From a virus (Duplodnaviria > Caudoviricetes), in the IMG/VR virus record IMGVR_UViG_3300044858_004015, positions 1 to 62,651 of that record: a stretch of 62,651 nt of DNA; one strand, given 5' to 3'. Below are positions 1 to 62,651 of this stretch, in pieces. Every line of letters starts with the position of its first letter. The first letter of the stretch is position 1. Position numbers and translations under genes: made by a program. The notes beneath the pieces are model-generated. The model had not been told where the DNA came from. It ran no database searches and saw nothing but the letters and a program-made list of their open reading frames with translations.

Positions 1-127
1 GGGCCGAGACCTAAATAGTCGCCGATCTTGCGAATCGCCTCACCCTGCTTGATGCCTAGATACCAGCAGATTACATCGATTCCATCGCCCAGGCCCTTAC
101 CGCATTGATTGCAGATAATCGAGCCGT
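1..127 (+). repeat. Terminal direct repeat (copy at 62525-62651), most likely an assembly overlap
   Basis: gggccgagacc...aatcgagccgt is identical at both ends; 127 bp is a common assembler k-mer size; the repeat lies inside a CDS. Confidence 0.95.
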
Positions 128-293
128 TTTCGTTGTGATTGGAAAAGCGAAAGCGATCATTTCCGCCGCACTTTGGGCAGGGTCCAGCTCGTCCGCTCAG
201 ATAGTCGTCACCAATTCCGGCGACGTTACACAGGATCTCAGGCCAACGACGAAATGCCGCCGCCTTGATGTCGCGAATATCGTATTGCTGCAT
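1..293 (-). CDS. P4 alpha-type primase zinc-binding-domain protein, 5' part (continues across the origin into 62524-62056; 253 aa total; absent from the ORF track)
   Basis: Manual translation from ATG at 293: MQQYDIRDIKAAAFRRWPEIL...GPCPKCGGNDRFRF...GSIICNQCGKGLGDGIDVI, matching the primase Zn-ribbon pattern CPxCGGxDRF...CxxC. Confidence 0.85.
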   Translation of the reverse strand, partial: MQQYDIRDIKAAAFRRWPEILCNVAGIGDDYLSGRAGPCPKCGGNDRFRFSNHNENGSIICNQCGKGLGDGIDVICWYLGIKQGEAIRKIGDYLGLG

Positions 294-549
294 GATTCAG
301 AGCGCAGAAGCGCACCGCTATTAAGAGGCTCGTTTCATCGTGAAACGGCAGCAACGTAGTTTTACGTTTTCGAGAATGGTCGCCAGACCGATTGCAAAAT
401 ATATCGACCGGAAAAACAGATTGCAATATGGGATCGGAAAAATCTTCTGGACTTTTCTAGCGATGACCAAACGTGTCAACGAGCCCTTGTAACTTAGCTA
501 GCAGTGACAACCAGATCCACCAGACTATAACAACACGAGGAAAGACGCA

Positions 550-888
550 ATGAACCCAACGCTGGAAGTGCATTACATCGACCAGCACGGAAGCCAGCGC
601 ACAGTCGAAATCCAGGGATGGGAGCAAGCCAGGAAGACCGCCAGGGAATTATCAACGCAAAGCGGAAGGCGCGCGATCATTCGCAGGGCACCGAGCAGGC
701 CATGGCGGTTGTACGTGATCAGGCTTGCAGATCGAAAAATCATTAAAACAGAAATGCGACTGACGAAGCGTGAAGCAATTGAATTCTGGCGACAATGGAA
801 CTCAAAAAGCAATGGGGGGATTTGCGTTTTTTGGCCTATCTGGGCTCAGCGAACGCACTATGGTTTAGGTAAATCAGAATCGAAATGA
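550..888 (+). CDS. Hypothetical protein
   Basis: 112-aa ORF with a GAGGA SD upstream. Confidence 0.6.
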   Translation: MNPTLEVHYIDQHGSQRTVEIQGWEQARKTARELSTQSGRRAIIRRAPSRPWRLYVIRLADRKIIKTEMRLTKREAIEFWRQWNSKSNGGICVFWPIWAQRTHYGLGKSESK

Positions 889-1223
889 TTATCGCGACTC
901 CCACTGTTTTTTATGACTTCAGTCACTTCGCCATTCCCATCAAAAAAGAAGTACCATTGCGAAACTTGCGGCGCTCCCTTTTGGTTGTGGCGAAGCTTTA
1001 GAAAGGTGTATGGTTTCTTTTCGAAATCGTAATACCGCTCGTAAGCGTAGGATCGATTGCGGCCAAACGGCTCGAAAATGCCGTTTGCCCACTGAATTTC
1101 TTCAATAGATGAAGGATCTTCATGGTTGTTCTGCAACCATTTTCTGACCGACTTCTGATCAGGTGAGGAGCATCCAGGAATGCACAAAAGAAACAAAACC
1201 AGCAAGAATCCCTTGGAAATCAT
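858..1223 (-). CDS. Putative lipoprotein (candidate superinfection-exclusion or lysogenic conversion protein)
   Basis: Signal peptide with lipobox LFLLCIPG-C; lies in the immunity-region position. Confidence 0.65.
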   Translation of the reverse strand: MISKGFLLVLFLLCIPGCSSPDQKSVRKWLQNNHEDPSSIEEIQWANGIFEPFGRNRSYAYERYYDFEKKPYTFLKLRHNQKGAPQVSQWYFFFDGNGEVTEVIKNSGSRDNHFDSDLPKP

Positions 1224-1226
1224 TAG

Positions 1227-1559
1227 CTAATCTTTCTTGTGTATCTGCCTTTTGACTTCCATTACTTGCGCTTTTGCCTTGGCTACTCTAGCACCTCCAG
1301 GCGTTAGCGATCCCGAAGTTAGCGGCCTTCCTAAACGAGTAGCGTTAATAGTCTGATAAAGACTGGTTTGAACACGCCTCAAAGATTCAACTGCGCGTAA
1401 GATTGCTGGCTTGTGCAGAACGAAAAACCCTTCAGTTTGCTTGTCTTTTGCTACTCTCTCCGCCTCTTCGCATAGACGCACTGCATCTAGTAATTGCTGC
1501 TTTATGGCTGCAATCTCTCCAGCGCTGAGTAATTCCGCTTTTTGTGGCGTCCTGACCAT
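1227..1559 (-). CDS. Hypothetical helical protein in the repressor position (start uncertain, probably MVRTPQK)
   Basis: ORF 1227..1700; divergent from the early operon; no clear HTH or S24 motif. Confidence 0.5.
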   Translation of the reverse strand: MVRTPQKAELLSAGEIAAIKQQLLDAVRLCEEAERVAKDKQTEGFFVLHKPAILRAVESLRRVQTSLYQTINATRLGRPLTSGSLTPGGARVAKAKAQVMEVKRQIHKKD

Positions 1560-1572
1560 ACGGTTATTGTAC

Positions 1573-1661
1573 TGATCGATCAATATCGAGGAATCTTCTG
1601 TCAACACAAATTCTTGTGAATTAAAGACTTGCGACATTATGTCGTAGCTGTTTTGCAAAAC
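1573..1661. promoter_or_regulatory. AT-rich divergent control region with clustered palindromes (candidate operators)
   Basis: TGATCGATCA 1573-1582, CACAA-n4-TTGTG 1605-1618, CGACAT-T-ATGTCG 1632-1644, GTTTTGCAAAAC 1650-1661. Confidence 0.4.
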
Positions 1662-1816
1662 TAAGCAAAAATACGTAAAACACCAATTGCAATTTTGCAT
1701 AACTGCCGATACACTTCTCTATCAGTTGGCAGCAGGGAGGTCGCCAGGCCCGAGGCCAAAACGGACAAAATCACGACGGTTTTTATTGCACGAAGCTTTG
1801 AAAGGAACACAGAACC

Positions 1817-1987
1817 ATGCTAGTTCTCTCACGCAAGGAATCAGAGTCAATCATCCTGACCGACGAAGCGTCAAAACGCGAAATCACGATCAAGCTGGTC
1901 GCCATCAATGGGAACCGAGCCAGGATCGGGATCGAGGCTGACATGCAAGTGAAGGTACTACGCGAAGAACTGCGAGAAGCCAGCTAA
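1817..1987 (+). CDS. csrA: Carbon storage regulator CsrA/RsmA family protein (56 aa; absent from the ORF track)
   Basis: MLVLSRKESESIILTDEASKREITIKLVAINGNRARIGIEADMQVKVLREELREAS carries the MLVLSRK, RIGIEA and LREEL signatures; AAGGA SD. Confidence 0.93.
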   Translation: MLVLSRKESESIILTDEASKREITIKLVAINGNRARIGIEADMQVKVLREELREAS

Positions 1988-2027
1988 CTAACACTTCAAT
2001 TTCTCCAATCCTGTCTAGGAACCCAGA

Positions 2028-2813
2028 ATGACAGACATCGCCTTCGACATTGAAACAGGTCCACTTGACCTGGAACAACTCAAGCAAGTCTTACCGCCGT
2101 TTGATGCTGCCAGCTTAGGCCAGCACCCCGGTGAGTTCGATCCGGCCAGCGTCAAGACCGGCAATCTAAAAGATCAATCCAAGATCGATGCTAAGATCGC
2201 CGACGCACGCGAGGCCCACACCTTGGCGGTAAAACGCTACGAAGAGAGCCTAGCGACTGGAGAGCCAGCGTATTGGCAGGAGCAACAATCCCGAGCCGCA
2301 CTATCCGCCATGACCGGCCAAGTATTGGCGATTGGATACGCGGGAGAGCGAGTTCTTTTGGATCACATCAGCGAGACTGCCAGCGAAAAGCAATTGCTGA
2401 TTCGATTTTGGAATCAATTCAATCGCTGTCGCGAGTCTGGCCGTCGAATGGTCGGATGGAATATCGAAGGCTTTGATCTTCCGTTTCTTTGCCAAAGATC
2501 AGCGATCCTTGGCGTTACGGTTCCCGAAAAGGTGTTCACCGAAGCTGGTTGGACGGATTTCACGTTCGTCGATTTGATGAAGCGATGGAGTCGCCCAACT
2601 CGAACACCAGTGAAGCTAGATACAGTCGCGCGAGCTTGCGGACTTCAAGGAAAGCCGTCAGATGAAAGCGGAAAAGCGATCGACGGCAGCCAGTTCGCGC
2701 GGCTGTTCTTTGAGACTCCAGAGGTAGCTCTGGATTATTTGAAATGCGACCTGCAAATGGTCGTAAGTATTGGATCTCGCCTTGGTTTGCAGATGGCAGG
2801 CAGCAATGAATAG
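2028..2813 (+). CDS. DnaQ/PolB-like DEDD 3'-5' exonuclease
   Basis: ExoI AFDIETG, ExoII GWNIEGFDLPFL, ExoIII YLKCD. Confidence 0.85.
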   Translation: MTDIAFDIETGPLDLEQLKQVLPPFDAASLGQHPGEFDPASVKTGNLKDQSKIDAKIADAREAHTLAVKRYEESLATGEPAYWQEQQSRAALSAMTGQVLAIGYAGERVLLDHISETASEKQLLIRFWNQFNRCRESGRRMVGWNIEGFDLPFLCQRSAILGVTVPEKVFTEAGWTDFTFVDLMKRWSRPTRTPVKLDTVARACGLQGKPSDESGKAIDGSQFARLFFETPEVALDYLKCDLQMVVSIGSRLGLQMAGSNE

Positions 2814-3063
2814 CACCATCTGCAATCCATACGGCGCGATTCTAAAAATTGCTGACGGTCAGTTATTCGACGAGATCGCTCAGTATATCGAATGTCGACC
2901 AGGAGCGGAAGCGTCCTGGACTCAGGCCATAGGCGGCGCGTGCGCACTGTTGGCCAGTGAAAAACTAGTGATCAATCGCGAGTCAAAAGATCGGATTCGC
3001 GAAGAACTAGAAAAGCTGGACAAAGCTATCGCATTCGCAGCGTCTAGGCCGAACCGTGTTTAG
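2806..3063 (+). CDS. Hypothetical protein
   Basis: ATG at 2806 overlaps the exonuclease stop; operon packing. Confidence 0.6.
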   Translation: MNSTICNPYGAILKIADGQLFDEIAQYIECRPGAEASWTQAIGGACALLASEKLVINRESKDRIREELEKLDKAIAFAASRPNRV

Positions 3064-3090
3064 AAAAATCCCAGTTAAGGAACCCAGAAA

Positions 3091-4113
3091 ATGAACGCTA
3101 TTTCTTCGCAGTACCGAGAGGCACTGCAAAATTTTGAGCCGATCGAAAAAATCGGCAAGGCAATCGCCCAGTCTGGCATGTTTGGATGCCAAGATGCCCA
3201 TCAAGGGTTGATCATCGCATTAGATTGTTACGTCCGAGGCATTCCGCCACTTGAGTATCAGTCCCGCAATCACATGATCATGGGTAAGCCAAGCATGAAG
3301 TATGACGCCATGCTGGCGGACTTCGACGCGATCGATGGGTGTCGTCATGCGGTGATTGAAAAGACGCCAGATCAGGCTTCTGTAGCATTCTTTCAGACGT
3401 ATCACGACGAAGTAATTGAAAACGTCTTCACGTTGACCTGGGAAGAAGCCCAGAAGGAAGCTTTCGTCTACGAAGGAAAGGAAGCCGTCATCCTGGAAAA
3501 ATTGGCTCGTGGCGAGAAGCCGCCTTTGAAAGCTAAGTACGCTACACCGCGAAGCCGAGCGATCATGCTCTTTGCGCGATGCGTCTCAGATGCGATTCGA
3601 TCAGTGGCTCCTCAAGTTTCTGCCGGTCGATACACGCCAGAAGAAATCGAGGACATGACCGAATCGCCGATCGGAACATCTAACGCCAAGGTAGTTGCTT
3701 CACTGGCGGTCGAGTCGGCGAAGAATGAAGAGACGAAAGCCGATCCCGTTAAAAAGAACGGAGCCGCGACAAAAGAGACGGTCGCCAAACCAGAGAAGGT
3801 AGAGGCTAAGGTAGAGGCTAGGTCTGACGCCAAGCCAGTCAGCGAGCCCGTCACTAGGGTTCACGTTTCGGAGCCCATTACGACTGAGCAGGACGCGAAG
3901 ATCAGAAGGCTGATAGTCGACTTGAAAAAAGTCGGCATCACGGTTGCGCCTGGTATCAAGGACATACTGAAGAGCAAGGGCATGGAATCGCTATCGGATC
4001 TGACGATCGAGTCGGCGGACTGCTTGATTCGCGCGCTGGAAAAGAAGGATCTCGAAGCTTGGGCGGAAAGCCAGATTACTGGTCACAAGGATGCTTTTTC
4101 GAAGGCCAAGTAG
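3091..4113 (+). CDS. Putative single-strand annealing protein (RecT/Redbeta-like)
   Basis: MLFARCVSDAIRSVAP...YTPEEI resembles RecT-family SSAP cores; lies between the exonuclease and SSB. Confidence 0.6.
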   Translation: MNAISSQYREALQNFEPIEKIGKAIAQSGMFGCQDAHQGLIIALDCYVRGIPPLEYQSRNHMIMGKPSMKYDAMLADFDAIDGCRHAVIEKTPDQASVAFFQTYHDEVIENVFTLTWEEAQKEAFVYEGKEAVILEKLARGEKPPLKAKYATPRSRAIMLFARCVSDAIRSVAPQVSAGRYTPEEIEDMTESPIGTSNAKVVASLAVESAKNEETKADPVKKNGAATKETVAKPEKVEAKVEARSDAKPVSEPVTRVHVSEPITTEQDAKIRRLIVDLKKVGITVAPGIKDILKSKGMESLSDLTIESADCLIRALEKKDLEAWAESQITGHKDAFSKAK

Positions 4114-4270
4114 AGCATTTTGGCGAGCCCTGCTTGGCTGGTTTGGTTAAGAAATACGGTCAGCTCGTAGTATGGCGAGCAAGCCTAACACGGCTGGGAT
4201 ATCCGGCCACTTGGATTACAGATGAATCGGAAGTTTTGAAAATCGAATCTTTTTTGAAAGGTGAATAATC

Positions 4271-4852
4271 ATGTCGTTTACTATGGAAATGCCAACTGAA
4301 TTTGGAAGCTCGTCAATGGTCGACGTTAGCGGAAAGTTTCATGCGGTGATTAAAGATGTGGAAGAAAATCCGATATTGGGCGATCATCCATTTCGCGGGT
4401 TCCAAGCGGAATTAGAAATCGTGTCTCCGAGCGAACACGCCGAGAAGACTGCTAAGATTCTGTTTGGGAATCCGGATATGTCGCACAAGGACAAGGGGGC
4501 TTTCGCTCGAAGCAAGCAAGCGAGCTTCGCGATCGCTACCAACCTGGTCGACCTAAGCAAGCTTGGACAGTCGGTCGATATCGATCTCACTTCGGCTATT
4601 GGCCAGCATGTCCTGGCTGAAATCGTAATGAAGCCAACGAGGAACGATCCAAATAAGGTCTTTCCAGAGCTTAACTACTCGAACATTTACCACGTCGACG
4701 ATCCACGAGCCAAGGGCTACCCGCGAAACGATGATGCGCTGAAGGCCGTCGGCGCTCCTCGTCAGCCCGAAGGGTACTTTGCTCCACTGACCAAAAAGAA
4801 GACGCCACCAGCGACGACTAAAGCGACTGACGACGATTTCGCTGGCCTGTAG
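4271..4852 (+). CDS. Putative single-stranded DNA-binding protein
   Basis: Beta-rich body with an acidic/aromatic C-terminus DDDFAGL; follows the SSAP. Confidence 0.6.
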   Translation: MSFTMEMPTEFGSSSMVDVSGKFHAVIKDVEENPILGDHPFRGFQAELEIVSPSEHAEKTAKILFGNPDMSHKDKGAFARSKQASFAIATNLVDLSKLGQSVDIDLTSAIGQHVLAEIVMKPTRNDPNKVFPELNYSNIYHVDDPRAKGYPRNDDALKAVGAPRQPEGYFAPLTKKKTPPATTKATDDDFAGL

Positions 4853-4892
4853 TCAACTCCCGCCGTTGGTCTCCTAAACTGGGCAATGGGAG

Positions 4893-4969
4893 ACCGACTG
4901 GTAATTGGCTCCAGGTTCGGGCGGTAGGCTCATTACCCTACCGCGAGGGTTCGATTCTCTCAGTCGATT
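4893..4969 (+). tRNA. Atypical tRNA-Met(CAT)-like element
   Basis: T-arm GAGGG-TTCGATT-CTCTC; anticodon arm GTAGG-CTCATTAC-CCTAC (8-nt loop); D-stem GCTC/GGGC; acceptor ACCGACT/AGTCGAT; about 6 extra nt before the D-stem. Confidence 0.5.
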
Positions 4970-4971
4970 TT

Positions 4972-5152
4972 TGATCCAGCTTGGATGATCGCATTAAGGA
5001 TTACTTGCGTTAGTAGCATAGCGAAACCCTGCTCAAATAAAGGACCCGAAACGGTTGCAAAACTGCGGTGGGCCTCGAAGGTATCAAGGGGACGTGAGTA
5101 ATCTGGTTTATGTGGTTCGGCAACATTGTGGGTTCAACTCCTACCTGGATCA
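4972..5152 (+). ncRNA. 181-nt tRNA-like structured RNA with a large inserted domain
   Basis: Terminal stem TGATCCAG/CTGGATCA; T-arm GTGGG-TTCAACT-CCTAC; 14-bp stem GGATTACTTGCGTT/GACGTGAGTAATCT enclosing about 80 nt of further hairpins. Confidence 0.6.
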
Positions 5153-5188
5153 CTAGATCGTCCCCTGGTCAAAGTAGGAAACTAAATA

Positions 5189-5284
5189 ATGACATTTTTT
5201 GAAGCCTGGATGATTGGTAACATCGCCGGAACCGTTGCTTGCCTTTGGCTAATGGTCGTGCATAGCCGCTCAAAAGAAGTTTGA
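5189..5284 (+). CDS. Small hydrophobic peptide (31 aa)
   Basis: MTFFEAWMIGNIAGTVACLWLMVVHSRSKEV; AGGA SD; fills the gap before recD2. Confidence 0.45.
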   Translation: MTFFEAWMIGNIAGTVACLWLMVVHSRSKEV

Positions 5285-5288
5285 CACA

Positions 5289-7751
5289 ATGTCACGAAAC
5301 CTTGAAATCATCGCAACTTACCGATCTGAGCGATTCCGCTTTGACAATGCAGATTCGTCTGTAGTTATTGCCAGCGCTCAACTGGCTCCACAATCACGGG
5401 AGACCGCCAGGGAAGTTGGCATCGAGGATTCGTATATCACGATCAAAGGCGAGGCGGACGATAGCGAGCTGGAGAAGGGAATCACCTATCGATTCCTTGG
5501 CCAGTGGAAGGATTATTTCAATCGTCGCATTGGCATCAAAGAAAAGCAATTTTGCTTCGCGACATTCGTACAGCACGTTGCGCCCGATCGCCAGTCACTA
5601 ATCGACTATCTGACTCACGCTGGAAAAGGCAATGGAGTAGGAGCCCGCAAGGCTGCAATTCTCGTTGACCAATTCGGCATCGATGAAGTCCTTGAGAAGT
5701 GCCGACAACCCCTGGAGGTCGTCTCCGTAATCGGCATTAAACAGGACCAGGCAGAGCGATTCGCTGACTATCTGATCGAGCAAAAAGCGATCGAGTCCGC
5801 ACTGCTAGACCTAGATTCACTCCTGGCCGGCAAAGGATTCCCGAAGACACTTCCACGAAAACTGATCAAAGAATTCGGCAACCAGGCCGCACAGATCATC
5901 ACTGACGATCCGTTCACGTTAATGCAATTCAAGGGGGTAGGCTTCAAGAAGGCCGATAACCTTTGGAATCTACTGCGCAAGCCAGCGAATGATATTCATC
6001 GGCTCGCAATGTGTCTCTGGTATGGTATGCACTCAGACACCAGCGGAAGTACATGGTTTCCCGCCAGGGTTGCCGTCGAAAGGCTTTCGCGCGAGATTGG
6101 CTGCGAGATCGATTATCGAGGCGCGATCCTACACGGAAAAGAACTGGCTGAAACGTCCGAGCATCATTATGGGGCCATTGCCAGCACCAGAACCGATGCT
6201 GATGGGTATCCCAAGGAAGACGGTCCAGTCCTCTGGTTGTCAGAGTATCGAAACGACCAGAGAGAGCAAGGAATAGTTGAGGCTATTTCGCAAGCTTTCG
6301 ATGAAGCTAAAGATCGTGTTTTGAACGTCGGCGAAAATGGCTTTCAGGCTATCAGCAACAGCCAATATTCGATTTGGCCGGAAGTCAAAGAAGTTCAAAA
6401 TCTATCCGACCATCAAAATGAGCAATTGCATAACGCTATTGGCATGCTCAACACTCCGATCGCAATTCTGACCGGCTCCCCTGGCACTGGGAAAACGTAT
6501 GTGGTCGCTCAGCTCCTCAAAGCCGTTATCCGCCAAGGCCGTATTGGCGTGACGGATATCGTTGTCGGAGCCCCAACCGGCAAAGCAGCAGTTAGGCTAA
6601 CCGAGACGTTTCAGCAATTCGGAATACCAATCACCGCCAGGACATGGCATTCGCATTTATTTGGCCTGGATGCTGAGAAGGGTGTGGCGCTTCCATGCAG
6701 ACTGATGATCGGCGACGAGACCAGCATGAATGATCTTGAGCTGATACACCGAGTATTCTCAGCTCGACCATACGGCGCTCACATGCTTTTAGTCGGCGAT
6801 CCGTTCCAGTTACCTCCAGTTGGTTGCGGTGCTCCATTTCGCGATTTGATTGACTCGGGAGTTATTCCATCTGGCCATCTCACCAAGATCGAACGCAACG
6901 CTGGAGAAATAGTCGAAATTTGCGCTAGGATTCGCGACGGTCAGCGATGGGACAATTTGCTTAATGCCGGGAACGTGTCCTGTTTTCCATCTAAGACGCC
7001 AGAGGCGCAGATCGAGAAGCTCGAAACACTAGTTCGTCAGCATGATAAATGGGAAGCCCAGGTACTGGTCCCCGTCAACGACAAGAGCCCTATATCGAGG
7101 AAGATTCTAAACGACCGGCTACAGAAGTTACTGAATCCAAACGGAGATCCGGTCGAAAGGACAAAGTTTCGCATCGGCGACAAGATCGTCTGCACTCAAA
7201 ACGGATGGTATCAGGTCAGCGGCGAGATTTCACAGCAGATCGATGAAGCGGACGTAAACGACCGATCGGAAGTGAGGGTTGCAAACGGCGAGCTGGCCGA
7301 AGTCGTCAACCTACACACGAGAGGATTCATAGCCAAGTTGGAGTCGCCGCGACGACATGTGATCGTCACGGTGGGAAAGGAATCCGGCAAGGATGCCGCC
7401 ACGGATGGCGAAGATTCGCAGGCTGAATCGCCTTCGGAAGAAACCTCAAAGGAATCTTCCCCTGGCGGTCTCAAGTGGGAGCTTGGCTACGCTCTAAGCT
7501 GCCATAAGGCCCAAGGCAGCGAATTTCCGTTCGTCTACATCATGGTCGACGAATATCCCGGCGCTCGCTCTATTTGCGATGCCTCCTGGGTCATGACTGC
7601 AATCAGTCGAGCCAAACAGGAATGTTATTTGATTGGTAATCCTGAAACCGCTCAGCGCTGGTGCAGATCTTGGAAGATCGGCGAGCGGAATACGTTTTTG
7701 AAAGAACGGCTTATTGCGGCAAGTGTAGAAAAAGAATTGGAGGCTATCTGA
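5289..7751 (+). CDS. recD2: RecD2-like SF1B helicase
   Basis: N-terminal HhH repeats (GVGARKA, GVGFKKAD), Walker A GSPGTGKT, DETSM, VGDPFQLPPVG, YALSCHKAQGSEF, TAISRAK. Confidence 0.93.
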   Translation: MSRNLEIIATYRSERFRFDNADSSVVIASAQLAPQSRETAREVGIEDSYITIKGEADDSELEKGITYRFLGQWKDYFNRRIGIKEKQFCFATFVQHVAPDRQSLIDYLTHAGKGNGVGARKAAILVDQFGIDEVLEKCRQPLEVVSVIGIKQDQAERFADYLIEQKAIESALLDLDSLLAGKGFPKTLPRKLIKEFGNQAAQIITDDPFTLMQFKGVGFKKADNLWNLLRKPANDIHRLAMCLWYGMHSDTSGSTWFPARVAVERLSREIGCEIDYRGAILHGKELAETSEHHYGAIASTRTDADGYPKEDGPVLWLSEYRNDQREQGIVEAISQAFDEAKDRVLNVGENGFQAISNSQYSIWPEVKEVQNLSDHQNEQLHNAIGMLNTPIAILTGSPGTGKTYVVAQLLKAVIRQGRIGVTDIVVGAPTGKAAVRLTETFQQFGIPITARTWHSHLFGLDAEKGVALPCRLMIGDETSMNDLELIHRVFSARPYGAHMLLVGDPFQLPPVGCGAPFRDLIDSGVIPSGHLTKIERNAGEIVEICARIRDGQRWDNLLNAGNVSCFPSKTPEAQIEKLETLVRQHDKWEAQVLVPVNDKSPISRKILNDRLQKLLNPNGDPVERTKFRIGDKIVCTQNGWYQVSGEISQQIDEADVNDRSEVRVANGELAEVVNLHTRGFIAKLESPRRHVIVTVGKESGKDAATDGEDSQAESPSEETSKESSPGGLKWELGYALSCHKAQGSEFPFVYIMVDEYPGARSICDASWVMTAISRAKQECYLIGNPETAQRWCRSWKIGERNTFLKERLIAASVEKELEAI

Positions 7752-8512
7752 TGTTTAATCAACTATCAGAACAGCTTGGCATTGCTCGACCGTCAGACTG
7801 GTCGCAGGTCTCACCGAGCCAAGTTCTGGCCAAACCACGGACAGGCGATCGCACTTTGCAGAGCTTGCGGCTTTGGTTGGCCAAGCAAAATCTAACACTT
7901 CTGGACGATCAAACGCCAGAATATTGGCTTGCGCAGTCGGAAAGCGGCCCAGTTGTCAGCCCATTTGTAATCATCGTAGACGAAAAGGAACAACAGCCAT
8001 TCACATTCCCCGACCTACAGACAGGAGCTTCACAGGGCTATCGAAAGATAGTCGCCAGAACGATCCGCAGGTCGCTAGGAACCTCCAAGGGTGACTACTC
8101 GATGACTGGCTTCGAGGGACAGATTCATATCGAGCGAAAGTCGATGGAAGACGCCCACGGAACTATCCTTGGCTGGGGTGAGCGCCGCGATCGCTTCGAG
8201 GCCACATTGTCCTACTTGAACCAGATCGAGTTCGGAGCAGTCATTGTCGAATGCACTCTTGGAGTTTTGCTGGCCAACGCTCCCGAGCGCGGGAAGAAAA
8301 CGAAAGTCGAGAATCGTCGATCTATCAACGCGACGTACTTGTCCTGGCAAATGAAGTATTCATCAGTCCCTTGGATTTTCTGCGATACCAGGGGCTTGGC
8401 CGAGACGGAGACGTACCGGCTATTCGAGAAATTTTACGCTTACAAAATCAAGCGACGAAAATCCGCAGAATCACACTCCCAATCACTTTCTAACGACCTA
8501 TCTCTAATCTAA
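7751..8512 (+). CDS. ERCC4/XPF-family nuclease (candidate resolvase)
   Basis: IIVDEKEQ, GDYS and IERKS motifs; ATG at 7751 overlaps the recD2 stop. Confidence 0.85.
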   Translation: MFNQLSEQLGIARPSDWSQVSPSQVLAKPRTGDRTLQSLRLWLAKQNLTLLDDQTPEYWLAQSESGPVVSPFVIIVDEKEQQPFTFPDLQTGASQGYRKIVARTIRRSLGTSKGDYSMTGFEGQIHIERKSMEDAHGTILGWGERRDRFEATLSYLNQIEFGAVIVECTLGVLLANAPERGKKTKVENRRSINATYLSWQMKYSSVPWIFCDTRGLAETETYRLFEKFYAYKIKRRKSAESHSQSLSNDLSLI

Positions 8513-8527
8513 GGAATCTAAAAAATC

Positions 8528-9700
8528 ATGGCAGTAATCGACATGACCGCTTTTACTCCCGAGTCAGCACAAACGCCAGTTGTCGCCGTTCAGGCTAATC
8601 CTGAAGTCACGGCCAAGCCAGTCGAAGCGAAGCCGCAAGAGACAAAACCACCAGCGGAGGCGATAACAGTAGTCGGAGTTACGCCAGACGAATTCGCACT
8701 ACTCGATTCACTCTACCAATCGTATCTGCGATTCCTAAAGGCGTCGAAGGAGCAGGCTCAGGCCGCGAAGGATCTCGGCGCGGCTCAAACTGCTTTTGAC
8801 GCCTGCCAGGGCGAAACAAAGGGCGCGAAGGAGGCATTCGAGGTAATATTGAAGTCTCTCCCGGACGAGCTGGTAAAGATCCGAGATCCGCAGGCAACCG
8901 CCATGATCGAAGCGGTTAGAGACCTGGCCGCCACCGAAACCATGCCAGAGTGTGCGAAGGAAGCCATTTCGCGATCGCAAGCCTACGAAGCTTGGACTAA
9001 GGAATCTACTCAAAAAATCGTCGATGCCGGTGTCCCTGGGCTCGGAAAGAAAAAAGCAGAATTGCTGGTCGAGAAATTTCCGACAATCGGCGATCTTGAA
9101 GCTTCGCGAGCTGAAGCCGCAGAATCGCGAGTCCACTGGTCGAAAAAGCTGCCCAAGGGCTTTGGGGTCGACGTTGCCGATGCGATTTACGACGCAATGG
9201 CAAAGCTTCTAAGGCAGATCGAGACCGCCAGCGAAAGCGGAGGTGATCCGGTGGCTTCAATCGTCCAAGACGATGCAAGTGATTCAAGCGAGCCGTCACT
9301 GGCGGTCGATCCCGAGCCAGCGCCGCCAGTGGTGAGTGACATCGACGCAGACGACGAGCTTGAGTACGAAGACTTCGATTCGGAAGATGATGATTTGCCC
9401 TTCGAAGACGAGTCGGAGAGCGAGGCTTCAGAGGTTGATAGCGAGCCCGAGTCCAACGATATTTCGGCGCTCGAGTGGATCGAGTCAATCTACAACGAGA
9501 TCACTGAAAACACTAGCGAACAAAAGAAGCTTTGGGGCCTGAACCAAGCCGGTAAAAACTCGCCAGAGTGGGAGAAGGGCCGTAAGGCACAGGAAGACGG
9601 ATTCGAGATCGCAGATTGCCCGTATGGTAAAGATCGAGAGCAGGCTGCCCGAGATTGGTTACGCGGATGGATTGCCGCCAGCATGAACATGGACCTTTGA
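8528..9700 (+). CDS. Acidic protein with an HhH-like segment and a C-terminal RMF-like motif
   Basis: VPGLGKKKAELL; long D/E tract; C-terminal WEKGRKAQEDG...CPY...RDWLRGW. Confidence 0.6.
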   Translation: MAVIDMTAFTPESAQTPVVAVQANPEVTAKPVEAKPQETKPPAEAITVVGVTPDEFALLDSLYQSYLRFLKASKEQAQAAKDLGAAQTAFDACQGETKGAKEAFEVILKSLPDELVKIRDPQATAMIEAVRDLAATETMPECAKEAISRSQAYEAWTKESTQKIVDAGVPGLGKKKAELLVEKFPTIGDLEASRAEAAESRVHWSKKLPKGFGVDVADAIYDAMAKLLRQIETASESGGDPVASIVQDDASDSSEPSLAVDPEPAPPVVSDIDADDELEYEDFDSEDDDLPFEDESESEASEVDSEPESNDISALEWIESIYNEITENTSEQKKLWGLNQAGKNSPEWEKGRKAQEDGFEIADCPYGKDREQAARDWLRGWIAASMNMDL

Positions 9701-9714
9701 AACGGTAAGACAAA

Positions 9715-9987
9715 ATGGTAACGAACACGCTTTTGACGCCAGCCGAGGTTGGCGAGATCCTGAACCTAACCCCGCAGACTGTTCGTGCAATGTGCGATCG
9801 TGGAGAACTCGATCACGTTCGCATTGGCACTGGTAAGCGAACCACATACAGGATTCAGCGGCAATTCTTAGATAAGCTTTTGCAGCGAGGCAAAACTGAT
9901 TCGCAGGAGAGCGAAGCCAATTCAAGCGAGGACATCGACTACAGGGTAAATGATGACGAGTATATCAATAACTGGTCTAAGGAATAG
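9715..9987 (+). CDS. xis: Excisionase-like MerR-type HTH protein
   Basis: LLTPAEVGEILNLTPQTVRAMCDRGEL...RIG...YRI; near the integrase. Confidence 0.8.
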   Translation: MVTNTLLTPAEVGEILNLTPQTVRAMCDRGELDHVRIGTGKRTTYRIQRQFLDKLLQRGKTDSQESEANSSEDIDYRVNDDEYINNWSKE

Positions 9988-10222
9988 CGACGAATCTGGT
10001 GCGGATGGAGAGCCCCGGTCCGATGACTTCGACGTTCAGGGGGCGGCAATTGCTGACTTTCTAAGGCAATGTGCGGGTATGATGCGAGACGCCAGCGCGA
10101 AGGCAGTATCTCAGGGATACATAACAGACGCAGCATACTGTGCTGGTGCCGCCATTGTCTTGGAAACGTTAGTGCAGAAAGCAGATCGTGAGGGATGGAG
10201 CAGAACACCTCCCGTCCCATGA
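9950..10222 (+). CDS. Hypothetical protein
   Basis: 90-aa ORF in the operon. Confidence 0.5.
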   Translation: MMTSISITGLRNSDESGADGEPRSDDFDVQGAAIADFLRQCAGMMRDASAKAVSQGYITDAAYCAGAAIVLETLVQKADREGWSRTPPVP

Positions 10223-10227
10223 ACGCT

Positions 10228-10297
10228 CGCATTAAAAAGCGGGCGTCGAAAGACTCAACCATTGCGAAAGACTTTCCCGCCCGTCTTTTTCAATGCG
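10228..10297. terminator. Long imperfect hairpin, possibly a bidirectional terminator or structured RNA
   Basis: CGCATT-AAAAAG-CGGGCG pairs with CGCCCG-t-CTTTTT-c-AATGCG; the 32-nt loop contains CGAAAGACT twice. Confidence 0.45.
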
Positions 10298-10323
10298 TTG
10301 TTACCCTGCCCCTTGATTCGCCA

Positions 10324-10351
10324 TTGACAATTCAAGCGAGTCGGCTAGGAT
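10324..10351 (+). promoter_or_regulatory. Sigma70-like promoter
   Basis: TTGACA-16 nt-TAGGAT, then an AAGGA SD and ATG at 10372. Confidence 0.55.
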
Positions 10352-10371
10352 ATAGCTGAAAGGAAAAAGCA

Positions 10372-10596
10372 ATGAACAAATCACAGATCAGAAAATCGCA
10401 CGAAACCGAGCAATGCACCTTTTGCGGCGGTCGCAAGATCACGACTTGGACTCACGGTGTTGGTGTGTACGTGCGAGAGCGGCGACACGGCAAATGCCCA
10501 TCGTGCAAAGGCGAGGGCGTCAAATACAAGTTGCCCAGTGGTTTTTGGGACATCAATTACGTCGTTAAGTGGCACAAAGAACATGCAACAACCTAA
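10372..10596 (+). CDS. Small DnaJ-like zinc-finger protein
   Basis: CTFCGG...CPSCKGEG. Confidence 0.65.
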   Translation: MNKSQIRKSHETEQCTFCGGRKITTWTHGVGVYVRERRHGKCPSCKGEGVKYKLPSGFWDINYVVKWHKEHATT

Positions 10597-10789
10597 ACAT
10601 GGTGGCAAGCGAAAGGGGGCAGGGCGAAAGCCCGCCCGTGGTGAAACCAAGGTTACAACGTCGATCGAGGTGACGCCGACATTGAAAGACTATCTGGCCC
10701 AGTGCGATCAGTCGCAAAGTGAGGTGATCGAATCCGCGATCCGACGGACCAAAGCATTTAGAGATTGGTTGGCGGCTAGGTTAGGGTAA
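10583..10789 (+). CDS. Small DNA-binding protein (GGxRxGAGRK hook plus RHH-like region)
   Basis: MQQPKHGGKRKGAGRKP...TTSIEVTPTLKDYL...SQSEVIESAI. Confidence 0.7.
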   Translation: MQQPKHGGKRKGAGRKPARGETKVTTSIEVTPTLKDYLAQCDQSQSEVIESAIRRTKAFRDWLAARLG

Positions 10790-10809
10790 CAACGTTACAG
10801 CCTGCGCCG
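10788..10809 (+). repeat. 22-bp element, identical in inverted orientation to 57386-57407
   Basis: AACAACGTTACAGCCTGCGCCG. Confidence 0.85.
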
Positions 10810-10825
10810 CGTAGGTTATTCAATA

Positions 10826-11842
10826 TTAAACCTGCGCATTCGCGACAAACGCCTTCGCCGCCGCATCTACCATGTGAGCTTTATGCCTGTCTAAATGCCC
10901 GTAGACCTGGCCTACCATCCTAACGTCGCTATGCCCAAGCAATTCTGCGACTTCAGCCAGCGAAACACCATTAAGCAAGCTCTGGGTCGCAAAAGTATGC
11001 CTATAGGCGTAGGCGACCACACTTGTCGGAAGCTTTGCCCGCTCGCGCGCTCGAGCGATCGACCTCGAAACCGAATCTTTAGTCCACGCACCGCCATGGG
11101 TGTTTCGGAATAGCGGCCCGTCAGAGTGAATTTTAACCAAAAGCCGCGTCAAAGTCTGCAAGCATGGAGGAAGATAGACCACCAGGGGGCGATTCGTCTT
11201 GTGCCGCGTCTTGTGATCCTCGAAAATCCATAGCTTCCCATCGACTGACACATTCCTGGCGGCTACTTCCCTAATCTGCCTTGGCCTAGCTCCGCAGCGA
11301 GACGCGATCAGATAAAGCCTTAGAGCTGGGCTAGCTTCGCTAATCATGGCAGCATGCTGCTGAGGCGTAATCGTCGTGTTTCTGGGCCGGGCAGCCGGAG
11401 CCTTCAGCCGGATAACTGGATTCTTTTCGATGATCCCCTCGTCACGAGCCCACCGAAACAGCCCCTTGACCACTCGAATAGCATCCTTCTGAGTCGTAGC
11501 TGACCAAACGTCGACCTTTGGCTTCTTTTCATTCACCCAGGCCATTACGTCATTCACCTGGAGGTTATCGACCTGCTTATTCCCGAGCGCAGTAGAAAAC
11601 TGACGCAAGTAAGACCAGTTGATCAAGAATCGCTTTTCGCCCTTACGGAATTCATGGGCCTCCAGGTACAGCCTCACAAGAGTCTTGATACGGACTTTAG
11701 GCCCTTCAGTGAACCTACCTGCCAACATTTGCCGCCAGAGTTCAAACGCCGTTTCTTCATCCGGATCAAGACGAATGAAACGGCCAGCCTTGTCTTTGAG
11801 ATACCAGCACTGATGCGACGAGCGAAAGAACGGCTTACGCAC
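10826..11842 (-). CDS. int: Tyrosine recombinase (phage integrase)
   Basis: Catalytic R (CGARP), K (HKT), YAYRHTFAT, LLGHSD, VYGH; adjacent to attP. Confidence 0.93.
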   Translation of the reverse strand: MRKPFFRSSHQCWYLKDKAGRFIRLDPDEETAFELWRQMLAGRFTEGPKVRIKTLVRLYLEAHEFRKGEKRFLINWSYLRQFSTALGNKQVDNLQVNDVMAWVNEKKPKVDVWSATTQKDAIRVVKGLFRWARDEGIIEKNPVIRLKAPAARPRNTTITPQQHAAMISEASPALRLYLIASRCGARPRQIREVAARNVSVDGKLWIFEDHKTRHKTNRPLVVYLPPCLQTLTRLLVKIHSDGPLFRNTHGGAWTKDSVSRSIARARERAKLPTSVVAYAYRHTFATQSLLNGVSLAEVAELLGHSDVRMVGQVYGHLDRHKAHMVDAAAKAFVANAQV

Positions 11843-11934
11843 AAACCGGCCTCCTAAATTGGATAACAGCGATCGAACTATACGATTTTTACTGAGTCCA
11901 GTTCAGGTTGCCAACAACGTCAAATGCTGTCGGT

Positions 11935-12182
11935 TTGGTGCCAAACCCGGTGCCAAGCGGAATTAGCACCAGGTTTGGCATTTTGACAAACCCCATAATT
12001 CCTTAGGAATTACAGGGTTTTCGCAAGTCGGGCCGGCGGGATTCGAACCCACGACCTCTACCACCCCAAGGTAAAAAATGAAGCAAAATACCTGGATTTT
12101 ATTGAGAATTTCGCTGCCAAAAAGCAAGAATTAGCAACAAAAAACGGCTAGAGGCGTCTAGTTGGTGCCAATTTGGTGCCAA
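11935..12182. promoter_or_regulatory. Integrase arm-type binding repeats flanking attP
   Basis: (TT)GGTGCCAA at 11935, 11949, 12162 and 12173, with variants near 11906, 11963 and 12113. Confidence 0.7.
12027..12073 (-). other. attP core: 3' half of tRNA-Pro(GGG)
   Basis: Minus strand TACC-TTGGGGT-GGTAG-AGGTC-GTGGG-TTCGAAT-CCCGC-CGGCCCGAC gives the anticodon arm through the acceptor 3' strand; no 5' half is present. Confidence 0.88.
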
Positions 12183-12622
12183 CGTTGCCTCGCCTCTTCC
12201 AGTGTCATTGGCGCGTCGCCGGTCTTTCTGTCGACCATACAATGAAACTTCCATGTCCATTCGAAGAATTTAGCAGAATCGTCGCACGGTGGTGGGTTAT
12301 TATGGACATATTCAATCGCGAATCGTCGGCATCCACAGTCAATAGACGGGACTGTTTTAAGCCATTTGGCAATTTTTAATTTGGATGGCTGAGTCATGCT
12401 ATGAAGAACCTCCCAGCACTTTCGACCTTCCATCTTCAATTGTTCGCGATGCTTTTCAATATCTACTTGGGATGCTGAATTATTCTCAACCCCTAAAGTG
12501 CCTGTTGATTCTTTATTGTTGCTGAATAAGGGCGAAGGCATTGCTTCAATGGACTTCGAAAGCATCTCCATCGTCACGCCTGGAGGTAAAATAATCGGCT
12601 GAGGCAAATCATCAATTCTCAT
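12158..12622 (-). CDS. Erv1/ALR-like FAD-dependent sulfhydryl oxidase
   Basis: GRKCWEVLH (GxxxWxxLH), PSIDCGCRRF, FFEWTWKFHCMVDRKTG (cf. WxWxxHNxVNxRLG), MTLEEARQRW. Confidence 0.72.
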   Translation of the reverse strand: MRIDDLPQPIILPPGVTMEMLSKSIEAMPSPLFSNNKESTGTLGVENNSASQVDIEKHREQLKMEGRKCWEVLHSMTQPSKLKIAKWLKTVPSIDCGCRRFAIEYVHNNPPPCDDSAKFFEWTWKFHCMVDRKTGDAPMTLEEARQRWHQIGTN

Positions 12623-12629
12623 TTTGACC

Positions 12630-14261
12630 TCAACTTACATGATAGCTGGTGTTGGCGTCAATTCCTGGAAATGATGTTCCTGGAAATAATGCTGGGCACG
12701 GCTCGATTGGAGAAACCGTAAAAGAATTGTACACCAAAGGCTGAGTATGCACCCTGTGTGGAAAGACATGAGCCCACCTGGCGCTGTACGAGCCAATACA
12801 CCCGTATGGAGCAAAATATAAAACAATGTAATTGAAAAGAAATGGAAAAATCGGGGACGAAAGCGCAGGATATTCATCAACTGTCGTGGAGTCGGGGCTT
12901 GTAGCATAATCATTGTAAACCGTTCTTTTTCGAATCCAAAAGAATAGCCCATTGTTTCGAAAATGCACGTCACCCTCTTCCTTAATTGATTTGTAAAGAT
13001 GGTTGCTGGAACTCGCGACAGTAGTCGTATCGTTAAATATCTCGTAAGTGCCAACCTTGGGTGGTATTATCGGCCAATCATATCCGCAATTGTAGTTGAA
13101 TGGAATCACTACTGATCCGCTGATGTTACATGATACCGTTGTAGTGTTTATGTAGCTAAGATACTGAGGTTGTCCATTCCAGTACAATCTACATTCTCCA
13201 GATCCAGAAAAAGATGGCGGCATTTCTATAGTTAAAAAGCTCCTTCCATATTCGCATGGGATTGGAAAGGACTTGACGACCTTCACGCCGCAGCTATTCG
13301 TTACTTCGGCAGTCCATGACCTTCTACCGGTCGGAACGGTTATAGATGGAAAGTCATCGATTGCCTGTTTGCGACAATCGCGACCATAGAGAAGATCTGA
13401 GGAAGGGTTTATTATGACAGGAAAGCCGTAGCACGAACTTCCGGCCGTCAGCCCATAACCTGATCCTGGAAGCGAAATTGTCTGTCCGTCTATCTTAAAA
13501 CTGGTGATGGGGCAATTTATTGAATTAGAAACGGCTCTTGCCACAAGATACAATTTATTGCCATCTAATTCGCAGCCAAGGTAATCCCCTGGTGACCATT
13601 CTTCCGTGTATCCAATCAGCCCTCCTTCTAAGAATATGGGACAATTTGCATTAGTGATTCTGACTGTCATCGAATTGGCGACTATTCTTACTTCAGCCTT
13701 TTCCTCTACGCCTTCCTGTTCGATTTCTACTATGTCGCCAACGTTGTAGCCGTACCCCAGCTCGACAGGTACAAGGCCGCCAAGGTTCATCTGTGTACGC
13801 AGTTTTACAGATTTGACTTCTCCATCTTCTATCGTAATATCTAACCCGAGTCCCCCACCATCGCCGGTTTTCGTAGTGACGGTTATTGGTGGGTTTGGAA
13901 ATAAGTCGCTTGAATAGCCAGAACCTCCAGAGATTAGTTCCACTTCCGTAACGAATCCACTGCCTACATATTCGCACTCGCGATCTCTTGGCGGTTCATT
14001 GCAGCAGTATTGATACTGATATAGCCCGCTAGAACCAAGAGGCGGCGAGTATATGCCAGGCGTCTCTTCCGAGATAATGGAAAGTATTTCACCTAGTTCG
14101 TTGATCTGGACCAAGCGTCCTTTATGCGGCATGTCATAAAGGGAATGCTGGGTTTCGCATCCCCACTGTATCGAGCATCCGTTAGTGTCAGCAGAAATCC
14201 AACACTGGCAGTTATGCTTGTGGCAATTATTGTTGCAACAACGCGAGTTAAAGTGAGCCAC
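12630..14261 (-). CDS. Cysteine-rich tail fibre/receptor-binding-like protein
   Basis: About 22 Cys, N-terminus RCCNNNCHKHNCQCW; GGSGY/GYGY..GD fibre-type repeats; at the end of the tail module. Confidence 0.55.
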   Translation of the reverse strand: MAHFNSRCCNNNCHKHNCQCWISADTNGCSIQWGCETQHSLYDMPHKGRLVQINELGEILSIISEETPGIYSPPLGSSGLYQYQYCCNEPPRDRECEYVGSGFVTEVELISGGSGYSSDLFPNPPITVTTKTGDGGGLGLDITIEDGEVKSVKLRTQMNLGGLVPVELGYGYNVGDIVEIEQEGVEEKAEVRIVANSMTVRITNANCPIFLEGGLIGYTEEWSPGDYLGCELDGNKLYLVARAVSNSINCPITSFKIDGQTISLPGSGYGLTAGSSCYGFPVIINPSSDLLYGRDCRKQAIDDFPSITVPTGRRSWTAEVTNSCGVKVVKSFPIPCEYGRSFLTIEMPPSFSGSGECRLYWNGQPQYLSYINTTTVSCNISGSVVIPFNYNCGYDWPIIPPKVGTYEIFNDTTTVASSSNHLYKSIKEEGDVHFRNNGLFFWIRKRTVYNDYATSPDSTTVDEYPALSSPIFPFLFNYIVLYFAPYGCIGSYSARWAHVFPHRVHTQPLVYNSFTVSPIEPCPALFPGTSFPGIDANTSYHVS

Positions 14262-15754
14262 TAGTCTACGACCTGTATTTGATATTGAAGGGTGATATCG
14301 CAGCCAGCATGGATGCCGCCAATGACTGTTGTGCTGATGGTTATTGTGTAAATTCCGTTAGATACGCCCTGTAAAGGTATGCCAGTAAACCATAAGTTGC
14401 TATCGTTCCAAACATTGCTTGCGCCGCGGTAAATACCCTCTGGCAATCCTGAAATAGTTGCGTTTTCCCAGTCGCAGTTCGTAAGCATGAAACGCGCTTG
14501 ATTCCCGAATGACCCTGATTTAGTGAACACGCGAGGTTCTGTAGTGAAAATTGGCAAGATCGAAGCTCCAAGAGCCCCATAATCGGTCGGAGATGGACAT
14601 TCAGACGGAATGCAGACACTAACTAGCCTTATTGGTATTGTACGAATGAATCGGCACCCATTTGGAATGGTCTCGCCCTCTAATATTGCGTTCCAGATCC
14701 ATGTCCCTAAACTTTGTTCAGTACCTCCAGCGATTGATTCAGGTGCAAATTCACAGTTGCTTACGTTTGGCGATCCAGATATCTTCACCTGGCTTCCTTG
14801 CGGATTTTCGGAAATCAACTCCGTAGAAAGCCACGACGGAAGACCCGTAATCTCGATATTTTCCACCTTCGACGCATTGACAATTGTTTCACCATAAACA
14901 CCAACACAACATGACTGAGAATCTCTAAAGATTCTCCAGGTTGGCTCTGCGCTAATACTCGCATCGGCATCGAGGGAGTCGCATGGCAAAACCCTAAGAA
15001 TGAATTCGACTTCGATAGGGCATTCATGTTCAGTGGTTTTACCCTTTACCGTGATAGTGTATGTAGAAGTAGCAGGCAATTCTTCGCTTTCTAGCGTGAT
15101 CGTGCCGTCCTCTTCGTCTACAGTTGCCGTGATCTCGTTAGGCAGGCCAAGGATCTGAATTTCCTCCACATCTGTAAAATTGATTACGTGTTCCCACTCT
15201 TCGAATTCATTTGCGATCGGCAGCATGCCAATGCTAATAATGCTGTCAACTGGATCGCACGGATCAATGCGAAGATTTGTGGGTACGTTGATCTCACATT
15301 CATTTTCTGTCGTGATGCCACTAATGATTATCGGGTAATTGCCTGCCTGTGTAGGAATTCCAGAAATCAAGTTAGTCGACGCGTCAAATGACAGGCCACC
15401 GGGCAAGCCTACTATCCTGACATCTTCGACATCAGTTACATTGAGCTGAAGTTCATATTCTTGATTAACGTAACCAATAGAAACCTGGCCAAATCCTAAT
15501 ATGCTACCTTCCTGGTCGCAAAATTCATCAACGCATCTTCCCTGTAAAAAGTAGTGGCCGCCCCCGTAACGAAACCACATTCCGAAATAACCTGCTGGGG
15601 TTCCGCCAGGTCTGCCGAAAAGAAGCCTTCCTGTAATCGTGCTTGGACTGTTTGGATACCAAATGGTTCCATCTTTATTGCAAAGCTTTGCGCTCCCTCT
15701 AAAACCACCAGTTAATGGGTTCGAATTTGAAATCAACTTCATGAATCGAATCAT
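14261..15754 (-). CDS. Virion protein with tandem Ig-like (He_PIG-type) domains and paired cysteines
   Basis: Repeated GLP.GLS...ISG.P motif; each repeat carries a C..I...LR..PC pattern; start probably MIRFMKL. Confidence 0.7.
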   Translation of the reverse strand: MIRFMKLISNSNPLTGGFRGSAKLCNKDGTIWYPNSPSTITGRLLFGRPGGTPAGYFGMWFRYGGGHYFLQGRCVDEFCDQEGSILGFGQVSIGYVNQEYELQLNVTDVEDVRIVGLPGGLSFDASTNLISGIPTQAGNYPIIISGITTENECEINVPTNLRIDPCDPVDSIISIGMLPIANEFEEWEHVINFTDVEEIQILGLPNEITATVDEEDGTITLESEELPATSTYTITVKGKTTEHECPIEVEFILRVLPCDSLDADASISAEPTWRIFRDSQSCCVGVYGETIVNASKVENIEITGLPSWLSTELISENPQGSQVKISGSPNVSNCEFAPESIAGGTEQSLGTWIWNAILEGETIPNGCRFIRTIPIRLVSVCIPSECPSPTDYGALGASILPIFTTEPRVFTKSGSFGNQARFMLTNCDWENATISGLPEGIYRGASNVWNDSNLWFTGIPLQGVSNGIYTITISTTVIGGIHAGCDITLQYQIQVVD

Positions 15755-15755
15755 T

Positions 15756-17522
15756 TTACGGTTCCGGTGGTCCGGGCGGATTGATACATGCACCTTGCAC
15801 GAAGGCCCATACTTTTCTAAGTTTCTTTTCTAATGGATCAAAGTCTGGTAACTCTTCATCCGGCTGGTAGTCTGGATTATCAATCATGTCGTCAACATAC
15901 GCGAACAGGCCAACGTATCCCTCTTCCGCGTTATCCAGAAGCCCCTCCCAGTTATAAACCGTTTCTGGCGCTGAAGGGATTTGACGATCATCGTCGAAAT
16001 CTGGATTTTCAATTTCCGGTCCTTCTGGATCTTCTGGATCTGGAATTGTTTCCCTTGGGTCGTAATCCGGATTATCGACCATCAAAACGATTCCGCCCAT
16101 AGTGCATTTCTGAGCCTGCAATTCTTCCTGCTCTTCTACATCTTCAATTAACTTAAAAAAAGCTAGCGCTCCCCCATCAGCGCCGCATTCGGAGTGTTGG
16201 CCATTTGAAAGAATAGCAGTAGGCAAGAAAATCGAAGGCAATTCATGATATTTAGTCAGAAACATATACTGCCCAGCATCATGCTCCTTTATTTGAATCG
16301 AAAAATAATCATCGAATCCGCAAATCGTGTTAGACGGATTGGGCATCTCGGGTTCTTCAGGCGGCTCCTCTGGAGGTGGGTCTAACGGTGGAACTCGAAT
16401 CACACCGGCCATGCTGTAGGCACCGCCAGAAAGCAGCCAGCTTTTGATATTGGCAGCTACTGCTTCTGCGAAGTCGTCGTACTCGGATTCAGTTGTACTT
16501 TCGAAACTAGACCAAACGTTCAATGGCTGAGAAAATACGCCGCGACCACTATCAATAGGCACTGTTTTGTCGATTGATATTCCATTCTCTTTCATCCATA
16601 ATGTCATGTCTTTAGGGTGGCTGGACGACCTGCCTTTATCTCCAGCGACAATTAACGGAGATGGGATGTCTTGTCCCTCTGGCAGTCCCCATGTTCGCAT
16701 TCTTGCGTTTCGAATACCAGTCGAGCTGTCAGCCCCCTGCGCATGGTAATAATGACGAACTGGATCATAGACGATTCTTAGTCCAGCAGACAGCGCGCCG
16801 ACGTCCAAAAGAGTGCATGCGAATTGGCTAATGCTAGGGCGAGATATCCTTGCGTCGGCGCTTCGGTACGATGGTGGGATGTCATCGTGCCAAAATCTAT
16901 CTGGTATAGCTAGTTCGCTTATTAGTTCCCGAAAGCATGCTTCCCAAGACATTAGACTTGTAGAATCACCCTGAACGGCGGAAGACTGCTTAACCGCGCT
17001 GAACCAGTATCTCTCATCTACCAGTGGAAGTAGCCACAAATCGACTCCACTTCCAGCGATACGATATGGGGATAGCGGATACATGTTTTCTATTTCAACG
17101 ACATGATTTTTCTCTGATTGGAATTTTAATGATAGCGGAATTAGATCTCTGTAAGTCGCCATCCATCTAGCTGGAGGGTTCATTGGCTTAATCGTTGCTG
17201 GATCTTTCTCCCTGCCCCAACATCTAAGAGCTATTTCTTGCAATACAGGCCAGTCGACAACGTACAGGGCTCGACCATAGCGGCTTATTCCGGTAGGGCA
17301 CTGGTATTCGTTTATTTGCAAGTCTGGCAGTGCAGTATAGGGCAATGCTAGGTAATTCGACGAATTGTCGCAGGTTAGTGGATTGACCGGCTTATTTTTC
17401 ATTGATCTTGAGAATAGCAGGTCTTCTGAGGGCAATCGAAGATCAAGAAAATTTTTGACCTGATTTTGCCAATCCAAAATGACTGGCATGCCTTGAATCA
17501 ATATGCTTCCAGTGGCTGTCAT
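15756..17522 (-). CDS. Putative tail structural protein
   Basis: Large ORF in the tail operon; acidic C-terminus with three NPD[YF] repeats. Confidence 0.55.
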   Translation of the reverse strand: MTATGSILIQGMPVILDWQNQVKNFLDLRLPSEDLLFSRSMKNKPVNPLTCDNSSNYLALPYTALPDLQINEYQCPTGISRYGRALYVVDWPVLQEIALRCWGREKDPATIKPMNPPARWMATYRDLIPLSLKFQSEKNHVVEIENMYPLSPYRIAGSGVDLWLLPLVDERYWFSAVKQSSAVQGDSTSLMSWEACFRELISELAIPDRFWHDDIPPSYRSADARISRPSISQFACTLLDVGALSAGLRIVYDPVRHYYHAQGADSSTGIRNARMRTWGLPEGQDIPSPLIVAGDKGRSSSHPKDMTLWMKENGISIDKTVPIDSGRGVFSQPLNVWSSFESTTESEYDDFAEAVAANIKSWLLSGGAYSMAGVIRVPPLDPPPEEPPEEPEMPNPSNTICGFDDYFSIQIKEHDAGQYMFLTKYHELPSIFLPTAILSNGQHSECGADGGALAFFKLIEDVEEQEELQAQKCTMGGIVLMVDNPDYDPRETIPDPEDPEGPEIENPDFDDDRQIPSAPETVYNWEGLLDNAEEGYVGLFAYVDDMIDNPDYQPDEELPDFDPLEKKLRKVWAFVQGACINPPGPPEP

Positions 17523-18076
17523 GATTCGATTCCTAGCTTCCAATCGAACGAGCATCCAAACGTTAGGTGCATTCCGTAATGCCCTAAACCGCCAGGAACG
17601 TCAGCCACTTCGGTCGAGTGTAGCGGCCTGAGTGGACTTCGAAGCAATGGACGCTGACTAACGACCGGCTCCCAGATTTTCGGATTCGTCGGATCTTCCG
17701 CGTTATCGAGTAGCAGGGCTGATAGAAGATTGCGCTTCCAGATCGACATGCCGCGCCGAGCGTGCAACAATCTTTGCTCACCGGCTGGAAGGCGATCGAG
17801 GTTCATTTGGACGATCGGCGTAACGATGATCTGCAAATCTTCATTGCACGTTCGATGCCCACCGCCAGTGAATAGAGCTTGGTCGAACGATCCCGCGCCA
17901 ACCGCTATTGTCACGAAATGACTGACGGTTGGAAAGATCGCTCCAGCGGGTATCGGCTGATCGGCGATGAAACAATGCTTGTCCTGAGCGCAATCCGGCA
18001 CGACTTCGCGAATGCGATCGCGAATTGCAACAAGGATTTCGTCTTGGGTGGCGTAGCGCCGAAGCGTTGGGTTCAT
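17519..18076 (-). CDS. Putative tail completion/terminator-like protein
   Basis: 185 aa; EILVAIRDRI N-terminal helix and beta-rich C-terminus; genomic position. Confidence 0.4.
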   Translation of the reverse strand: MNPTLRRYATQDEILVAIRDRIREVVPDCAQDKHCFIADQPIPAGAIFPTVSHFVTIAVGAGSFDQALFTGGGHRTCNEDLQIIVTPIVQMNLDRLPAGEQRLLHARRGMSIWKRNLLSALLLDNAEDPTNPKIWEPVVSQRPLLRSPLRPLHSTEVADVPGGLGHYGMHLTFGCSFDWKLGIES

Positions 18077-18765
18077 TGTGGATTGATTGGAGCGTATGCG
18101 ACGGTGATTCGACCGCCAGTGATGTAGATCCCGGTATCAGGCCAGCGAAGTGACCACTGAAGGTTTTGCTTTCTCTCTGTGAGCGCTGCGGTTGAAGGAA
18201 CTTGAAGTGAGCCGTTTTCCACCGTCAGCAACGACGACAATAAGACAACCTTCCTGGAGGTCTCTACCGTGAATCGCAGCTCTTCGCCTTCGATGCTGCT
18301 TAATGTTTCGTCGTCAAGCGATTCGAGAGGTATAATGGCTTGCAGGTCTTCGCCGTTGAACAGCGTTAGATCGCGAACGCCAAGACGCCTTGCAGGAGGG
18401 AATGGCTCGTTGGGTAGCACTTGTCCGGAAATCCATCTGACCACTTGAGCTAGAGCCGACTGCTTGAATCGTATCTGACCATCTACAGTTTCAACCATAC
18501 TGGCTAGCGTTTGATCGCTTGTAGTATTCTGGCTGAAGTCCCACTTCATTATATTTTTGTTCCAGTGTTCAGGCTGTGTATTGCCACGAAACAAGTACCA
18601 TTCGTTATGTTGATCATCTAATGAAATCTGGAACTGACCCGGCTTACCAGCAACCGGCACTGATGCTATTCCACTGGGAACATAATCTGAAAGATTGCCA
18701 GATCGTGGCAATGCTTTATAGACATAGCCCGGCTCTGCATCGAATAGGACTGTGATAATGGCCAT
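18073..18765 (-). CDS. Putative virion protein
   Basis: Start probably MAIITV, overlapping the upstream stop. Confidence 0.55.
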   Translation of the reverse strand: MAIITVLFDAEPGYVYKALPRSGNLSDYVPSGIASVPVAGKPGQFQISLDDQHNEWYLFRGNTQPEHWNKNIMKWDFSQNTTSDQTLASMVETVDGQIRFKQSALAQVVRWISGQVLPNEPFPPARRLGVRDLTLFNGEDLQAIIPLESLDDETLSSIEGEELRFTVETSRKVVLLSSLLTVENGSLQVPSTAALTERKQNLQWSLRWPDTGIYITGGRITVAYAPINPQ

Positions 18766-19523
18766 TATGCCAAGGCTCCCAAGTTGCGTGATCGAACCGT
18801 GCCGCCGATGTTGGCGTCTACCCACAGATCGTTTCCGTTAAGTCGAAATCCAAAGTAGCCTGCTGGCAGCGAGCCGACAGGAGCATCAGCAATGGCAGAC
18901 ACCGTAGCGGTTCTAGCTGACGCGCTCACCATGATTGATTCGATCCAACCATTGTTGTCTGTTGAGCCTCTCATCGTAGCGCCTGTATGTCCAACCAAAA
19001 TCGTATTAGCCACGTTGTTTGTGAGCGTATTGCCTATTGCGGTATTAGAGCCGCCTGACGCAACCACCGTGCGACCTAGAGCCAAAGCGTTATTGCCATT
19101 TACCGTGCATCCGCGACCCATCGCCATGGAACCATTTGCTAAAACTCCGGTTGTTCCTGCGCCGCACTGGGCTCCAATACAGACAGCACCTGAGCCATAG
19201 GCGACATGGGTAGCAGCAGTACGCGAAGCTTGAATATCTAAGGAGTTTGGTCCAGCCTCATTCAAAGCGCTGCCATTATCCTGAGTCAGCCGACCACCGC
19301 GATATCGACGTTCCGTCCCGTCAGGTGTTAGATCAGTGAATACTGCTTCGGTTTGAATTGCTACTGGGTCGGTGTCTTCATCGACCCCTACATACAGTCG
19401 ATTAGTGTCAAAGGTATACAGAAGCTCACCCAGCATAGGCTTCTGGCCAACCGGCAAGGCTTCCAAGTCAGCTTGCAACCCTCTACGTATTCGGATTTTG
19501 CTTTTGATTACTACATCAGTCAT
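18765..19523 (-). CDS. Fibre/adhesin with an Mtd_N/hyaluronidase-like N-terminus and YadA-head-like repeats
   Basis: IRIRRG...LGELLYTFDTNRLYVG; repeats GAVCIG, GSMAMG, NALALG, NTAIG. Confidence 0.7.
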   Translation of the reverse strand: MTDVVIKSKIRIRRGLQADLEALPVGQKPMLGELLYTFDTNRLYVGVDEDTDPVAIQTEAVFTDLTPDGTERRYRGGRLTQDNGSALNEAGPNSLDIQASRTAATHVAYGSGAVCIGAQCGAGTTGVLANGSMAMGRGCTVNGNNALALGRTVVASGGSNTAIGNTLTNNVANTILVGHTGATMRGSTDNNGWIESIMVSASARTATVSAIADAPVGSLPAGYFGFRLNGNDLWVDANIGGTVRSRNLGALA

Positions 19524-19526
19524 GAG

Positions 19527-20870
19527 TTAAGACCCTATGAGTGGCAAATTATTGAGTTTTGGGAACCTTGATAGGTCAGCAAACTGACAGGTATTACCTG
19601 TAGCGTTAAAGATCAAATTCGCTATAGCGTCTAAAGGTGGACCCTGCCATATCTGGGTGCTGGATGTTCCGCCAAAAGCAGTCGTAACAACCACTGCTTC
19701 ATTGTCAAGTATGAAATACATCGGGTGCCCCGAGTCGCCGGTCCTGACGTTGTCGGAGTCGTAGACGTAGGCTTCCAATGAATCAGGTAACCAATAGGGG
19801 AAACCCCAGCCGATAGTGTCGTTGTCGTGCCTAAACCAATTGCCATGTTGCCTGCTATTGACCCATCTACCTTCTGGGCTGTAATAGGCAGATCCCGCTG
19901 GCATGGGTGTTAGTATCTCATTGTCAAAGCGGTTTACGCGAATGGTCGGGAAAAATGATTGCAGGTACGGATAATAATTCTGACTGTAAGGCCATTCGTT
20001 AGGGTCGAGTGCTACTGACTCATACTGGTAGTAATCGACGTAAAGCGGATCAATGTAATCAGAGAAGTCAAATGGCACGAGCTTAGCGGGCTTAATACTG
20101 TCAGGTAGAGGCGAATTGAGAGTGACTAACTGACAGTCACCGAAAATAAGTTGAGAACTAGCTACCGTTCGCTCTACCCATTCGTTGCCCATGCTAACCC
20201 ATCGCTGGATTGATCCATTGGCTGGCGTAAAGTGAGCTGCCGCTATGCCGTGCAGTGGTGTAATCATGGTGACAGGTCTATCGGGCCAGACTGATAGACA
20301 GGAGATATCTACATGACGAGCAAACGTGTTGATATTGCGAACGTAAATCTTATCTGTATGAATTTTGGTCGTGAACAGATTGCGATTAGATACAGGTAAG
20401 CGCCTCAGTATCTGATGCCACATCTCATGGAGCAGGGTGCCTGGTCGGGTTTGGAAATTAAGTATTTTATTACGCTTTAGAAATGGCGTAGGCTCCGCTG
20501 GCTCGTCTTCTTGCCAAGTCATGTCCTTCTTTGCGAACGACCGCAATGGCCGAAACACCGGATCACTAGGGCTTGGTGTGGCTAGATAAGTTACAGGTGC
20601 GGGCTCAAGTAGCAGGGTCTGGTCATAGTCAGTAATAGCCCCGCCATTCAAAACGGTCACGCTTTCTACGGAAATTTCGTTGCTGCCGATAATAGCGTAT
20701 GGCTGCGAAATATCTTCTACTGGTGGAACTACAGCAATTGTACCGATGTAGCCCCTAGCGGCATTTACACGATCATCGAGGCCAAACCCAGCAGACGGAG
20801 CGAGCCCAATGACGCAAGAAAGCATCATACGTGATACGTTGCGGCGTTTATTTGCAGTATCGATTGCCAT
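19527..20870 (-). CDS. Virion-module protein with a trypsin-like serine protease domain
   Basis: TMITPLHGIAAAHF (His), GDCQLVTL (Asp), GDSGHP (Ser). Confidence 0.72.
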   Translation of the reverse strand: MAIDTANKRRNVSRMMLSCVIGLAPSAGFGLDDRVNAARGYIGTIAVVPPVEDISQPYAIIGSNEISVESVTVLNGGAITDYDQTLLLEPAPVTYLATPSPSDPVFRPLRSFAKKDMTWQEDEPAEPTPFLKRNKILNFQTRPGTLLHEMWHQILRRLPVSNRNLFTTKIHTDKIYVRNINTFARHVDISCLSVWPDRPVTMITPLHGIAAAHFTPANGSIQRWVSMGNEWVERTVASSQLIFGDCQLVTLNSPLPDSIKPAKLVPFDFSDYIDPLYVDYYQYESVALDPNEWPYSQNYYPYLQSFFPTIRVNRFDNEILTPMPAGSAYYSPEGRWVNSRQHGNWFRHDNDTIGWGFPYWLPDSLEAYVYDSDNVRTGDSGHPMYFILDNEAVVVTTAFGGTSSTQIWQGPPLDAIANLIFNATGNTCQFADLSRFPKLNNLPLIGS

Positions 20871-21667
20871 TACGCGAACTCGCCCTTTGTCATGGTTGTT
20901 CCATCGTCGGCTAATGTTGCAGTGGCTATCGTCACTCCCGAATCGTTGCGAATAGTTTGGGCATTGGCTGTCGTTGTCGATTGATTCCTGAGTGCCATAT
21001 ACAAGAACATCAGTGCTTGTTTAGTTGTTGGCGTTCCTGAAGGAACTGACGTCAGTTCGCTAATTGCGGTTTCGAGTGCTGCCGTACATTGAGCCAAAAC
21101 CTGTGCAGTGCTTAGATTGTTTAGCGCAGAAACTTGGCTTGCTGTCGCAAGGCCAGATTGTATTTCCGTGACGGCTGATGCAGCTATGGCTGCGTTGGTA
21201 ATAGCGTTATCGGCAATCTCACCAACCCGTGCGTCTATTCGACCATCCACAAGAGCTTCTGGCAGGCGAGCAAGTATTTGCACCAAAAGCCCGAATTCAG
21301 GGTCGCCCAAAATGTAGATTAGCTGGCTAAGAAGAGCATCGCTTCTATTTGTGATAGAGAACTCAGCGACTATTCTTCCGACTGCTGAAATGCCGCCAAT
21401 CGTACCCGAGGTTAGCACTACAACGTACTCTGAGCCGCCAGAGTAAAAGTTTGAGTCTGCGTTTGTGTCGACATTAAAATGGTGTAGACCCGTCCTAGAA
21501 TCGAAGTTAGTAGCTAGGACAACACCCGCTGTCGATTCAGAAGTGTTTCCCGCAGCATACACAGCTAAAGCTGGTGAACCCGCTAAAGCTAGCGGTGTGC
21601 CGTCTGCGGCCCTTGTGTTAAAGAACCCTGCAATTATAGCGCCTGTTACGTAGTCACCTAAGTACAT
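20870..21667 (-). CDS. Putative virion structural protein
   Basis: Ala/Thr/Gly-rich; translationally coupled within the tail operon. Confidence 0.6.
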   Translation of the reverse strand: MYLGDYVTGAIIAGFFNTRAADGTPLALAGSPALAVYAAGNTSESTAGVVLATNFDSRTGLHHFNVDTNADSNFYSGGSEYVVVLTSGTIGGISAVGRIVAEFSITNRSDALLSQLIYILGDPEFGLLVQILARLPEALVDGRIDARVGEIADNAITNAAIAASAVTEIQSGLATASQVSALNNLSTAQVLAQCTAALETAISELTSVPSGTPTTKQALMFLYMALRNQSTTTANAQTIRNDSGVTIATATLADDGTTMTKGEFA

Positions 21668-21915
21668 TAAATTTCCCCTCCGTCAAATACCTGAACGATC
21701 TCTAGTTTTGCGTCCACTTCCGCTTTTGTGTATACGTCTAAATCGCTCGGAGTTAAGCCATGCGGATTGCGATCAAGAGGGTCTAGGTGCGTCTCGAAGT
21801 CGGATAGAATCACCTGCTCCGCTGGTGTGGTGCCGTGCGCGACTGCGACCAAATGGTCATCAATACCACGACTAACCACCTGACTTGTGTTTACCGTTAC
21901 GCGCGGAGTTGACAT
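21667..21915 (-). CDS. Small virion-associated protein
   Basis: NPHGLT and VYTKAEVDAKL fibre-type motifs; C-terminal DGG. Confidence 0.55.
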   Translation of the reverse strand: MSTPRVTVNTSQVVSRGIDDHLVAVAHGTTPAEQVILSDFETHLDPLDRNPHGLTPSDLDVYTKAEVDAKLEIVQVFDGGEI

Positions 21916-22078
21916 TGATAATCGCTCTATATGTCGTCTATGATCAATTGCTTGGCAATCGAATTCTATGCCGCAAAGATGGGTGGCAATTATTTACATG
22001 CCACATTTGGCGTAAAAATTGCTTATCTGGCCATTTGGGAGGCTACCTAAAGCTGCATAAAAACGCTATTTTTCAGGA

Positions 22079-22888
22079 ATGCGTCCTCAGTCTAGCACCG
22101 CTCCAAAATGTCCGCACTGCGAATTTCCCGTCAGGATTCCGCCTGATCAGTGGCGATGGTCGAACCCATGGCAGTGCGGAAATTGTGGCGGCATGTATGG
22201 GATTCGAATACACCGCCAGGAGGTGTTCGCCATTCCGAGCGGGCTTGAACCGCTTTGGCCTCTATTCACCTGGATGGAGGCTCGGCGGTTCGGTTTCTTT
22301 GCGTCTGGGAAATACTACGTCTACGCGATTTGTTACCAAAACGGCATTCCGATGTACGTTGGTCGAGGAAGAAAATTTCGAGTCTGCCAGCATATCGAAG
22401 AGACATGGCGAATGCCCCGCGAAAGATTTCAGCCTAAGCATTGCGAAATCATCGCGCTGACCGATGCGAACGAATCGGAGTGGTATCACTTCTTGGCCCT
22501 AGTCGACGATCCGGCTAAAGCAGCCGCGATCGAAAGATCCTACGTCCAGAAATGGGGTTTAGCTAAAAGCGGTGGTTTACTACTTAATAAAGTCGTACCC
22601 GATGGATCGCCAGACTGGGAGCCGGACGACCTGGAACCGGTCGAATCGGTGATTATTCCCCTGGAGGTAACTAGCGGAACCCAGGAAGAGAAGCTGATTT
22701 TCCATCCGGATATCTCTGAAGGCAATCGCCATCAAACGAGACGCTATACATGCGGGATCTGCCGGTTGTTTTGCCTGGTGCCCGAAAGCCTGATTTCTCA
22801 CATCGTTCAATGCCCAAACTGTGCCCACCTGTTCATACCGATATCGGATGGCTGGTCGCCAGGTGAGCCCAGGGAATTTGGCGACTAA
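22079..22888 (+). CDS. GIY-YIG nuclease-like protein flanked by zinc ribbons (antisense insert)
   Basis: YYVYAICYQNGIPMYVGRG...R...H...E...LLN; CPHC/CGNC at the N-terminus and CGIC/CPNC at the C-terminus. Confidence 0.7.
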   Translation: MRPQSSTAPKCPHCEFPVRIPPDQWRWSNPWQCGNCGGMYGIRIHRQEVFAIPSGLEPLWPLFTWMEARRFGFFASGKYYVYAICYQNGIPMYVGRGRKFRVCQHIEETWRMPRERFQPKHCEIIALTDANESEWYHFLALVDDPAKAAAIERSYVQKWGLAKSGGLLLNKVVPDGSPDWEPDDLEPVESVIIPLEVTSGTQEEKLIFHPDISEGNRHQTRRYTCGICRLFCLVPESLISHIVQCPNCAHLFIPISDGWSPGEPREFGD

Positions 22889-25125
22889 GCATAGCCATTT
22901 AGCGTGTTCTCGAAGGCTAGTGTACCGCGACTCTGACCGGATTCATTGAACCCTTGCCCAACTTCGCCGACTGAACCGTCAGGAGTAGTGGCCGGAGCGT
23001 TGGCGTTTGACCAAGTGCCACCGGTCCCACGCGTCAATCCTTCGTGATATTCGATTCTGTTTTGTCCAAAAATCGCTGCCCCAGGAATCCAGTTGTGCCC
23101 TGGTGAGCTGATTAGAGCTGGATTATTGGCGCATCGAAAACGCTCATTTGACGCAAGCGGCCTGGCTAGCATGTATTTAAGTCGCATTTGAGCCGAGAAA
23201 ATACGATGGCTGTTACCTTCAGACAGTCGAGGCGCATCGAGGACTAATTCCGATTTGTCGACCAATTCTTCAACGACCCCATTTGGATCGACTAGATATT
23301 GAGCTGGATCGGGTAGTTCAGGGGGACGCCCCTCTCTAGTGGCGTTGACTGTGACTATTCGAAAGGTTAGACCGGCATGAACCGGATACGCTACCGAGTG
23401 TCGAAATGGAGCCCCACCCTCAGCGCTCATGCCTCTCGGCCCAGATAGCGGCAAGACCATTTTTCCGGAGTCGACTTCGTATCGAGTATCAATATCTACT
23501 AGAGTGTAAGGATAGCTGCGATGCTGGGTGACTGTCAGATCAGGAGCGTCGACAATCGGTAAAGGATTGGCGTACTCCATGTAGTCTGTTTCTTTCCAGT
23601 ACTCCCACGCGTCTGAAGGTTCAGTCGCTGGCAGTAATGGAGGATTGTTGCTTGCACCATCGTAATGCTCAAGATTCGTTCCAAAATTAATTCGTTGCAC
23701 TTCAGGTATTCCATGCCAAACCGAGCATGGAGATTGAAGGTAAGTCGCAAAGATACCAGCGGGACGATTTAGATCGAAGGGTCTCGGAGTTGGCCACTTA
23801 TCTGGATTATAGTTCGCAAATGGAGTTGCCGGGACGGCTTGGATGTTTTTCGCGGAACTGACTATCGACGTAGCAAATGCTCCATAGCCACCAGTACCAG
23901 TATCGATCGTAACGAGGATGTTGCACATGATCGTTACGCTTGGCTTATCGCTCGGCTGAGTGATAACCAAAGCTTCGCGCCGAAACGGGACCGGGTTAAT
24001 CCCCTTTACTCTGACTGGATCATTCGCTGGCTTAGACGCTCCGGGAAATCTCGCATCCAGGACATTAAGCGCTGCCCCAAGCAATGCCATTCGGTTAATT
24101 CTCGGTGGACCGATCAATTCGATCGTTAGTTGCCGCCATACCTGGCCATACTCATCCCGAGCCGAATCGGTGTGGACCATCTTCCAGTCGATGGCCGGCA
24201 CGGGTGGGGCTGCCTCAGCCTGGCGATCTTCAATCCGATATTTCAACACTAAGTTTGTCGGGTCAGATGCGAATCTCTGGGAAATTCGCTTGTAACCAGG
24301 AAGCAATCCAGGCATGCACAAGGAACGAAATGCCTGCGCCCACTTACCACCGTCTCGAACTCGAAGGGTTCCTTCGACAATTCGAGTAATTCGCCACTGC
24401 TCGTCTCTGGTCTCTTCTGAACTCCAAGTGTTCGATAAAACGAATTTATTTTTAGCCATCCCTTCTTCGTCAGGGTCGATCCAGGGATACGGCGCTACAT
24501 TGGGATCGAGTACGTCATAGCAAAGGATTCTATAGACTTCGATCTCGAACGAGATTCTAAACGCAGTTCCTCCAAAGATGTTAGTAATTTGCACGTCGAT
24601 CGGTTTAGGGCCAAGATTTGCATCGGTGCAGTGCTTTCGGAGGATTTTCAGCGAAGCATTGTCTCTATTGTTGTAGTGAATCTGAACGTCCTGGCCAAAT
24701 ATGTTGGTGAAATACAGGTCGGTTTCACCATCTTTTACCGGTTCGCCAGTTGCCGCAAGCAGAACTTGATACCAACCTGCGCCGCCGCCATTTTGCCAGT
24801 TGGTGTCGTGAAGTGCATACCAAAAATCCCCGCGTGGCATACTTAACAGTCTATGAATCGTCTGCATTCTGTCGACGGAAGATTCCAGGTCTGACGAGTG
24901 GATACCCGCCCTGGCGGTTTCGACGGTCGCCGGATGTGACGTAAGATCGCCATAACCTGTAGGGTTTTCACCGCTCATGAAGCCAAAGACAGTCGACGAA
25001 ACACGAATGCGAAACTTGGAAAACATGCGATTTCCGGTTTCGTCATAGACAGTGCTTTGCGAAAACGTCTCGGTCTCGCAATCTCGCAGTTCGACTCCGT
25101 TATAAAAAACATGCGTTCCCGACAT
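22885..25125 (-). CDS. Large tail structural protein (hub/distal-tail-like position)
   Basis: 746 aa, beta-rich, directly after the tape-measure-position gene. Confidence 0.55.
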   Translation of the reverse strand: MSGTHVFYNGVELRDCETETFSQSTVYDETGNRMFSKFRIRVSSTVFGFMSGENPTGYGDLTSHPATVETARAGIHSSDLESSVDRMQTIHRLLSMPRGDFWYALHDTNWQNGGGAGWYQVLLAATGEPVKDGETDLYFTNIFGQDVQIHYNNRDNASLKILRKHCTDANLGPKPIDVQITNIFGGTAFRISFEIEVYRILCYDVLDPNVAPYPWIDPDEEGMAKNKFVLSNTWSSEETRDEQWRITRIVEGTLRVRDGGKWAQAFRSLCMPGLLPGYKRISQRFASDPTNLVLKYRIEDRQAEAAPPVPAIDWKMVHTDSARDEYGQVWRQLTIELIGPPRINRMALLGAALNVLDARFPGASKPANDPVRVKGINPVPFRREALVITQPSDKPSVTIMCNILVTIDTGTGGYGAFATSIVSSAKNIQAVPATPFANYNPDKWPTPRPFDLNRPAGIFATYLQSPCSVWHGIPEVQRINFGTNLEHYDGASNNPPLLPATEPSDAWEYWKETDYMEYANPLPIVDAPDLTVTQHRSYPYTLVDIDTRYEVDSGKMVLPLSGPRGMSAEGGAPFRHSVAYPVHAGLTFRIVTVNATREGRPPELPDPAQYLVDPNGVVEELVDKSELVLDAPRLSEGNSHRIFSAQMRLKYMLARPLASNERFRCANNPALISSPGHNWIPGAAIFGQNRIEYHEGLTRGTGGTWSNANAPATTPDGSVGEVGQGFNESGQSRGTLAFENTLNGYA

Positions 25126-25127
25126 GG

Positions 25128-26660
25128 TTAAACTTTCCTTCCGCGATTTTGAGCATCGGCGGCTTTATTACGCCAGGCGTCCAGCTCTTTGATAGCAGCG
25201 TTTCCATCGAATTTTTGTGCGTCAGGCTTGCCCCACGGGAGCCATTTCCGTATCAATCCATACATTTCCTCGAGCGGGCTGATGTAGTCCAGAATTCGGA
25301 TACCTATATCGGCTATCTTCGTTAAGCCAGTCTGAATGTCGGTCGCGATCACTTGCCAGTCACCGCGGAAGTTCATCATCGATTCTTCGAGGTCATTCTG
25401 GGCTCCAATCAGTCCTGACATTGGCCCAGACTGTTTTTGTGCTTGACGAAATTCGCGACTTAGACGGCCAAAATCTAATTCTGAGTACGCTTTTGTTAGC
25501 TCTCCGTTGTACTTCAGAAGATTGCGATTGTATTCGATAACAGCTTTATTAAGAAAATTCTGAGCCTCAGCAAAAGTGTATGTTGCCACGCCGAGCTTTC
25601 CGAGCTTCCCCGTGACGTCTACTACTGTATCCTTAAATCCGCCTAGATTCTTGCGTATGCTTTCATCGTCAGGATCTCCCGGTGAGTTAGGATCGCTAGG
25701 TCCGCCACCCGAGCCGCCTGAGCCGCCTGAGCCATTATTGGATCTGCTGCCCGATCTACCGACAGGAGAACTTGAATTACCTCTTTGGTCGTTACGCCCG
25801 AAAATCGATTCAACGAATCCCTTGGTGTCAAAATCGTCGCCGCCTGGTGCGCTACTAGCATTATCAACTGCCTTAACCGCTTCGGCGGCTTCAGCGACTT
25901 CGCTGGCATTCTCGACTGTCTTGGCCGGCTTAGCAGCTTTCGCCGCTTTCCCGCCATACTTCGCGCCCTTGGCCAAATCACCGACGTAAGGGATCATCGA
26001 AACGGCGCTGATCGCTGCGTTCCTCAGGTGTTTGGCAGCGCTTCTGGGATCTTTGATCGCTCGACCAATGGATATTGCGGCATTGGTTCCGTCAGATATC
26101 GGAGTTGGGTCAACTACGCCAGCCGCGTCGAGTATTGTCTGAGCGGCATCGGCGGTTGAGCTGTCTGATGAATTCTCATGAACTGCACTTGCAGACTCCC
26201 CTGGCGATTCGCGAACAATCTTGCTTTTGCCAGACCAAACAGCATCGAAGTCGATCAACTGGGGAAGATTATCTTTGCTTCCCATCCAGACGTCATGTAT
26301 CGGCGTATCAAGCGAGAAGTCATCGCCAGAACTGTAGGTCGCCTTACCACCGCCAGAGAGGTACTCTGCCAATGAATCTGGTGTGGCGTCTTTCCAAGAG
26401 TCATCAAGAAACGACTCGCTAAACTTTTGGGGTTTTACTTGGCTATCGACCGGCTTAGTTTCATTGCCTGGCTGAGCCGGTTGAATCGGGAAAACGTCAT
26501 TCTTGTCCGCAAGAATCTCATGGCCATCTTCATTTTCCACCCAGTAATTACCTACGAAGGTTCTGCTGACGATCTTACCAGAGATAACCTGGCCGTCGCG
26601 ATGCACCTGGACCGGATCGCCAGCCCTAAGCTTCTGAGGTCGAAATTCTGGTAAAGTCAT
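25128..26660 (-). CDS. Short tape-measure-position protein containing a pre-toxin TG-like segment
   Basis: Follows the G/GT chaperones; LDAAGVVDPTPISDGTNAAIS...SAVSMIPYVGDLAKGAKYG; helical C-terminal third. Confidence 0.55.
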   Translation of the reverse strand: MTLPEFRPQKLRAGDPVQVHRDGQVISGKIVSRTFVGNYWVENEDGHEILADKNDVFPIQPAQPGNETKPVDSQVKPQKFSESFLDDSWKDATPDSLAEYLSGGGKATYSSGDDFSLDTPIHDVWMGSKDNLPQLIDFDAVWSGKSKIVRESPGESASAVHENSSDSSTADAAQTILDAAGVVDPTPISDGTNAAISIGRAIKDPRSAAKHLRNAAISAVSMIPYVGDLAKGAKYGGKAAKAAKPAKTVENASEVAEAAEAVKAVDNASSAPGGDDFDTKGFVESIFGRNDQRGNSSSPVGRSGSRSNNGSGGSGGSGGGPSDPNSPGDPDDESIRKNLGGFKDTVVDVTGKLGKLGVATYTFAEAQNFLNKAVIEYNRNLLKYNGELTKAYSELDFGRLSREFRQAQKQSGPMSGLIGAQNDLEESMMNFRGDWQVIATDIQTGLTKIADIGIRILDYISPLEEMYGLIRKWLPWGKPDAQKFDGNAAIKELDAWRNKAADAQNRGRKV

Positions 26661-26932
26661 GATGGCAGGCCAGCCCTATATCTTTCGTACTCGAACTGAG
26701 CGCGATCGGGGTCATCGTAGATACTATCGAACCAATCCCGAGTCAGTTTCTTCCCGATATGGTGGCCTAATCCCGCAAAAATTCCCAGTTGAATCATACT
26801 GGAATATCGAACTTGGGAACGATTGCGAAGCAAGAACAGCGCGAAAAACTGCTCGTAGTTTTCCGATTGCATGCGTCCTACATCGCAGCCGTACAATATA
26901 CAGGCATCAGCGAAAGCTAAATGTTTTTTTTT
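26657..26932 (-). CDS. Tail assembly chaperone GT extension, reached by -1 frameshift
   Basis: The -1 frame after the A9 run is open (HLAFADACILYGCDVG...) and continues into ORF 26657..26896. Confidence 0.7.
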   Translation of the reverse strand, partial: KKKHLAFADACILYGCDVGRMQSENYEQFFALFLLRNRSQVRYSSMIQLGIFAGLGHHIGKKLTRDWFDSIYDDPDRAQFEYERYRAGLPS

Positions 26933-27255
26933 ACAGCCTGGCAGTAGAGATAGAACGAATCGAGTAGCCCCTTGCGCTCGGCAATGGTCAGCCCCTTGCC
27001 ATCTTCGTAGGGCCTGACGTCAAAGATGTCGCAGACTGCATCGGCAATGATCTCCACTGCTTGACGATCGCCTTTCTGAGCGTCCGCCAAATGCTTTTCC
27101 GCTGAGAACTTCGAGTGGTTTTCCAAGGCGTAGATCACTTGAATCGGATCGATCGACCGCCACTTTTGCCCGTCGAAATAGGCAAAGATGCGAGTTGACG
27201 ACTTCGCGCGTCTTTTCGAAATGCGAAGTATCAGATTTTTGATCAAGCGAAACAT
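26917..27255 (-). CDS. Tail assembly chaperone G-like protein
   Basis: Ends VKKNI* over the slippery sequence GTA AAA AAA AAC; lies upstream of the tape-measure-position gene. Confidence 0.7.
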   Translation of the reverse strand: MFRLIKNLILRISKRRAKSSTRIFAYFDGQKWRSIDPIQVIYALENHSKFSAEKHLADAQKGDRQAVEIIADAVCDIFDVRPYEDGKGLTIAERKGLLDSFYLYCQAVKKNI

Positions 27256-27566
27256 TACTTACCTTTTTCGTCGCCTTCGAGGATGTTTAGCCGTGTCTCC
27301 ATTTTCGCCAGTTCAATCCTGGTGATCTCGTGTTCCTGGTGACACTTTGTCACTTTTTCAACTAAAGATAACACTTCGCCTTCTAGGCTTTTGATGCGAT
27401 CCTCGTATGCCTTTACTTGCGTGCGATATAGTCCAGCGACAACGCTAGAGAGCGTGGCGATGATTAGTCCGACGCCACCTAGAACCCAGCCGAAAAACGA
27501 CTGACCGGCGCCTTCATACGTCTGGGCATGCTGAGCGATTAGCGTTGGGATGTCTCGCTGGTTCAA
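27255..27566 (-). CDS. Membrane protein with coiled coil (holin/spanin-like candidate)
   Basis: One TM segment (FFGWVLGGVGLIIATLSSVVAGLY) followed by a coiled coil. Confidence 0.55.
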   Translation of the reverse strand: MNQRDIPTLIAQHAQTYEGAGQSFFGWVLGGVGLIIATLSSVVAGLYRTQVKAYEDRIKSLEGEVLSLVEKVTKCHQEHEITRIELAKMETRLNILEGDEKGK

Positions 27567-28078
27567 GTTTTATTCCTTAAGGCTTTGATGATTTCTGCCA
27601 GTGCATCGCCGCTTAGTAATCCTGCTACTGGATTGATCTTGTTCATCGCCTTTCGGTAGAGTATCAAACCGACGATCGCGATGAAACCGATTAAGACCGC
27701 CAGGGACAGGACTAGCAGCATCAGCTTCCAAACCAGACCGATAAGTCGATCGACCAGATTTTGAAGCGGTGTCCATCGCTTTTCTACCGCCTCGAATCTC
27801 TCGCCGATCCGATCGATCATGCGGGTACGCTCTCGGATCTCGCCAAGGTCTGGAATTGCGTCTCGCAGCCTAGCCTCCAGTCGCTCGTTTACCTTTTCTT
27901 CGATCGCAGCGACACGCCGGTCGACCATGTCAGCGATCGGCCCGCGACCCTCCGTTGCGGCCTTTTGTAGCTCTGCATCTGGCAAATAGCCATCGACTCG
28001 GCGATATTCCTGTTCCTGAGCGTAAGCCGCTAAGGATACAAATAATGCGAAAACCAATAGCAAATACTTCACGGTCAC
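27563..28078 (-). CDS. Exported/membrane coiled-coil protein (lysis cassette candidate)
   Basis: Signal peptide KYLLLVFALFVSLAAYA plus a C-terminal TM; GTGA start/stop overlap. Confidence 0.55.
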   Translation of the reverse strand: MTVKYLLLVFALFVSLAAYAQEQEYRRVDGYLPDAELQKAATEGRGPIADMVDRRVAAIEEKVNERLEARLRDAIPDLGEIRERTRMIDRIGERFEAVEKRWTPLQNLVDRLIGLVWKLMLLVLSLAVLIGFIAIVGLILYRKAMNKINPVAGLLSGDALAEIIKALRNKT

Positions 28079-28872
28079 ACCTTCACGGGTTGGAGTTCTG
28101 GATAAATCATGCCTTCTGGCGCGTAGATTACGTGCGAGCTGTATCGATGCTCGACTTGTTGTTTTAATGCCTTGGGCTCGTTCTCGTTGCATCCGTCTCC
28201 GTCCCACATCCCCCAAGAATTGATGCGACGATATAGGCTGCCCTTCTTAGTCCAGAGAGTGGTCGAGTGGCCACCGCCACCATTACCAACGTAGTTGGTG
28301 ACTATGGTTCTGCTGACCGAGTTGTCCCAGATGATCCCGTCCTGAACCGGTAACCCCATATCGAGAGCTTCCGCGATCAGTTCATAATCGCGTGTTGGTT
28401 GAGAGGCCACCAGTTTGAACGGAAACGATATTCCAGCCGGTTGCCGTGGATCGTAGCTTGGTGGGTACGGCCAATCCTCTTCTAAGCATAGACCGTGTTG
28501 AGTCGCCACCCACTGGCCAGCGGAAAGCGTTGATCCGCGATCGCCCTGAATACCGTCTTTCTTTTGGGAAAGATAGTAAGCAGCAGCGCGGGAAAAGTAA
28601 TCGACCCTACCGGTAGCCAGCCAGTAGCAAATCGTAAAGATCAGTGCTAGCGCATGACCTTGGCAGGCCCCCTGGCTCTTTTGATCCAATGGGGCAAATA
28701 GCGTCGAAGGGTGAACATCGACATTAAACGTCGGCTTGTTCTCCCGCACAGCCTTGAGCATTGCGTGAGGGCTCATCCCCTGTGACATCAATAGCGGCTT
28801 TTGTTCCGCCATGATGGCGTAGCCCATCGCTCCAATGGGTAGCTCTCTGTCTTCGGTGTGCCCTTGGCTCAT
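28075..28872 (-). CDS. Papain-like (C1 family) cysteine peptidase
   Basis: DQKSQGACQGHA (Gln/Cys), GGGHST (His), INSWG (Asn). Confidence 0.85.
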   Translation of the reverse strand: MSQGHTEDRELPIGAMGYAIMAEQKPLLMSQGMSPHAMLKAVRENKPTFNVDVHPSTLFAPLDQKSQGACQGHALALIFTICYWLATGRVDYFSRAAAYYLSQKKDGIQGDRGSTLSAGQWVATQHGLCLEEDWPYPPSYDPRQPAGISFPFKLVASQPTRDYELIAEALDMGLPVQDGIIWDNSVSRTIVTNYVGNGGGGHSTTLWTKKGSLYRRINSWGMWDGDGCNENEPKALKQQVEHRYSSHVIYAPEGMIYPELQPVKV

Positions 28873-28910
28873 GTCACTTGTCCTTGAAAACTGATCGATT
28901 ATCCAGGATG

Positions 28911-29339
28911 CTATCTGCAATCTGGCCCGTTGCACTTTGGGAAATACGATGGAATGTACGGCGATGAATACGCTGGAACGTTGAATTTCAACGATTCCTG
29001 GTATCGTCTTGGCGTGATAGTCGTCGTCCTGGTAACTGGAGCCGCAAGAGTTGGAAATCCAACCGGGATGCCATCAACAGCGACGATCCTCTCACCAGGA
29101 GCCAGATTGAAGCCGCTCGGCTGAGAAGCCTGCGACGCAACTGACGACTGAGATCGAAGCTTCAGCGATTCTTCGATTCCGGCTAGCCTGCTTTCAATTG
29201 AATCAAGTCGCCGTAGTACTTCCGATTCGCTTGGAAATGATACTTGAGCCAGCGCGTTGCCCGTAAGGACCGCAATCAAGACGATTGCCACCGAAACAGG
29301 TAGGCAACCGAAATTATTTCGTCGAGGAATCGAGTTCAT
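28911..29339 (-). CDS. Exported hypothetical protein
   Basis: Signal peptide ending ALA-Q; short coiled coil; C-terminal CNGPDCR. Confidence 0.6.
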   Translation of the reverse strand: MNSIPRRNNFGCLPVSVAIVLIAVLTGNALAQVSFPSESEVLRRLDSIESRLAGIEESLKLRSQSSVASQASQPSGFNLAPGERIVAVDGIPVGFPTLAAPVTRTTTITPRRYQESLKFNVPAYSSPYIPSYFPKCNGPDCR

Positions 29340-30160
29340 TTTACTTTCTCCAGTGCGAGTGAAATTTCATTCAGCGCCGCGAACCAATCTTCACGGCTGA
29401 ACTGTGTTTTCGTTTGTGCTGCGATCAACGCTGCATTGATCGCCAAATGCCAAGCCTTCCATCCTTCAGCGTTTGAAGTGCTGACCGATTTCTGCTGGAC
29501 AACGATCCAGGCTAATAGGTTCTTGTCAGGATTGGCTGCGTCTTCGTGCTTGGACGAGTAGACCGACTTCAAGCTTGGTCGACCATACAGAAAATCAGCA
29601 GACTGCCGATAGATTCGAGCGTACTCCCTGGCAGTGCCAGGCTCCCTGGGTGCCTTCGAGAACGCAACAGCCCCAAGGCCGTATTTGTTAGGAACATCAT
29701 CAGGCGTTGGGCCTGGGTTTGGTCCTGGACCTGGGCCGGGGCTCGTGCCGTCGATATCCAAAACAAACTGCTGATCCTCGAAGATATCCCGCTTGAAATC
29801 GAATACAGTAACTTCAATCCATATTCGACCAGCTCCAGAAATCTCCCAAAATCCGTTGCCGAGGCTTTTCACCTCCAGGGGATTGCGGCTTGAATCGCTG
29901 GCTCTGATTTTTGTCTTCGTGCTGGGATCTTTGGCTAGAACACGAACAATTCCTACTGGATTTAGCGAGATCGACTGACCGTTGATTTTTTCGACTAGAA
30001 TCGAGTCGCCAAAAATCTGGGGATCTGCGACTCCGGCTATCTTATGCCGCACGCCCGCAGAGACGGCAGCGGTTGACTCTAGTATCTGCGCGTTGGAATT
30101 ACCGCAGAAGCCAGCGAAGGCTATAACCAAGGCAATCTGTATTAAAGTCGGCCTATTCAT
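29336..30160 (-). CDS. Exported protein with a PGPGPGPNP linker
   Basis: Signal peptide ending SNA-Q; beta domain, Pro-Gly linker, helical domain. Confidence 0.65.
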   Translation of the reverse strand: MNRPTLIQIALVIAFAGFCGNSNAQILESTAAVSAGVRHKIAGVADPQIFGDSILVEKINGQSISLNPVGIVRVLAKDPSTKTKIRASDSSRNPLEVKSLGNGFWEISGAGRIWIEVTVFDFKRDIFEDQQFVLDIDGTSPGPGPGPNPGPTPDDVPNKYGLGAVAFSKAPREPGTAREYARIYRQSADFLYGRPSLKSVYSSKHEDAANPDKNLLAWIVVQQKSVSTSNAEGWKAWHLAINAALIAAQTKTQFSREDWFAALNEISLALEKVK

Positions 30161-30410
30161 CGGGTTCCCCAGTTAGCGGCATTTCGCCGGGATCTGTTAC
30201 TTTTCGGTCTCGCCACCACAGCCACAGTTTGACAGCGAGAATGATTAAATTTGCAATCGTCCAAATATCAAATCCAAATGTCGCCAGCTTCTTTTCAAGC
30301 AATTCTTTCCGAGCCTGCTCTGAATCAGCCTCCAGGTAACACTCCCGAGCAAGCCGTCTACATAGCTTGCGATTGTGTATTGATAGTTGCTGATTGTTCA
30401 TTTTCTTCAA
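30153..30410 (-). CDS. Small membrane protein (holin-like candidate)
   Basis: TM FDIWTIANLIILAVKLWLWW; first gene of the cassette. Confidence 0.5.
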   Translation of the reverse strand: MKKMNNQQLSIHNRKLCRRLARECYLEADSEQARKELLEKKLATFGFDIWTIANLIILAVKLWLWWRDRKVTDPGEMPLTGEPDE

Positions 30411-30419
30411 TATGCCAAC

Positions 30420-31013
30420 TTAGATATCAATTACGCCCTGGAAGAATAATGTTCCTTCATTAAAACCGTTTACATAAAAATTCTGCGTATCAATAACTTC
30501 CCAATGACCGACAGGCGTTCGGTGCATAGAAAGCTGACACCTGAGCATTTCGAACTTTGTTCCACCGCCAATGATGTGAGCCTTCTGAACTATGGTGCAT
30601 GGAAAGCAGACGCTTCTCAGTGCATTGGTCGTACACACAAACCAGAAGATGTACGAATAATTTTTTCTCAGAAAATCGCCGACAGCGCCTTGAAGAATCT
30701 TCCCGTTGGTCGTTACTAATCCGCCCGCTCGGTTAATCGCATTGGCAACTTCAGGATCAAACATAGACAGTTCAAGATTGGTCGATGCCGTCATCGACAT
30801 GAACTGTTCTTCGATAGAATCGCCAGCCTTGCCACCGTTTCTATCGCCGGGTACTGGGTAGTTATGCTGCTCAAGCTGAATTTGAATCTCGTCGGCTGAT
30901 TCACCTAGCTTGGCGAACGATCCCTTAGACTGATTGGAGCCACCAATCGAATAGTCGAAGGGACACGCGACGAAGATATCGACCTTGCCGGGTACTACTA
31001 TGTATTCAGCCAT
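30420..31013 (-). CDS. Tail-tube-like protein, paralog 2
   Basis: Highly similar to 31034..31648 (MAEYIVVPGK.DIF, KLGESADEI, VPGDRNGG.AGD.IEEQFMS). Confidence 0.55.
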   Translation of the reverse strand: MAEYIVVPGKVDIFVACPFDYSIGGSNQSKGSFAKLGESADEIQIQLEQHNYPVPGDRNGGKAGDSIEEQFMSMTASTNLELSMFDPEVANAINRAGGLVTTNGKILQGAVGDFLRKNYSYIFWFVCTTNALRSVCFPCTIVQKAHIIGGGTKFEMLRCQLSMHRTPVGHWEVIDTQNFYVNGFNEGTLFFQGVIDI

Positions 31014-31033
31014 TTTTACCTTGCTTTTCTAGC

Positions 31034-31648
31034 TTAGGTCAAAGCTGGAATGCCCGTCATGTCGCGATCGAATAGGACGTTTGCCTTGCTATTGACGTTG
31101 TTGTCTGCCAGTCCCCAGTGCCCTGACGGCGCGCGGTGCATAGAGAAAGAACAGCGAAGCATTTCAAACTTCGTTCCACCTCCAAGGATGTGAGCCTGTT
31201 GGACGATGGCGCATGGGAAGTTGACTGAGCGGCTAGCATCGATAGTCGCCCGAAACGTGAGTCGGTACGATCGATCTTTTCGAAGGAACCCGCCGACTGC
31301 ACTTTGAGGAATACGGCCTGGAGTCGCCATCAATCCGCCTGCACGCATGAGAGCGTTGGCAACTTCTGGATCGAAGATAGATAGTTCAAGATTGCAGCTC
31401 GCTCGCTGCGACATGAATTGTTCTTCGATCGGATCGCCGGCACGACCACCATTGCGGTCGCCGGGAACAGAATAATTTTGCTGCTCCATGGCAATGTGTA
31501 TTTCGTCAGCAGACTCGCCGAGCTTCGTTGGGGTGCCAATTGGAACGTTGACCAATACCGGAGGCGTTGCGGTGTTGTAGACGCTGTACGCAAAATTACA
31601 CGCCAGAAAGATATCGATCTTGCCAGGAACTACGATGTATTCAGCCAT
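31034..31648 (-). CDS. Tail-tube-like protein, paralog 1
   Basis: About 200 aa, beta-rich, immediately after the connector gene. Confidence 0.55.
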   Translation of the reverse strand: MAEYIVVPGKIDIFLACNFAYSVYNTATPPVLVNVPIGTPTKLGESADEIHIAMEQQNYSVPGDRNGGRAGDPIEEQFMSQRASCNLELSIFDPEVANALMRAGGLMATPGRIPQSAVGGFLRKDRSYRLTFRATIDASRSVNFPCAIVQQAHILGGGTKFEMLRCSFSMHRAPSGHWGLADNNVNSKANVLFDRDMTGIPALT

Positions 31649-31654
31649 GACTTA

Positions 31655-32164
31655 TCACAATCCTCCGCGCTGTCGTTGCCCCTGATCAGGAAAGTATCGC
31701 CCCATCCGATCCGGCAGTAGGTTCAAGCTTTCGAGCTGCACGGCGCTCATGTGAGCCACCGTCAAATTTCCCGATTCCAGCTTCTCTGGAATGCCAAAAA
31801 TATTTTCGCCCTTACGAAGACGGTTTAGGTGTCCTCTGGCGACTTCACAAATCTTCTCAGCCGTCTCTAGGGCGATCTTATTTGGTCGCCGTTGAATCAG
31901 CAGACACATAGCCAAGTCGCAGTTGACTCGGATCAAGTGTGATTGATTTAGCCCATCTAACTCATCGAGGTCTTCTTCGGTGTAGTTCCCGCCAGTCTGG
32001 AGGCCTACAACGATTTCACCCGCCGCGTCATCGAGTGCCGATGCGACTTTTGCTTCAGCAAGAACCTGGCCAAGTGTTAGTTCGACCATATCGTCCGAGC
32101 AGAGGTCTCCGATCAGTCGATAGTCATAACGGTTGGTCAGGTCATTGGCTGAAGCAAAAGCCAT
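31655..32164 (-). CDS. Mu gp36-like head-tail connector (DUF1320-like)
   Basis: MAFASANDLTNRY...ALDDAAGEI...L.RVNCDLA..LL...L..LRKGE; follows the capsid gene. Confidence 0.8.
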   Translation of the reverse strand: MAFASANDLTNRYDYRLIGDLCSDDMVELTLGQVLAEAKVASALDDAAGEIVVGLQTGGNYTEEDLDELDGLNQSHLIRVNCDLAMCLLIQRRPNKIALETAEKICEVARGHLNRLRKGENIFGIPEKLESGNLTVAHMSAVQLESLNLLPDRMGRYFPDQGQRQRGGL

Positions 32165-32189
32165 CGCGGGGTTTTTCCATCAGGCCAAA

Positions 32190-33230
32190 TTAGGCCAAAA
32201 CGTTTTGGAACCAGAAGCCGGTCGCAGGAGCGGTAACCACCGCACAAACATCATCGACCACGCTTCCCAAATGCCGACGATTGTCAGTATCGTCCTTTGA
32301 CTCAACGCTCATTTCTTCGTAGGCGAAGATCGTCAACGTCGAGAACTCTGGCCCTTCGTTTTCATTGCCAAGTTCCCCGACCTTGGACAGCATGAATACG
32401 CTGCCGTCTGGGAATACCCGAGTGCGAACCGCCGAAGCAGCGCCGCGACGGCTAGTCACCATCACAGCACGTTCGATTGAAATGTCGAAGCCATAGAGCT
32501 GGTCAGGCAATCCATACTTATGGAATTTGCCTTGCTTGCCCTTGACTTGATCCAAGGCATCAGGCGATCCCTTGATGTGATCGACGATCTCCTGGCACAA
32601 GGAAACTTTCTTGGCCGTGTTGGGGCTCATGACGATATGGAATTGGCTTGGATCGACAGCCGCCAAGGTGTCCAGTTCAATCAGTTCGCTGCCATGGAAC
32701 AGGGACCGCTTGATATCCTGCCGAGCAGTCGTCGAGGCTTCCCACGTTCCGGCATTTCCGGCGATCGAAGCAACCGCTGAAACGTGCGATGCGTCCCAGT
32801 TGGCCGCATTAGTCAGAGCTTGAACCGCCAGGCGAGTACGACTGGTCATGGCTCGCTGGGCAGCAATCGCCCCGTGAGTGCCGGAAATATCCCAGTCGGC
32901 TTGCTCCTTGGCTTTCTGGCCGAGCTTGAACGGGAATGCGTGTCGCTGGGTGCGGTAAGGCAGCCAGGCGAATTGCTCGGTCCCGTCATTATGCTGAGGA
33001 CGATCAGCGCCATCAGCCCAGACGGTTTCGTCGGTGTTGCCGCCAACCAGTCGACCGGCTTGCTCTGCGTTGATTCGCAGGTAATAGCCTTCGTCTTTTT
33101 GGACGGTCTTAAGCTGAGCGTATTGGTGAAGATCAAACTTATTCGGGTTCCGAGAGAACTCGACTTTAAGCTTGCCAGATGCAGCAAAGCTGCGGACGTA
33201 GGTGTTTGAACCGCCAGGAAGAGCAGACAT
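32190..33230 (-). CDS. Major capsid protein
   Basis: 346 aa; order protease-cement-capsid-connector; HIVMSP, LYGFDISI and C-terminal GFWFQNVLA resemble HK97-fold capsids. Confidence 0.82.
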   Translation of the reverse strand: MSALPGGSNTYVRSFAASGKLKVEFSRNPNKFDLHQYAQLKTVQKDEGYYLRINAEQAGRLVGGNTDETVWADGADRPQHNDGTEQFAWLPYRTQRHAFPFKLGQKAKEQADWDISGTHGAIAAQRAMTSRTRLAVQALTNAANWDASHVSAVASIAGNAGTWEASTTARQDIKRSLFHGSELIELDTLAAVDPSQFHIVMSPNTAKKVSLCQEIVDHIKGSPDALDQVKGKQGKFHKYGLPDQLYGFDISIERAVMVTSRRGAASAVRTRVFPDGSVFMLSKVGELGNENEGPEFSTLTIFAYEEMSVESKDDTDNRRHLGSVVDDVCAVVTAPATGFWFQNVLA

Positions 33231-33345
33231 ACGCAGGGTCTCCGTTGCGTGTGCCAGCTCCGTTGTTCGGTCGCCTACACTATGTTAGAACTGAAAATTT
33301 GACTTTGAAACTAAAAACTAAACTCGAAACAAAAATCCGGTCAGG

Positions 33346-33747
33346 TTACGGCATCACGCCGCGAACGATCGTACACTTGACGCGTTGACCGGCAGCGGTC
33401 GCTGAAGTGTGGGCTTCAGCCGAATAATGCTGTCCGGTAGTAGCCGCAACAGCACGCCCCTGAGCGTCAGGCTTCAGGTAGACAGGTCCACTCGTGATGG
33501 TGATCGAACCACCAGCCTCGACTTCGCAGGTGTCACCGATCCCATACGCCAGCATTTCCTGGCCAGTACGAGCCGCAAAGCGATCCGTCATGCCTGGAAT
33601 CGGAGCATCAACCGTGCCTTCTTGCGAGACGCCATAGGCGACCGTATCGGCAGCGGCCTCGGCCATCCTTAACTCGCCACTTTGTCGAACGAACCGTGAA
33701 GGCCGCACATTGGCGGAAGCGATAAAAGTCCTTGGAGCTGACTGCAT
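33346..33747 (-). CDS. Capsid cement/decoration protein
   Basis: GVSQEG...VEAGGSIT...LKPDAQGRAVAA...ATAAGQRV (DUF2190-like pattern). Confidence 0.75.
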   Translation of the reverse strand: MQSAPRTFIASANVRPSRFVRQSGELRMAEAAADTVAYGVSQEGTVDAPIPGMTDRFAARTGQEMLAYGIGDTCEVEAGGSITITSGPVYLKPDAQGRAVAATTGQHYSAEAHTSATAAGQRVKCTIVRGVMP

Positions 33748-33805
33748 GTTTTTTACCTACTGCAAAAACGTTGAAACGTGTGAAAAACTGTGTGCGGGGT
33801 TGGGA

Positions 33806-35410
33806 CTAGGCTACAATGCCACGTTCGCGAGCCAATTCGTCGGCCACTTCGTCGTAGCTTCGAACTTTGCCCGAGTGCATCGCTGCCGTGCATCGCTTGA
33901 CGACTTCATCGTTGAATGCTTGGGAATATCGCTCCTTCGTCGCATCCTTCGAAGGCAATTCCCCGTCAGGGATCATGCCCTTTGGCGGCGACGACTGAGC
34001 CGCATATCGCTCGATCGTCTGGCAGTGTGCATCGAACTCGTCGTCGGTCATCTCGGAACCAGCCGAGTACAAAACTCGACTCAATTCTTCGTCAAGATTC
34101 GCTTCAATGGCGGAATACTTTTGAGACATCTGCTGGAGCCGAAACGCGCGCTGTGCGTCGGTTCGCTCCTGCATCAGATTCCCAACGGCAGATCGAAGCT
34201 TTCCGGTTTCTTCGAGCAATTCCTGATGCTTGCCGATCAGGTCTTCAACGAATTCTTGTGAATATTTTTCAGCCACGACTTCTTCATCTCCTGAAATAGA
34301 ATTTCGCATCAACGCCCCACCAACCGCACCAGCCATTAACGGAGCCGCCAAGGCTGGTAGCGCGTATGGGTCTTTTTGTCCTGGAGGTTGCCCGCCAGAA
34401 GGTAGGTTCAGCGGATCGCCAGGGTTGCCTGGCTGGCTGTCCGAAATGCCAGTAGCCGGAGCCACGGACGGACTAGGCTGGCCGATCGCTCCTGGATCTT
34501 GAGGAAGACCCGCAGGCGGCTGGCCGGGGATCTGCTGCCCTGGAATACCGCCCATCTGCTGCTGACCACTCTTCATGAATCCTTCGAGCGCTGCAAGCCT
34601 TGGCTCGATCGCATTCGAGATCGCATTGACCAGTTGATTCATTTCTTCTGGAGTGATAGGCATTGAACTTCCTGCCGGTTGTGCTTGATATTTTTGATGA
34701 TCTTCAGTTCCGCGAATGTAGGTGTTTCCACCGCCTGGAAGCGCGAGCGATGGAGCCATGATTGAGTAGCGTTCAATCATAACCCCATCATCCTCGATCG
34801 CTCCGTAATAAGCAGGTGGGAGGTCTAATCGCGGTGCCTCAGCACCTAAACATGCTATGGGATCAAAAAAATTTCTACTCGAATCTGCATATCGCATCAG
34901 CTCGACTGATCGCCTTGGCTTTTGGTCCACAACTCCGATGTATCTCGGCTTATGAAATTCATCGCCAAAGATTGAATATTTCTGCTGCTGATCGCCAATC
35001 ATTCCAATGCGAAAGCAGCCGGAATAGCCGACGATCTGTGGTTCGCCAGCACTTGGATCATTGCTTGTGTGCTTGTCGATTAGTGCGGGGTACAATCCAA
35101 CTTCGCGACTTCGGCGATTCAGATTTTTGCAGATCGCGCTGAGTTCATTGGGACCGACAACAAATGGTCCGCTGCGAGTGTTGATTGTGTGTTCGGTGAA
35201 ATGGCATACCGATGGAAGATGTCGATAACCAGCAAATTTCTGCTGAGCCTGATAGCGTTCTGTACCTGGATTCGCCATGTCCCAAGCATTCCATACAGCC
35301 TGATTCCTTTGCGAAGCATTGGGAATCGCGGCCATAGACGAACGATGCGCGCGAATACAGAAGTCTTCGCAGCTCTCTCCGTTCATTGGCGTTGGGACGA
35401 TAGGTATCAC
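33806..35410 (-). CDS. Mu-like prohead protease/scaffold fusion
   Basis: ALIDKH, RRSVEL and IACLGAEAP in the N-terminal half; Pro/Gly linker; coiled-coil C-terminus; upstream of cement and capsid. Confidence 0.7.
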   Translation of the reverse strand: MIPIVPTPMNGESCEDFCIRAHRSSMAAIPNASQRNQAVWNAWDMANPGTERYQAQQKFAGYRHLPSVCHFTEHTINTRSGPFVVGPNELSAICKNLNRRSREVGLYPALIDKHTSNDPSAGEPQIVGYSGCFRIGMIGDQQQKYSIFGDEFHKPRYIGVVDQKPRRSVELMRYADSSRNFFDPIACLGAEAPRLDLPPAYYGAIEDDGVMIERYSIMAPSLALPGGGNTYIRGTEDHQKYQAQPAGSSMPITPEEMNQLVNAISNAIEPRLAALEGFMKSGQQQMGGIPGQQIPGQPPAGLPQDPGAIGQPSPSVAPATGISDSQPGNPGDPLNLPSGGQPPGQKDPYALPALAAPLMAGAVGGALMRNSISGDEEVVAEKYSQEFVEDLIGKHQELLEETGKLRSAVGNLMQERTDAQRAFRLQQMSQKYSAIEANLDEELSRVLYSAGSEMTDDEFDAHCQTIERYAAQSSPPKGMIPDGELPSKDATKERYSQAFNDEVVKRCTAAMHSGKVRSYDEVADELARERGIVA

Positions 35411-35628
35411 GGCTTTTCTGTCTCCGACTGGCTTGTTTCAACTAAGACAATCCTGCCGTCTTGAACTGTCAGCTTTAGCGAGAAAACGCCAAACGCCTTG
35501 GCCTTTTTGGCTAGACACTCGCTCAGCTTGTCTCGAAGAGTTTTACAGGCAGTGTCGAACTGTTGATCAATAGTTGCGTTCATGCGTTCTAAAATTGCCG
35601 ATTTTTGAAAAAACAGAAAGGGGAAAAA

Positions 35629-37209
35629 CTAGCTTAGTGAATATCTAGGATTGCTAATCCAATTCATCCAAGCACGAACAGAAAACGGAACTGGGTCAAA
35701 TTCATCGCTACTCGAGCGCGAATCGTCGAAACTTGATTCGGCTTCGGCCCAATGATTCTCTAGCGACTGGCGGAATCCCGGCCCGAGCATGTCGATCGCT
35801 CGATCCATCACTTCGGGAGAATCGATTTTTGGCTCCTGCTTAAGACCAGTACGGAAAGCGTCTAGCAATGCCTCTTCCGGTCCCCATTTGCCCATGGTTA
35901 AGTGCGGATAGTGCCGAAGAGCTAGATCGACGTATTCGTCGAAACCCTTGATACTATCGCCGTCTTGAGCCCGCTTGGTCTGCTGAACAAAACTTCCAAG
36001 CGACTGGCCTTTGGCCTTCATTAAACCATGGATTCCGCGAATCCCCTCGTTCCATTCCTGGGCCTCAGAAACCATAGTCTTAAAAGCTTCTGGGACCATC
36101 TGCTCAAGTGCGACCTGCGCTTCGTAGTTGTCATCGCCGATCTGATCGTGAATCGCCTTCATCATTCGAGCCCGCAACTGCGGAGAAAACTCAGGCTTTG
36201 GCGCTGGTGGCCTTGGTGGCTCGGCTGGAGCCGGCTGCTGCTCTTGCGACGACGGGCTGACAGTGCCCCCCGTGTTATCCTGAGCATTTTCTTGGCTTTT
36301 CGACTGACCGTCAGACATTGGGCTGACACTGTCAGCGGGCTGACTGACACTGTCAGCGGACTGACTTTGGCGGCTTGGAGTCAGCCCCATTTTCCGTTCG
36401 ACTACACTACGAAAATCAGGGTTTTCTAGCATCCTCTTGCGGTCGAATCGCGTAGCGCTTTGGAACTGCCTGAATGCCGACTCTTCATCGTCAGAAAACG
36501 CTGGAGTCCCACGATTTTGAGATCCAAGCTTGTCGCGAATCTTTTCGGGATCGAAAAACCGGCTTCCAGAATCAAGCCGCTCTGCCAGGAATCGAGGGAT
36601 CATTCCATTGGCATTCACAAAATCAGAGATCCTTGCTCCGTTTTGCTCCCCGTGCTTGTGGTCGAGATCATTGATTCTCGCAAGCGTCGCGCGAACGGCA
36701 TTCTTATCGACCTGAGACCAGGCGTATTCTTTATCCTGCTCAGTCTGCGCCTGGTCGACTCTTGCAAGGTGGCTTGCCAGTTCTTTGCCAAGACTCTGGA
36801 GGGTCGACTTGGTGTTTTGATCTAGGACGGATAAGTGTAGGGCGTGACCGCGCTGGACCGTGTCTGGAAGAGCTGCGACCTCGCGCCGGCGAGTGCTTCG
36901 GAATTGACCACCAGGGGAAGGACGTCCAGAAGCTTGCGGAAATGGCGACTGCTGGCCTGGCGGTCGGACTTGTTGAGCCTGGATCGACGTCGAGCTTCCT
37001 GATTGCCCGCCAGGTTGCTCAGACGATCGAAACTGGCCGCCTTCCGGCCGTCCGGCCGTATGTCTCGGGTGATCCGATTCGCTCCACTGGTATCGGTGGA
37101 CGTAAAACGGAATGAGATCGCTGACGAGCGACAAGAAATCGCCTGGCTTGTTTTGTTGCATTGAAGGTTCTCCGTCTTCGAGGCTATCGAAAACGCGAAA
37201 AACTTTCAA
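35629..37209 (-). CDS. Putative head-packaged protein with a WxESxHPR...GGQF motif
   Basis: HRYQWSESDHPRHTAGRPEGGQF is shared with modules of the giant protein; the true start may be the internal MQQNKP. Confidence 0.65.
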   Translation of the reverse strand: MKVFRVFDSLEDGEPSMQQNKPGDFLSLVSDLIPFYVHRYQWSESDHPRHTAGRPEGGQFRSSEQPGGQSGSSTSIQAQQVRPPGQQSPFPQASGRPSPGGQFRSTRRREVAALPDTVQRGHALHLSVLDQNTKSTLQSLGKELASHLARVDQAQTEQDKEYAWSQVDKNAVRATLARINDLDHKHGEQNGARISDFVNANGMIPRFLAERLDSGSRFFDPEKIRDKLGSQNRGTPAFSDDEESAFRQFQSATRFDRKRMLENPDFRSVVERKMGLTPSRQSQSADSVSQPADSVSPMSDGQSKSQENAQDNTGGTVSPSSQEQQPAPAEPPRPPAPKPEFSPQLRARMMKAIHDQIGDDNYEAQVALEQMVPEAFKTMVSEAQEWNEGIRGIHGLMKAKGQSLGSFVQQTKRAQDGDSIKGFDEYVDLALRHYPHLTMGKWGPEEALLDAFRTGLKQEPKIDSPEVMDRAIDMLGPGFRQSLENHWAEAESSFDDSRSSSDEFDPVPFSVRAWMNWISNPRYSLS

Positions 37210-37520
37210 ACTGCATCTGCTTTCTCAGCCAGCAAAAGATTCAGCCTGGCCCGCCGCGAAGCTAGATCCTCTTCCTGTCCTGAAATCGTCCCTTTCAGGA
37301 TATCCGTAGCTATCTTGTCTAATTCTCTCCGACGATTCAGATCCGCCTTTGCTTGTCGAATCAATGCCATCGTCGCCCACTTCGTAAAATTGTGATTGTC
37401 GGAAGCAAAAAAACCCTTTAGGACATTGCGCCAGACTACGTCGGGGACACGACCAATCTGGCGGCATTTTGTCTTTCCGGTTCGCTTGCGTCCGGTTTTG
37501 TGCTTTGTAAAACGCTTCAT
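37206..37520 (-). CDS. Basic hypothetical protein (possibly DNA-binding)
   Basis: K/R-rich N-terminus. Confidence 0.5.
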   Translation of the reverse strand: MKRFTKHKTGRKRTGKTKCRQIGRVPDVVWRNVLKGFFASDNHNFTKWATMALIRQAKADLNRRRELDKIATDILKGTISGQEEDLASRRARLNLLLAEKADAV

Positions 37521-37559
37521 GCTCTATTGCTCCAATGTCGTATCAACTTGGGCTTGCTG

Positions 37560-40500
37560 TTACGAGAAGGCTCCCGCCCTACCTTGCGACGATTTTTCAT
37601 TTACTTCTTTCAACCAATTCTCAGCGTCAAGAATGGCTGTTTTCAGCCTCTCCCCGCTTTTTGAATGCCAATTGCGGATCTTCATATCGGTTGACGCTGG
37701 AATAGTTTCGTCTTTGGCCTTCATGAAATTCCTAAACTTATGATCGTCAGCGTATGGGCTTTTTGCTGTTCTGCCGCCAGCAGCATCAAGACCTAAATGC
37801 GTGTTCAATCTTCTGACTATGTCTATTCCGCGCTTTTTAATTTCGTCTATGCGACTATCTGAATAGCCATGATCTCGCTTTCTGAGGCTACGGATTATCT
37901 CGGATACAGCACCCCAAGAGCTTCCACTGACCACTTTCCCGTCAGGGGCTGTACTCATTTTCTCGGCGATCCTGTGACCCTCTCGGAGTAAATCCCTGTA
38001 CTCTTCAATTGGATTTTGGCCGGAGGCTCTTTTAGCTGCCTCGGCCTCCAGTATCCTGGCGTGCTTCCGTAGGCGATCGACCTCGCCCTCTTGCCATTTT
38101 TGACTATACTCGGACGCGCCTTCTTTTTTCAACGATGCCAATTTTTGCTCTGCTTGTGCAAGCTTTAGAAGTGCGGTTCCGAGCGTCCTTACTTTGCTGC
38201 CCGCTTCTTTGGTTAGCCCTAAAAGCCTGATGGCAGATTCAACGCTGGCTACCTTCAGCCCTTCGCCTGGAATACTTACACTGAACTGGTGGACTATTTG
38301 GCGGCCAGTATGCTCGTTTGTTTCTGCCCTCGACCAGTCTGATCGCTTGACTTCTGATTCGCCGTCTTCGCTGATTTCCCATTGCCACTGCCAAGTGTAA
38401 GAGACGATAGATGCACCGGTTGGGCCAGTAATCGGCTTGACGAATACACCCCCTCCAGTCTTATCTCGCTTGGCTCCCTGCTGGATCGCGTCAGACTTGC
38501 TGGCCGCCGTAGCTTTAGGCTTGGCCTCAGCTTGCTTAGCTTTGTTGTCGATCCTGTCTTTAGGGATGAACTGCCCTCCATCGCTTTTGCCTGCTGATGC
38601 CCTTGGATGTTCGGACTCATCCCAGTTAAATGCCAGTTGTGATTTTCCGGCATATCGAAACATTTCTCCAGAAAGATCGCAATTCAGCCCCCAATACTTC
38701 ACCAGCTTAGCCGCATGATCGCGGATCGAAGAATACTTGATATGCTTCTTCACTTCAGGAAATCTCAGCGACAAAGGTTTCAGGATAGACTTCAAGTAGT
38801 CGTCATGGTCATATTCGGAAACAAAGTCGGCGGCTTCTGCTACGCTCAAGCCGGCTTGCATTGCTGAAATAAACGTGTGCGAGTCTTCTGATCCGGCTTT
38901 ATGTAGAGATTCCGCAGCTTTTGCTAGAAGTAGTTTTTCTTTGCTGTCAAGGTCTTGCCCGCGACTCCTGCGTTTCTCAAGTTGAGCCAATAAAGACCCC
39001 GCGTTATTGGCTGCGATGTGAGGCGGATCAAGCAATTCACTTTCGATCCCTGCCTGCTGAAATATCCTTCCAAGCCTAGATCGATCCATGGCCTGGTCGT
39101 CTTGGTAAATTCCCCAGGTAGTATCATTTTTCTTGACAGTTCCAAAATCGAAGAACTTCAATTGCCCTTGGCCATCCGTTCCAAATTGCAATTCGTCGTT
39201 GAAGGCATATCCGGCATCGTGAAGGCTCTTGATTAAATCTGCGGCTTGCCTGGCCTGTTCTGGAGTGTACTTGTCCAAAACGTTCAGCTTCTCTTGAATT
39301 GTGAAAACGCGATCGCCATGCTCGACTACCGATTGATTCGGCAGCCCTTTAACGCCAGCTCGCTTTAGGTTTTGGTAGGCGTCGAACTGCTGCTTAGCCG
39401 CTTTCCTGGCATTTTCAGGTGTTTGGTGCCCTGGCCCTCCAACTGCATGATATGGCACTGTCGTTGAGCTTTTGATAACATTCCCGTCCAGCGAGTCCCA
39501 GACTACAGAGTCATTACCCTTCCCGATGTACTTCGCACCGCCAGAGATGACGCGATCAATGGAAGCGTTCCCGCTGGAGCCATGAGGTGCTAGATACCGG
39601 ATGTCGCCGGTTAGATCGGCACGCATGTGCTGTAAGGATTCTTTCGGAACTTTAGCCGTCATGCCCCACTGGTTTGATACTAACGCATGGGATTCATCGA
39701 GCTTCGATATCTGCATTACGCTTGGATCATTACCGCGATGTGGGACCGCAGTAAATGAATGCCCTACTTCGGCGAACTGCCCTAATTCATCCCGAGGGTG
39801 TTTGGATTCGTCCCATGTAGCGCTATATCGATCAACGTCTACTTCTCTGGTTGGCTTGCTGTTTCCGGCTGCCACCATCTTCAATGCGACAAATCTCAGC
39901 GACAAAGGTTTCAGGATAGATTCCAGATCCTGGAGAACTGGAATAGCGTCATTAGTCCCAGAAAAACCTGCTAGCCTTCTTAATGCTTCTACCGCTACCG
40001 GCATAGAAGGGAATTCTTTTTGAATCTTCTTGGGTATCAACATCTCGGCAGTTATGCCAACCTGATGATCAAAATCCTTTTTTATGTATTCTTGTATCTC
40101 GCTTTCCGAGTATCCTCCCCGCTGGATTTCGGTCTTGATTTCATGATCGATATAGCGTTTCTTTGCCCATCGTCCTACAGCCTCAATCTGGTCGTTATTT
40201 AGCGTCTGAAGGAATGGGATGATCCTTTTTTTGACGTCATAGCCAAACCTGCCAGGCTGTTCACCAGTCCAGAAGACTTTCCCAATTGGGCCGCTTCGTA
40301 ATTGATCCCAAGTCTCTTTTTCTTTGGTCCGCTCTATGTGATCCTTAATTTCCTCCAGGCTTCGCTGCCTGACCGCCCTGAGCTTCGATTCCTGATCCGC
40401 CTTGACCGCTTTCATTTCGCCGTCAAATTGCTTTGGATTGGCCGTTTTCTTCTGTTGGCCGCTGAACAACCCATGCACTGGCATGAGCGATCCGCCTTTA

Positions 40501-43500
40501 TAGAACTTACCGTCAACATCAGATACCTCACCGCCAGGCTTGGCTCTTGGTTGCTCGACGTATCCTTCAGGTAAGTCCTTAGCCTTGGGGGTAGGCTTTT
40601 CCATGTTATGCGTAATCGATTCTAGCCAGGATCTTACCTTGGGCAGATTTTGATCAGGCGCGACACCGATGAAATTTCCGTCCATGGTATGGGCCTGTAC
40701 GCCATAGTTAGCCATTTCGGCACGCTTCCAACTATTGACGCGGCCTATGTGGAGCTTCTTGCCGCGCTTCTTAGCTTCTTTCATTAGTCTTGCGTGGTCA
40801 TAGTTGACACCCGATTTTTGCAGCTCGCTATCAGTCGGTCGAAGAGGATTGCCATCGATCGGATTGAAACCAAGCTTCCAAGCAGTGGAACCACCAATAA
40901 ATAAAACATCAAAATCGTCCCATGGAATTTGGTCAGTGTTTTTCTCGATGCCATCCTGGGCGACCCAGGCCACCGGAAACCCTCGATCGCGAATCTCTTT
41001 TAACCATGGCTTGCTGCGCTTAACAGTTTGTCGCCAGTCGCCGACAACATCCGGCGCGACCACAAACTTTACCTTTGCTTTCGATTCTGGATCTTTGGCT
41101 ACCTTATCGAGAAGCTTGCGAAACTTATCTTCGTCAAATGGAGCGCTGCCAGTGAATTCACTGTAAACACCGTTGTCGATCGCTATATGGCTGTAATCGG
41201 TAATATGCCCAACGTATTGCGGTGTATTGGGAGTAATCAATAAGCCGATGCCAGGATTTTTCCTGGCCTCATTACGCACTGGCTCACTACTGTGGCCAGT
41301 TAAAAAGCTTGTCGGATGATCTCCTACGACCTTATGGCGACGGCTAGACCATTCATCATGCGCGCTGCCTAATGCAGCGTGTTTAGGCGCAAACTGGCCT
41401 GGAAGCTTTCCATCATGCTTTTCCGTTTCACGAGGATGCTTGGATTCATCCCAGTCAAACATCAATTGAGACTTTCCAGCGTACCTAAACAACTCCCCCA
41501 GGCGCTCAGTGCTTAGCCCCCAATATTGAATCAGCTCAGCCGCGCGATCTCGGATTGACCCTGAACGCCCAAACTGCATTACCCGATCTTCAGGCGTTAC
41601 GCCATCGTCGAACATTAGCATTTGATCAGGATCGCCCTTGGTATCGAACATAGAAAGCTGCTTACCCTTAGTCGGAGCAACATCGAGCTTCGCTTTGCCT
41701 CTTGGAACGTTTGCTACGTCGCCGAATAGCCCCATTTGATCGTTTGGCTTTGCGTCGGAGTTAGTTCGGGTGTCGAAGGCGATGCCGGAAGAGGGCTGAT
41801 CTGATTGTGTTTCTCGCAGATCGCTAGACTTGACTTCAACGTTCCCTGACTTTCCTGGTCCATTATTGACCTGTTTCCAAAATTCTCCGACGTCAAGACC
41901 TGTTGAATTTTTGATGATTGACTTATGTTCATCACCGTACTTTGACAAAAATTCGGCCTTAGTGCTTCTCTTGGCGAATGTTACCAAGTTGCTATTTTTC
42001 TTGGGTAGCATTTCCTTTAGTTTCATGCGGTGTTCAAACTTGATTCGCCTGGGATGATTTTCGGACATGCTCTCAAAATCAAATGGACTGGCATGGATCA
42101 TCTCTGACATGTCCGAGTCAATTGGTTTTATTCCTACGAGATTACCCAAACCTCTCTTCTTCGCCCTAGCTTTAGCAACTTCGGATTGTGATATTGGCCT
42201 GTAAACTACTCCATTGTCAAACTTAAATGCGACGTAAGGATTGTGCGGATTTCCGTGTTCATCACCGCTTGAGTATTCTTTCCATTTTCCAGGATGCTTA
42301 CTGGCAAAATCCCTCAACGATGGCGACACTAGACTTAAATTGATCGTTGACGCTGAAGATGATGTCTCTTGGCCTGTGTCAGATTTCGGAGTATCTGACT
42401 TGTCGGCATTCTCTGGACTTGAAGAAGCATGCTGATTGCTTTTCTTTGGACTGCCTTTAGGAATCGCGATTCCAGCACTATCGAAACCGGATTCGTCAGA
42501 ATATGGACCGCCTCCAGCGTAGTCGCCGCGTTCTTTCAGTATGCTTCCGAACATGCCAATTTCAGCATCCAGCGAACGATGCATATCGTCTCGCTGGTCT
42601 TTAGAAATTTCTCCGCGCTGAAGCTTTCTGTTGTAACTGTTCTTGATTGAGTTCGCGTAGCTTATCGCGCGATGCAAACTGCGACTTCTCGCATCTTTAG
42701 GATTGCCAGTTACTTCGTTGAAATTGTCGGCAGACTCTTGCCAGCTCTTTTCGTCTTCGCTTAGATTTTCGGATTCTTCTTTATTTGACTGCTTAGCCGT
42801 AGGGGAGTTGGCTTTCGACACGTCAACGCTCTGCCGTAGTCGCTCGGCAGCCTGGCGGATCTCGACCGGCTTAGGAGTATCAATCCCATGCTGCTCCCAC
42901 ATTTGCCGACGTAGATCTTCAATGTCATTTACGCTAAGACCCTGAGAGACGTCCATTTTGCTTAGCCTGGCCTTCAGGTCGTCTTGCGGTGAAAGCTTCT
43001 GGCTTGCTGCTTTTGAATCGGACTGCGATCGCTCTTGGAACGCTTTACCAACAGCCGAGCCAAATTCCTTGTATCCGGAAAACTGCTTTCGAAACTTCTC
43101 TGGCATGTTAGCCCATGCTGTTTGGCCTTGCTGCTCAGCCTGAGCGCCGGTCTGGACGTGCCCGGCTTTGTCGATGATCCCCAGCGCGTGCTGGATAGCG
43201 TTATCCCGGTCAGTGGATTCGCCGCCAAGACTAGCAGCCGATGTCGGTTGGGGCGGCTTGCTGCCAGGTTTACCAGCTAACTTCAGTGCTTCTTCATTGG
43301 CCTTTCGGTGCTGGTTGTCTGTGTATTTCGTGAAACCAGCGCCGTGCATTGCTGATTGAGCCATGCCATCGGCCTTCTTCGTCGCTTCCGCAATTTTTTC
43401 AGCACGTCGCTGATACGCTTTTGGTTCAGGATCGTCAGCAAATTCGGGATGTGGCCCGTCCGCATCCATAACCAATGAATAAATTCCACTAGTGTGATAA

Positions 43501-46500
43501 TCAACCGGCTTCATGTGCGATCCAGTTTGATGATCGACCGCACCGAGCTTTCGCAGGACTTCGCGAATTGAGTTATTTTCTTCAGGTGTAAACGGCTCCA
43601 TTCCCGGCGGAAGAATGCTAACGCCCTTATCCTTGGTAGTATTGCGACGAACTTTTACGCCAGGAACCACTTCATTCAGAACGTCTTTTAGGTGTTGCTG
43701 TTCATCAGCGGTCATTTGCCGCGAAGATTTTGCGCGCGGCGTTTCTTTGTCCATTCGCTTAACAAAATCCTGGCGGGACTCGCCTTCACGTTGAGACCAT
43801 TTATCTGACTTCGCCGGTTCGACTGCCAGGGAAGCTTGATCATTGGACTTTGGCTGATCGATCGCCTTGATTTCGTCATGCCCTACCTCCTCGGTGGAGC
43901 CGTCATCGAATTTGACAGTGTGATCTGTGCCAATGATGTCGCCGCTTGCAGGCCCAACAATGGTGCCGTGCTTACCTTCCCACTCAACACGATCGCCCTC
44001 CTTGTGCGGAGATGGCCGGTTGATATTCCTGGCGCGTGCATCAGCCGCATCCTCACCGACTTTAGGCTGAGCAAATGTTGGCTGCGGTTTAGGTTTGCCT
44101 AGTTCTGCATCACCGCCATCTGAGGCTAGTTCCTTATCAAGCTCGCTCTGGATCTGATCAATCCTCTCTTTGGCATATCGCTTGCCTTCGACTGCCGTTG
44201 CATTGTCGAAAATGTTTTGCATTGTCATTTTCTGCTTATCGAGCTTCTCGACTCGCTTACGCTTCTCGGGATCTTCGATATCGCTTCGATCAACAATGGC
44301 TTGCGTGTTTACTTTGCCACTCTTGAATTTAGCCAGCGCAGTTGCAAGATAGGCTGGATCGCTTGGTACTGGGCTGTTATTCCAGTATGCCATAAACCGT
44401 TGTTGATCTTCCGGCGATAGCTCGGAAATGCCCTTAATGGCTTTCTCCCGAGTGGCTTTCGAATGTTCATCAAAATGCTTGAATATTTCTTGATTTCTCT
44501 TGTCTATGTCTTTGATTCTCTGCTCAGGTGTGGGCTGTAGCTCGGCAATCTGGTCGGAAATCAAAGGTGCCGCGTCCCTTTCAAGCTTTAGCCGTCGCTT
44601 CGATGCCGCCAGTCTTCGATTGTTTATTTCGCGTTCAACTGGTTCATCTGCAAACTTAAAATTGTTTCCCCGTAGCTGATCGGGATCTATAGCTAGGCCC
44701 GGCGGATTGCCACTTGGTTCGCTATCTGATTGCGGAAGCTTTTTGCTCGCTCTCTCTTCAAGGATTTCTGTAGAAGATTCGTTGATCTCTTCCGCCAGGT
44801 CAGGTCGTTGCTTAATTAGCCAGTTTTCAAAATTGCCAGCTCGATTCTCTGGAACCTCAGAAAGCAATCGATAAACGTCTTGCTTGCGAATCTTCGACGG
44901 ATGATCAGCGACGATCTTGCTAAAATTCTCATTGAATAAACGAGATTCTTCGGCAGAGTTTATCCCATCCTCTTTAGCTTGAAGCTCTCGATTACCTCGC
45001 TTGATCGCACCGGGAGCCATGGCTTTGATCGAAGCTTCGTCGACATCCTTCAGATCGCTTTGCTGGATCGGCTGACCGCCTGGCTCTCCAGGTTCTCTAA
45101 TCGTCAATCGTTTCGATTGTTTTTGATCTTCACCCCCAAAAGCTTCGCTCAGCTTTTGACCGGCAAACTTGCCGGTCTTCATTTCGCCATCTTTGCCGAT
45201 GTAGACCGGGTGCCCACCGTGCTTGCCGCCATCAGCACCGCTTTCACTTCCGATCGTGATCCATCGGCCACCATCGAGATCATCGAAAGACATTTGGCCC
45301 GGTGAAGACTTGGGTGACTTGCGAGCGTACTGCTCAAGATGTGGACCGAATCCCCAGAAGGCCATCAACTCCTTCATCGCAGCGATTCGAGAGAATTTTA
45401 CCTTCTCAGCCGATCCGTACTTTTCCTGGCGGAATGCTGCGAAGATCGCATCGAATGCGGGTGCCATCGCTTTAGCCTCTTCAGCATTTGGCCAGAGTGG
45501 ATGATCGCCGCCGAGACCCGATAGGTAGGTGTTTTGCCGTCCATCCTCTTCGAGCTTATGCTTGACGTGACGCTCAAATGTACGGGCAAACACTTCGCGA
45601 CCAGATGCCCAGTAGTCTTGGGCCTTGGCATGACTCATTGTCCCATTGCGAACTTCTTGCTGGAGAACTGTCCGCAATCGGTCTCGATATGGCTTACAGG
45701 CTTCCTTCCAGGAGTTGTAGGCTTTCCTGATGTCCGACCTTGATTTTTCTCGCATCGAAAAGCCTTTGTTTGGCTTGGCGTTATGCGGAGCGTCAAATGA
45801 TCTTCCAGTAGAATCATCAACGATTTCATGAGTGAATTCGCTATTTTCCGACATATAGCTAGTGTCTTTGAGGCTGGTCTTAAAATCCGCCAGCATGTGA
45901 TCGAAAGCATGCCCCCACTCGTGAGCTAGCGCCCCAACGCCACTCGCTCTGGTTAGATTGATAACCTTACTTCCAGGTTCGTAGTGTGCCGAAGCATTGC
46001 CTTTACCTCGAGCGCCGATCGCCAAACCGAGTTTACCGCCAAGGGAGAAGTCTTTCGGGTGTAAGCCAACAACGTCGGCCAGGTCTGTTATGGCCTCTAC
46101 GACTTTGCCTGCATGGTGCTTTCGTTCGTCGTCGGTAACCGAATTGCCCCACTGAACCCCACGAATCTGGAGTTCGTCGACCATGTGCTTAACGGCCTTA
46201 TTGGGGTCTGCCACGATCTTTGATACATCACGACCGCCCTCGCGCTTGGCATAGCTGACGTAGGCTTCAGACGGATCAAAACGACGCACTTTCTTTTTCT
46301 CAAGGCCGAAAACGTCAGTCATCGACTGCCCTTCGATCAAGTCCTGAGCGTGTCGCGTCAGATTACCCCAATATGCCCGCTTGGCCTCTATACTGCTCTT
46401 GGCGGCAGCGTCTAAGGACGTTCCGTATTTGCGCTCGACTTGCTTTACGAATTCGCCAAATCGGCCACCTACGCTTGTTTTGTTTCTGGAATATGGTGAA

Positions 46501-48209
46501 AGGTTGTTCGTAAAATCGATTAAGTCATTTGCTGTCTGGTTATATCTATCAGATACCGGAACCGTTGCATTTGGATCTGAAATTTTTTGCTCACGAAGTT
46601 TCTTTATTTTATCGGTTGCAAGTGCTTTCAGTTCGCTCATTGCACTCATTGATTCGACATCGCTGTACTTGCCGACAAGCTCTTCAGCTTTCGCCTTGAG
46701 ATCCCGATATGCTTCGAGATATTCCTTGCGATTCTTTTCGGGTGTTCCGCTGCGAGTCCCAGGCTTGGGAGGAAATGCCTTAATCGCAAAGTGCATACAC
46801 AAGCTTAAAAGCGGCTTCTCCTGCGCTTGTGCGACAAAATTCGTCGGCTCCAGCTTTAGCAGACTATCCCTGGTCACAAGCTTATCAGCGTTACCGTCCT
46901 TTTCAGCCTGCTCCAGCCCCTTCCAGGCGTTTACTTTGTGCCGCGCAGATCCCTTCAAGTCTTCCCCGGCATTGCCGACTTCAGAAGCTCTAGCGTAGAT
47001 GTAGTCTTCATCGAGCTTCTTTTGGGCAGCCTTGGCCGCTTCGCGCGGAGTACCGCCAGAGTTGATTGTCTCGCCGAATAGCGATGCCGCCGACTTCGGT
47101 TCAGGCGCGGCGGCTGGAGCGATCGGCGATTTCGGCTCGCTCGCTGGCTTTTCCACTGGCTTTTCCACTGGCTTTTCGACCGGCTTAGCGGCTTGCTTCT
47201 TACGGCTTACCATTTGCCATTTGCCAGGCGAATGCTGGAAAATGCCGTACTCTCTCCCGTCAATGCCCTCCATGCCCTTAGCGATCCGAGATTGTACGAA
47301 TTCGCTGGCTAACCCAGCGTGCATTGTGTCGTAAGTTCCATCAGATCCATCGCCGAGCTGATCGGCAGATACTCGGGCGATCCCGTCGCTTGGCGGTTGA
47401 TCCGGCTGCTTTGGTTCGGCCTTTGGTGGCTCAGGCTGACTTGGCTTACTTTCCGGTTCGCTTGGTCCATACCCTGGCGGCGTCACGTCGGTAACCGTAG
47501 CGCCGAGATTTTTCGCGTCGTGGGCCTTGGCCATGCCCATTAGCTTATCGTAGTGAGCTTTGAACTCTGCCTTAGTTCCTTTCCAACCTGGATTTATTGG
47601 GGGGTATCCAGTTAGATCGACGTCATCATCTGAATTGGATGCCGATGGAGATGCTTCGGGCTCGTCAGTTTTTGGCTGGACCTCGTTCTCTTCGTAATCC
47701 AACGGAGTTGGGAACCAATCGTGAAAAACTTTTGTTACTAATCGCTCCTCCCTTGGATCAAGCGTTTTTTGTGCCAATCGAACCTGCTCATGCAATTCGC
47801 GATAGGTCGAGTCGTATTCCTCCGAGTCTCGCTTGCTTTCTAATTCCATGCCCTTTTTGCGGATTTCAGCCAAAAGATCGTTGATGGGCCGAGCAACCAC
47901 TGTTTTTGCTTCTGGCTTTTGATTGGCTCCAGGTTTCGGCCGACTCACATCCGGATTGCCGCGACTTCCAAACGCTTCATCCAATGTCTTCCCAGCAAAC
48001 CTACCGGTCAGCATTTTTCCATCGCCAGAAATTTTGACCGGATGACCGCCATGTTTCTTGCCGTCCGCGCCGGGCTCGCCGCCAATCGTGATCCACTTGG
48101 CATTACCGTCATCCCCAAATAACTCAGGCGACTTGCTCTTTTGCGCACGCCGAGCCATGTAGCGATCTAAAACGCCGTAGCCAGCGATCAATTCTGCTAT
48201 ATTCATCAA
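37560..48209 (-). CDS. Giant (3549 aa) polyvalent protein with LPD1/zincin, TGT-like and protein-kinase-like domains
   Basis: ALAHEWGHAFDH + YWASGREVFARTFE (~46200-45430); IDNG...APDVVGD...VAQDG...FIGGST...HIGRVNS (~41250-40620); IGKG...VIK...LHDAG...ND...FFDFG (~39540-39130). Confidence 0.85.
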   Translation of the reverse strand: MMNIAELIAGYGVLDRYMARRAQKSKSPELFGDDGNAKWITIGGEPGADGKKHGGHPVKISGDGKMLTGRFAGKTLDEAFGSRGNPDVSRPKPGANQKPEAKTVVARPINDLLAEIRKKGMELESKRDSEEYDSTYRELHEQVRLAQKTLDPREERLVTKVFHDWFPTPLDYEENEVQPKTDEPEASPSASNSDDDVDLTGYPPINPGWKGTKAEFKAHYDKLMGMAKAHDAKNLGATVTDVTPPGYGPSEPESKPSQPEPPKAEPKQPDQPPSDGIARVSADQLGDGSDGTYDTMHAGLASEFVQSRIAKGMEGIDGREYGIFQHSPGKWQMVSRKKQAAKPVEKPVEKPVEKPASEPKSPIAPAAAPEPKSAASLFGETINSGGTPREAAKAAQKKLDEDYIYARASEVGNAGEDLKGSARHKVNAWKGLEQAEKDGNADKLVTRDSLLKLEPTNFVAQAQEKPLLSLCMHFAIKAFPPKPGTRSGTPEKNRKEYLEAYRDLKAKAEELVGKYSDVESMSAMSELKALATDKIKKLREQKISDPNATVPVSDRYNQTANDLIDFTNNLSPYSRNKTSVGGRFGEFVKQVERKYGTSLDAAAKSSIEAKRAYWGNLTRHAQDLIEGQSMTDVFGLEKKKVRRFDPSEAYVSYAKREGGRDVSKIVADPNKAVKHMVDELQIRGVQWGNSVTDDERKHHAGKVVEAITDLADVVGLHPKDFSLGGKLGLAIGARGKGNASAHYEPGSKVINLTRASGVGALAHEWGHAFDHMLADFKTSLKDTSYMSENSEFTHEIVDDSTGRSFDAPHNAKPNKGFSMREKSRSDIRKAYNSWKEACKPYRDRLRTVLQQEVRNGTMSHAKAQDYWASGREVFARTFERHVKHKLEEDGRQNTYLSGLGGDHPLWPNAEEAKAMAPAFDAIFAAFRQEKYGSAEKVKFSRIAAMKELMAFWGFGPHLEQYARKSPKSSPGQMSFDDLDGGRWITIGSESGADGGKHGGHPVYIGKDGEMKTGKFAGQKLSEAFGGEDQKQSKRLTIREPGEPGGQPIQQSDLKDVDEASIKAMAPGAIKRGNRELQAKEDGINSAEESRLFNENFSKIVADHPSKIRKQDVYRLLSEVPENRAGNFENWLIKQRPDLAEEINESSTEILEERASKKLPQSDSEPSGNPPGLAIDPDQLRGNNFKFADEPVEREINNRRLAASKRRLKLERDAAPLISDQIAELQPTPEQRIKDIDKRNQEIFKHFDEHSKATREKAIKGISELSPEDQQRFMAYWNNSPVPSDPAYLATALAKFKSGKVNTQAIVDRSDIEDPEKRKRVEKLDKQKMTMQNIFDNATAVEGKRYAKERIDQIQSELDKELASDGGDAELGKPKPQPTFAQPKVGEDAADARARNINRPSPHKEGDRVEWEGKHGTIVGPASGDIIGTDHTVKFDDGSTEEVGHDEIKAIDQPKSNDQASLAVEPAKSDKWSQREGESRQDFVKRMDKETPRAKSSRQMTADEQQHLKDVLNEVVPGVKVRRNTTKDKGVSILPPGMEPFTPEENNSIREVLRKLGAVDHQTGSHMKPVDYHTSGIYSLVMDADGPHPEFADDPEPKAYQRRAEKIAEATKKADGMAQSAMHGAGFTKYTDNQHRKANEEALKLAGKPGSKPPQPTSAASLGGESTDRDNAIQHALGIIDKAGHVQTGAQAEQQGQTAWANMPEKFRKQFSGYKEFGSAVGKAFQERSQSDSKAASQKLSPQDDLKARLSKMDVSQGLSVNDIEDLRRQMWEQHGIDTPKPVEIRQAAERLRQSVDVSKANSPTAKQSNKEESENLSEDEKSWQESADNFNEVTGNPKDARSRSLHRAISYANSIKNSYNRKLQRGEISKDQRDDMHRSLDAEIGMFGSILKERGDYAGGGPYSDESGFDSAGIAIPKGSPKKSNQHASSSPENADKSDTPKSDTGQETSSSASTINLSLVSPSLRDFASKHPGKWKEYSSGDEHGNPHNPYVAFKFDNGVVYRPISQSEVAKARAKKRGLGNLVGIKPIDSDMSEMIHASPFDFESMSENHPRRIKFEHRMKLKEMLPKKNSNLVTFAKRSTKAEFLSKYGDEHKSIIKNSTGLDVGEFWKQVNNGPGKSGNVEVKSSDLRETQSDQPSSGIAFDTRTNSDAKPNDQMGLFGDVANVPRGKAKLDVAPTKGKQLSMFDTKGDPDQMLMFDDGVTPEDRVMQFGRSGSIRDRAAELIQYWGLSTERLGELFRYAGKSQLMFDWDESKHPRETEKHDGKLPGQFAPKHAALGSAHDEWSSRRHKVVGDHPTSFLTGHSSEPVRNEARKNPGIGLLITPNTPQYVGHITDYSHIAIDNGVYSEFTGSAPFDEDKFRKLLDKVAKDPESKAKVKFVVAPDVVGDWRQTVKRSKPWLKEIRDRGFPVAWVAQDGIEKNTDQIPWDDFDVLFIGGSTAWKLGFNPIDGNPLRPTDSELQKSGVNYDHARLMKEAKKRGKKLHIGRVNSWKRAEMANYGVQAHTMDGNFIGVAPDQNLPKVRSWLESITHNMEKPTPKAKDLPEGYVEQPRAKPGGEVSDVDGKFYKGGSLMPVHGLFSGQQKKTANPKQFDGEMKAVKADQESKLRAVRQRSLEEIKDHIERTKEKETWDQLRSGPIGKVFWTGEQPGRFGYDVKKRIIPFLQTLNNDQIEAVGRWAKKRYIDHEIKTEIQRGGYSESEIQEYIKKDFDHQVGITAEMLIPKKIQKEFPSMPVAVEALRRLAGFSGTNDAIPVLQDLESILKPLSLRFVALKMVAAGNSKPTREVDVDRYSATWDESKHPRDELGQFAEVGHSFTAVPHRGNDPSVMQISKLDESHALVSNQWGMTAKVPKESLQHMRADLTGDIRYLAPHGSSGNASIDRVISGGAKYIGKGNDSVVWDSLDGNVIKSSTTVPYHAVGGPGHQTPENARKAAKQQFDAYQNLKRAGVKGLPNQSVVEHGDRVFTIQEKLNVLDKYTPEQARQAADLIKSLHDAGYAFNDELQFGTDGQGQLKFFDFGTVKKNDTTWGIYQDDQAMDRSRLGRIFQQAGIESELLDPPHIAANNAGSLLAQLEKRRSRGQDLDSKEKLLLAKAAESLHKAGSEDSHTFISAMQAGLSVAEAADFVSEYDHDDYLKSILKPLSLRFPEVKKHIKYSSIRDHAAKLVKYWGLNCDLSGEMFRYAGKSQLAFNWDESEHPRASAGKSDGGQFIPKDRIDNKAKQAEAKPKATAASKSDAIQQGAKRDKTGGGVFVKPITGPTGASIVSYTWQWQWEISEDGESEVKRSDWSRAETNEHTGRQIVHQFSVSIPGEGLKVASVESAIRLLGLTKEAGSKVRTLGTALLKLAQAEQKLASLKKEGASEYSQKWQEGEVDRLRKHARILEAEAAKRASGQNPIEEYRDLLREGHRIAEKMSTAPDGKVVSGSSWGAVSEIIRSLRKRDHGYSDSRIDEIKKRGIDIVRRLNTHLGLDAAGGRTAKSPYADDHKFRNFMKAKDETIPASTDMKIRNWHSKSGERLKTAILDAENWLKEVNEKSSQGRAGAFS
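38760..38789 (+). repeat. 30-bp direct repeat copy 1 (encodes SILKPLSLRF)
   Basis: AAATCTCAGCGACAAAGGTTTCAGGATAGA, identical to 39891-39920. Confidence 0.92.
39891..39920 (+). repeat. 30-bp direct repeat copy 2
   Basis: Identical to 38760-38789; spacing 1131 bp (377 codons). Confidence 0.92.
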
Positions 48210-49718
48210 CTATGCCCCTTGGCTTGTAACGCCGGTTTCTTTGTAATAATTCTCTAAAATCTGATCCTTCAGACTCTTTTCTTTCTTAGCCTGATCGATC
48301 GCCAAGGCCACCTGCGGATTGAAAAGCTGCTGCTCTTCATCGTTGGCCATAGAAATGCCGATAACGTCAGCAACGTCCGATGCCTTGATTCGCATCCCCA
48401 TATCCCAAGCTTGCTTCAGACCCTGCATTTTCTTTTGGGCGTCTTCGCTTTCCGTATCAATCTTGAATCGAAGATAGTACATTGCCGAGCGAGGAAAATT
48501 CCAAAGCTGAATCGGCCTTAAAAAGTCCTCTGTAAGCGTCTCCTCTTGATTGATCGCGTCGTAGGTGACGATATCGGCAAACGTCGCCATGTGAGCATCG
48601 GCAACGCCAGATCCCAATCCAGTCGCATCGGCTTCGCTGGTTAGAGTCTGCCCGAGGATGTATCGCTTGATCTTGTGGCCGAAGAATTCTTTGATTACGG
48701 TTAGCATCGAATCGACGCCAGCCATGCCTGGTTCGATATGCTCGACGCCAAACATGTCGGCTTGCTCGCCCGCGTAGACTGGGCAGAGAACGACAGATCG
48801 ACCGCCAGAGATGTATTCCTGGGCGGCCTTGCGAACCCGAGCTTCGGCAAGCTGATTACCTGCCGGAAATCGCCAGATCTCAACACCCATCGCCGACCGG
48901 TCGAGGTATTCCAATACCCGCTGGAGACATTCCGTCATGGCGTACCATGTCCAGTAGATGCGATCGCGGACGCCTACCCCGTGGATTCGACCCATCATTC
49001 GCGGCTCGTGAAACGGAGCGTCTTCGATCATGTGCTTATGCACCACAATCGTTTTTCGCTCTTGCGGGTCAAGCCAGTAGACCATCCCGTGATCGGTGTA
49101 TTGAATATGCTCTCGCTGCTCGTCGTGTCGCAGGCGGCTTTCGGTTCTGTAATGGGCACCAACGCGGATTCCGACCTGACCGGCCTGGTAGGTGTGCGTT
49201 CCATCGTCATACCGAAAAACGAGCTTGTCGCCATGTCTTGGCTCGACGCGCCGAGCGAAGATCCGCTTCTTGCCGTCGATCCAGTCTGTGCCGTAGTTGA
49301 TCGCCGCCGCGTACTTTCCATACCAGACGTTTTCCTGTAAAAATCGCCGCATTTCAGTAAATCGGCTGGTTCTCTTCAGGATTTTCGTTAGTTCTTCGGC
49401 CAGGATCTTTTGATCGTAAGACTGCGAATTTTCGGGCTCGATATGCCAGTTCAGGAGAGCGACAGACCGCTGGCGGCCTTCAAGCGATTCCATGATGCCG
49501 CAGTCCTTGCGCATTCGTTCGGCATTAGCCATCGAATTTAGCGTGGCTTCGTCGAGCGTCAGATAAGACTGGGACGTTATCCCAGTGCGACCTAGCGAAG
49601 TATAGGTGTGCGGAACGATATCTTGGCCGAAAAACGGCGGTGCCCCAGGGAATGCCCTTGCTGGGTCATAAGCACTCACGTCGAAGATTCGCGCTGGAAT
49701 CTGAGAATTATCGGTCAC
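48210..49718 (-). CDS. Portal protein, Mu gp29/DUF935-like
   Basis: IKRYILGQTLTSEAD..GLG..VADAH signature; 502 aa. Confidence 0.88.
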   Translation of the reverse strand: MTDNSQIPARIFDVSAYDPARAFPGAPPFFGQDIVPHTYTSLGRTGITSQSYLTLDEATLNSMANAERMRKDCGIMESLEGRQRSVALLNWHIEPENSQSYDQKILAEELTKILKRTSRFTEMRRFLQENVWYGKYAAAINYGTDWIDGKKRIFARRVEPRHGDKLVFRYDDGTHTYQAGQVGIRVGAHYRTESRLRHDEQREHIQYTDHGMVYWLDPQERKTIVVHKHMIEDAPFHEPRMMGRIHGVGVRDRIYWTWYAMTECLQRVLEYLDRSAMGVEIWRFPAGNQLAEARVRKAAQEYISGGRSVVLCPVYAGEQADMFGVEHIEPGMAGVDSMLTVIKEFFGHKIKRYILGQTLTSEADATGLGSGVADAHMATFADIVTYDAINQEETLTEDFLRPIQLWNFPRSAMYYLRFKIDTESEDAQKKMQGLKQAWDMGMRIKASDVADVIGISMANDEEQQLFNPQVALAIDQAKKEKSLKDQILENYYKETGVTSQGA

Positions 49719-49785
49719 TGGTGGCCCCTAGAGAAAGAGAACGGTTCAAGCCGACCATAACCGAAAGCAAAAAAAACTTCAAAGA

Positions 49786-50034
49786 CTATTCGTCTGCGGC
49801 AGGATATTGCCGAAATTGGACGACATGGGCTTCCTCTTCGAGCAAATCGCCAAGCATTTCTTCCGGTTCGCCGTCTTCGGCTATCTTTCTTCCCTGGTAG
49901 ATCTCGACGCGACCGCCAGAGCGAATCGAATTGAAAAGCGCCGTCAGAAACCGCTCTTCGATAAAACTATTAGACTGGATCGCCAGCGTCTGGATTCTTT
50001 TGCCGCTAACGTGGTGAATGACTTCCATATCCAT
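49786..50034 (-). CDS. Hypothetical protein
   Basis: Translationally coupled to the upstream gene. Confidence 0.55.
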   Translation of the reverse strand: MDMEVIHHVSGKRIQTLAIQSNSFIEERFLTALFNSIRSGGRVEIYQGRKIAEDGEPEEMLGDLLEEEAHVVQFRQYPAADE

Positions 50035-50978
50035 TACGGCCTCCCTGTGTTTGGTCTACCGCGATTAGGTCCAGCGCGATTAGGCAGAAAGCTTCGCGGT
50101 GCCAGCGTAGATCGCCTATGCCCTGCCTTCGATAGTAGATCCCGCCGCATTTGCCTGCCGTAATCGGATACCGCTGGATTCTGAGACTTTTCGAGTCGAC
50201 TAAGCGCCGACCATGTTTCGTTTGGTATCTTTGACGCAAAAGCGTTTACCTGATGCCGAGACCGAAACCCGGTTTGCGTAGCTTTACGCGGAACATATTC
50301 CCCCTGATTCTGAAGGAATTTATAGCGGTGCTGGTGCTGCCAAACCGTACCGCGAACCCTGAGATAATCCCAAACCGCTTTACCAGCGCTCGCATCGCTA
50401 GCCCGTGCGAATTCATGATATTTCGTTGTTGGAACGTCAAAATAAACGTAGGTCGAACCTGGCGACTGGGGACGATTACCGCCAGAAGTAGCTTCCGCTA
50501 AAAATGTAACGTACAGTAAGCCAGTGTTTGGGCTCCCTTCAGTTTCGAAGTAATAGCCCCAAACATTCGACGAGCTGACTTGCCGCATTCTATCCATCAG
50601 CCGATCGACAGCGCCCGCATCGTCGTAGCTCGCATCGCGACCGATCAGAGTTATTTCGTCGTAGACTTCCTGGACTTGCTGGATATCTCGCTGTTCTCTC
50701 GGCGTGATCCTGGGAGTCTGGGGAGCATGTCGTCGGTCGACCGGCTGGCCTTGCGGCGGTTCCCTGGTGGGTGGTGGAGCAAATGGGGGTGGTTGCGGTC
50801 CAGCGCCAGCCCTTTGCCCTGACGGCAAGACCGGAGGTTCTAAGGGGACACGACGGCCGTCCGGCAAGACTGGCGGCTCGACCACTGGCGGCTCAATAGT
50901 CGCCGTGATTGGCTTTCGCAATGACCGGCGCTCGAGAACACGCCGCACCGCTTTTCTTGCCAGGTCAAAAAGTTTCAT
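50034..50978 (-). CDS. KTSC-domain protein with a Pro-rich N-terminus
   Basis: VSSSNV..Y....LYVTF...YVYFDVP...Y..F......SAGK.VWDYLR. Confidence 0.75.
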   Translation of the reverse strand: MKLFDLARKAVRRVLERRSLRKPITATIEPPVVEPPVLPDGRRVPLEPPVLPSGQRAGAGPQPPPFAPPPTREPPQGQPVDRRHAPQTPRITPREQRDIQQVQEVYDEITLIGRDASYDDAGAVDRLMDRMRQVSSSNVWGYYFETEGSPNTGLLYVTFLAEATSGGNRPQSPGSTYVYFDVPTTKYHEFARASDASAGKAVWDYLRVRGTVWQHQHRYKFLQNQGEYVPRKATQTGFRSRHQVNAFASKIPNETWSALSRLEKSQNPAVSDYGRQMRRDLLSKAGHRRSTLAPRSFLPNRAGPNRGRPNTGRP

Positions 50979-51211
50979 TAGAGCCGTTCGATCCTGATTG
51001 GCAGGAAGATTCGAATTTTCAACAAAAATCCAGTGAAATGATTCCGAGTCAGCATTTCACCATCTGGCGGAAATGAATTCAACTTGAACACACCCAGGTA
51101 GAGTCGATACCAGCCCGGTGGGTAGCTAAAATCGCTGAAACTCTCGCAGACAAAATGGATCTTGCCAACTGACAAATCTCTAGGAAATTGCATTACATTG
51201 CCTCCAATCAC
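50978..51211 (-). CDS. Hypothetical protein
   Basis: Overlapping start/stop with both neighbours. Confidence 0.5.
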   Translation of the reverse strand: MIGGNVMQFPRDLSVGKIHFVCESFSDFSYPPGWYRLYLGVFKLNSFPPDGEMLTRNHFTGFLLKIRIFLPIRIERL

Positions 51212-51807
51212 TTACACAAACTGCCACAACGAGCGTAGCCGGCAATATCAGTCCAGTTATCGCGTTTTCGTTGATGCGTTTCGCGGCTGAGTTTCAACGC
51301 AATCATGAACATAGCGACTTCCCTAGCTTCAAACTCGACTCCCTTGATCGCCGACCACATCGCAGCCGTTCGCTGGAAATCCTGATCAGGCGGCCCATAC
51401 GAGGCATTTCGATCGCCCTTAGTAATTCTCAAAGCCTCTTCTAGCACGTCTTCCGGTTCGGAGTATTGGTATTCAACTTGGAGCCCGAGCCATTCCGCCA
51501 AGGCTTTCTCGGCTTTCGCGCCCCTGGAGTTCTCCCAGCCATTCAGCATGTAAATGGCATCGCATTTCTTCAGCGCCGCAACATCGCGATCGATCGCTTC
51601 ATTGAGCGAAAAGCCGATTATGTCCAGATCCATCCAGTCGTAGTCGTCTGGGAGTAAGATAGGATCAAACCCAGCTTCCCGATCTAGGTTAGCCGGAGAG
51701 ATTACATTGAACCCCCTGTCTTTCAAGAAAGATTCTGCCTGGTCGAACGCAGGAAAATTGAATCTCTTGATCCCGCGCATTGGTCCAGCAATGTAAACAG
51801 TTTTCAC
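51208..51807 (-). CDS. DUF4406 (nucleoside deoxyribosyltransferase-like) fused to a DUF6378-like domain
   Basis: VYIAGPMRG...FNFPAF...CDAIYMLNGWENSRGAKAE; then GDRNASYG...LKLSRE...DNWTDIAGYA. Confidence 0.78.
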   Translation of the reverse strand: MKTVYIAGPMRGIKRFNFPAFDQAESFLKDRGFNVISPANLDREAGFDPILLPDDYDWMDLDIIGFSLNEAIDRDVAALKKCDAIYMLNGWENSRGAKAEKALAEWLGLQVEYQYSEPEDVLEEALRITKGDRNASYGPPDQDFQRTAAMWSAIKGVEFEAREVAMFMIALKLSRETHQRKRDNWTDIAGYARCGSLCK

Positions 51808-52745
51808 CTAAGAGCCTCCACAAATGGTTCAAGTAGCGATTGTCCGTCGATAATAGGCACGTTGATATGCAAAAAATCTCCGTTAGATCGAACAAGCTGA
51901 AGCCCGTAGCCGTGGGTCCAGTCGGTTGGCGAAGTGTGCTGCCAAAGAGGCTGAAGCTTGCACAAGCAGCCTGGGCACCAGCCGCCAATCGCGCCGTCTC
52001 GGACTGTTCTAATCAGGTAACTATCAGCCCTATGGGTATGCCCATGGACCACATTTCCGCCAAATTTTCTAACGTGCGCACTAGCAGCGTGCGAACTCGT
52101 GTAGCTTCCGTGCGTGAAATAGCAATTTCCCGATTTAATCGTCCCTGGTATCGGCAGATCGTCGTAGAAAACGCCCTGTCTGATCCAGCGCATTCCCCGC
52201 TTCTCAATGCCTAACACCGAATCCGCCGAAAACATTTTTCGCAAAAATTCGCCGTCAGCCTGCGATTTTAATACCTGCGTGACGATCCAAGATTCTATTC
52301 GTCGCTCGTGATTGCCTTCGATGTAAATATGGTCAGCATTACATCGGCTCATAACAGCATCTAAAAGCTGATTCGTCGCCGACACGTCATTTTCAAACGT
52401 GTATTCGGTTTGCGCAACGTAGCCTAGTGTGTGATGTTGAGCCAGGAATCCGCCGCACTCCAAATGATCGCCGATCCAAATAACTTCAGCCGGTTTGATG
52501 ATTTCGGTATCAGCCAGCATCGCGGATATTGCCGCAGGATCGCAGCCGCTACCATGCGTGTCTGGAATAACCAGACGGCAATGGCTTCCGCCTTTAGTTG
52601 TCTTCCGCTTACCAATGGATAGCTTGAATTTCGCCGATCGCATTCGATCAATTTGGTCGGCCTGCTTGCGAACTAGCTCGCGAAGCGTTGCAATCTCGGA
52701 TCTTTCCTTGGCAGAAGCTATCGCCGATTTTGCTGTCCTATTCAT
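51804..52745 (-). CDS. Calcineurin-like metallophosphoesterase
   Basis: IPDTHG, IGD, EGNHE, FTHG, HGHTH. Confidence 0.88.
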   Translation of the reverse strand: MNRTAKSAIASAKERSEIATLRELVRKQADQIDRMRSAKFKLSIGKRKTTKGGSHCRLVIPDTHGSGCDPAAISAMLADTEIIKPAEVIWIGDHLECGGFLAQHHTLGYVAQTEYTFENDVSATNQLLDAVMSRCNADHIYIEGNHERRIESWIVTQVLKSQADGEFLRKMFSADSVLGIEKRGMRWIRQGVFYDDLPIPGTIKSGNCYFTHGSYTSSHAASAHVRKFGGNVVHGHTHRADSYLIRTVRDGAIGGWCPGCLCKLQPLWQHTSPTDWTHGYGLQLVRSNGDFLHINVPIIDGQSLLEPFVEALR

Positions 52746-53013
52746 CGCAGAGCGCCTTCATGTGATCGACAACGCATCGAGGCAATACGTTGAGCGAAAA
52801 TTCTTTGATGAAAAATTTCGCCAGCGAAGTAACGGAAGGATAAAGACGATTGATTTCGCTCCCGGCGATTCCGCGTTCCTTCCAGATTTCTTTCATTTCG
52901 CTCAGGTCTTCGCTTGCAATCGCGACCCACCAGCCGCGATTCTTTTGATCCTTCGGTGCTGATTCAATCAGTCTTTGCCGTAGGCTAGATGCTGTTGCTT
53001 TCTTCCTGTTCAA
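52738..53013 (-). CDS. Hypothetical protein
   Basis: TTG start overlapping the upstream stop (part of ORF 52738..53148). Confidence 0.5.
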   Translation of the reverse strand: MNRKKATASSLRQRLIESAPKDQKNRGWWVAIASEDLSEMKEIWKERGIAGSEINRLYPSVTSLAKFFIKEFSLNVLPRCVVDHMKALCDE

Positions 53014-53315
53014 CTGTTCACCTCGTCGCAGAATGATTCGTAAATAGCCCAGGTTTTCTGCCAAGCATTCCAAAACGCTGGGCCGTGTGGTTGATCGGGT
53101 GGGTCTAGGTGCCACGAAATAGCGTGTGCTACCTCGTGAGATAACCAAGTCGCTTGGTCGCTGGCGTTTTCGTCGATCTCGATAAAAAAGACACCATCCT
53201 TGAAGCGAAGGCTTGTTAGCCCGAGATTTTGACTTAGCGGCTTTCGATGAACTCGAAATTTAAGACCTGGAAATTCCTTGCGATATCGAGCGGCTAATTT
53301 TTTGAGCAAATCCAT
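53010..53315 (-). CDS. SprT-like zinc metallopeptidase
   Basis: LSHEVAH...HGPAFW. Confidence 0.75.
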   Translation of the reverse strand: MDLLKKLAARYRKEFPGLKFRVHRKPLSQNLGLTSLRFKDGVFFIEIDENASDQATWLSHEVAHAISWHLDPPDQPHGPAFWNAWQKTWAIYESFCDEVNS

Positions 53316-53413
53316 TCTTCACCGCCAAGGGTAATGCTCTCGATAAACTACCGATTGGCCGACTCCATTCAGCCAACCGGCTCCCAGTGTTCTGATTTCA
53401 AAATGTCTCCAAC

Positions 53414-53560
53414 TTAACCATACGTAGATGGTTTTTGATCTTTTCGTATTATTGGCCTTGGCAGCCTGCTGCTAACGACTCTCGGCCAGTAAACTCGCAA
53501 GACGAGCAAGACCGGCATCGTAAGAATCAGGCTGGTAATGATGATCCAGACTATGAACAT
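53414..53560 (-). CDS. Small membrane peptide (48 aa)
   Basis: MFIVWIIITSLILTMPVLLVLRVYWPR..., directly after the upstream stop. Confidence 0.35.
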   Translation of the reverse strand: MFIVWIIITSLILTMPVLLVLRVYWPRVVSSRLPRPIIRKDQKPSTYG

Positions 53561-53564
53561 TCAA

Positions 53565-54164
53565 CTAATCGGCGGTGGTGATCGAAGCTAGGAAGTCCAG
53601 GATCTCAGCATTCAGCGTGTCGCCAATTCCCTTGATCGGAACTAGCGATCCGTTCTCGGCGATGTATTTCTTGACGTCCTCGATCGTGTTCAGGCCGGCA
53701 CGAATCAAAATTTTTGCGCCAGGGATATTCGTCGATGCCAGGCCGGTTTCCGTTGTGTCCGACGACGAATTAGATTCATCTAACGCCGAATCTAATTCGT
53801 CGTTAGGCTGGCTGGCTTGATCCAGCAAAACATTGACATTTTGATCACTAACCGCCGAATCTTCATTTTGAGATTCGTCGTTTTCGTCGTTTTCGTCGTT
53901 CTCCATGATGAATTCGCTTGGACCCAAGCCGGTAACGGTCCCGTTGTCAGGCGATACAGCAAACACCTCTTCGATGACGAATCCATGGCGCGCCGCCGAA
54001 TCTTCTGTATACCGCTCTGGTAATCGATCTGGCCAGCAGACGCAAATCTGATCGAGACCGCCATATTCAATCGCGAAACCGTAGCCAACCAAATTGTTGA
54101 CGTCGGTGACTCTCAATAGTGTTCCACGTAATCGGAATTTTGATTCCAAGGTAAGTTCTCCCAT
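53565..54164 (-). CDS. Acidic protein with a C-terminal helix-hairpin-helix
   Basis: ILIRAGLNTIEDV...IKGIG. Confidence 0.6.
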   Translation of the reverse strand: MGELTLESKFRLRGTLLRVTDVNNLVGYGFAIEYGGLDQICVCWPDRLPERYTEDSAARHGFVIEEVFAVSPDNGTVTGLGPSEFIMENDENDENDESQNEDSAVSDQNVNVLLDQASQPNDELDSALDESNSSSDTTETGLASTNIPGAKILIRAGLNTIEDVKKYIAENGSLVPIKGIGDTLNAEILDFLASITTAD

Positions 54165-55633
54165 TTGTTAGGTTTGTGAAGTGAACTGGAAAGAGCCGCA
54201 AGAGCGCCAAAGCGATCCCCGGTGTGCGGTGATTGAAGACTGATCCGACCAATAGGCCCAGGGTCAATCGTGACAGTGCTAGCAAGCTTATTGAACGCTC
54301 CAGAGCTGGCGTCCACCTGATCGCAGTATTTCCATTCAGGAAATGCGGTCAACTCAGAAATATAATCTTCAGTCCACGGAGCCCGTAGAACGTGAACCAT
54401 TCCAGCTTCTGCTTGGGCAGCAAACGGCATCGCGCGAACGACCTTCGCTTCACCAGGTAGGCTTTCACCGTCGACAATGCGAAAACGTCGACCGGACACA
54501 ATATCACGAAAGACGCTATAGCCTGGCAGACGCTGAACCATCTGCGCCGCGACTTCCTTACCGGCCGAGCCACCTTCTTGCTCGAAATAAGTAATGACAT
54601 GCCCGCCGTACTTGCGGCCATCACTGGCAGTTACTTGATCGATAATCTTGTTTCTCTCGAGCGCGCCCCATCGCCCGCGAACCACGCTTTCGACATAAAG
54701 CCGCCCATCGAGATCCCGAGCCATCAGGACGCCCGCCGTATAGCAACCGCTATCCGGGCTAGCTGCGTTATCCCAGTAGCGAACCCGCAAAGCTTCCCTT
54801 GGCACCGAATCGACCAAATGAAACCATTCACGCCGAAACAGGAGCCCCGATATCTCAACGAATTCGCCTTCCAACTCTTGAGCCGCCAGCATCGTGCCGT
54901 AATCGCTGCGAATCGTTTCGTAGAAATCCGGAGGTAAAAACGGATTATCCTTGGTACTTGCGCGGACCAAATGCGTACCCGGCCGACGAACATAAGCCCG
55001 CCCGTTGATATGTTCCACCTGCCCAGACTCGGCCTTTTCGATCAAGGCCCTCCGAGCCTCTTCGCTCATTCCTTCGCCAAGGCTAGCGCCATCGCCGCCA
55101 AGGATTGACTCCACTGGCAGGTAAACCCGCTCGAACGTCCAATGCCGCGTGCCCTTGGGTGTGGCGGTGATCAAGATCGGACCCATTTTCCCGCGCCATC
55201 GAAGTGTCGGCCGTATCAGATCGTAAACGTCTTTCCGCATTACAGTGGCTTCGTCCAGCCACGCTCCAGCGTAGTTACCACCGCGAAGCTTCTCGGGTTT
55301 CTCGCCAGATCGAAAGACAAGCGAAGCTTTTCCACCGTCCATCGTTCGGAAGACAACCCGAGGAAATGGCGATCGAACGTCGCTGATGTATTGCCCGGTT
55401 TTCTTAGTGAAGTCGATGAACGTCGGAAATGACGTTTCGATCGCAACGCCATAGTCAGGCGCGACGCAGACCCACGATTCGTCGGTATGAGCATCCAGAG
55501 CGACTGTAGACGCTCCGATATACGTTTTCCCGGTCCCGCGCCCAGCGATGAACGCGCGAAGCTTCGAGTCCGACTGCCGGAACTCAGCTTGCTTTCCGTA
55601 GATCGGTAATGCCTGGCACTTGGTTGCAATCAT
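54113..55633 (-). CDS. terL: Terminase large subunit
   Basis: Walker A AGRGTGKT, Walker B AWLDEA, ITATPKG, nuclease YWDNA...DQVDA; start probably MIATK. Confidence 0.93.
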   Translation of the reverse strand: MIATKCQALPIYGKQAEFRQSDSKLRAFIAGRGTGKTYIGASTVALDAHTDESWVCVAPDYGVAIETSFPTFIDFTKKTGQYISDVRSPFPRVVFRTMDGGKASLVFRSGEKPEKLRGGNYAGAWLDEATVMRKDVYDLIRPTLRWRGKMGPILITATPKGTRHWTFERVYLPVESILGGDGASLGEGMSEEARRALIEKAESGQVEHINGRAYVRRPGTHLVRASTKDNPFLPPDFYETIRSDYGTMLAAQELEGEFVEISGLLFRREWFHLVDSVPREALRVRYWDNAASPDSGCYTAGVLMARDLDGRLYVESVVRGRWGALERNKIIDQVTASDGRKYGGHVITYFEQEGGSAGKEVAAQMVQRLPGYSVFRDIVSGRRFRIVDGESLPGEAKVVRAMPFAAQAEAGMVHVLRAPWTEDYISELTAFPEWKYCDQVDASSGAFNKLASTVTIDPGPIGRISLQSPHTGDRFGALAALSSSLHKPNKWENLPWNQNSDYVEHY

Positions 55634-55733
55634 CAAATCAACGTAGAAGCGTTTCCAAAATGTATCTACGCTAATTTTCGTTAAGCCCACAAATCACAAC
55701 GTTTTTAACACTCAGGAAAGGCAGAAGCCAAAA

Positions 55734-56738
55734 ATGGCAAAATTAGTAAACAACCGCGAGATTCGACAAGTGTTCATGGTTGCCGAAAACGAGCAATTGA
55801 AGTTTAACGCTACCAATGGCCCGCTGATCCATTGGAACGGATACGACGTGAAGGCTATCAGTGAAGAACTTTTCAATGCGTTGGTGAATTTGTGCAAGCT
55901 TTCAGCCACCGCCAGCGAAGACGTCCATGCGGAATCTCAAGAGGCAATTCTTGCGATCGATGAATTCGCGAAGTCATTTTCAGACTTCCAGACTCGGAGC
56001 GCCGCATACGATGTGACATGCCATCCATCAGGGACGCAGGAAATGTGGAACGCTTTTTACCTAGTCCGTAGGGCGATCTTCGAGCCGAGGGAATTTCGAC
56101 CAATCGAGTCCATTGACGTACTTTTGCACAGGCAAGGCGTGTCGCTCCAGCAGATCGCATTGATGTATGGTTTTGTGACCGCAGACGGATCGCGCGAAAT
56201 CCACAAGGTTGAAGAGGAACTAGCCGAGCCAGGTAAGCATACTGGCGGTGATTGGCTACCGCCTGACGAACGAAAATACCGCGACGAACTCGCTAAGCGA
56301 TGGTCAAAGCGAACCCCCAACCATGAATTCTTGGAATTTGGCGAAGAGCCCAAAGGCCGCGATCGCAAACGACCAGAAGCGCCCGAGTCGCTAGAAACCC
56401 TGATTTTGCAGCGTGTTTCCGTCGACCAGATCGCCGACATGAAGCCAAGCTTAACACGCGAAGAGATCGAACTGAAGGCAGCAGAAATGGGCGTCAACCT
56501 GCCCGGCGCCCAGTGGCATCGCCCTAGCGCCGCAGCCGCCGAGCAGGCCGAGAGCGGAGTGAGAATCCCGCCAGCAGGAGCAGCCGAATCGCCCGAACAG
56601 TCCGACAATGCGGGCTCGACAAAAGAGGTTGCCGCCTTCGTTCGCAATCTCAAGAACCAAAACAAATCCGCCGATGAGATCGCTGCTAAGGTGGCAAAGA
56701 AATTTCCCGGCGTCGATGTGTCCGGAATTTTAGGATAA
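55734..56738 (+). CDS. Hypothetical protein with HTH-like segments
   Basis: GVSLQQIALMY, VSVDQIADM; CAGGA SD. Confidence 0.65.
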   Translation: MAKLVNNREIRQVFMVAENEQLKFNATNGPLIHWNGYDVKAISEELFNALVNLCKLSATASEDVHAESQEAILAIDEFAKSFSDFQTRSAAYDVTCHPSGTQEMWNAFYLVRRAIFEPREFRPIESIDVLLHRQGVSLQQIALMYGFVTADGSREIHKVEEELAEPGKHTGGDWLPPDERKYRDELAKRWSKRTPNHEFLEFGEEPKGRDRKRPEAPESLETLILQRVSVDQIADMKPSLTREEIELKAAEMGVNLPGAQWHRPSAAAAEQAESGVRIPPAGAAESPEQSDNAGSTKEVAAFVRNLKNQNKSADEIAAKVAKKFPGVDVSGILG

Positions 56739-56754
56739 TTGCCGACAACGCAAC

Positions 56755-57378
56755 ATGCCTAAAGAATCGCCTGGCTTTATAACACGCAACAAGAACACCG
56801 CGCTAGCCAGGTACAACGAATGGAAGAGTACCGAAGCGCTTGCTGTAGCCCAGCAGGTCGCTTCGCTTTACCTCCAAGGGTGGTCGATCAAGCGAATCGC
56901 TGAGAGCCTACAGCTAGCAAGCTCTACAGTCAGTAAGTCGATCAGGAAAGCCAAGGACATCTGGCTGCGAGCCACCAAAGACGACTACGGCGCCCACGTC
57001 GCCAATGAACTGGCAAGAATCGCTACGGTTGAGACTGAAGCTTGGGAAGCCTGGCAGAACTCGAAGAAAGATCAAAAATCCCTATCAGTAACCACCGGCA
57101 AATTCCCTAGCAAAACTCGATCGCGACATAACAGCAACGGCGATCCGAGATTCTTGGCAGTCATACAAAAATGCACCGATCAGCGAATGCGACTGCTTGG
57201 CCTTGGCGATCCGCAGGATGGCTCAGCCAGCAATCAGAATCCGCAAGTGGTCGAGGTTGTCATCCACACCAGAGCCGAGAAGGATGAATTCGATCGAATC
57301 ATGCCATATTCGCAGTTTCGCCAGCATCAGCAGCCACTGACGCTAGAGGGTGAAGTTGTGAAGACCGACGAAAATTAA
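56755..57378 (+). CDS. HTH protein, putative terminase small subunit
   Basis: LYLQGWSIKRIAESLQLASSTVSKSI, then helical ELARI...GDPRFL...RMRLLGL. Confidence 0.6.
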   Translation: MPKESPGFITRNKNTALARYNEWKSTEALAVAQQVASLYLQGWSIKRIAESLQLASSTVSKSIRKAKDIWLRATKDDYGAHVANELARIATVETEAWEAWQNSKKDQKSLSVTTGKFPSKTRSRHNSNGDPRFLAVIQKCTDQRMRLLGLGDPQDGSASNQNPQVVEVVIHTRAEKDEFDRIMPYSQFRQHQQPLTLEGEVVKTDEN

Positions 57379-57385
57379 AGCTGCA

Positions 57386-57407
57386 CGGCGCAGGCTGTAA
57401 CGTTGTT
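57386..57407 (-). repeat. 22-bp element, inverted copy of 10788-10809
   Basis: Reverse complement reads AACAACGTTACAGCCTGCGCCG. Confidence 0.85.
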
Positions 57408-57433
57408 CGGGACATATCGACAAGTCCCGACAA
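57403..57433. terminator. Hairpin between convergent genes
   Basis: TCGGGAC-n10-GTCCCGA extended by TTG/CAA. Confidence 0.4.
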
Positions 57434-57450
57434 TTCCTAAATTCTCGCTT

Positions 57451-57702
57451 TCATCCATCCATCGAGTCGATAGCCAGGTCAACGATTCTGCGAGCCATCG
57501 CTTTACTTGTTCCGAGTCTCATGTATCTTCTCACTGCTTTGATCAGGTTGTCTTCTGCACGCTCCAGCTTTGCTCGATCTTCTAAAATTTCTGGATCAAT
57601 TTCGCGATTCTGCATTTCCCGAAGCCTCCAGTTGTTCAACCGATGCTCGGCGACTTCATCGAGGCTAAAAACACGCCGAGTTAGCTCAATTCCTGTTTTC
57701 AT
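57451..57702 (-). CDS. Hypothetical protein
   Basis: Start probably MKTGIEL; helical. Confidence 0.55.
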   Translation of the reverse strand: MKTGIELTRRVFSLDEVAEHRLNNWRLREMQNREIDPEILEDRAKLERAEDNLIKAVRRYMRLGTSKAMARRIVDLAIDSMDG

Positions 57703-58261
57703 TTTGTAATCTTGCTCCGCTGGTTTTCCCAGTCTTAGATACCCTAAATTCCTTCGGCACATACTCGGGCATACGCCTGAGCTTCCATTGTATTTCCTTG
57801 GTGATCCTACCGCCAAGGGATTCGATCAACCTCCCGAGATCCGCAAACGTCGCGTCCTGCTCATGCCACAACGGCAGCCCGCGCTCGAGTCTCTGCCGGA
57901 GGACTTCAACCTTCTCTGGCGTCCCTGCAATCTCCTGAGTTGGCAGGAAATCTTTTTTCAGGTCCATCGCCGCGCCGGGCTCCCAGTCTACTAGATCATG
58001 CGATCCATTCGCACCGATCAGATCAAAAAACGAATTCAATTTTTTATCGATCCCCACAAGCCTGGATGGCCTGTATGTCAGATCCGCCGCATCGACCATC
58101 TTGACGACCGGATACATCGACGACCTATGCTTGTGGTTCCCAATCAAAACCCTGTTGGGCTCGACTGTGCGATTGACCATTAACACCACGATTCTTTTGT
58201 CCTGATGGTATAGCTCGTCCCCAACGTGTACCGGTATGGACTTCCTTTTCGCTTTTTTCAT
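57686..58261 (-). CDS. Hypothetical protein
   Basis: Contains PT..AGTPEKVEVLRQRLERGLPLWH, a motif I associate with planctomycete proteins (from recall, unverified). Confidence 0.6.
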   Translation of the reverse strand: MKKAKRKSIPVHVGDELYHQDKRIVVLMVNRTVEPNRVLIGNHKHRSSMYPVVKMVDAADLTYRPSRLVGIDKKLNSFFDLIGANGSHDLVDWEPGAAMDLKKDFLPTQEIAGTPEKVEVLRQRLERGLPLWHEQDATFADLGRLIESLGGRITKEIQWKLRRMPEYVPKEFRVSKTGKTSGARLQNENRN

Positions 58262-58778
58262 TTTTTTTCGTCGCTTGAGAAATTTGGACTAACACAGGAA
58301 ATTTTGCAACAACCTGAGCGTCTATGCTCGAACGACAACACCAGCACTGGTAGGCGATCCCACCATCCCTGCTGCAATACTCAACAAACCACCTCGAACC
58401 GCACTGGCCACATATCGGGGCCATAGCCGTTAGCGTAGCACGAGTCTCCGGATAGTCGACTGAAACTGCGCCCATGTCGATCGGCGCAATTCTGCGAGCC
58501 TCTATCGCTTGCTTAGGACCATCCCGAGTAGTTCGCCTGACCATCCACCGCGCAGCCGGCGGATCGCAATGCAGGCACCGCCAGGGGGCAGACTCGGAGG
58601 AAGGACCGCCAGGAGTAAGCATCTCCCAGCCCTCGGCACTTCCGCACTTCTCGCAAGTAAAGATCCCATCCCTATCGCTATCGCTGTCGATTTTCGGTTC
58701 CAGCTTTTTAGGATCTTTTTTTATGTCGTAAAATTTTGCTGAATCGAACTTTCCGACTAGGCCGCTTAGGAACGACAT
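58125..58778 (-). CDS. Zinc-finger protein
   Basis: CEKC...CLHC and CGQC...CWCC. Confidence 0.6.
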   Translation of the reverse strand: MSFLSGLVGKFDSAKFYDIKKDPKKLEPKIDSDSDRDGIFTCEKCGSAEGWEMLTPGGPSSESAPWRCLHCDPPAARWMVRRTTRDGPKQAIEARRIAPIDMGAVSVDYPETRATLTAMAPICGQCGSRWFVEYCSRDGGIAYQCWCCRSSIDAQVVAKFPVLVQISQATKKNEKSEKEVHTGTRWGRAIPSGQKNRGVNGQSHSRAQQGFDWEPQA

Positions 58779-58826
58779 AATTTTTTCTCCAAAAAAATAA
58801 AATCGAGTTTTTAGCTTAAAATTCGA

Positions 58827-59183
58827 ATGGATTCGATATCTGCCAAAATGGATTCGATGTTTTTAGGTATCGAAGCCATGTTTCACCCAATGAATCATTG
58901 AGGAAATGCGCCTTTGGCGTCGATGGATTCGATACTTTGACATTCCTCTTATATGTATGAAGCATTACTACTCACCTATTGTATTTTTATTTATTTATTT
59001 TTTATTTTTTTAATTTTTTATACTCTTACCTTCTACTACTCTCTCTACATGTAGAATAGTAAGAATATCGAATCCATCGAAGCCAAGGGCGCATTTTCCC
59101 AATGAAAATAAGGGTAAACTCTTGGCGTCGATATTTTTTCTATCGAGTCCATATCGAATCCATCGACGCCATATCGAGTCCAT
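58827..59183. promoter_or_regulatory. Putative replication origin: convergent iterons, a long inverted repeat and an AT-rich core
   Basis: ATGGATTCGAT at 58827, 58848 and 58923; inverse ATCGA(A/G)TCCAT at 59067, 59142, 59153 and 59173; ~47-bp imperfect IR 58895-58941/59059-59105; T-rich spacer ~58980-59022. Confidence 0.8.
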
Positions 59184-59239
59184 GATTTTTACTCCGACTG
59201 CAAATATTTTTTTATTTCGATCAAAAAATTTTTTCATTG

Positions 59240-61318
59240 TCAAAAAACTTCGCTATGCCCGTTTTTTACATTTACGCCGACGAAAATTTTATTTCTTGAT
59301 CCGTAATTTAATCTTCGTGTTTTTAGGTTTGGAATTACGTTTCTTAGCCTTCGGGCAAATAACTGAACTGAATCTTTTTCGTGAATACCATTAGCTGAAC
59401 ACCATCGCTTCCAAAAGTTAAACATTTCGATGACTTCGATTTCTGACGCTGGATCGCGATTACATTCTTCTTCGAGGAACACCGACATTGGGCTAGCCAC
59501 AGCCTTAAACGCTTCGATGACTTCCTGGCTGCTCTCGGGCTGTTCTATCCTCCCAGCGTCCACGAGCATTTTTAGACCGCCAAGAGCGTACAGAAACACG
59601 CCTGGCAACTCTGCTAGGATCTTGTCGCCAAGTTTGAGATCCTCTTTCCCTAGATAGCTGTTGCCCATGACTAGGATTAGGCATCGACTCACCAGCGCCG
59701 AGGAATCATCATTCAGCTTCGGTATTTGATTGGTGAATAGCATGAATCGAAGGTTCAGCTTCACCGAGCTGATTGGATTCATGAACTTACGATGGATATC
59801 TTGAGCGTCTTCCCCGACTATCGAGATCAGCCGTTCAGTGATAATGGTTGCGTCTACGCTACTTGGCAGCCTGGCTTCATTGATGATCGCCAGCGATTTT
59901 CCAAGCCAAGAGTGCATTTCGAATTTATCTGCCATACTCGCTAGGGTCGGATTGACTACGGTTTGGGCACCCCCGAGCAAAGCTTTCAACGTCCTGGAGA
60001 TCGTTCCCTTACCAGATCGCGGAGGCCCGATAACCATCATCATTTTTTGCAGATCAGTTCGCTGCGTCAGGCAGTAGCCGAACCACATTTGCAAGGCTCG
60101 CAGTGATCCTTGATCGCCGTCGAATACTTGGCTGAGGAACTCCATCCATCTTGGACATTTAGCTTCAGGATCGAAGTCGAAAGGCAGCTTGACCGTAGAG
60201 AACCAGTCTGACGTATGTGGCATTAAGCAATCTTCTGGCTCGCCGCCTTGGAATAGCTTATCGATATCGAGGACGCCATTTTCCATCGATACTAGTTGAC
60301 GCTTTGACTTGTCAGGCAGCCAGCATGGCATTTCTACGCTTCCGCTTAGCAGGCTCTTTGTCTCCATAGCTTTGATAGTGTTCTTAACGAGCTGCTCCGT
60401 TACTTTGGTAATTGGCTTTTGCTTGATTTCCTTTCCAGTTGCCTCCTGTTCGGCGATTCGTTCCGCTTCGCTTTCGCGCCACTGGTCTTCGAGATACTTG
60501 CGAATAGAACCATTTAGTTTGGCTTTTAACTCGAATTCTTCGATTTTTCGATACTGACCATCCCGATATCGCCACCACTCGCCAGTCCAAAACTTCAGTC
60601 CGCCATCGTATTCTTTGGCGTAGGACTCCAAATTCATTCGAGCTAGTCGATGCGGATCGTCGATCGCCTCGAATATTTCTGGATCGGAGTCAGGTGGTGT
60701 CAGTTCATTCTTGATCCCCGTATGGGTTTCGTATGGGTTTTGTAGGGTTTCGGAAGGTGATTCGCTTAGATCAATCACCGGTTGACCCTGAGCATACAAA
60801 AGCAACGATAGATAACTGTGAGCCCGAGCTTTCTCCAGCTCGAACCCGATCCCCATATATTTTGTAAGCATTGCCTCCAAAAAGTCTTCCAGGTCTTCGC
60901 CCTTGCTTTCGGATATCTCGGCCGGCAAGACGACGTTCCGGCATTCGTCGGCATACTTCGCGATGACTGGAGCCCAGCCAGGCCGCGATCGACCATTGCC
61001 GTTGACTACCTCGAGCGCTCCAGCTTGGCCCGGTTGGTCGCAGTCGTGAACGACGTAGACGATCTTTCCGCGAAACTGCTCTAGCAGCCATTCTTTGGTT
61101 TGGCCGGTAGCATCGATGCTGAGCGGATTTTCGCCAGCGCCGTGCTTGTTGGTCCATCCGTAATGCTCATGCGGATAGATTCTCTTCAGGTCGATCATGC
61201 AGGAAGCCAGAGCAGCCAGGTCCATCAAGCCTTCGGTCTTCCAGACTACTGGTAGATCGAGCAGGGCAAAATGATCGGCGTCAATTTCTTCGATGATCTG
61301 AATATTGCTAAGATCCAT
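59240..61318 (-). CDS. TOPRIM plus D5-like SF3 helicase (P4-family primase/helicase lacking the Zn finger)
   Basis: TEGLMD and VHDCD (TOPRIM); MENGVLDI and CPRWMEFL (D5_N); GPPRSGKGT; IINEA; FTNQIP. Confidence 0.9.
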   Translation of the reverse strand: MDLSNIQIIEEIDADHFALLDLPVVWKTEGLMDLAALASCMIDLKRIYPHEHYGWTNKHGAGENPLSIDATGQTKEWLLEQFRGKIVYVVHDCDQPGQAGALEVVNGNGRSRPGWAPVIAKYADECRNVVLPAEISESKGEDLEDFLEAMLTKYMGIGFELEKARAHSYLSLLLYAQGQPVIDLSESPSETLQNPYETHTGIKNELTPPDSDPEIFEAIDDPHRLARMNLESYAKEYDGGLKFWTGEWWRYRDGQYRKIEEFELKAKLNGSIRKYLEDQWRESEAERIAEQEATGKEIKQKPITKVTEQLVKNTIKAMETKSLLSGSVEMPCWLPDKSKRQLVSMENGVLDIDKLFQGGEPEDCLMPHTSDWFSTVKLPFDFDPEAKCPRWMEFLSQVFDGDQGSLRALQMWFGYCLTQRTDLQKMMMVIGPPRSGKGTISRTLKALLGGAQTVVNPTLASMADKFEMHSWLGKSLAIINEARLPSSVDATIITERLISIVGEDAQDIHRKFMNPISSVKLNLRFMLFTNQIPKLNDDSSALVSRCLILVMGNSYLGKEDLKLGDKILAELPGVFLYALGGLKMLVDAGRIEQPESSQEVIEAFKAVASPMSVFLEEECNRDPASEIEVIEMFNFWKRWCSANGIHEKDSVQLFARRLRNVIPNLKTRRLNYGSRNKIFVGVNVKNGHSEVF

Positions 61319-61342
61319 TTCAAACGTCCTGCTATTAAAAGA

Positions 61343-61639
61343 TTAAGCCAAAACCATATTGCCGCTCTCATCGCGAATTACGCCAACGCTAACACTTTCA
61401 AGCCATCGCGATCGGTTACTTGTGAATAGGTACATTGCAATTCCACCATCGCCAATGTTTCGGAATTCATGAATAAACCCATCGATTCCGATTAGGAATC
61501 GACCCCAACCATCAATTTGGAACGTCAGCGTCTCTTTCGATACGTCGATTAGTAGCACTCGATTAGCGCCAAAAAGCTGGTTAATTCTGTTGAATTGAGC
61601 AATCATCTCTTTTCCTTCTGTATTGAAAAACGTAAGCAT
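61343..61639 (-). CDS. Hypothetical protein
   Basis: ORF between the GNAT gene and the primase-helicase. Confidence 0.5.
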   Translation of the reverse strand: MLTFFNTEGKEMIAQFNRINQLFGANRVLLIDVSKETLTFQIDGWGRFLIGIDGFIHEFRNIGDGGIAMYLFTSNRSRWLESVSVGVIRDESGNMVLA

Positions 61640-62069
61640 CGCGATCGTTCTCGGTAAATGGGCTCTTCAGAACTCGAATAGCCCTCATGCCTGTAGACCG
61701 AAAAAACAATTGAGCCGCCAAATTGGTCTCGACAACATCTAGCAAAATCCTGTTGCGGCGATCGTTTAGTCGCCGAATCAGGCAGTCCATCATGGCGGTT
61801 CCGACTCGCATTCTTCTGACTGGAGTGTCCACCGCAAAATCGATCAAAACAGTTTGATTTTTATGCAGCTCATACAGCATGAATCCAGCGATCTTTCCAT
61901 TCATTTCAGCAACGGTTCCAATGCAATGTTGTTGCCTAAGAAAGACGCGAAAATCGGATTCTTCCCAGGGATAAGAGAAGCAACCTCGCTCGATCCTTAA
62001 AACCTCTGAGAGATCGCGAACTTTCATGAAACGTAGATTGATCGGGAAATAATTTCTAACGGTTTTCAT
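61581..62069 (-). CDS. rimI: RimI-like GNAT N-acetyltransferase
   Basis: DLSEVLRIERGCFSYPW...FAVD..VRRMRVGT...LDVVETNLAAQLFFRSTG...DAY; start MKTVRN at 62069. Confidence 0.8.
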   Translation of the reverse strand: MKTVRNYFPINLRFMKVRDLSEVLRIERGCFSYPWEESDFRVFLRQQHCIGTVAEMNGKIAGFMLYELHKNQTVLIDFAVDTPVRRMRVGTAMMDCLIRRLNDRRNRILLDVVETNLAAQLFFRSTGMRAIRVLKSPFTENDRDAYVFQYRRKRDDCSIQQN

Positions 62070-62524
62070 TTTTCGTCGCTCCAAAACCTACTCCAATCGC
62101 CTTAACTTTTAATTGCTCGTAACTTCCGTCAGCTTGCTTCGCGCCTGGTAGCGTTCGCTCTTTAAGGTTGTAGAGGAAATAGCCGATCGGCTTTCCTTCG
62201 CAGTCCACGCTTGGGACGGCCAGTACGGTGTATCGCTTCTTGCCTGGCTGATAGTAGGCGACGAACGCGCCTAAGACTCGCAGAGACTCAGGAGTGATCA
62301 GAGATCCAGATCGCCGCTTAGCGCACCACCAGGCGACGAGCTGTTGATTCCAGCCACCAGGGAAGGGTGTAATCTGCTCTTGGATTTTCTTCAGTTCTGA
62401 CTTGGCCTTTTCGACCTGCTTTCTCCGGAGTTCGTCGGATGAATGCGAATGTCCGTTGACTCCGATAGAGCCATTCAGGGTGCCATTCCCTGGCGGTTTA
62501 GCCTTCGAGTGACCATTGCGACTT
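62056..62524 (-). CDS. P4 alpha-type primase zinc-binding-domain protein, 3' part
   Basis: The frame stays open across the circular junction to TAG at 62056-62058 (...YTVLAVPSVDCEGKPIGYFLYN...KNENR*). Confidence 0.8.
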
Positions 62525-62651
62525 GGGCCGAGACCTAAATAGTCGCCGATCTTGCGAATCGCCTCACCCTGCTTGATGCCTAGATACCAGCAGATTACAT
62601 CGATTCCATCGCCCAGGCCCTTACCGCATTGATTGCAGATAATCGAGCCGT
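62525..62651 (+). repeat. Second copy of the 127-bp terminal overlap
   Basis: Identical to 1-127. Confidence 0.95.

Follow-up and report, generated by a model that had tools for sequence, protein, structure and literature searches.

Here, we report that a 154-residue protein encoded by an uncultivated tailed phage is probably a divergent flavin-type Erv/ALR sulfhydryl oxidase that forms disulfides on the adjacent Cys-rich tail proteins, a reading to which we assign a probability of roughly 0.6. The window analyzed, all 62,651 nucleotides of IMG/VR record IMGVR_UViG_3300044858_004015, comprises the complete 62.6-kb genome, and the gene appears to belong to a large radiation among uncultivated tailed phages, one in which the cysteine pair near the flavin is usually CxC. 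The likely host is a Pirellula-like planctomycete of lake water. The position of an Erv relative directly after unusually Cys-rich tail genes suggests that the phage itself carries out protein disulfide formation within that host.

The gene and its principal elements are as follows:

12158–12622, minus strand: Erv/ALR-like gene, 154 aa (Pfam, family profile, AF2, Foldseek)
12167–12448, minus strand: Erv-fold domain, residues 59–152 (AF2 pLDDT 88–98; Foldseek matches)
12329–12337, minus strand: C96-G-C98, which aligns to the CxxC next to the flavin in Erv enzymes

The protein begins with a Cys-free extension of ~58 aa followed by an Erv-type helical domain, and because neither a signal peptide nor a transmembrane segment is found in its 154 residues, it is predicted to be cytoplasmic in character. 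The Erv/ALR layout that the first-pass annotation had read from the letters (GxxxWxxLH, C-G-C, WxWxFHxxVxRK.G, MTLEEA) is present as described, in the motifs G66-R-K-C-W70-E-V-L-H74, C96-G-C98, W122-T-W-K-F-H127-C-M-V-D131-R-K133-T-G-D136 and M139-TLEEA, and its reading of CxC and HCxVD was likewise correct. Alignments of the protein and its family with pB119L and ALR place CGC at the active-site CxxC; the cysteine pair at the aligned position is CxC as opposed to the canonical CxxC. W70, H74, H127, V130, K133 and W148 are retained at the Erv site; we take the W, the H, the HNxVNxKLGK motif and the C-terminal W of Erv enzymes to be the flavin-site (FAD-contacting) positions. The HNxVNxKLGK motif is altered at three positions in the subfamily of this protein (N128C, N131D and K136D).

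Profile comparison indicates that the Erv resemblance exceeds chance. The protein aligns with Pfam Evr1_Alr (PF04777) at E 4.3e-5 over profile positions 2–93 of 93 (residues 68–149), with a score for the single sequence of 24.3 bits, under the gathering threshold of 27.6, and a phmmer search of the PDB returned African swine fever virus (ASFV) pB119L as the top match (E 0.002). Relatives were recovered by exhaustive search after a word-index search with the protein had returned itself alone; related-loci searches with the Erv-like, 510-aa or 543-aa protein singly returned nothing, and GenBank phage records yielded no relative. The metagenomic family comprises 299 representatives at E≤1e-3, including relatives at 45–62% identity with synteny kept. 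A profile of 140 relatives matched 19 PDB sequences at E≤0.01, all of them Erv, ALR, QSOX or R596, with the strongest matches to pB119L (1.7e-18), ALR (1e-16), Erv1 (5e-16) and Erv2 (2.8e-10) and weaker ones to QSOX and R596. In the reverse direction, PF04777 matched 120 of the 140 relatives at E≤1e-3, and relatives such as L093 (37.6 bits) and L105 (29.1) pass the Pfam cut-off, which none of 14 control prokaryote genomes exceeds. The homology proposed in the first-pass annotation is thereby borne out.

Across the family, the modified cysteine pair is the rule. C98 is invariant in all 140 relatives, and C96, W70, H74 and H127 are each present in at least 90% of them; the redox pair is CxC in 115, CxxC in 22, CxxxC in 2 and absent in one. 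CxC is found in 115 of 116 phage-type loci, and planctomycete prophages carry either CxC or CxxC, each with a Cys-rich neighbor. Judged from these alignments, CxC is what the phage family normally has rather than a defect. As the alignment of all 140 relatives was too diverse for pattern design, subgroup alignments (A2–A4) were used for this purpose. In the 17-sequence subfamily that contains our protein, D131 and D136 are derived residues that do not vary, pointing to constraint and not decay. Deep nodes of the Erv tree are weak and its branches long, and we draw neither donor nor direction of transfer from it.

Structure prediction agrees with the profile searches. The AF2 model of the 154-aa protein (pLDDT 84.2 overall, 88–98 in the domain) contains helices at residues 52–74, 81–88, 98–108, 116–134 and 141–152, and the best 20 Foldseek matches listed in the PDB are all Erv/ALR chains (TM by target 0.44–0.67), among them pB119L, AtErv1, Erv1, ALR and Erv2. 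The top match is pB119L, with a TM of 0.67 and an rmsd of 2.9 Å. The product of 12158–12622 is thus predicted to adopt the Erv helical-bundle fold. A complex model of two copies of residues 50–154 with FAD scored 0.26 (mark 0.42).

The Erv-like ORF is the last of the minus-strand late block, as first annotated, and lies behind a set of putative tail genes, which the head, portal and terminase genes of the block precede:

12630–14261, minus strand: 543-aa Cys-rich protein (22 Cys, 4.05%)
14261–15793, minus strand: 510-aa protein with Ig-like He_PIG repeats (15 Cys, 2.94%; He_PIG E 6.3e-7, above cut-off)
15756–17555, minus strand: 599-aa late protein with 9 Cys, sharing synteny with the module of loci L236, L002 and L164
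18765–19523, minus strand: 252-aa Mtd_N (major tropism determinant N-terminal) protein (PF18454 E 5.4e-6; 26.7 bits, cut-off 26.3)
32190–33230, minus strand, late block: major head protein
48210–49718, minus strand, late block: portal, Mu-type
54113–55690, minus strand, late block: large terminase

The cysteine counts of about 22 and 15 first estimated for the two packed upstream genes are exact, set against a genome mean of 1.17% (218 of 18,704 residues over the 51 ORFs counted); this is moderately Cys-rich next to the 7–10% found elsewhere in the family. The genes are tightly packed: the stop of the 510-aa ORF overlaps the start of the 543-aa ORF (TAGTG), and the Erv ATG follows the 543-aa stop after 7 nt, with a GAGG overlapping that stop. 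The 510-aa ORF may start at 15793, or at 15742 as in database protein P0152, and the end at 15754 given to the span in the first-pass annotation was misplaced, as it falls inside this ORF. The Mtd_N protein, encoded four genes ahead of Erv, marks the tail-fibre region, and the term "tail fibre" is used here on the basis of position and domains (Mtd_N, He_PIG, and proximity to the tape measure in relatives) as opposed to a fibre-family match.

Of the two Cys-rich proteins, the 543-aa protein, which may sit at the tail end or bind the receptor, is the likeliest substrate of the Erv-like enzyme. It carries an N-terminal cysteine cluster (C8, C9, C13, C18, C20, C29, C35), and this poly-Cys hallmark is common to it and the upstream proteins of other Erv loci. 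Searches with the full protein gave no family match and no database homolog, with Atlas matches below 0.8; its N-terminal ~100 aa weakly resemble the products of its positional counterparts in L236 (E 7e-5) and L164 (E 0.004). The 510-aa protein is probably a second candidate substrate, with homologs in the database (five) and in loci L002, L164 and L236, and nine cysteines are invariant in a 7-sequence alignment. Cys/His clusters could also bind metal, a counterpoint to oxidative folding.

The association with Cys-rich genes extends across the family and is far stronger than could have been foreseen when co-occurrence was first proposed as a check. A same-strand ORF with at least 4% Cys lies at position −1 or −2 of the Erv gene in 90 of 116 phage-type loci, compared with 57 of 887 ORFs at other positions, and such an ORF is present at −1 or −2 in all eight planctomycete prophage loci (from genomes of the host family). 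Among ORFs of at least 200 aa directly upstream of Erv, this level is reached by 64 of 65 in the A3 loci and by 22 of 29 in the top A4 loci. Counting clusters instead of loci, a Cys-rich neighbor is found in 7 of 11 Erv clusters (binomial 9.6e-5); the loci are phylogenetically non-independent and ORF calling was crude, and the linkage counts are to be read with this in mind. In relatives the tape measure gene is followed by genes for ~290 aa and ~110 aa, then by the Cys-rich gene and finally by Erv. The protein encoded immediately before a phage Erv gene typically has 290–510 aa and 25–42 Cys, and these putative tail-tip proteins reach 42 Cys in about 470 aa, with CC/CCC clusters at their N-termini. 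They include 10 families with no BLAST similarity among them (further families occur in prophages), and in the largest, Cys accounts for 14 of 16 invariant columns. An AF2 model of the main family (the L004 protein, pLDDT 76.9) is all-beta with very long hairpins, and searches of the PDB and BFVD gave it no meaningful counterpart (TM ≤0.13). Exceptions to the co-occurrence and site pattern are locus L164, the 26 of 116 loci (4 of 11 Erv clusters) without a neighbor of at least 4% Cys, and a subgroup lacking the two FAD-stacking histidines.

We propose that the Erv-like protein is produced in the cytoplasm at a late stage of infection, its translation coupled to that of the last tail genes, and that it would bind flavin and pass electrons to O2. 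In keeping with this reading, the samples that contain this DNA are oxic lake water (no RNA samples are listed), with contigs identical to the window in sample X2 and small shares in X3 and X4. C96/C98 would transfer disulfides straight to the Cys-rich proteins of the tail end encoded upstream, the first candidate being the 543-aa protein with its N-terminal cluster and probably also the 510-aa Ig-repeat protein. A thioredoxin-fold relay would not be involved, and a search of the whole 62.6-kb genome at E≤0.1 gave no match to thioredoxin, glutaredoxin or DsbA (PF00085, PF00462, PF01323). We consider it about an even bet that a CxC Erv flavoenzyme and hyper-Cys-rich tail-tip proteins together constitute a self-contained, two-gene oxidative folding module operating in the reducing bacterial cytoplasm. 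A counterpoint is that such disulfides would have to survive the host thioredoxin systems.

A first alternative, which we think unlikely, is that the protein has the Erv fold without being an oxidase, serving as a non-catalytic chaperone or adaptor on the Cys-rich tail protein, for example on its N-terminal Cys cluster, with binding possibly via a mixed disulfide or a shared metal. The three substitutions in the flavin-site motif would fit such a role, as would the place of the gene, which is that usual for tail-fibre chaperones. In a sister subgroup (11 of 140 relatives, including prophages L237 and L238), F and K replace both conserved histidines, and these genes nonetheless follow Cys-rich genes, which indicates that the linkage does not need a canonical flavin site. 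At L164 the slot contains just a zinc-ribbon protein of 126 aa that has CGC but lacks an Erv domain, alongside two Cys-rich genes (13 Cys each). However, a non-catalytic protein sits poorly with the invariance of C98 and the conservation of W70, H74, H127 and W148 as in flavin-binding Erv enzymes; the altered residues are themselves invariant within the subfamily, and the fold is predicted with high confidence.

An active oxidase with a target outside the virion is improbable. Under this explanation the enzyme would oxidize host thiols (thioredoxin, small thiols) or produce H2O2, reprogramming, arresting or lysing the cell or excluding other phages, while the neighboring cysteines bind metals. 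It would fit the lack of a relay partner and of a proven substrate, and the 543-aa protein has His/Cys clusters, CHKHNC for example, that could coordinate zinc. The gene also adjoins the probable attachment site and the integrase, a common location for accessory genes:

10826–11842, minus strand: tyrosine integrase (PF00589 E 1.7e-17; phrog_1 E 1.7e-41)
12029–12073, minus strand: 3' part of a tRNA-Pro-like sequence, probable attP core, between the Erv gene and the integrase (read from the sequence)

In most loci, however, early genes follow the Erv gene instead of att or int, and a target outside the virion leaves unexplained both the family-wide coupled position after Cys-rich genes of many families without mutual BLAST similarity and the fact that cysteines are the most conserved residues of the upstream proteins.

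More improbable still is a packaged or surface enzyme that acts during infection on the planctomycete envelope, with the Cys-rich tail tip engaging in thiol-disulfide exchange with the host wall. A cysteine-rich, disulfide-linked protein envelope has been described for planctomycetes, and the host is likely Pirellula-like because the tRNA-Pro att fragment, in which ARAGORN found no whole tRNA, has exact matches in 62 genome stretches, of which 61 carry the title Planctomycetota, Pirellula or Pirellulales. These 62 loci and five Pirellula-type genomes contain no Erv gene, whereas 4 of 401 genomes from the host family carry prophage copies. The inferred host, the prophage copies and the tail-tip position of the Cys-rich proteins would all suit an envelope target, but nothing places the Erv-like protein in the virion, Erv enzymes oxidize and do not isomerize, and the 160 IMG/VR loci need not have planctomycete hosts. 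Finally, that the resemblance is the remnant of a decaying gene or a chance ORF beside ordinary tail genes, as the subthreshold Pfam score and the lack of a close homolog in the word-index search might suggest, is scarcely credible and is contradicted by the syntenic relatives at 45–62% identity, the family profile, the invariant subfamily residues and the confidently predicted fold.

If disulfide formation by the Erv-like protein is correct, bacteriophages would gain their first de novo disulfide catalyst, from a large prokaryote-associated radiation of a supposedly eukaryotic and giant-viral family that bears on the origin of eukaryotic Erv. In a literature search covering mainly openly available journals, main texts only, we found no paper on a phage Erv oxidase. 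Should the gene pair work as proposed, it would explain how heavily disulfide-bonded phage tail tips are built, add a CxC variant to Erv enzymology, offer a compact two-gene tool for disulfide-rich proteins in the bacterial cytoplasm, and make the origin of the Erv family directly testable by comparing phage, giant-virus and eukaryotic forms. It also brings to notice a large family of hyper-Cys-rich tail proteins without a known fold.

Poxviruses, ASFV, mimivirus and baculoviruses are well established as makers of Erv-dependent disulfides in a reducing cytoplasm. In both sequence and fold, the closest match is ASFV pB119L (PDB 3gwl, a viral FAD-linked sulfhydryl oxidase), which like the phage protein is a minimal single Erv domain encoded by a late gene of a virus that assembles in a reducing cytoplasm. 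In contrast, pB119L has CxxC and HNxVN, a eukaryotic host and no N-terminal extension, whereas the phage protein has CxC and HCxVD; to our knowledge, the pB119L gene is not known to adjoin a Cys-rich substrate gene, and CxC at the flavin site is documented in no characterized Erv enzyme. The poxvirus E10R-A2.5L-G4L pathway and mimivirus R596 rely on viral Erv oxidases that supply cytoplasmic virion disulfides (PMC13576161, PMC3509050), and the Erv family is described as eukaryotic and NCLDV (PMC3509050). Poxviruses relay via thioredoxin-like partners, and none was found in the phage genome; R596 has a CX9C shuttle and an ORFan domain, unlike the phage protein with neither shuttle pair nor partner.

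Erv1/ALR, Erv2 and QSOX share with the phage protein the helical flavin-binding fold (predicted for the latter), W...H, a Cys pair at the aligned position, H...V...K and the C-terminal W. Cellular Erv enzymes combine a flavin CxxC with a shuttle disulfide on a flexible arm, which in Erv2 is a CGC, whereas the phage CGC is located at the flavin-proximal site itself. Tail-fibre chaperones (lambda Tfa, T4 gp38, Mu/P2 type) are small, are coupled downstream of a distal tail or fibre gene and fold only its product. The Erv-like protein has no match among PHROG families at E≤0.1 and no sequence or fold relation to fibre chaperones. Its gene resembles those of the Tfa and gp38 type in position only, and the chemistry proposed here is oxidation: in the slot of a tail-fibre assembly chaperone, it would encode an oxidative one.

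The window's last late gene, at 12158-12622 on the minus strand (hereafter the Erv gene), had been read in the first-pass annotation as an Erv/ALR-like sulfhydryl oxidase encoded just after two cysteine-rich tail proteins, and the motif layout behind that reading is present in full: the 154-aa protein carries GRKCWEVLH at residues 66-74, CGC at 96-98, WTWKFHCMVDRKTGD at 122-136 and MTLEEA at 139-144. The rough cysteine counts of the two upstream products proved exact, with 22 Cys (4.05%) in the 543-aa protein (12630-14261, minus strand) and 15 (2.94%) in the 510-aa protein (14261-15793, minus strand), against a background of 218 in 18,704 residues (1.17%) over the 51 ORFs counted in the window. 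The genes are as tightly packed as described; the 510-aa and 543-aa reading frames overlap at TAGTG, the Erv ATG lies 7 nt after the 543-aa stop, and a GAGG spans that stop. No signal peptide or transmembrane-like segment was found in any of these three proteins (highest 19-residue hydropathy 0.84, 1.57 and 1.23).

Taken alone, the window protein aligns with positions 2-93 of the 93-position Pfam Evr1_Alr profile (PF04777; E 4.3e-5) and scores 24.3 bits, under the 27.6-bit cut-off, and strict Pfam membership of this sequence is not established. Its top PDB sequence match is African swine fever virus (ASFV) pB119L (E 0.002). A word-index homolog search returned no match beyond the protein itself; an exhaustive HMMER search recovered 299 representatives at E<=1e-3 (23 at <=1e-10, two at <=1e-30), and the best 150 of these, minus 10 longer than 230 aa, formed a 140-sequence set. 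With the profile of this set, all 19 PDB sequences matched at E<=0.01 belong to the Erv/ALR superfamily, including pB119L (1.7e-18), ALR (1e-16), yeast and plant Erv1 (about 1e-15) and Erv2 (2.8e-10), with QSOX and mimivirus R596 as weaker matches, and 120 of the 140 relatives themselves match PF04777 at E<=1e-3. An AF2 model built with the 140-sequence alignment has five helices and a pLDDT of 84.2 (88-98 over residues 51-150). The best 20 Foldseek matches listed for it in the PDB are all Erv/ALR chains, with pB119L best among them (TM 0.67 by target, 2.9 A, 95 columns). Because the profile matches, the PF04777 matches and the AF2 and Foldseek results agree on it, we regard Erv homology and a predicted Erv fold as established as far as computation can, which answers the family and fold check that had been proposed for this gene. 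As a lead only, the nearest Atlas cluster is Erv1/Alr (score 0.86; 101 viral members, Uroviricota the commonest phylum). In a tree, the window protein forms a supported clade (99/95) with its relatives from phage locus L002 and planctomycete prophage L236; deeper nodes are weak.

Relatives differ at their ends and in length. The N-terminus of the window protein lacks Cys and carries a PxPIxLPxG motif that also occurs in database proteins P0006 and P0011. Many others bear an N-terminal CPxCxW...CxxC ribbon or CxCxxxxCxxH cluster (P0003, P0004, P0007, P0009, P0010, P0012, L002 8112-8558, L236; P0014, P0016, P0026, P0027, P0045), and such modules could serve for docking or as shuttles. There are also fused forms, joining Erv to a sub-threshold thioredoxin match (21.2 versus 23.5 bits) or to a sub-threshold phosphoribosyltransferase match, and long forms of 354-383 aa that contain 12-14 Cys and show no second family (fused or long: P0125, P0008, L093 9950-11014, L105 9944-11095).

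Within the 140-sequence set C98 is invariant, and C96, W70, H74, P92, P110, P111, W122, H127 and V130 are each at least 90% conserved. The replacement of CxxC by CxC, which had looked divergent, holds for the window and is widespread: the position reads CxC in 115 of the 140, CxxC in 22, CxxxC in two and neither in one. CxC also occupies it in 115 of 116 phage-type loci, and both CxC and CxxC occur in planctomycete prophages. CxxC is found in 40 of the 46 weakest loci of subgroup alignment A4, which include giant-virus-MAG-named contigs and contigs up to 325 kb. Because CxC is near-universal in phage-type loci and the prophages carry either form, CxC is the phage radiation's normal state, interchangeable with CxxC in the same gene arrangement.

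The canonical HNxVNxKLGK is mostly kept (N128 in 104/140, N131 in 115/140, K136 in 94/140). The HCxVD noted in its place likewise stands, and belongs to a subfamily of 17 sequences reading FH[D/C]xVDxKTGD, with D131 and D136 invariant; its putative flavin pocket is altered but constrained, not decayed. In 11 of the 140 both conserved histidines are replaced (H74 to F, H127 to K; LF...LKSAVN). This histidine-less A5 subgroup (P0022, P0027, P0045 and others; prophage loci L237 and L238) still has CxC, and its cofactor site may differ.

Subgroup alignments retrieved 139 and 101 IMG/VR stretches encoding relatives, and 80 loci were kept of each; a single close relative was found (L002), along with a 2.3-kb metagenome contig (L163) whose length was insufficient for use. 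Among ORFs of at least 200 aa directly upstream of Erv, at least 4% Cys is reached by 64 of 65 in A3 loci, 22 of 29 in A4 loci L083-L116, and 2 of 31 in the weak A4 loci L117-L162; at all other offsets from -6 to +6 the maximum is 6 of 15. Across 116 loci (the window and L002-L116), a same-strand ORF of at least 150 aa and at least 4% Cys stands at -1 or -2 in 90, a lower-Cys candidate in 13 and no candidate in 13, compared with 57 of 887 ORFs of at least 150 aa at all other positions. To allow for relatedness among the loci, we also counted Erv clusters (single linkage, at least 50% identity): 7 of 11 have a Cys-rich neighbour, where chance would give 0.124 per cluster (binomial 9.6e-5). The predicted co-occurrence of homologs with Cys-rich genes is thus borne out.

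BLAST sorts the upstream proteins into 15 families, and 10 of these reach at least 4% Cys. The Cys-rich proteins usually measure 290-510 aa and contain 25-42 Cys; their genes run 4-40 nt past the Erv start, and no Pfam or PHROG family covers them. An N-terminal CC, CCC or CCCC within about 15 residues is common even across BLAST-unrelated families, and the 543-aa protein has the same cluster (RCCNNNCHKHNCQC). In the largest family (53 distinct sequences, sharing 19-90% identity with the first), 16 columns are invariant and Cys fills 14 of them; the 510-aa family has nine invariant Cys (7-sequence alignment), several as C-x12-C pairs ending Ig-like repeats. Loci L004 and L088 run from major head protein through tape measure (PF20155, E 5e-23; PHROG tape-measure families), a protein of about 290 aa and one of about 110 aa (264 in L088) to the Cys-rich protein, Erv and early genes; by this gene order, the product of the Cys-rich gene belongs to the distal tail. 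Many Cys-rich families end in a W-T/S-x-T/E-x motif. The predicted model of the main one (L004 8550-9956, alignment A7) is an all-beta fold whose hairpin strands span 24-38 residues, and neither the PDB nor BFVD yielded a fold match for it.

At 62,651 bp, the window is a complete virus record from IMG/VR, bounded by direct terminal repeats of 127 bp. Its late block runs along the minus strand from terminase through portal, a 3549-aa ORF and head protein to further genes ending at 12158, with an attP-like site and an integrase beyond:

54113-55690, minus strand, large terminase (Terminase_6N, E 4.5e-20)
48210-49718, minus strand, Mu-type portal (E 2.2e-36)
37560-48209, minus strand, 3549-aa ORF between portal and head genes, with only 3 Cys
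32190-33230, minus strand, major head protein (phrog_1005, E 5.6e-6)
12029-12073, minus strand, 45-nt 3' fragment of a tRNA-Pro-like gene, attP-like (ARAGORN found no whole tRNA here)
10826-11842, minus strand, tyrosine integrase

Late genes, attP and int in sequence are the usual layout of a temperate phage. The 45-mer of the tRNA-Pro fragment has exact matches in 62 genome stretches, and because 61 of these are titled Planctomycetota, Pirellula or Pirellulales, the host is most likely a Pirellula-like planctomycete. Several genomes (among L166-L227) hold two copies of the fragment, possibly the attL and attR sites of relatives that have integrated, and in L183 an integrase homolog adjoins the match. 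The DNA runs containing the stretch are lake-water metagenomes; contigs of a second lake-water study (X2) cover 28 of 30 bins of 12100-15800 with zero differences. Giant ORFs also occur in L106 and L089 (2226 and 2687 aa), a few genes upstream of Erv. Two plus-strand ORFs were also seen in the window: 22079-22888, inside the late block (269 aa; 12 Cys, 4.46%), a gene or a chance ORF, and 10372-10596 (74 aa), with two CxxC pairs. The second pair, CPSCKGEG, is similar to CxxCxGxG, the zinc-finger motif known from DnaJ-type proteins.

An independent check came from the family of the probable host: the 140-sequence profile, run against 401 genomes of the family of a Pirellula-type genome, gave eight loci in four genomes, all within tail modules that look like those of prophages. 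At -1 (seven loci) or -2 (one), every locus contains an ORF of 387-425 aa with 3.8-5.7% Cys, and these ORFs form further families without BLAST similarity to the others. Compared with the window, the L236 prophage has an Erv 57% identical and homologs of the 510-aa (34%, E 5e-66), 599-aa (35-45%) and 185-aa (62%) proteins. Its -1 product (425 aa, 16 Cys) resembles the 543-aa protein over the first ~100 residues only (E 7e-5); an N-terminus that is conserved ahead of a variable rest is what one would expect in a receptor-binding tail protein. One planctomycete chromosome (G360) holds four separate tail modules (L237, L240, L242, L243), each ending in a Cys-rich gene and Erv, with an in-frame TGA within one Erv match.

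Several results count against an oxidase that makes disulfides in these proteins. Locus L164 encodes a relative of the 510-aa protein (tblastn identity 36%) and has two Cys-rich genes with 13 Cys each. In its Erv slot (7483-7863, plus strand) lies a protein of 126 aa that begins with the zinc ribbon of many Erv relatives, has a CGC near the C-terminus and lacks an Erv domain; the Cys-rich genes may have in it a partner that is truncated or alternative. In L002 the -1 gene has only 3 Cys, and the Cys-rich homolog (3.0%) stands at -2. One six-member upstream family has only 1.6-2.1% Cys, the histidine-less Erv genes of L237 and L238 still follow Cys-rich genes, and the window's own Cys-rich proteins are milder in Cys than most others. 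The window genome encodes no thioredoxin, glutaredoxin or DsbA family, and therefore lacks a poxvirus-style relay; how the disulfides would resist host reductases is not accounted for by the proposal.

From the sequences and the predicted fold, we give a probability of about 60% to a cytoplasmic, O2-dependent flavoenzyme that would oxidise the tail-end proteins translated from its own message, either as nascent chains or when they have just folded. The flavin-adjacent CxC would perform the oxidation with no shuttle or relay needed, and the Erv protein would in effect be an oxidative tail-fibre chaperone. That it instead keeps the Erv fold as a non-catalytic chaperone seems unlikely; an oxidase targeting host thiols is rather improbable, and an enzyme carried in the virion or acting at the surface slightly more so. 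A remnant gene is hardly credible, as the invariance of D131 and D136 across the subfamily of 17 indicates constraint, not decay.

Among known proteins, the nearest are the minimal Erv oxidases of viruses: pB119L ranks first, ahead of E10R, R596 and baculovirus P33. In a tblastn search of 50,697 GenBank phage records, database protein P0001 had no match and the sole match of P0023 was a Mollivirus-type giant virus. A full-text search, whose coverage excludes most subscription journals and supplements, turned up no publication describing a phage Erv oxidase. The R596 paper (PMC3509050) takes the fold, the binding of the cofactor and the cysteines of the active site as the defining marks of Erv enzymes, which it calls universal among eukaryotes and conserved across NCLDVs. 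Both the enzyme superfamily and the viral strategy were known before; new here are the occurrence in a phage, the CxC centre, the coupling in a two-gene unit with hyper-Cys-rich tail proteins, and how large the radiation is.
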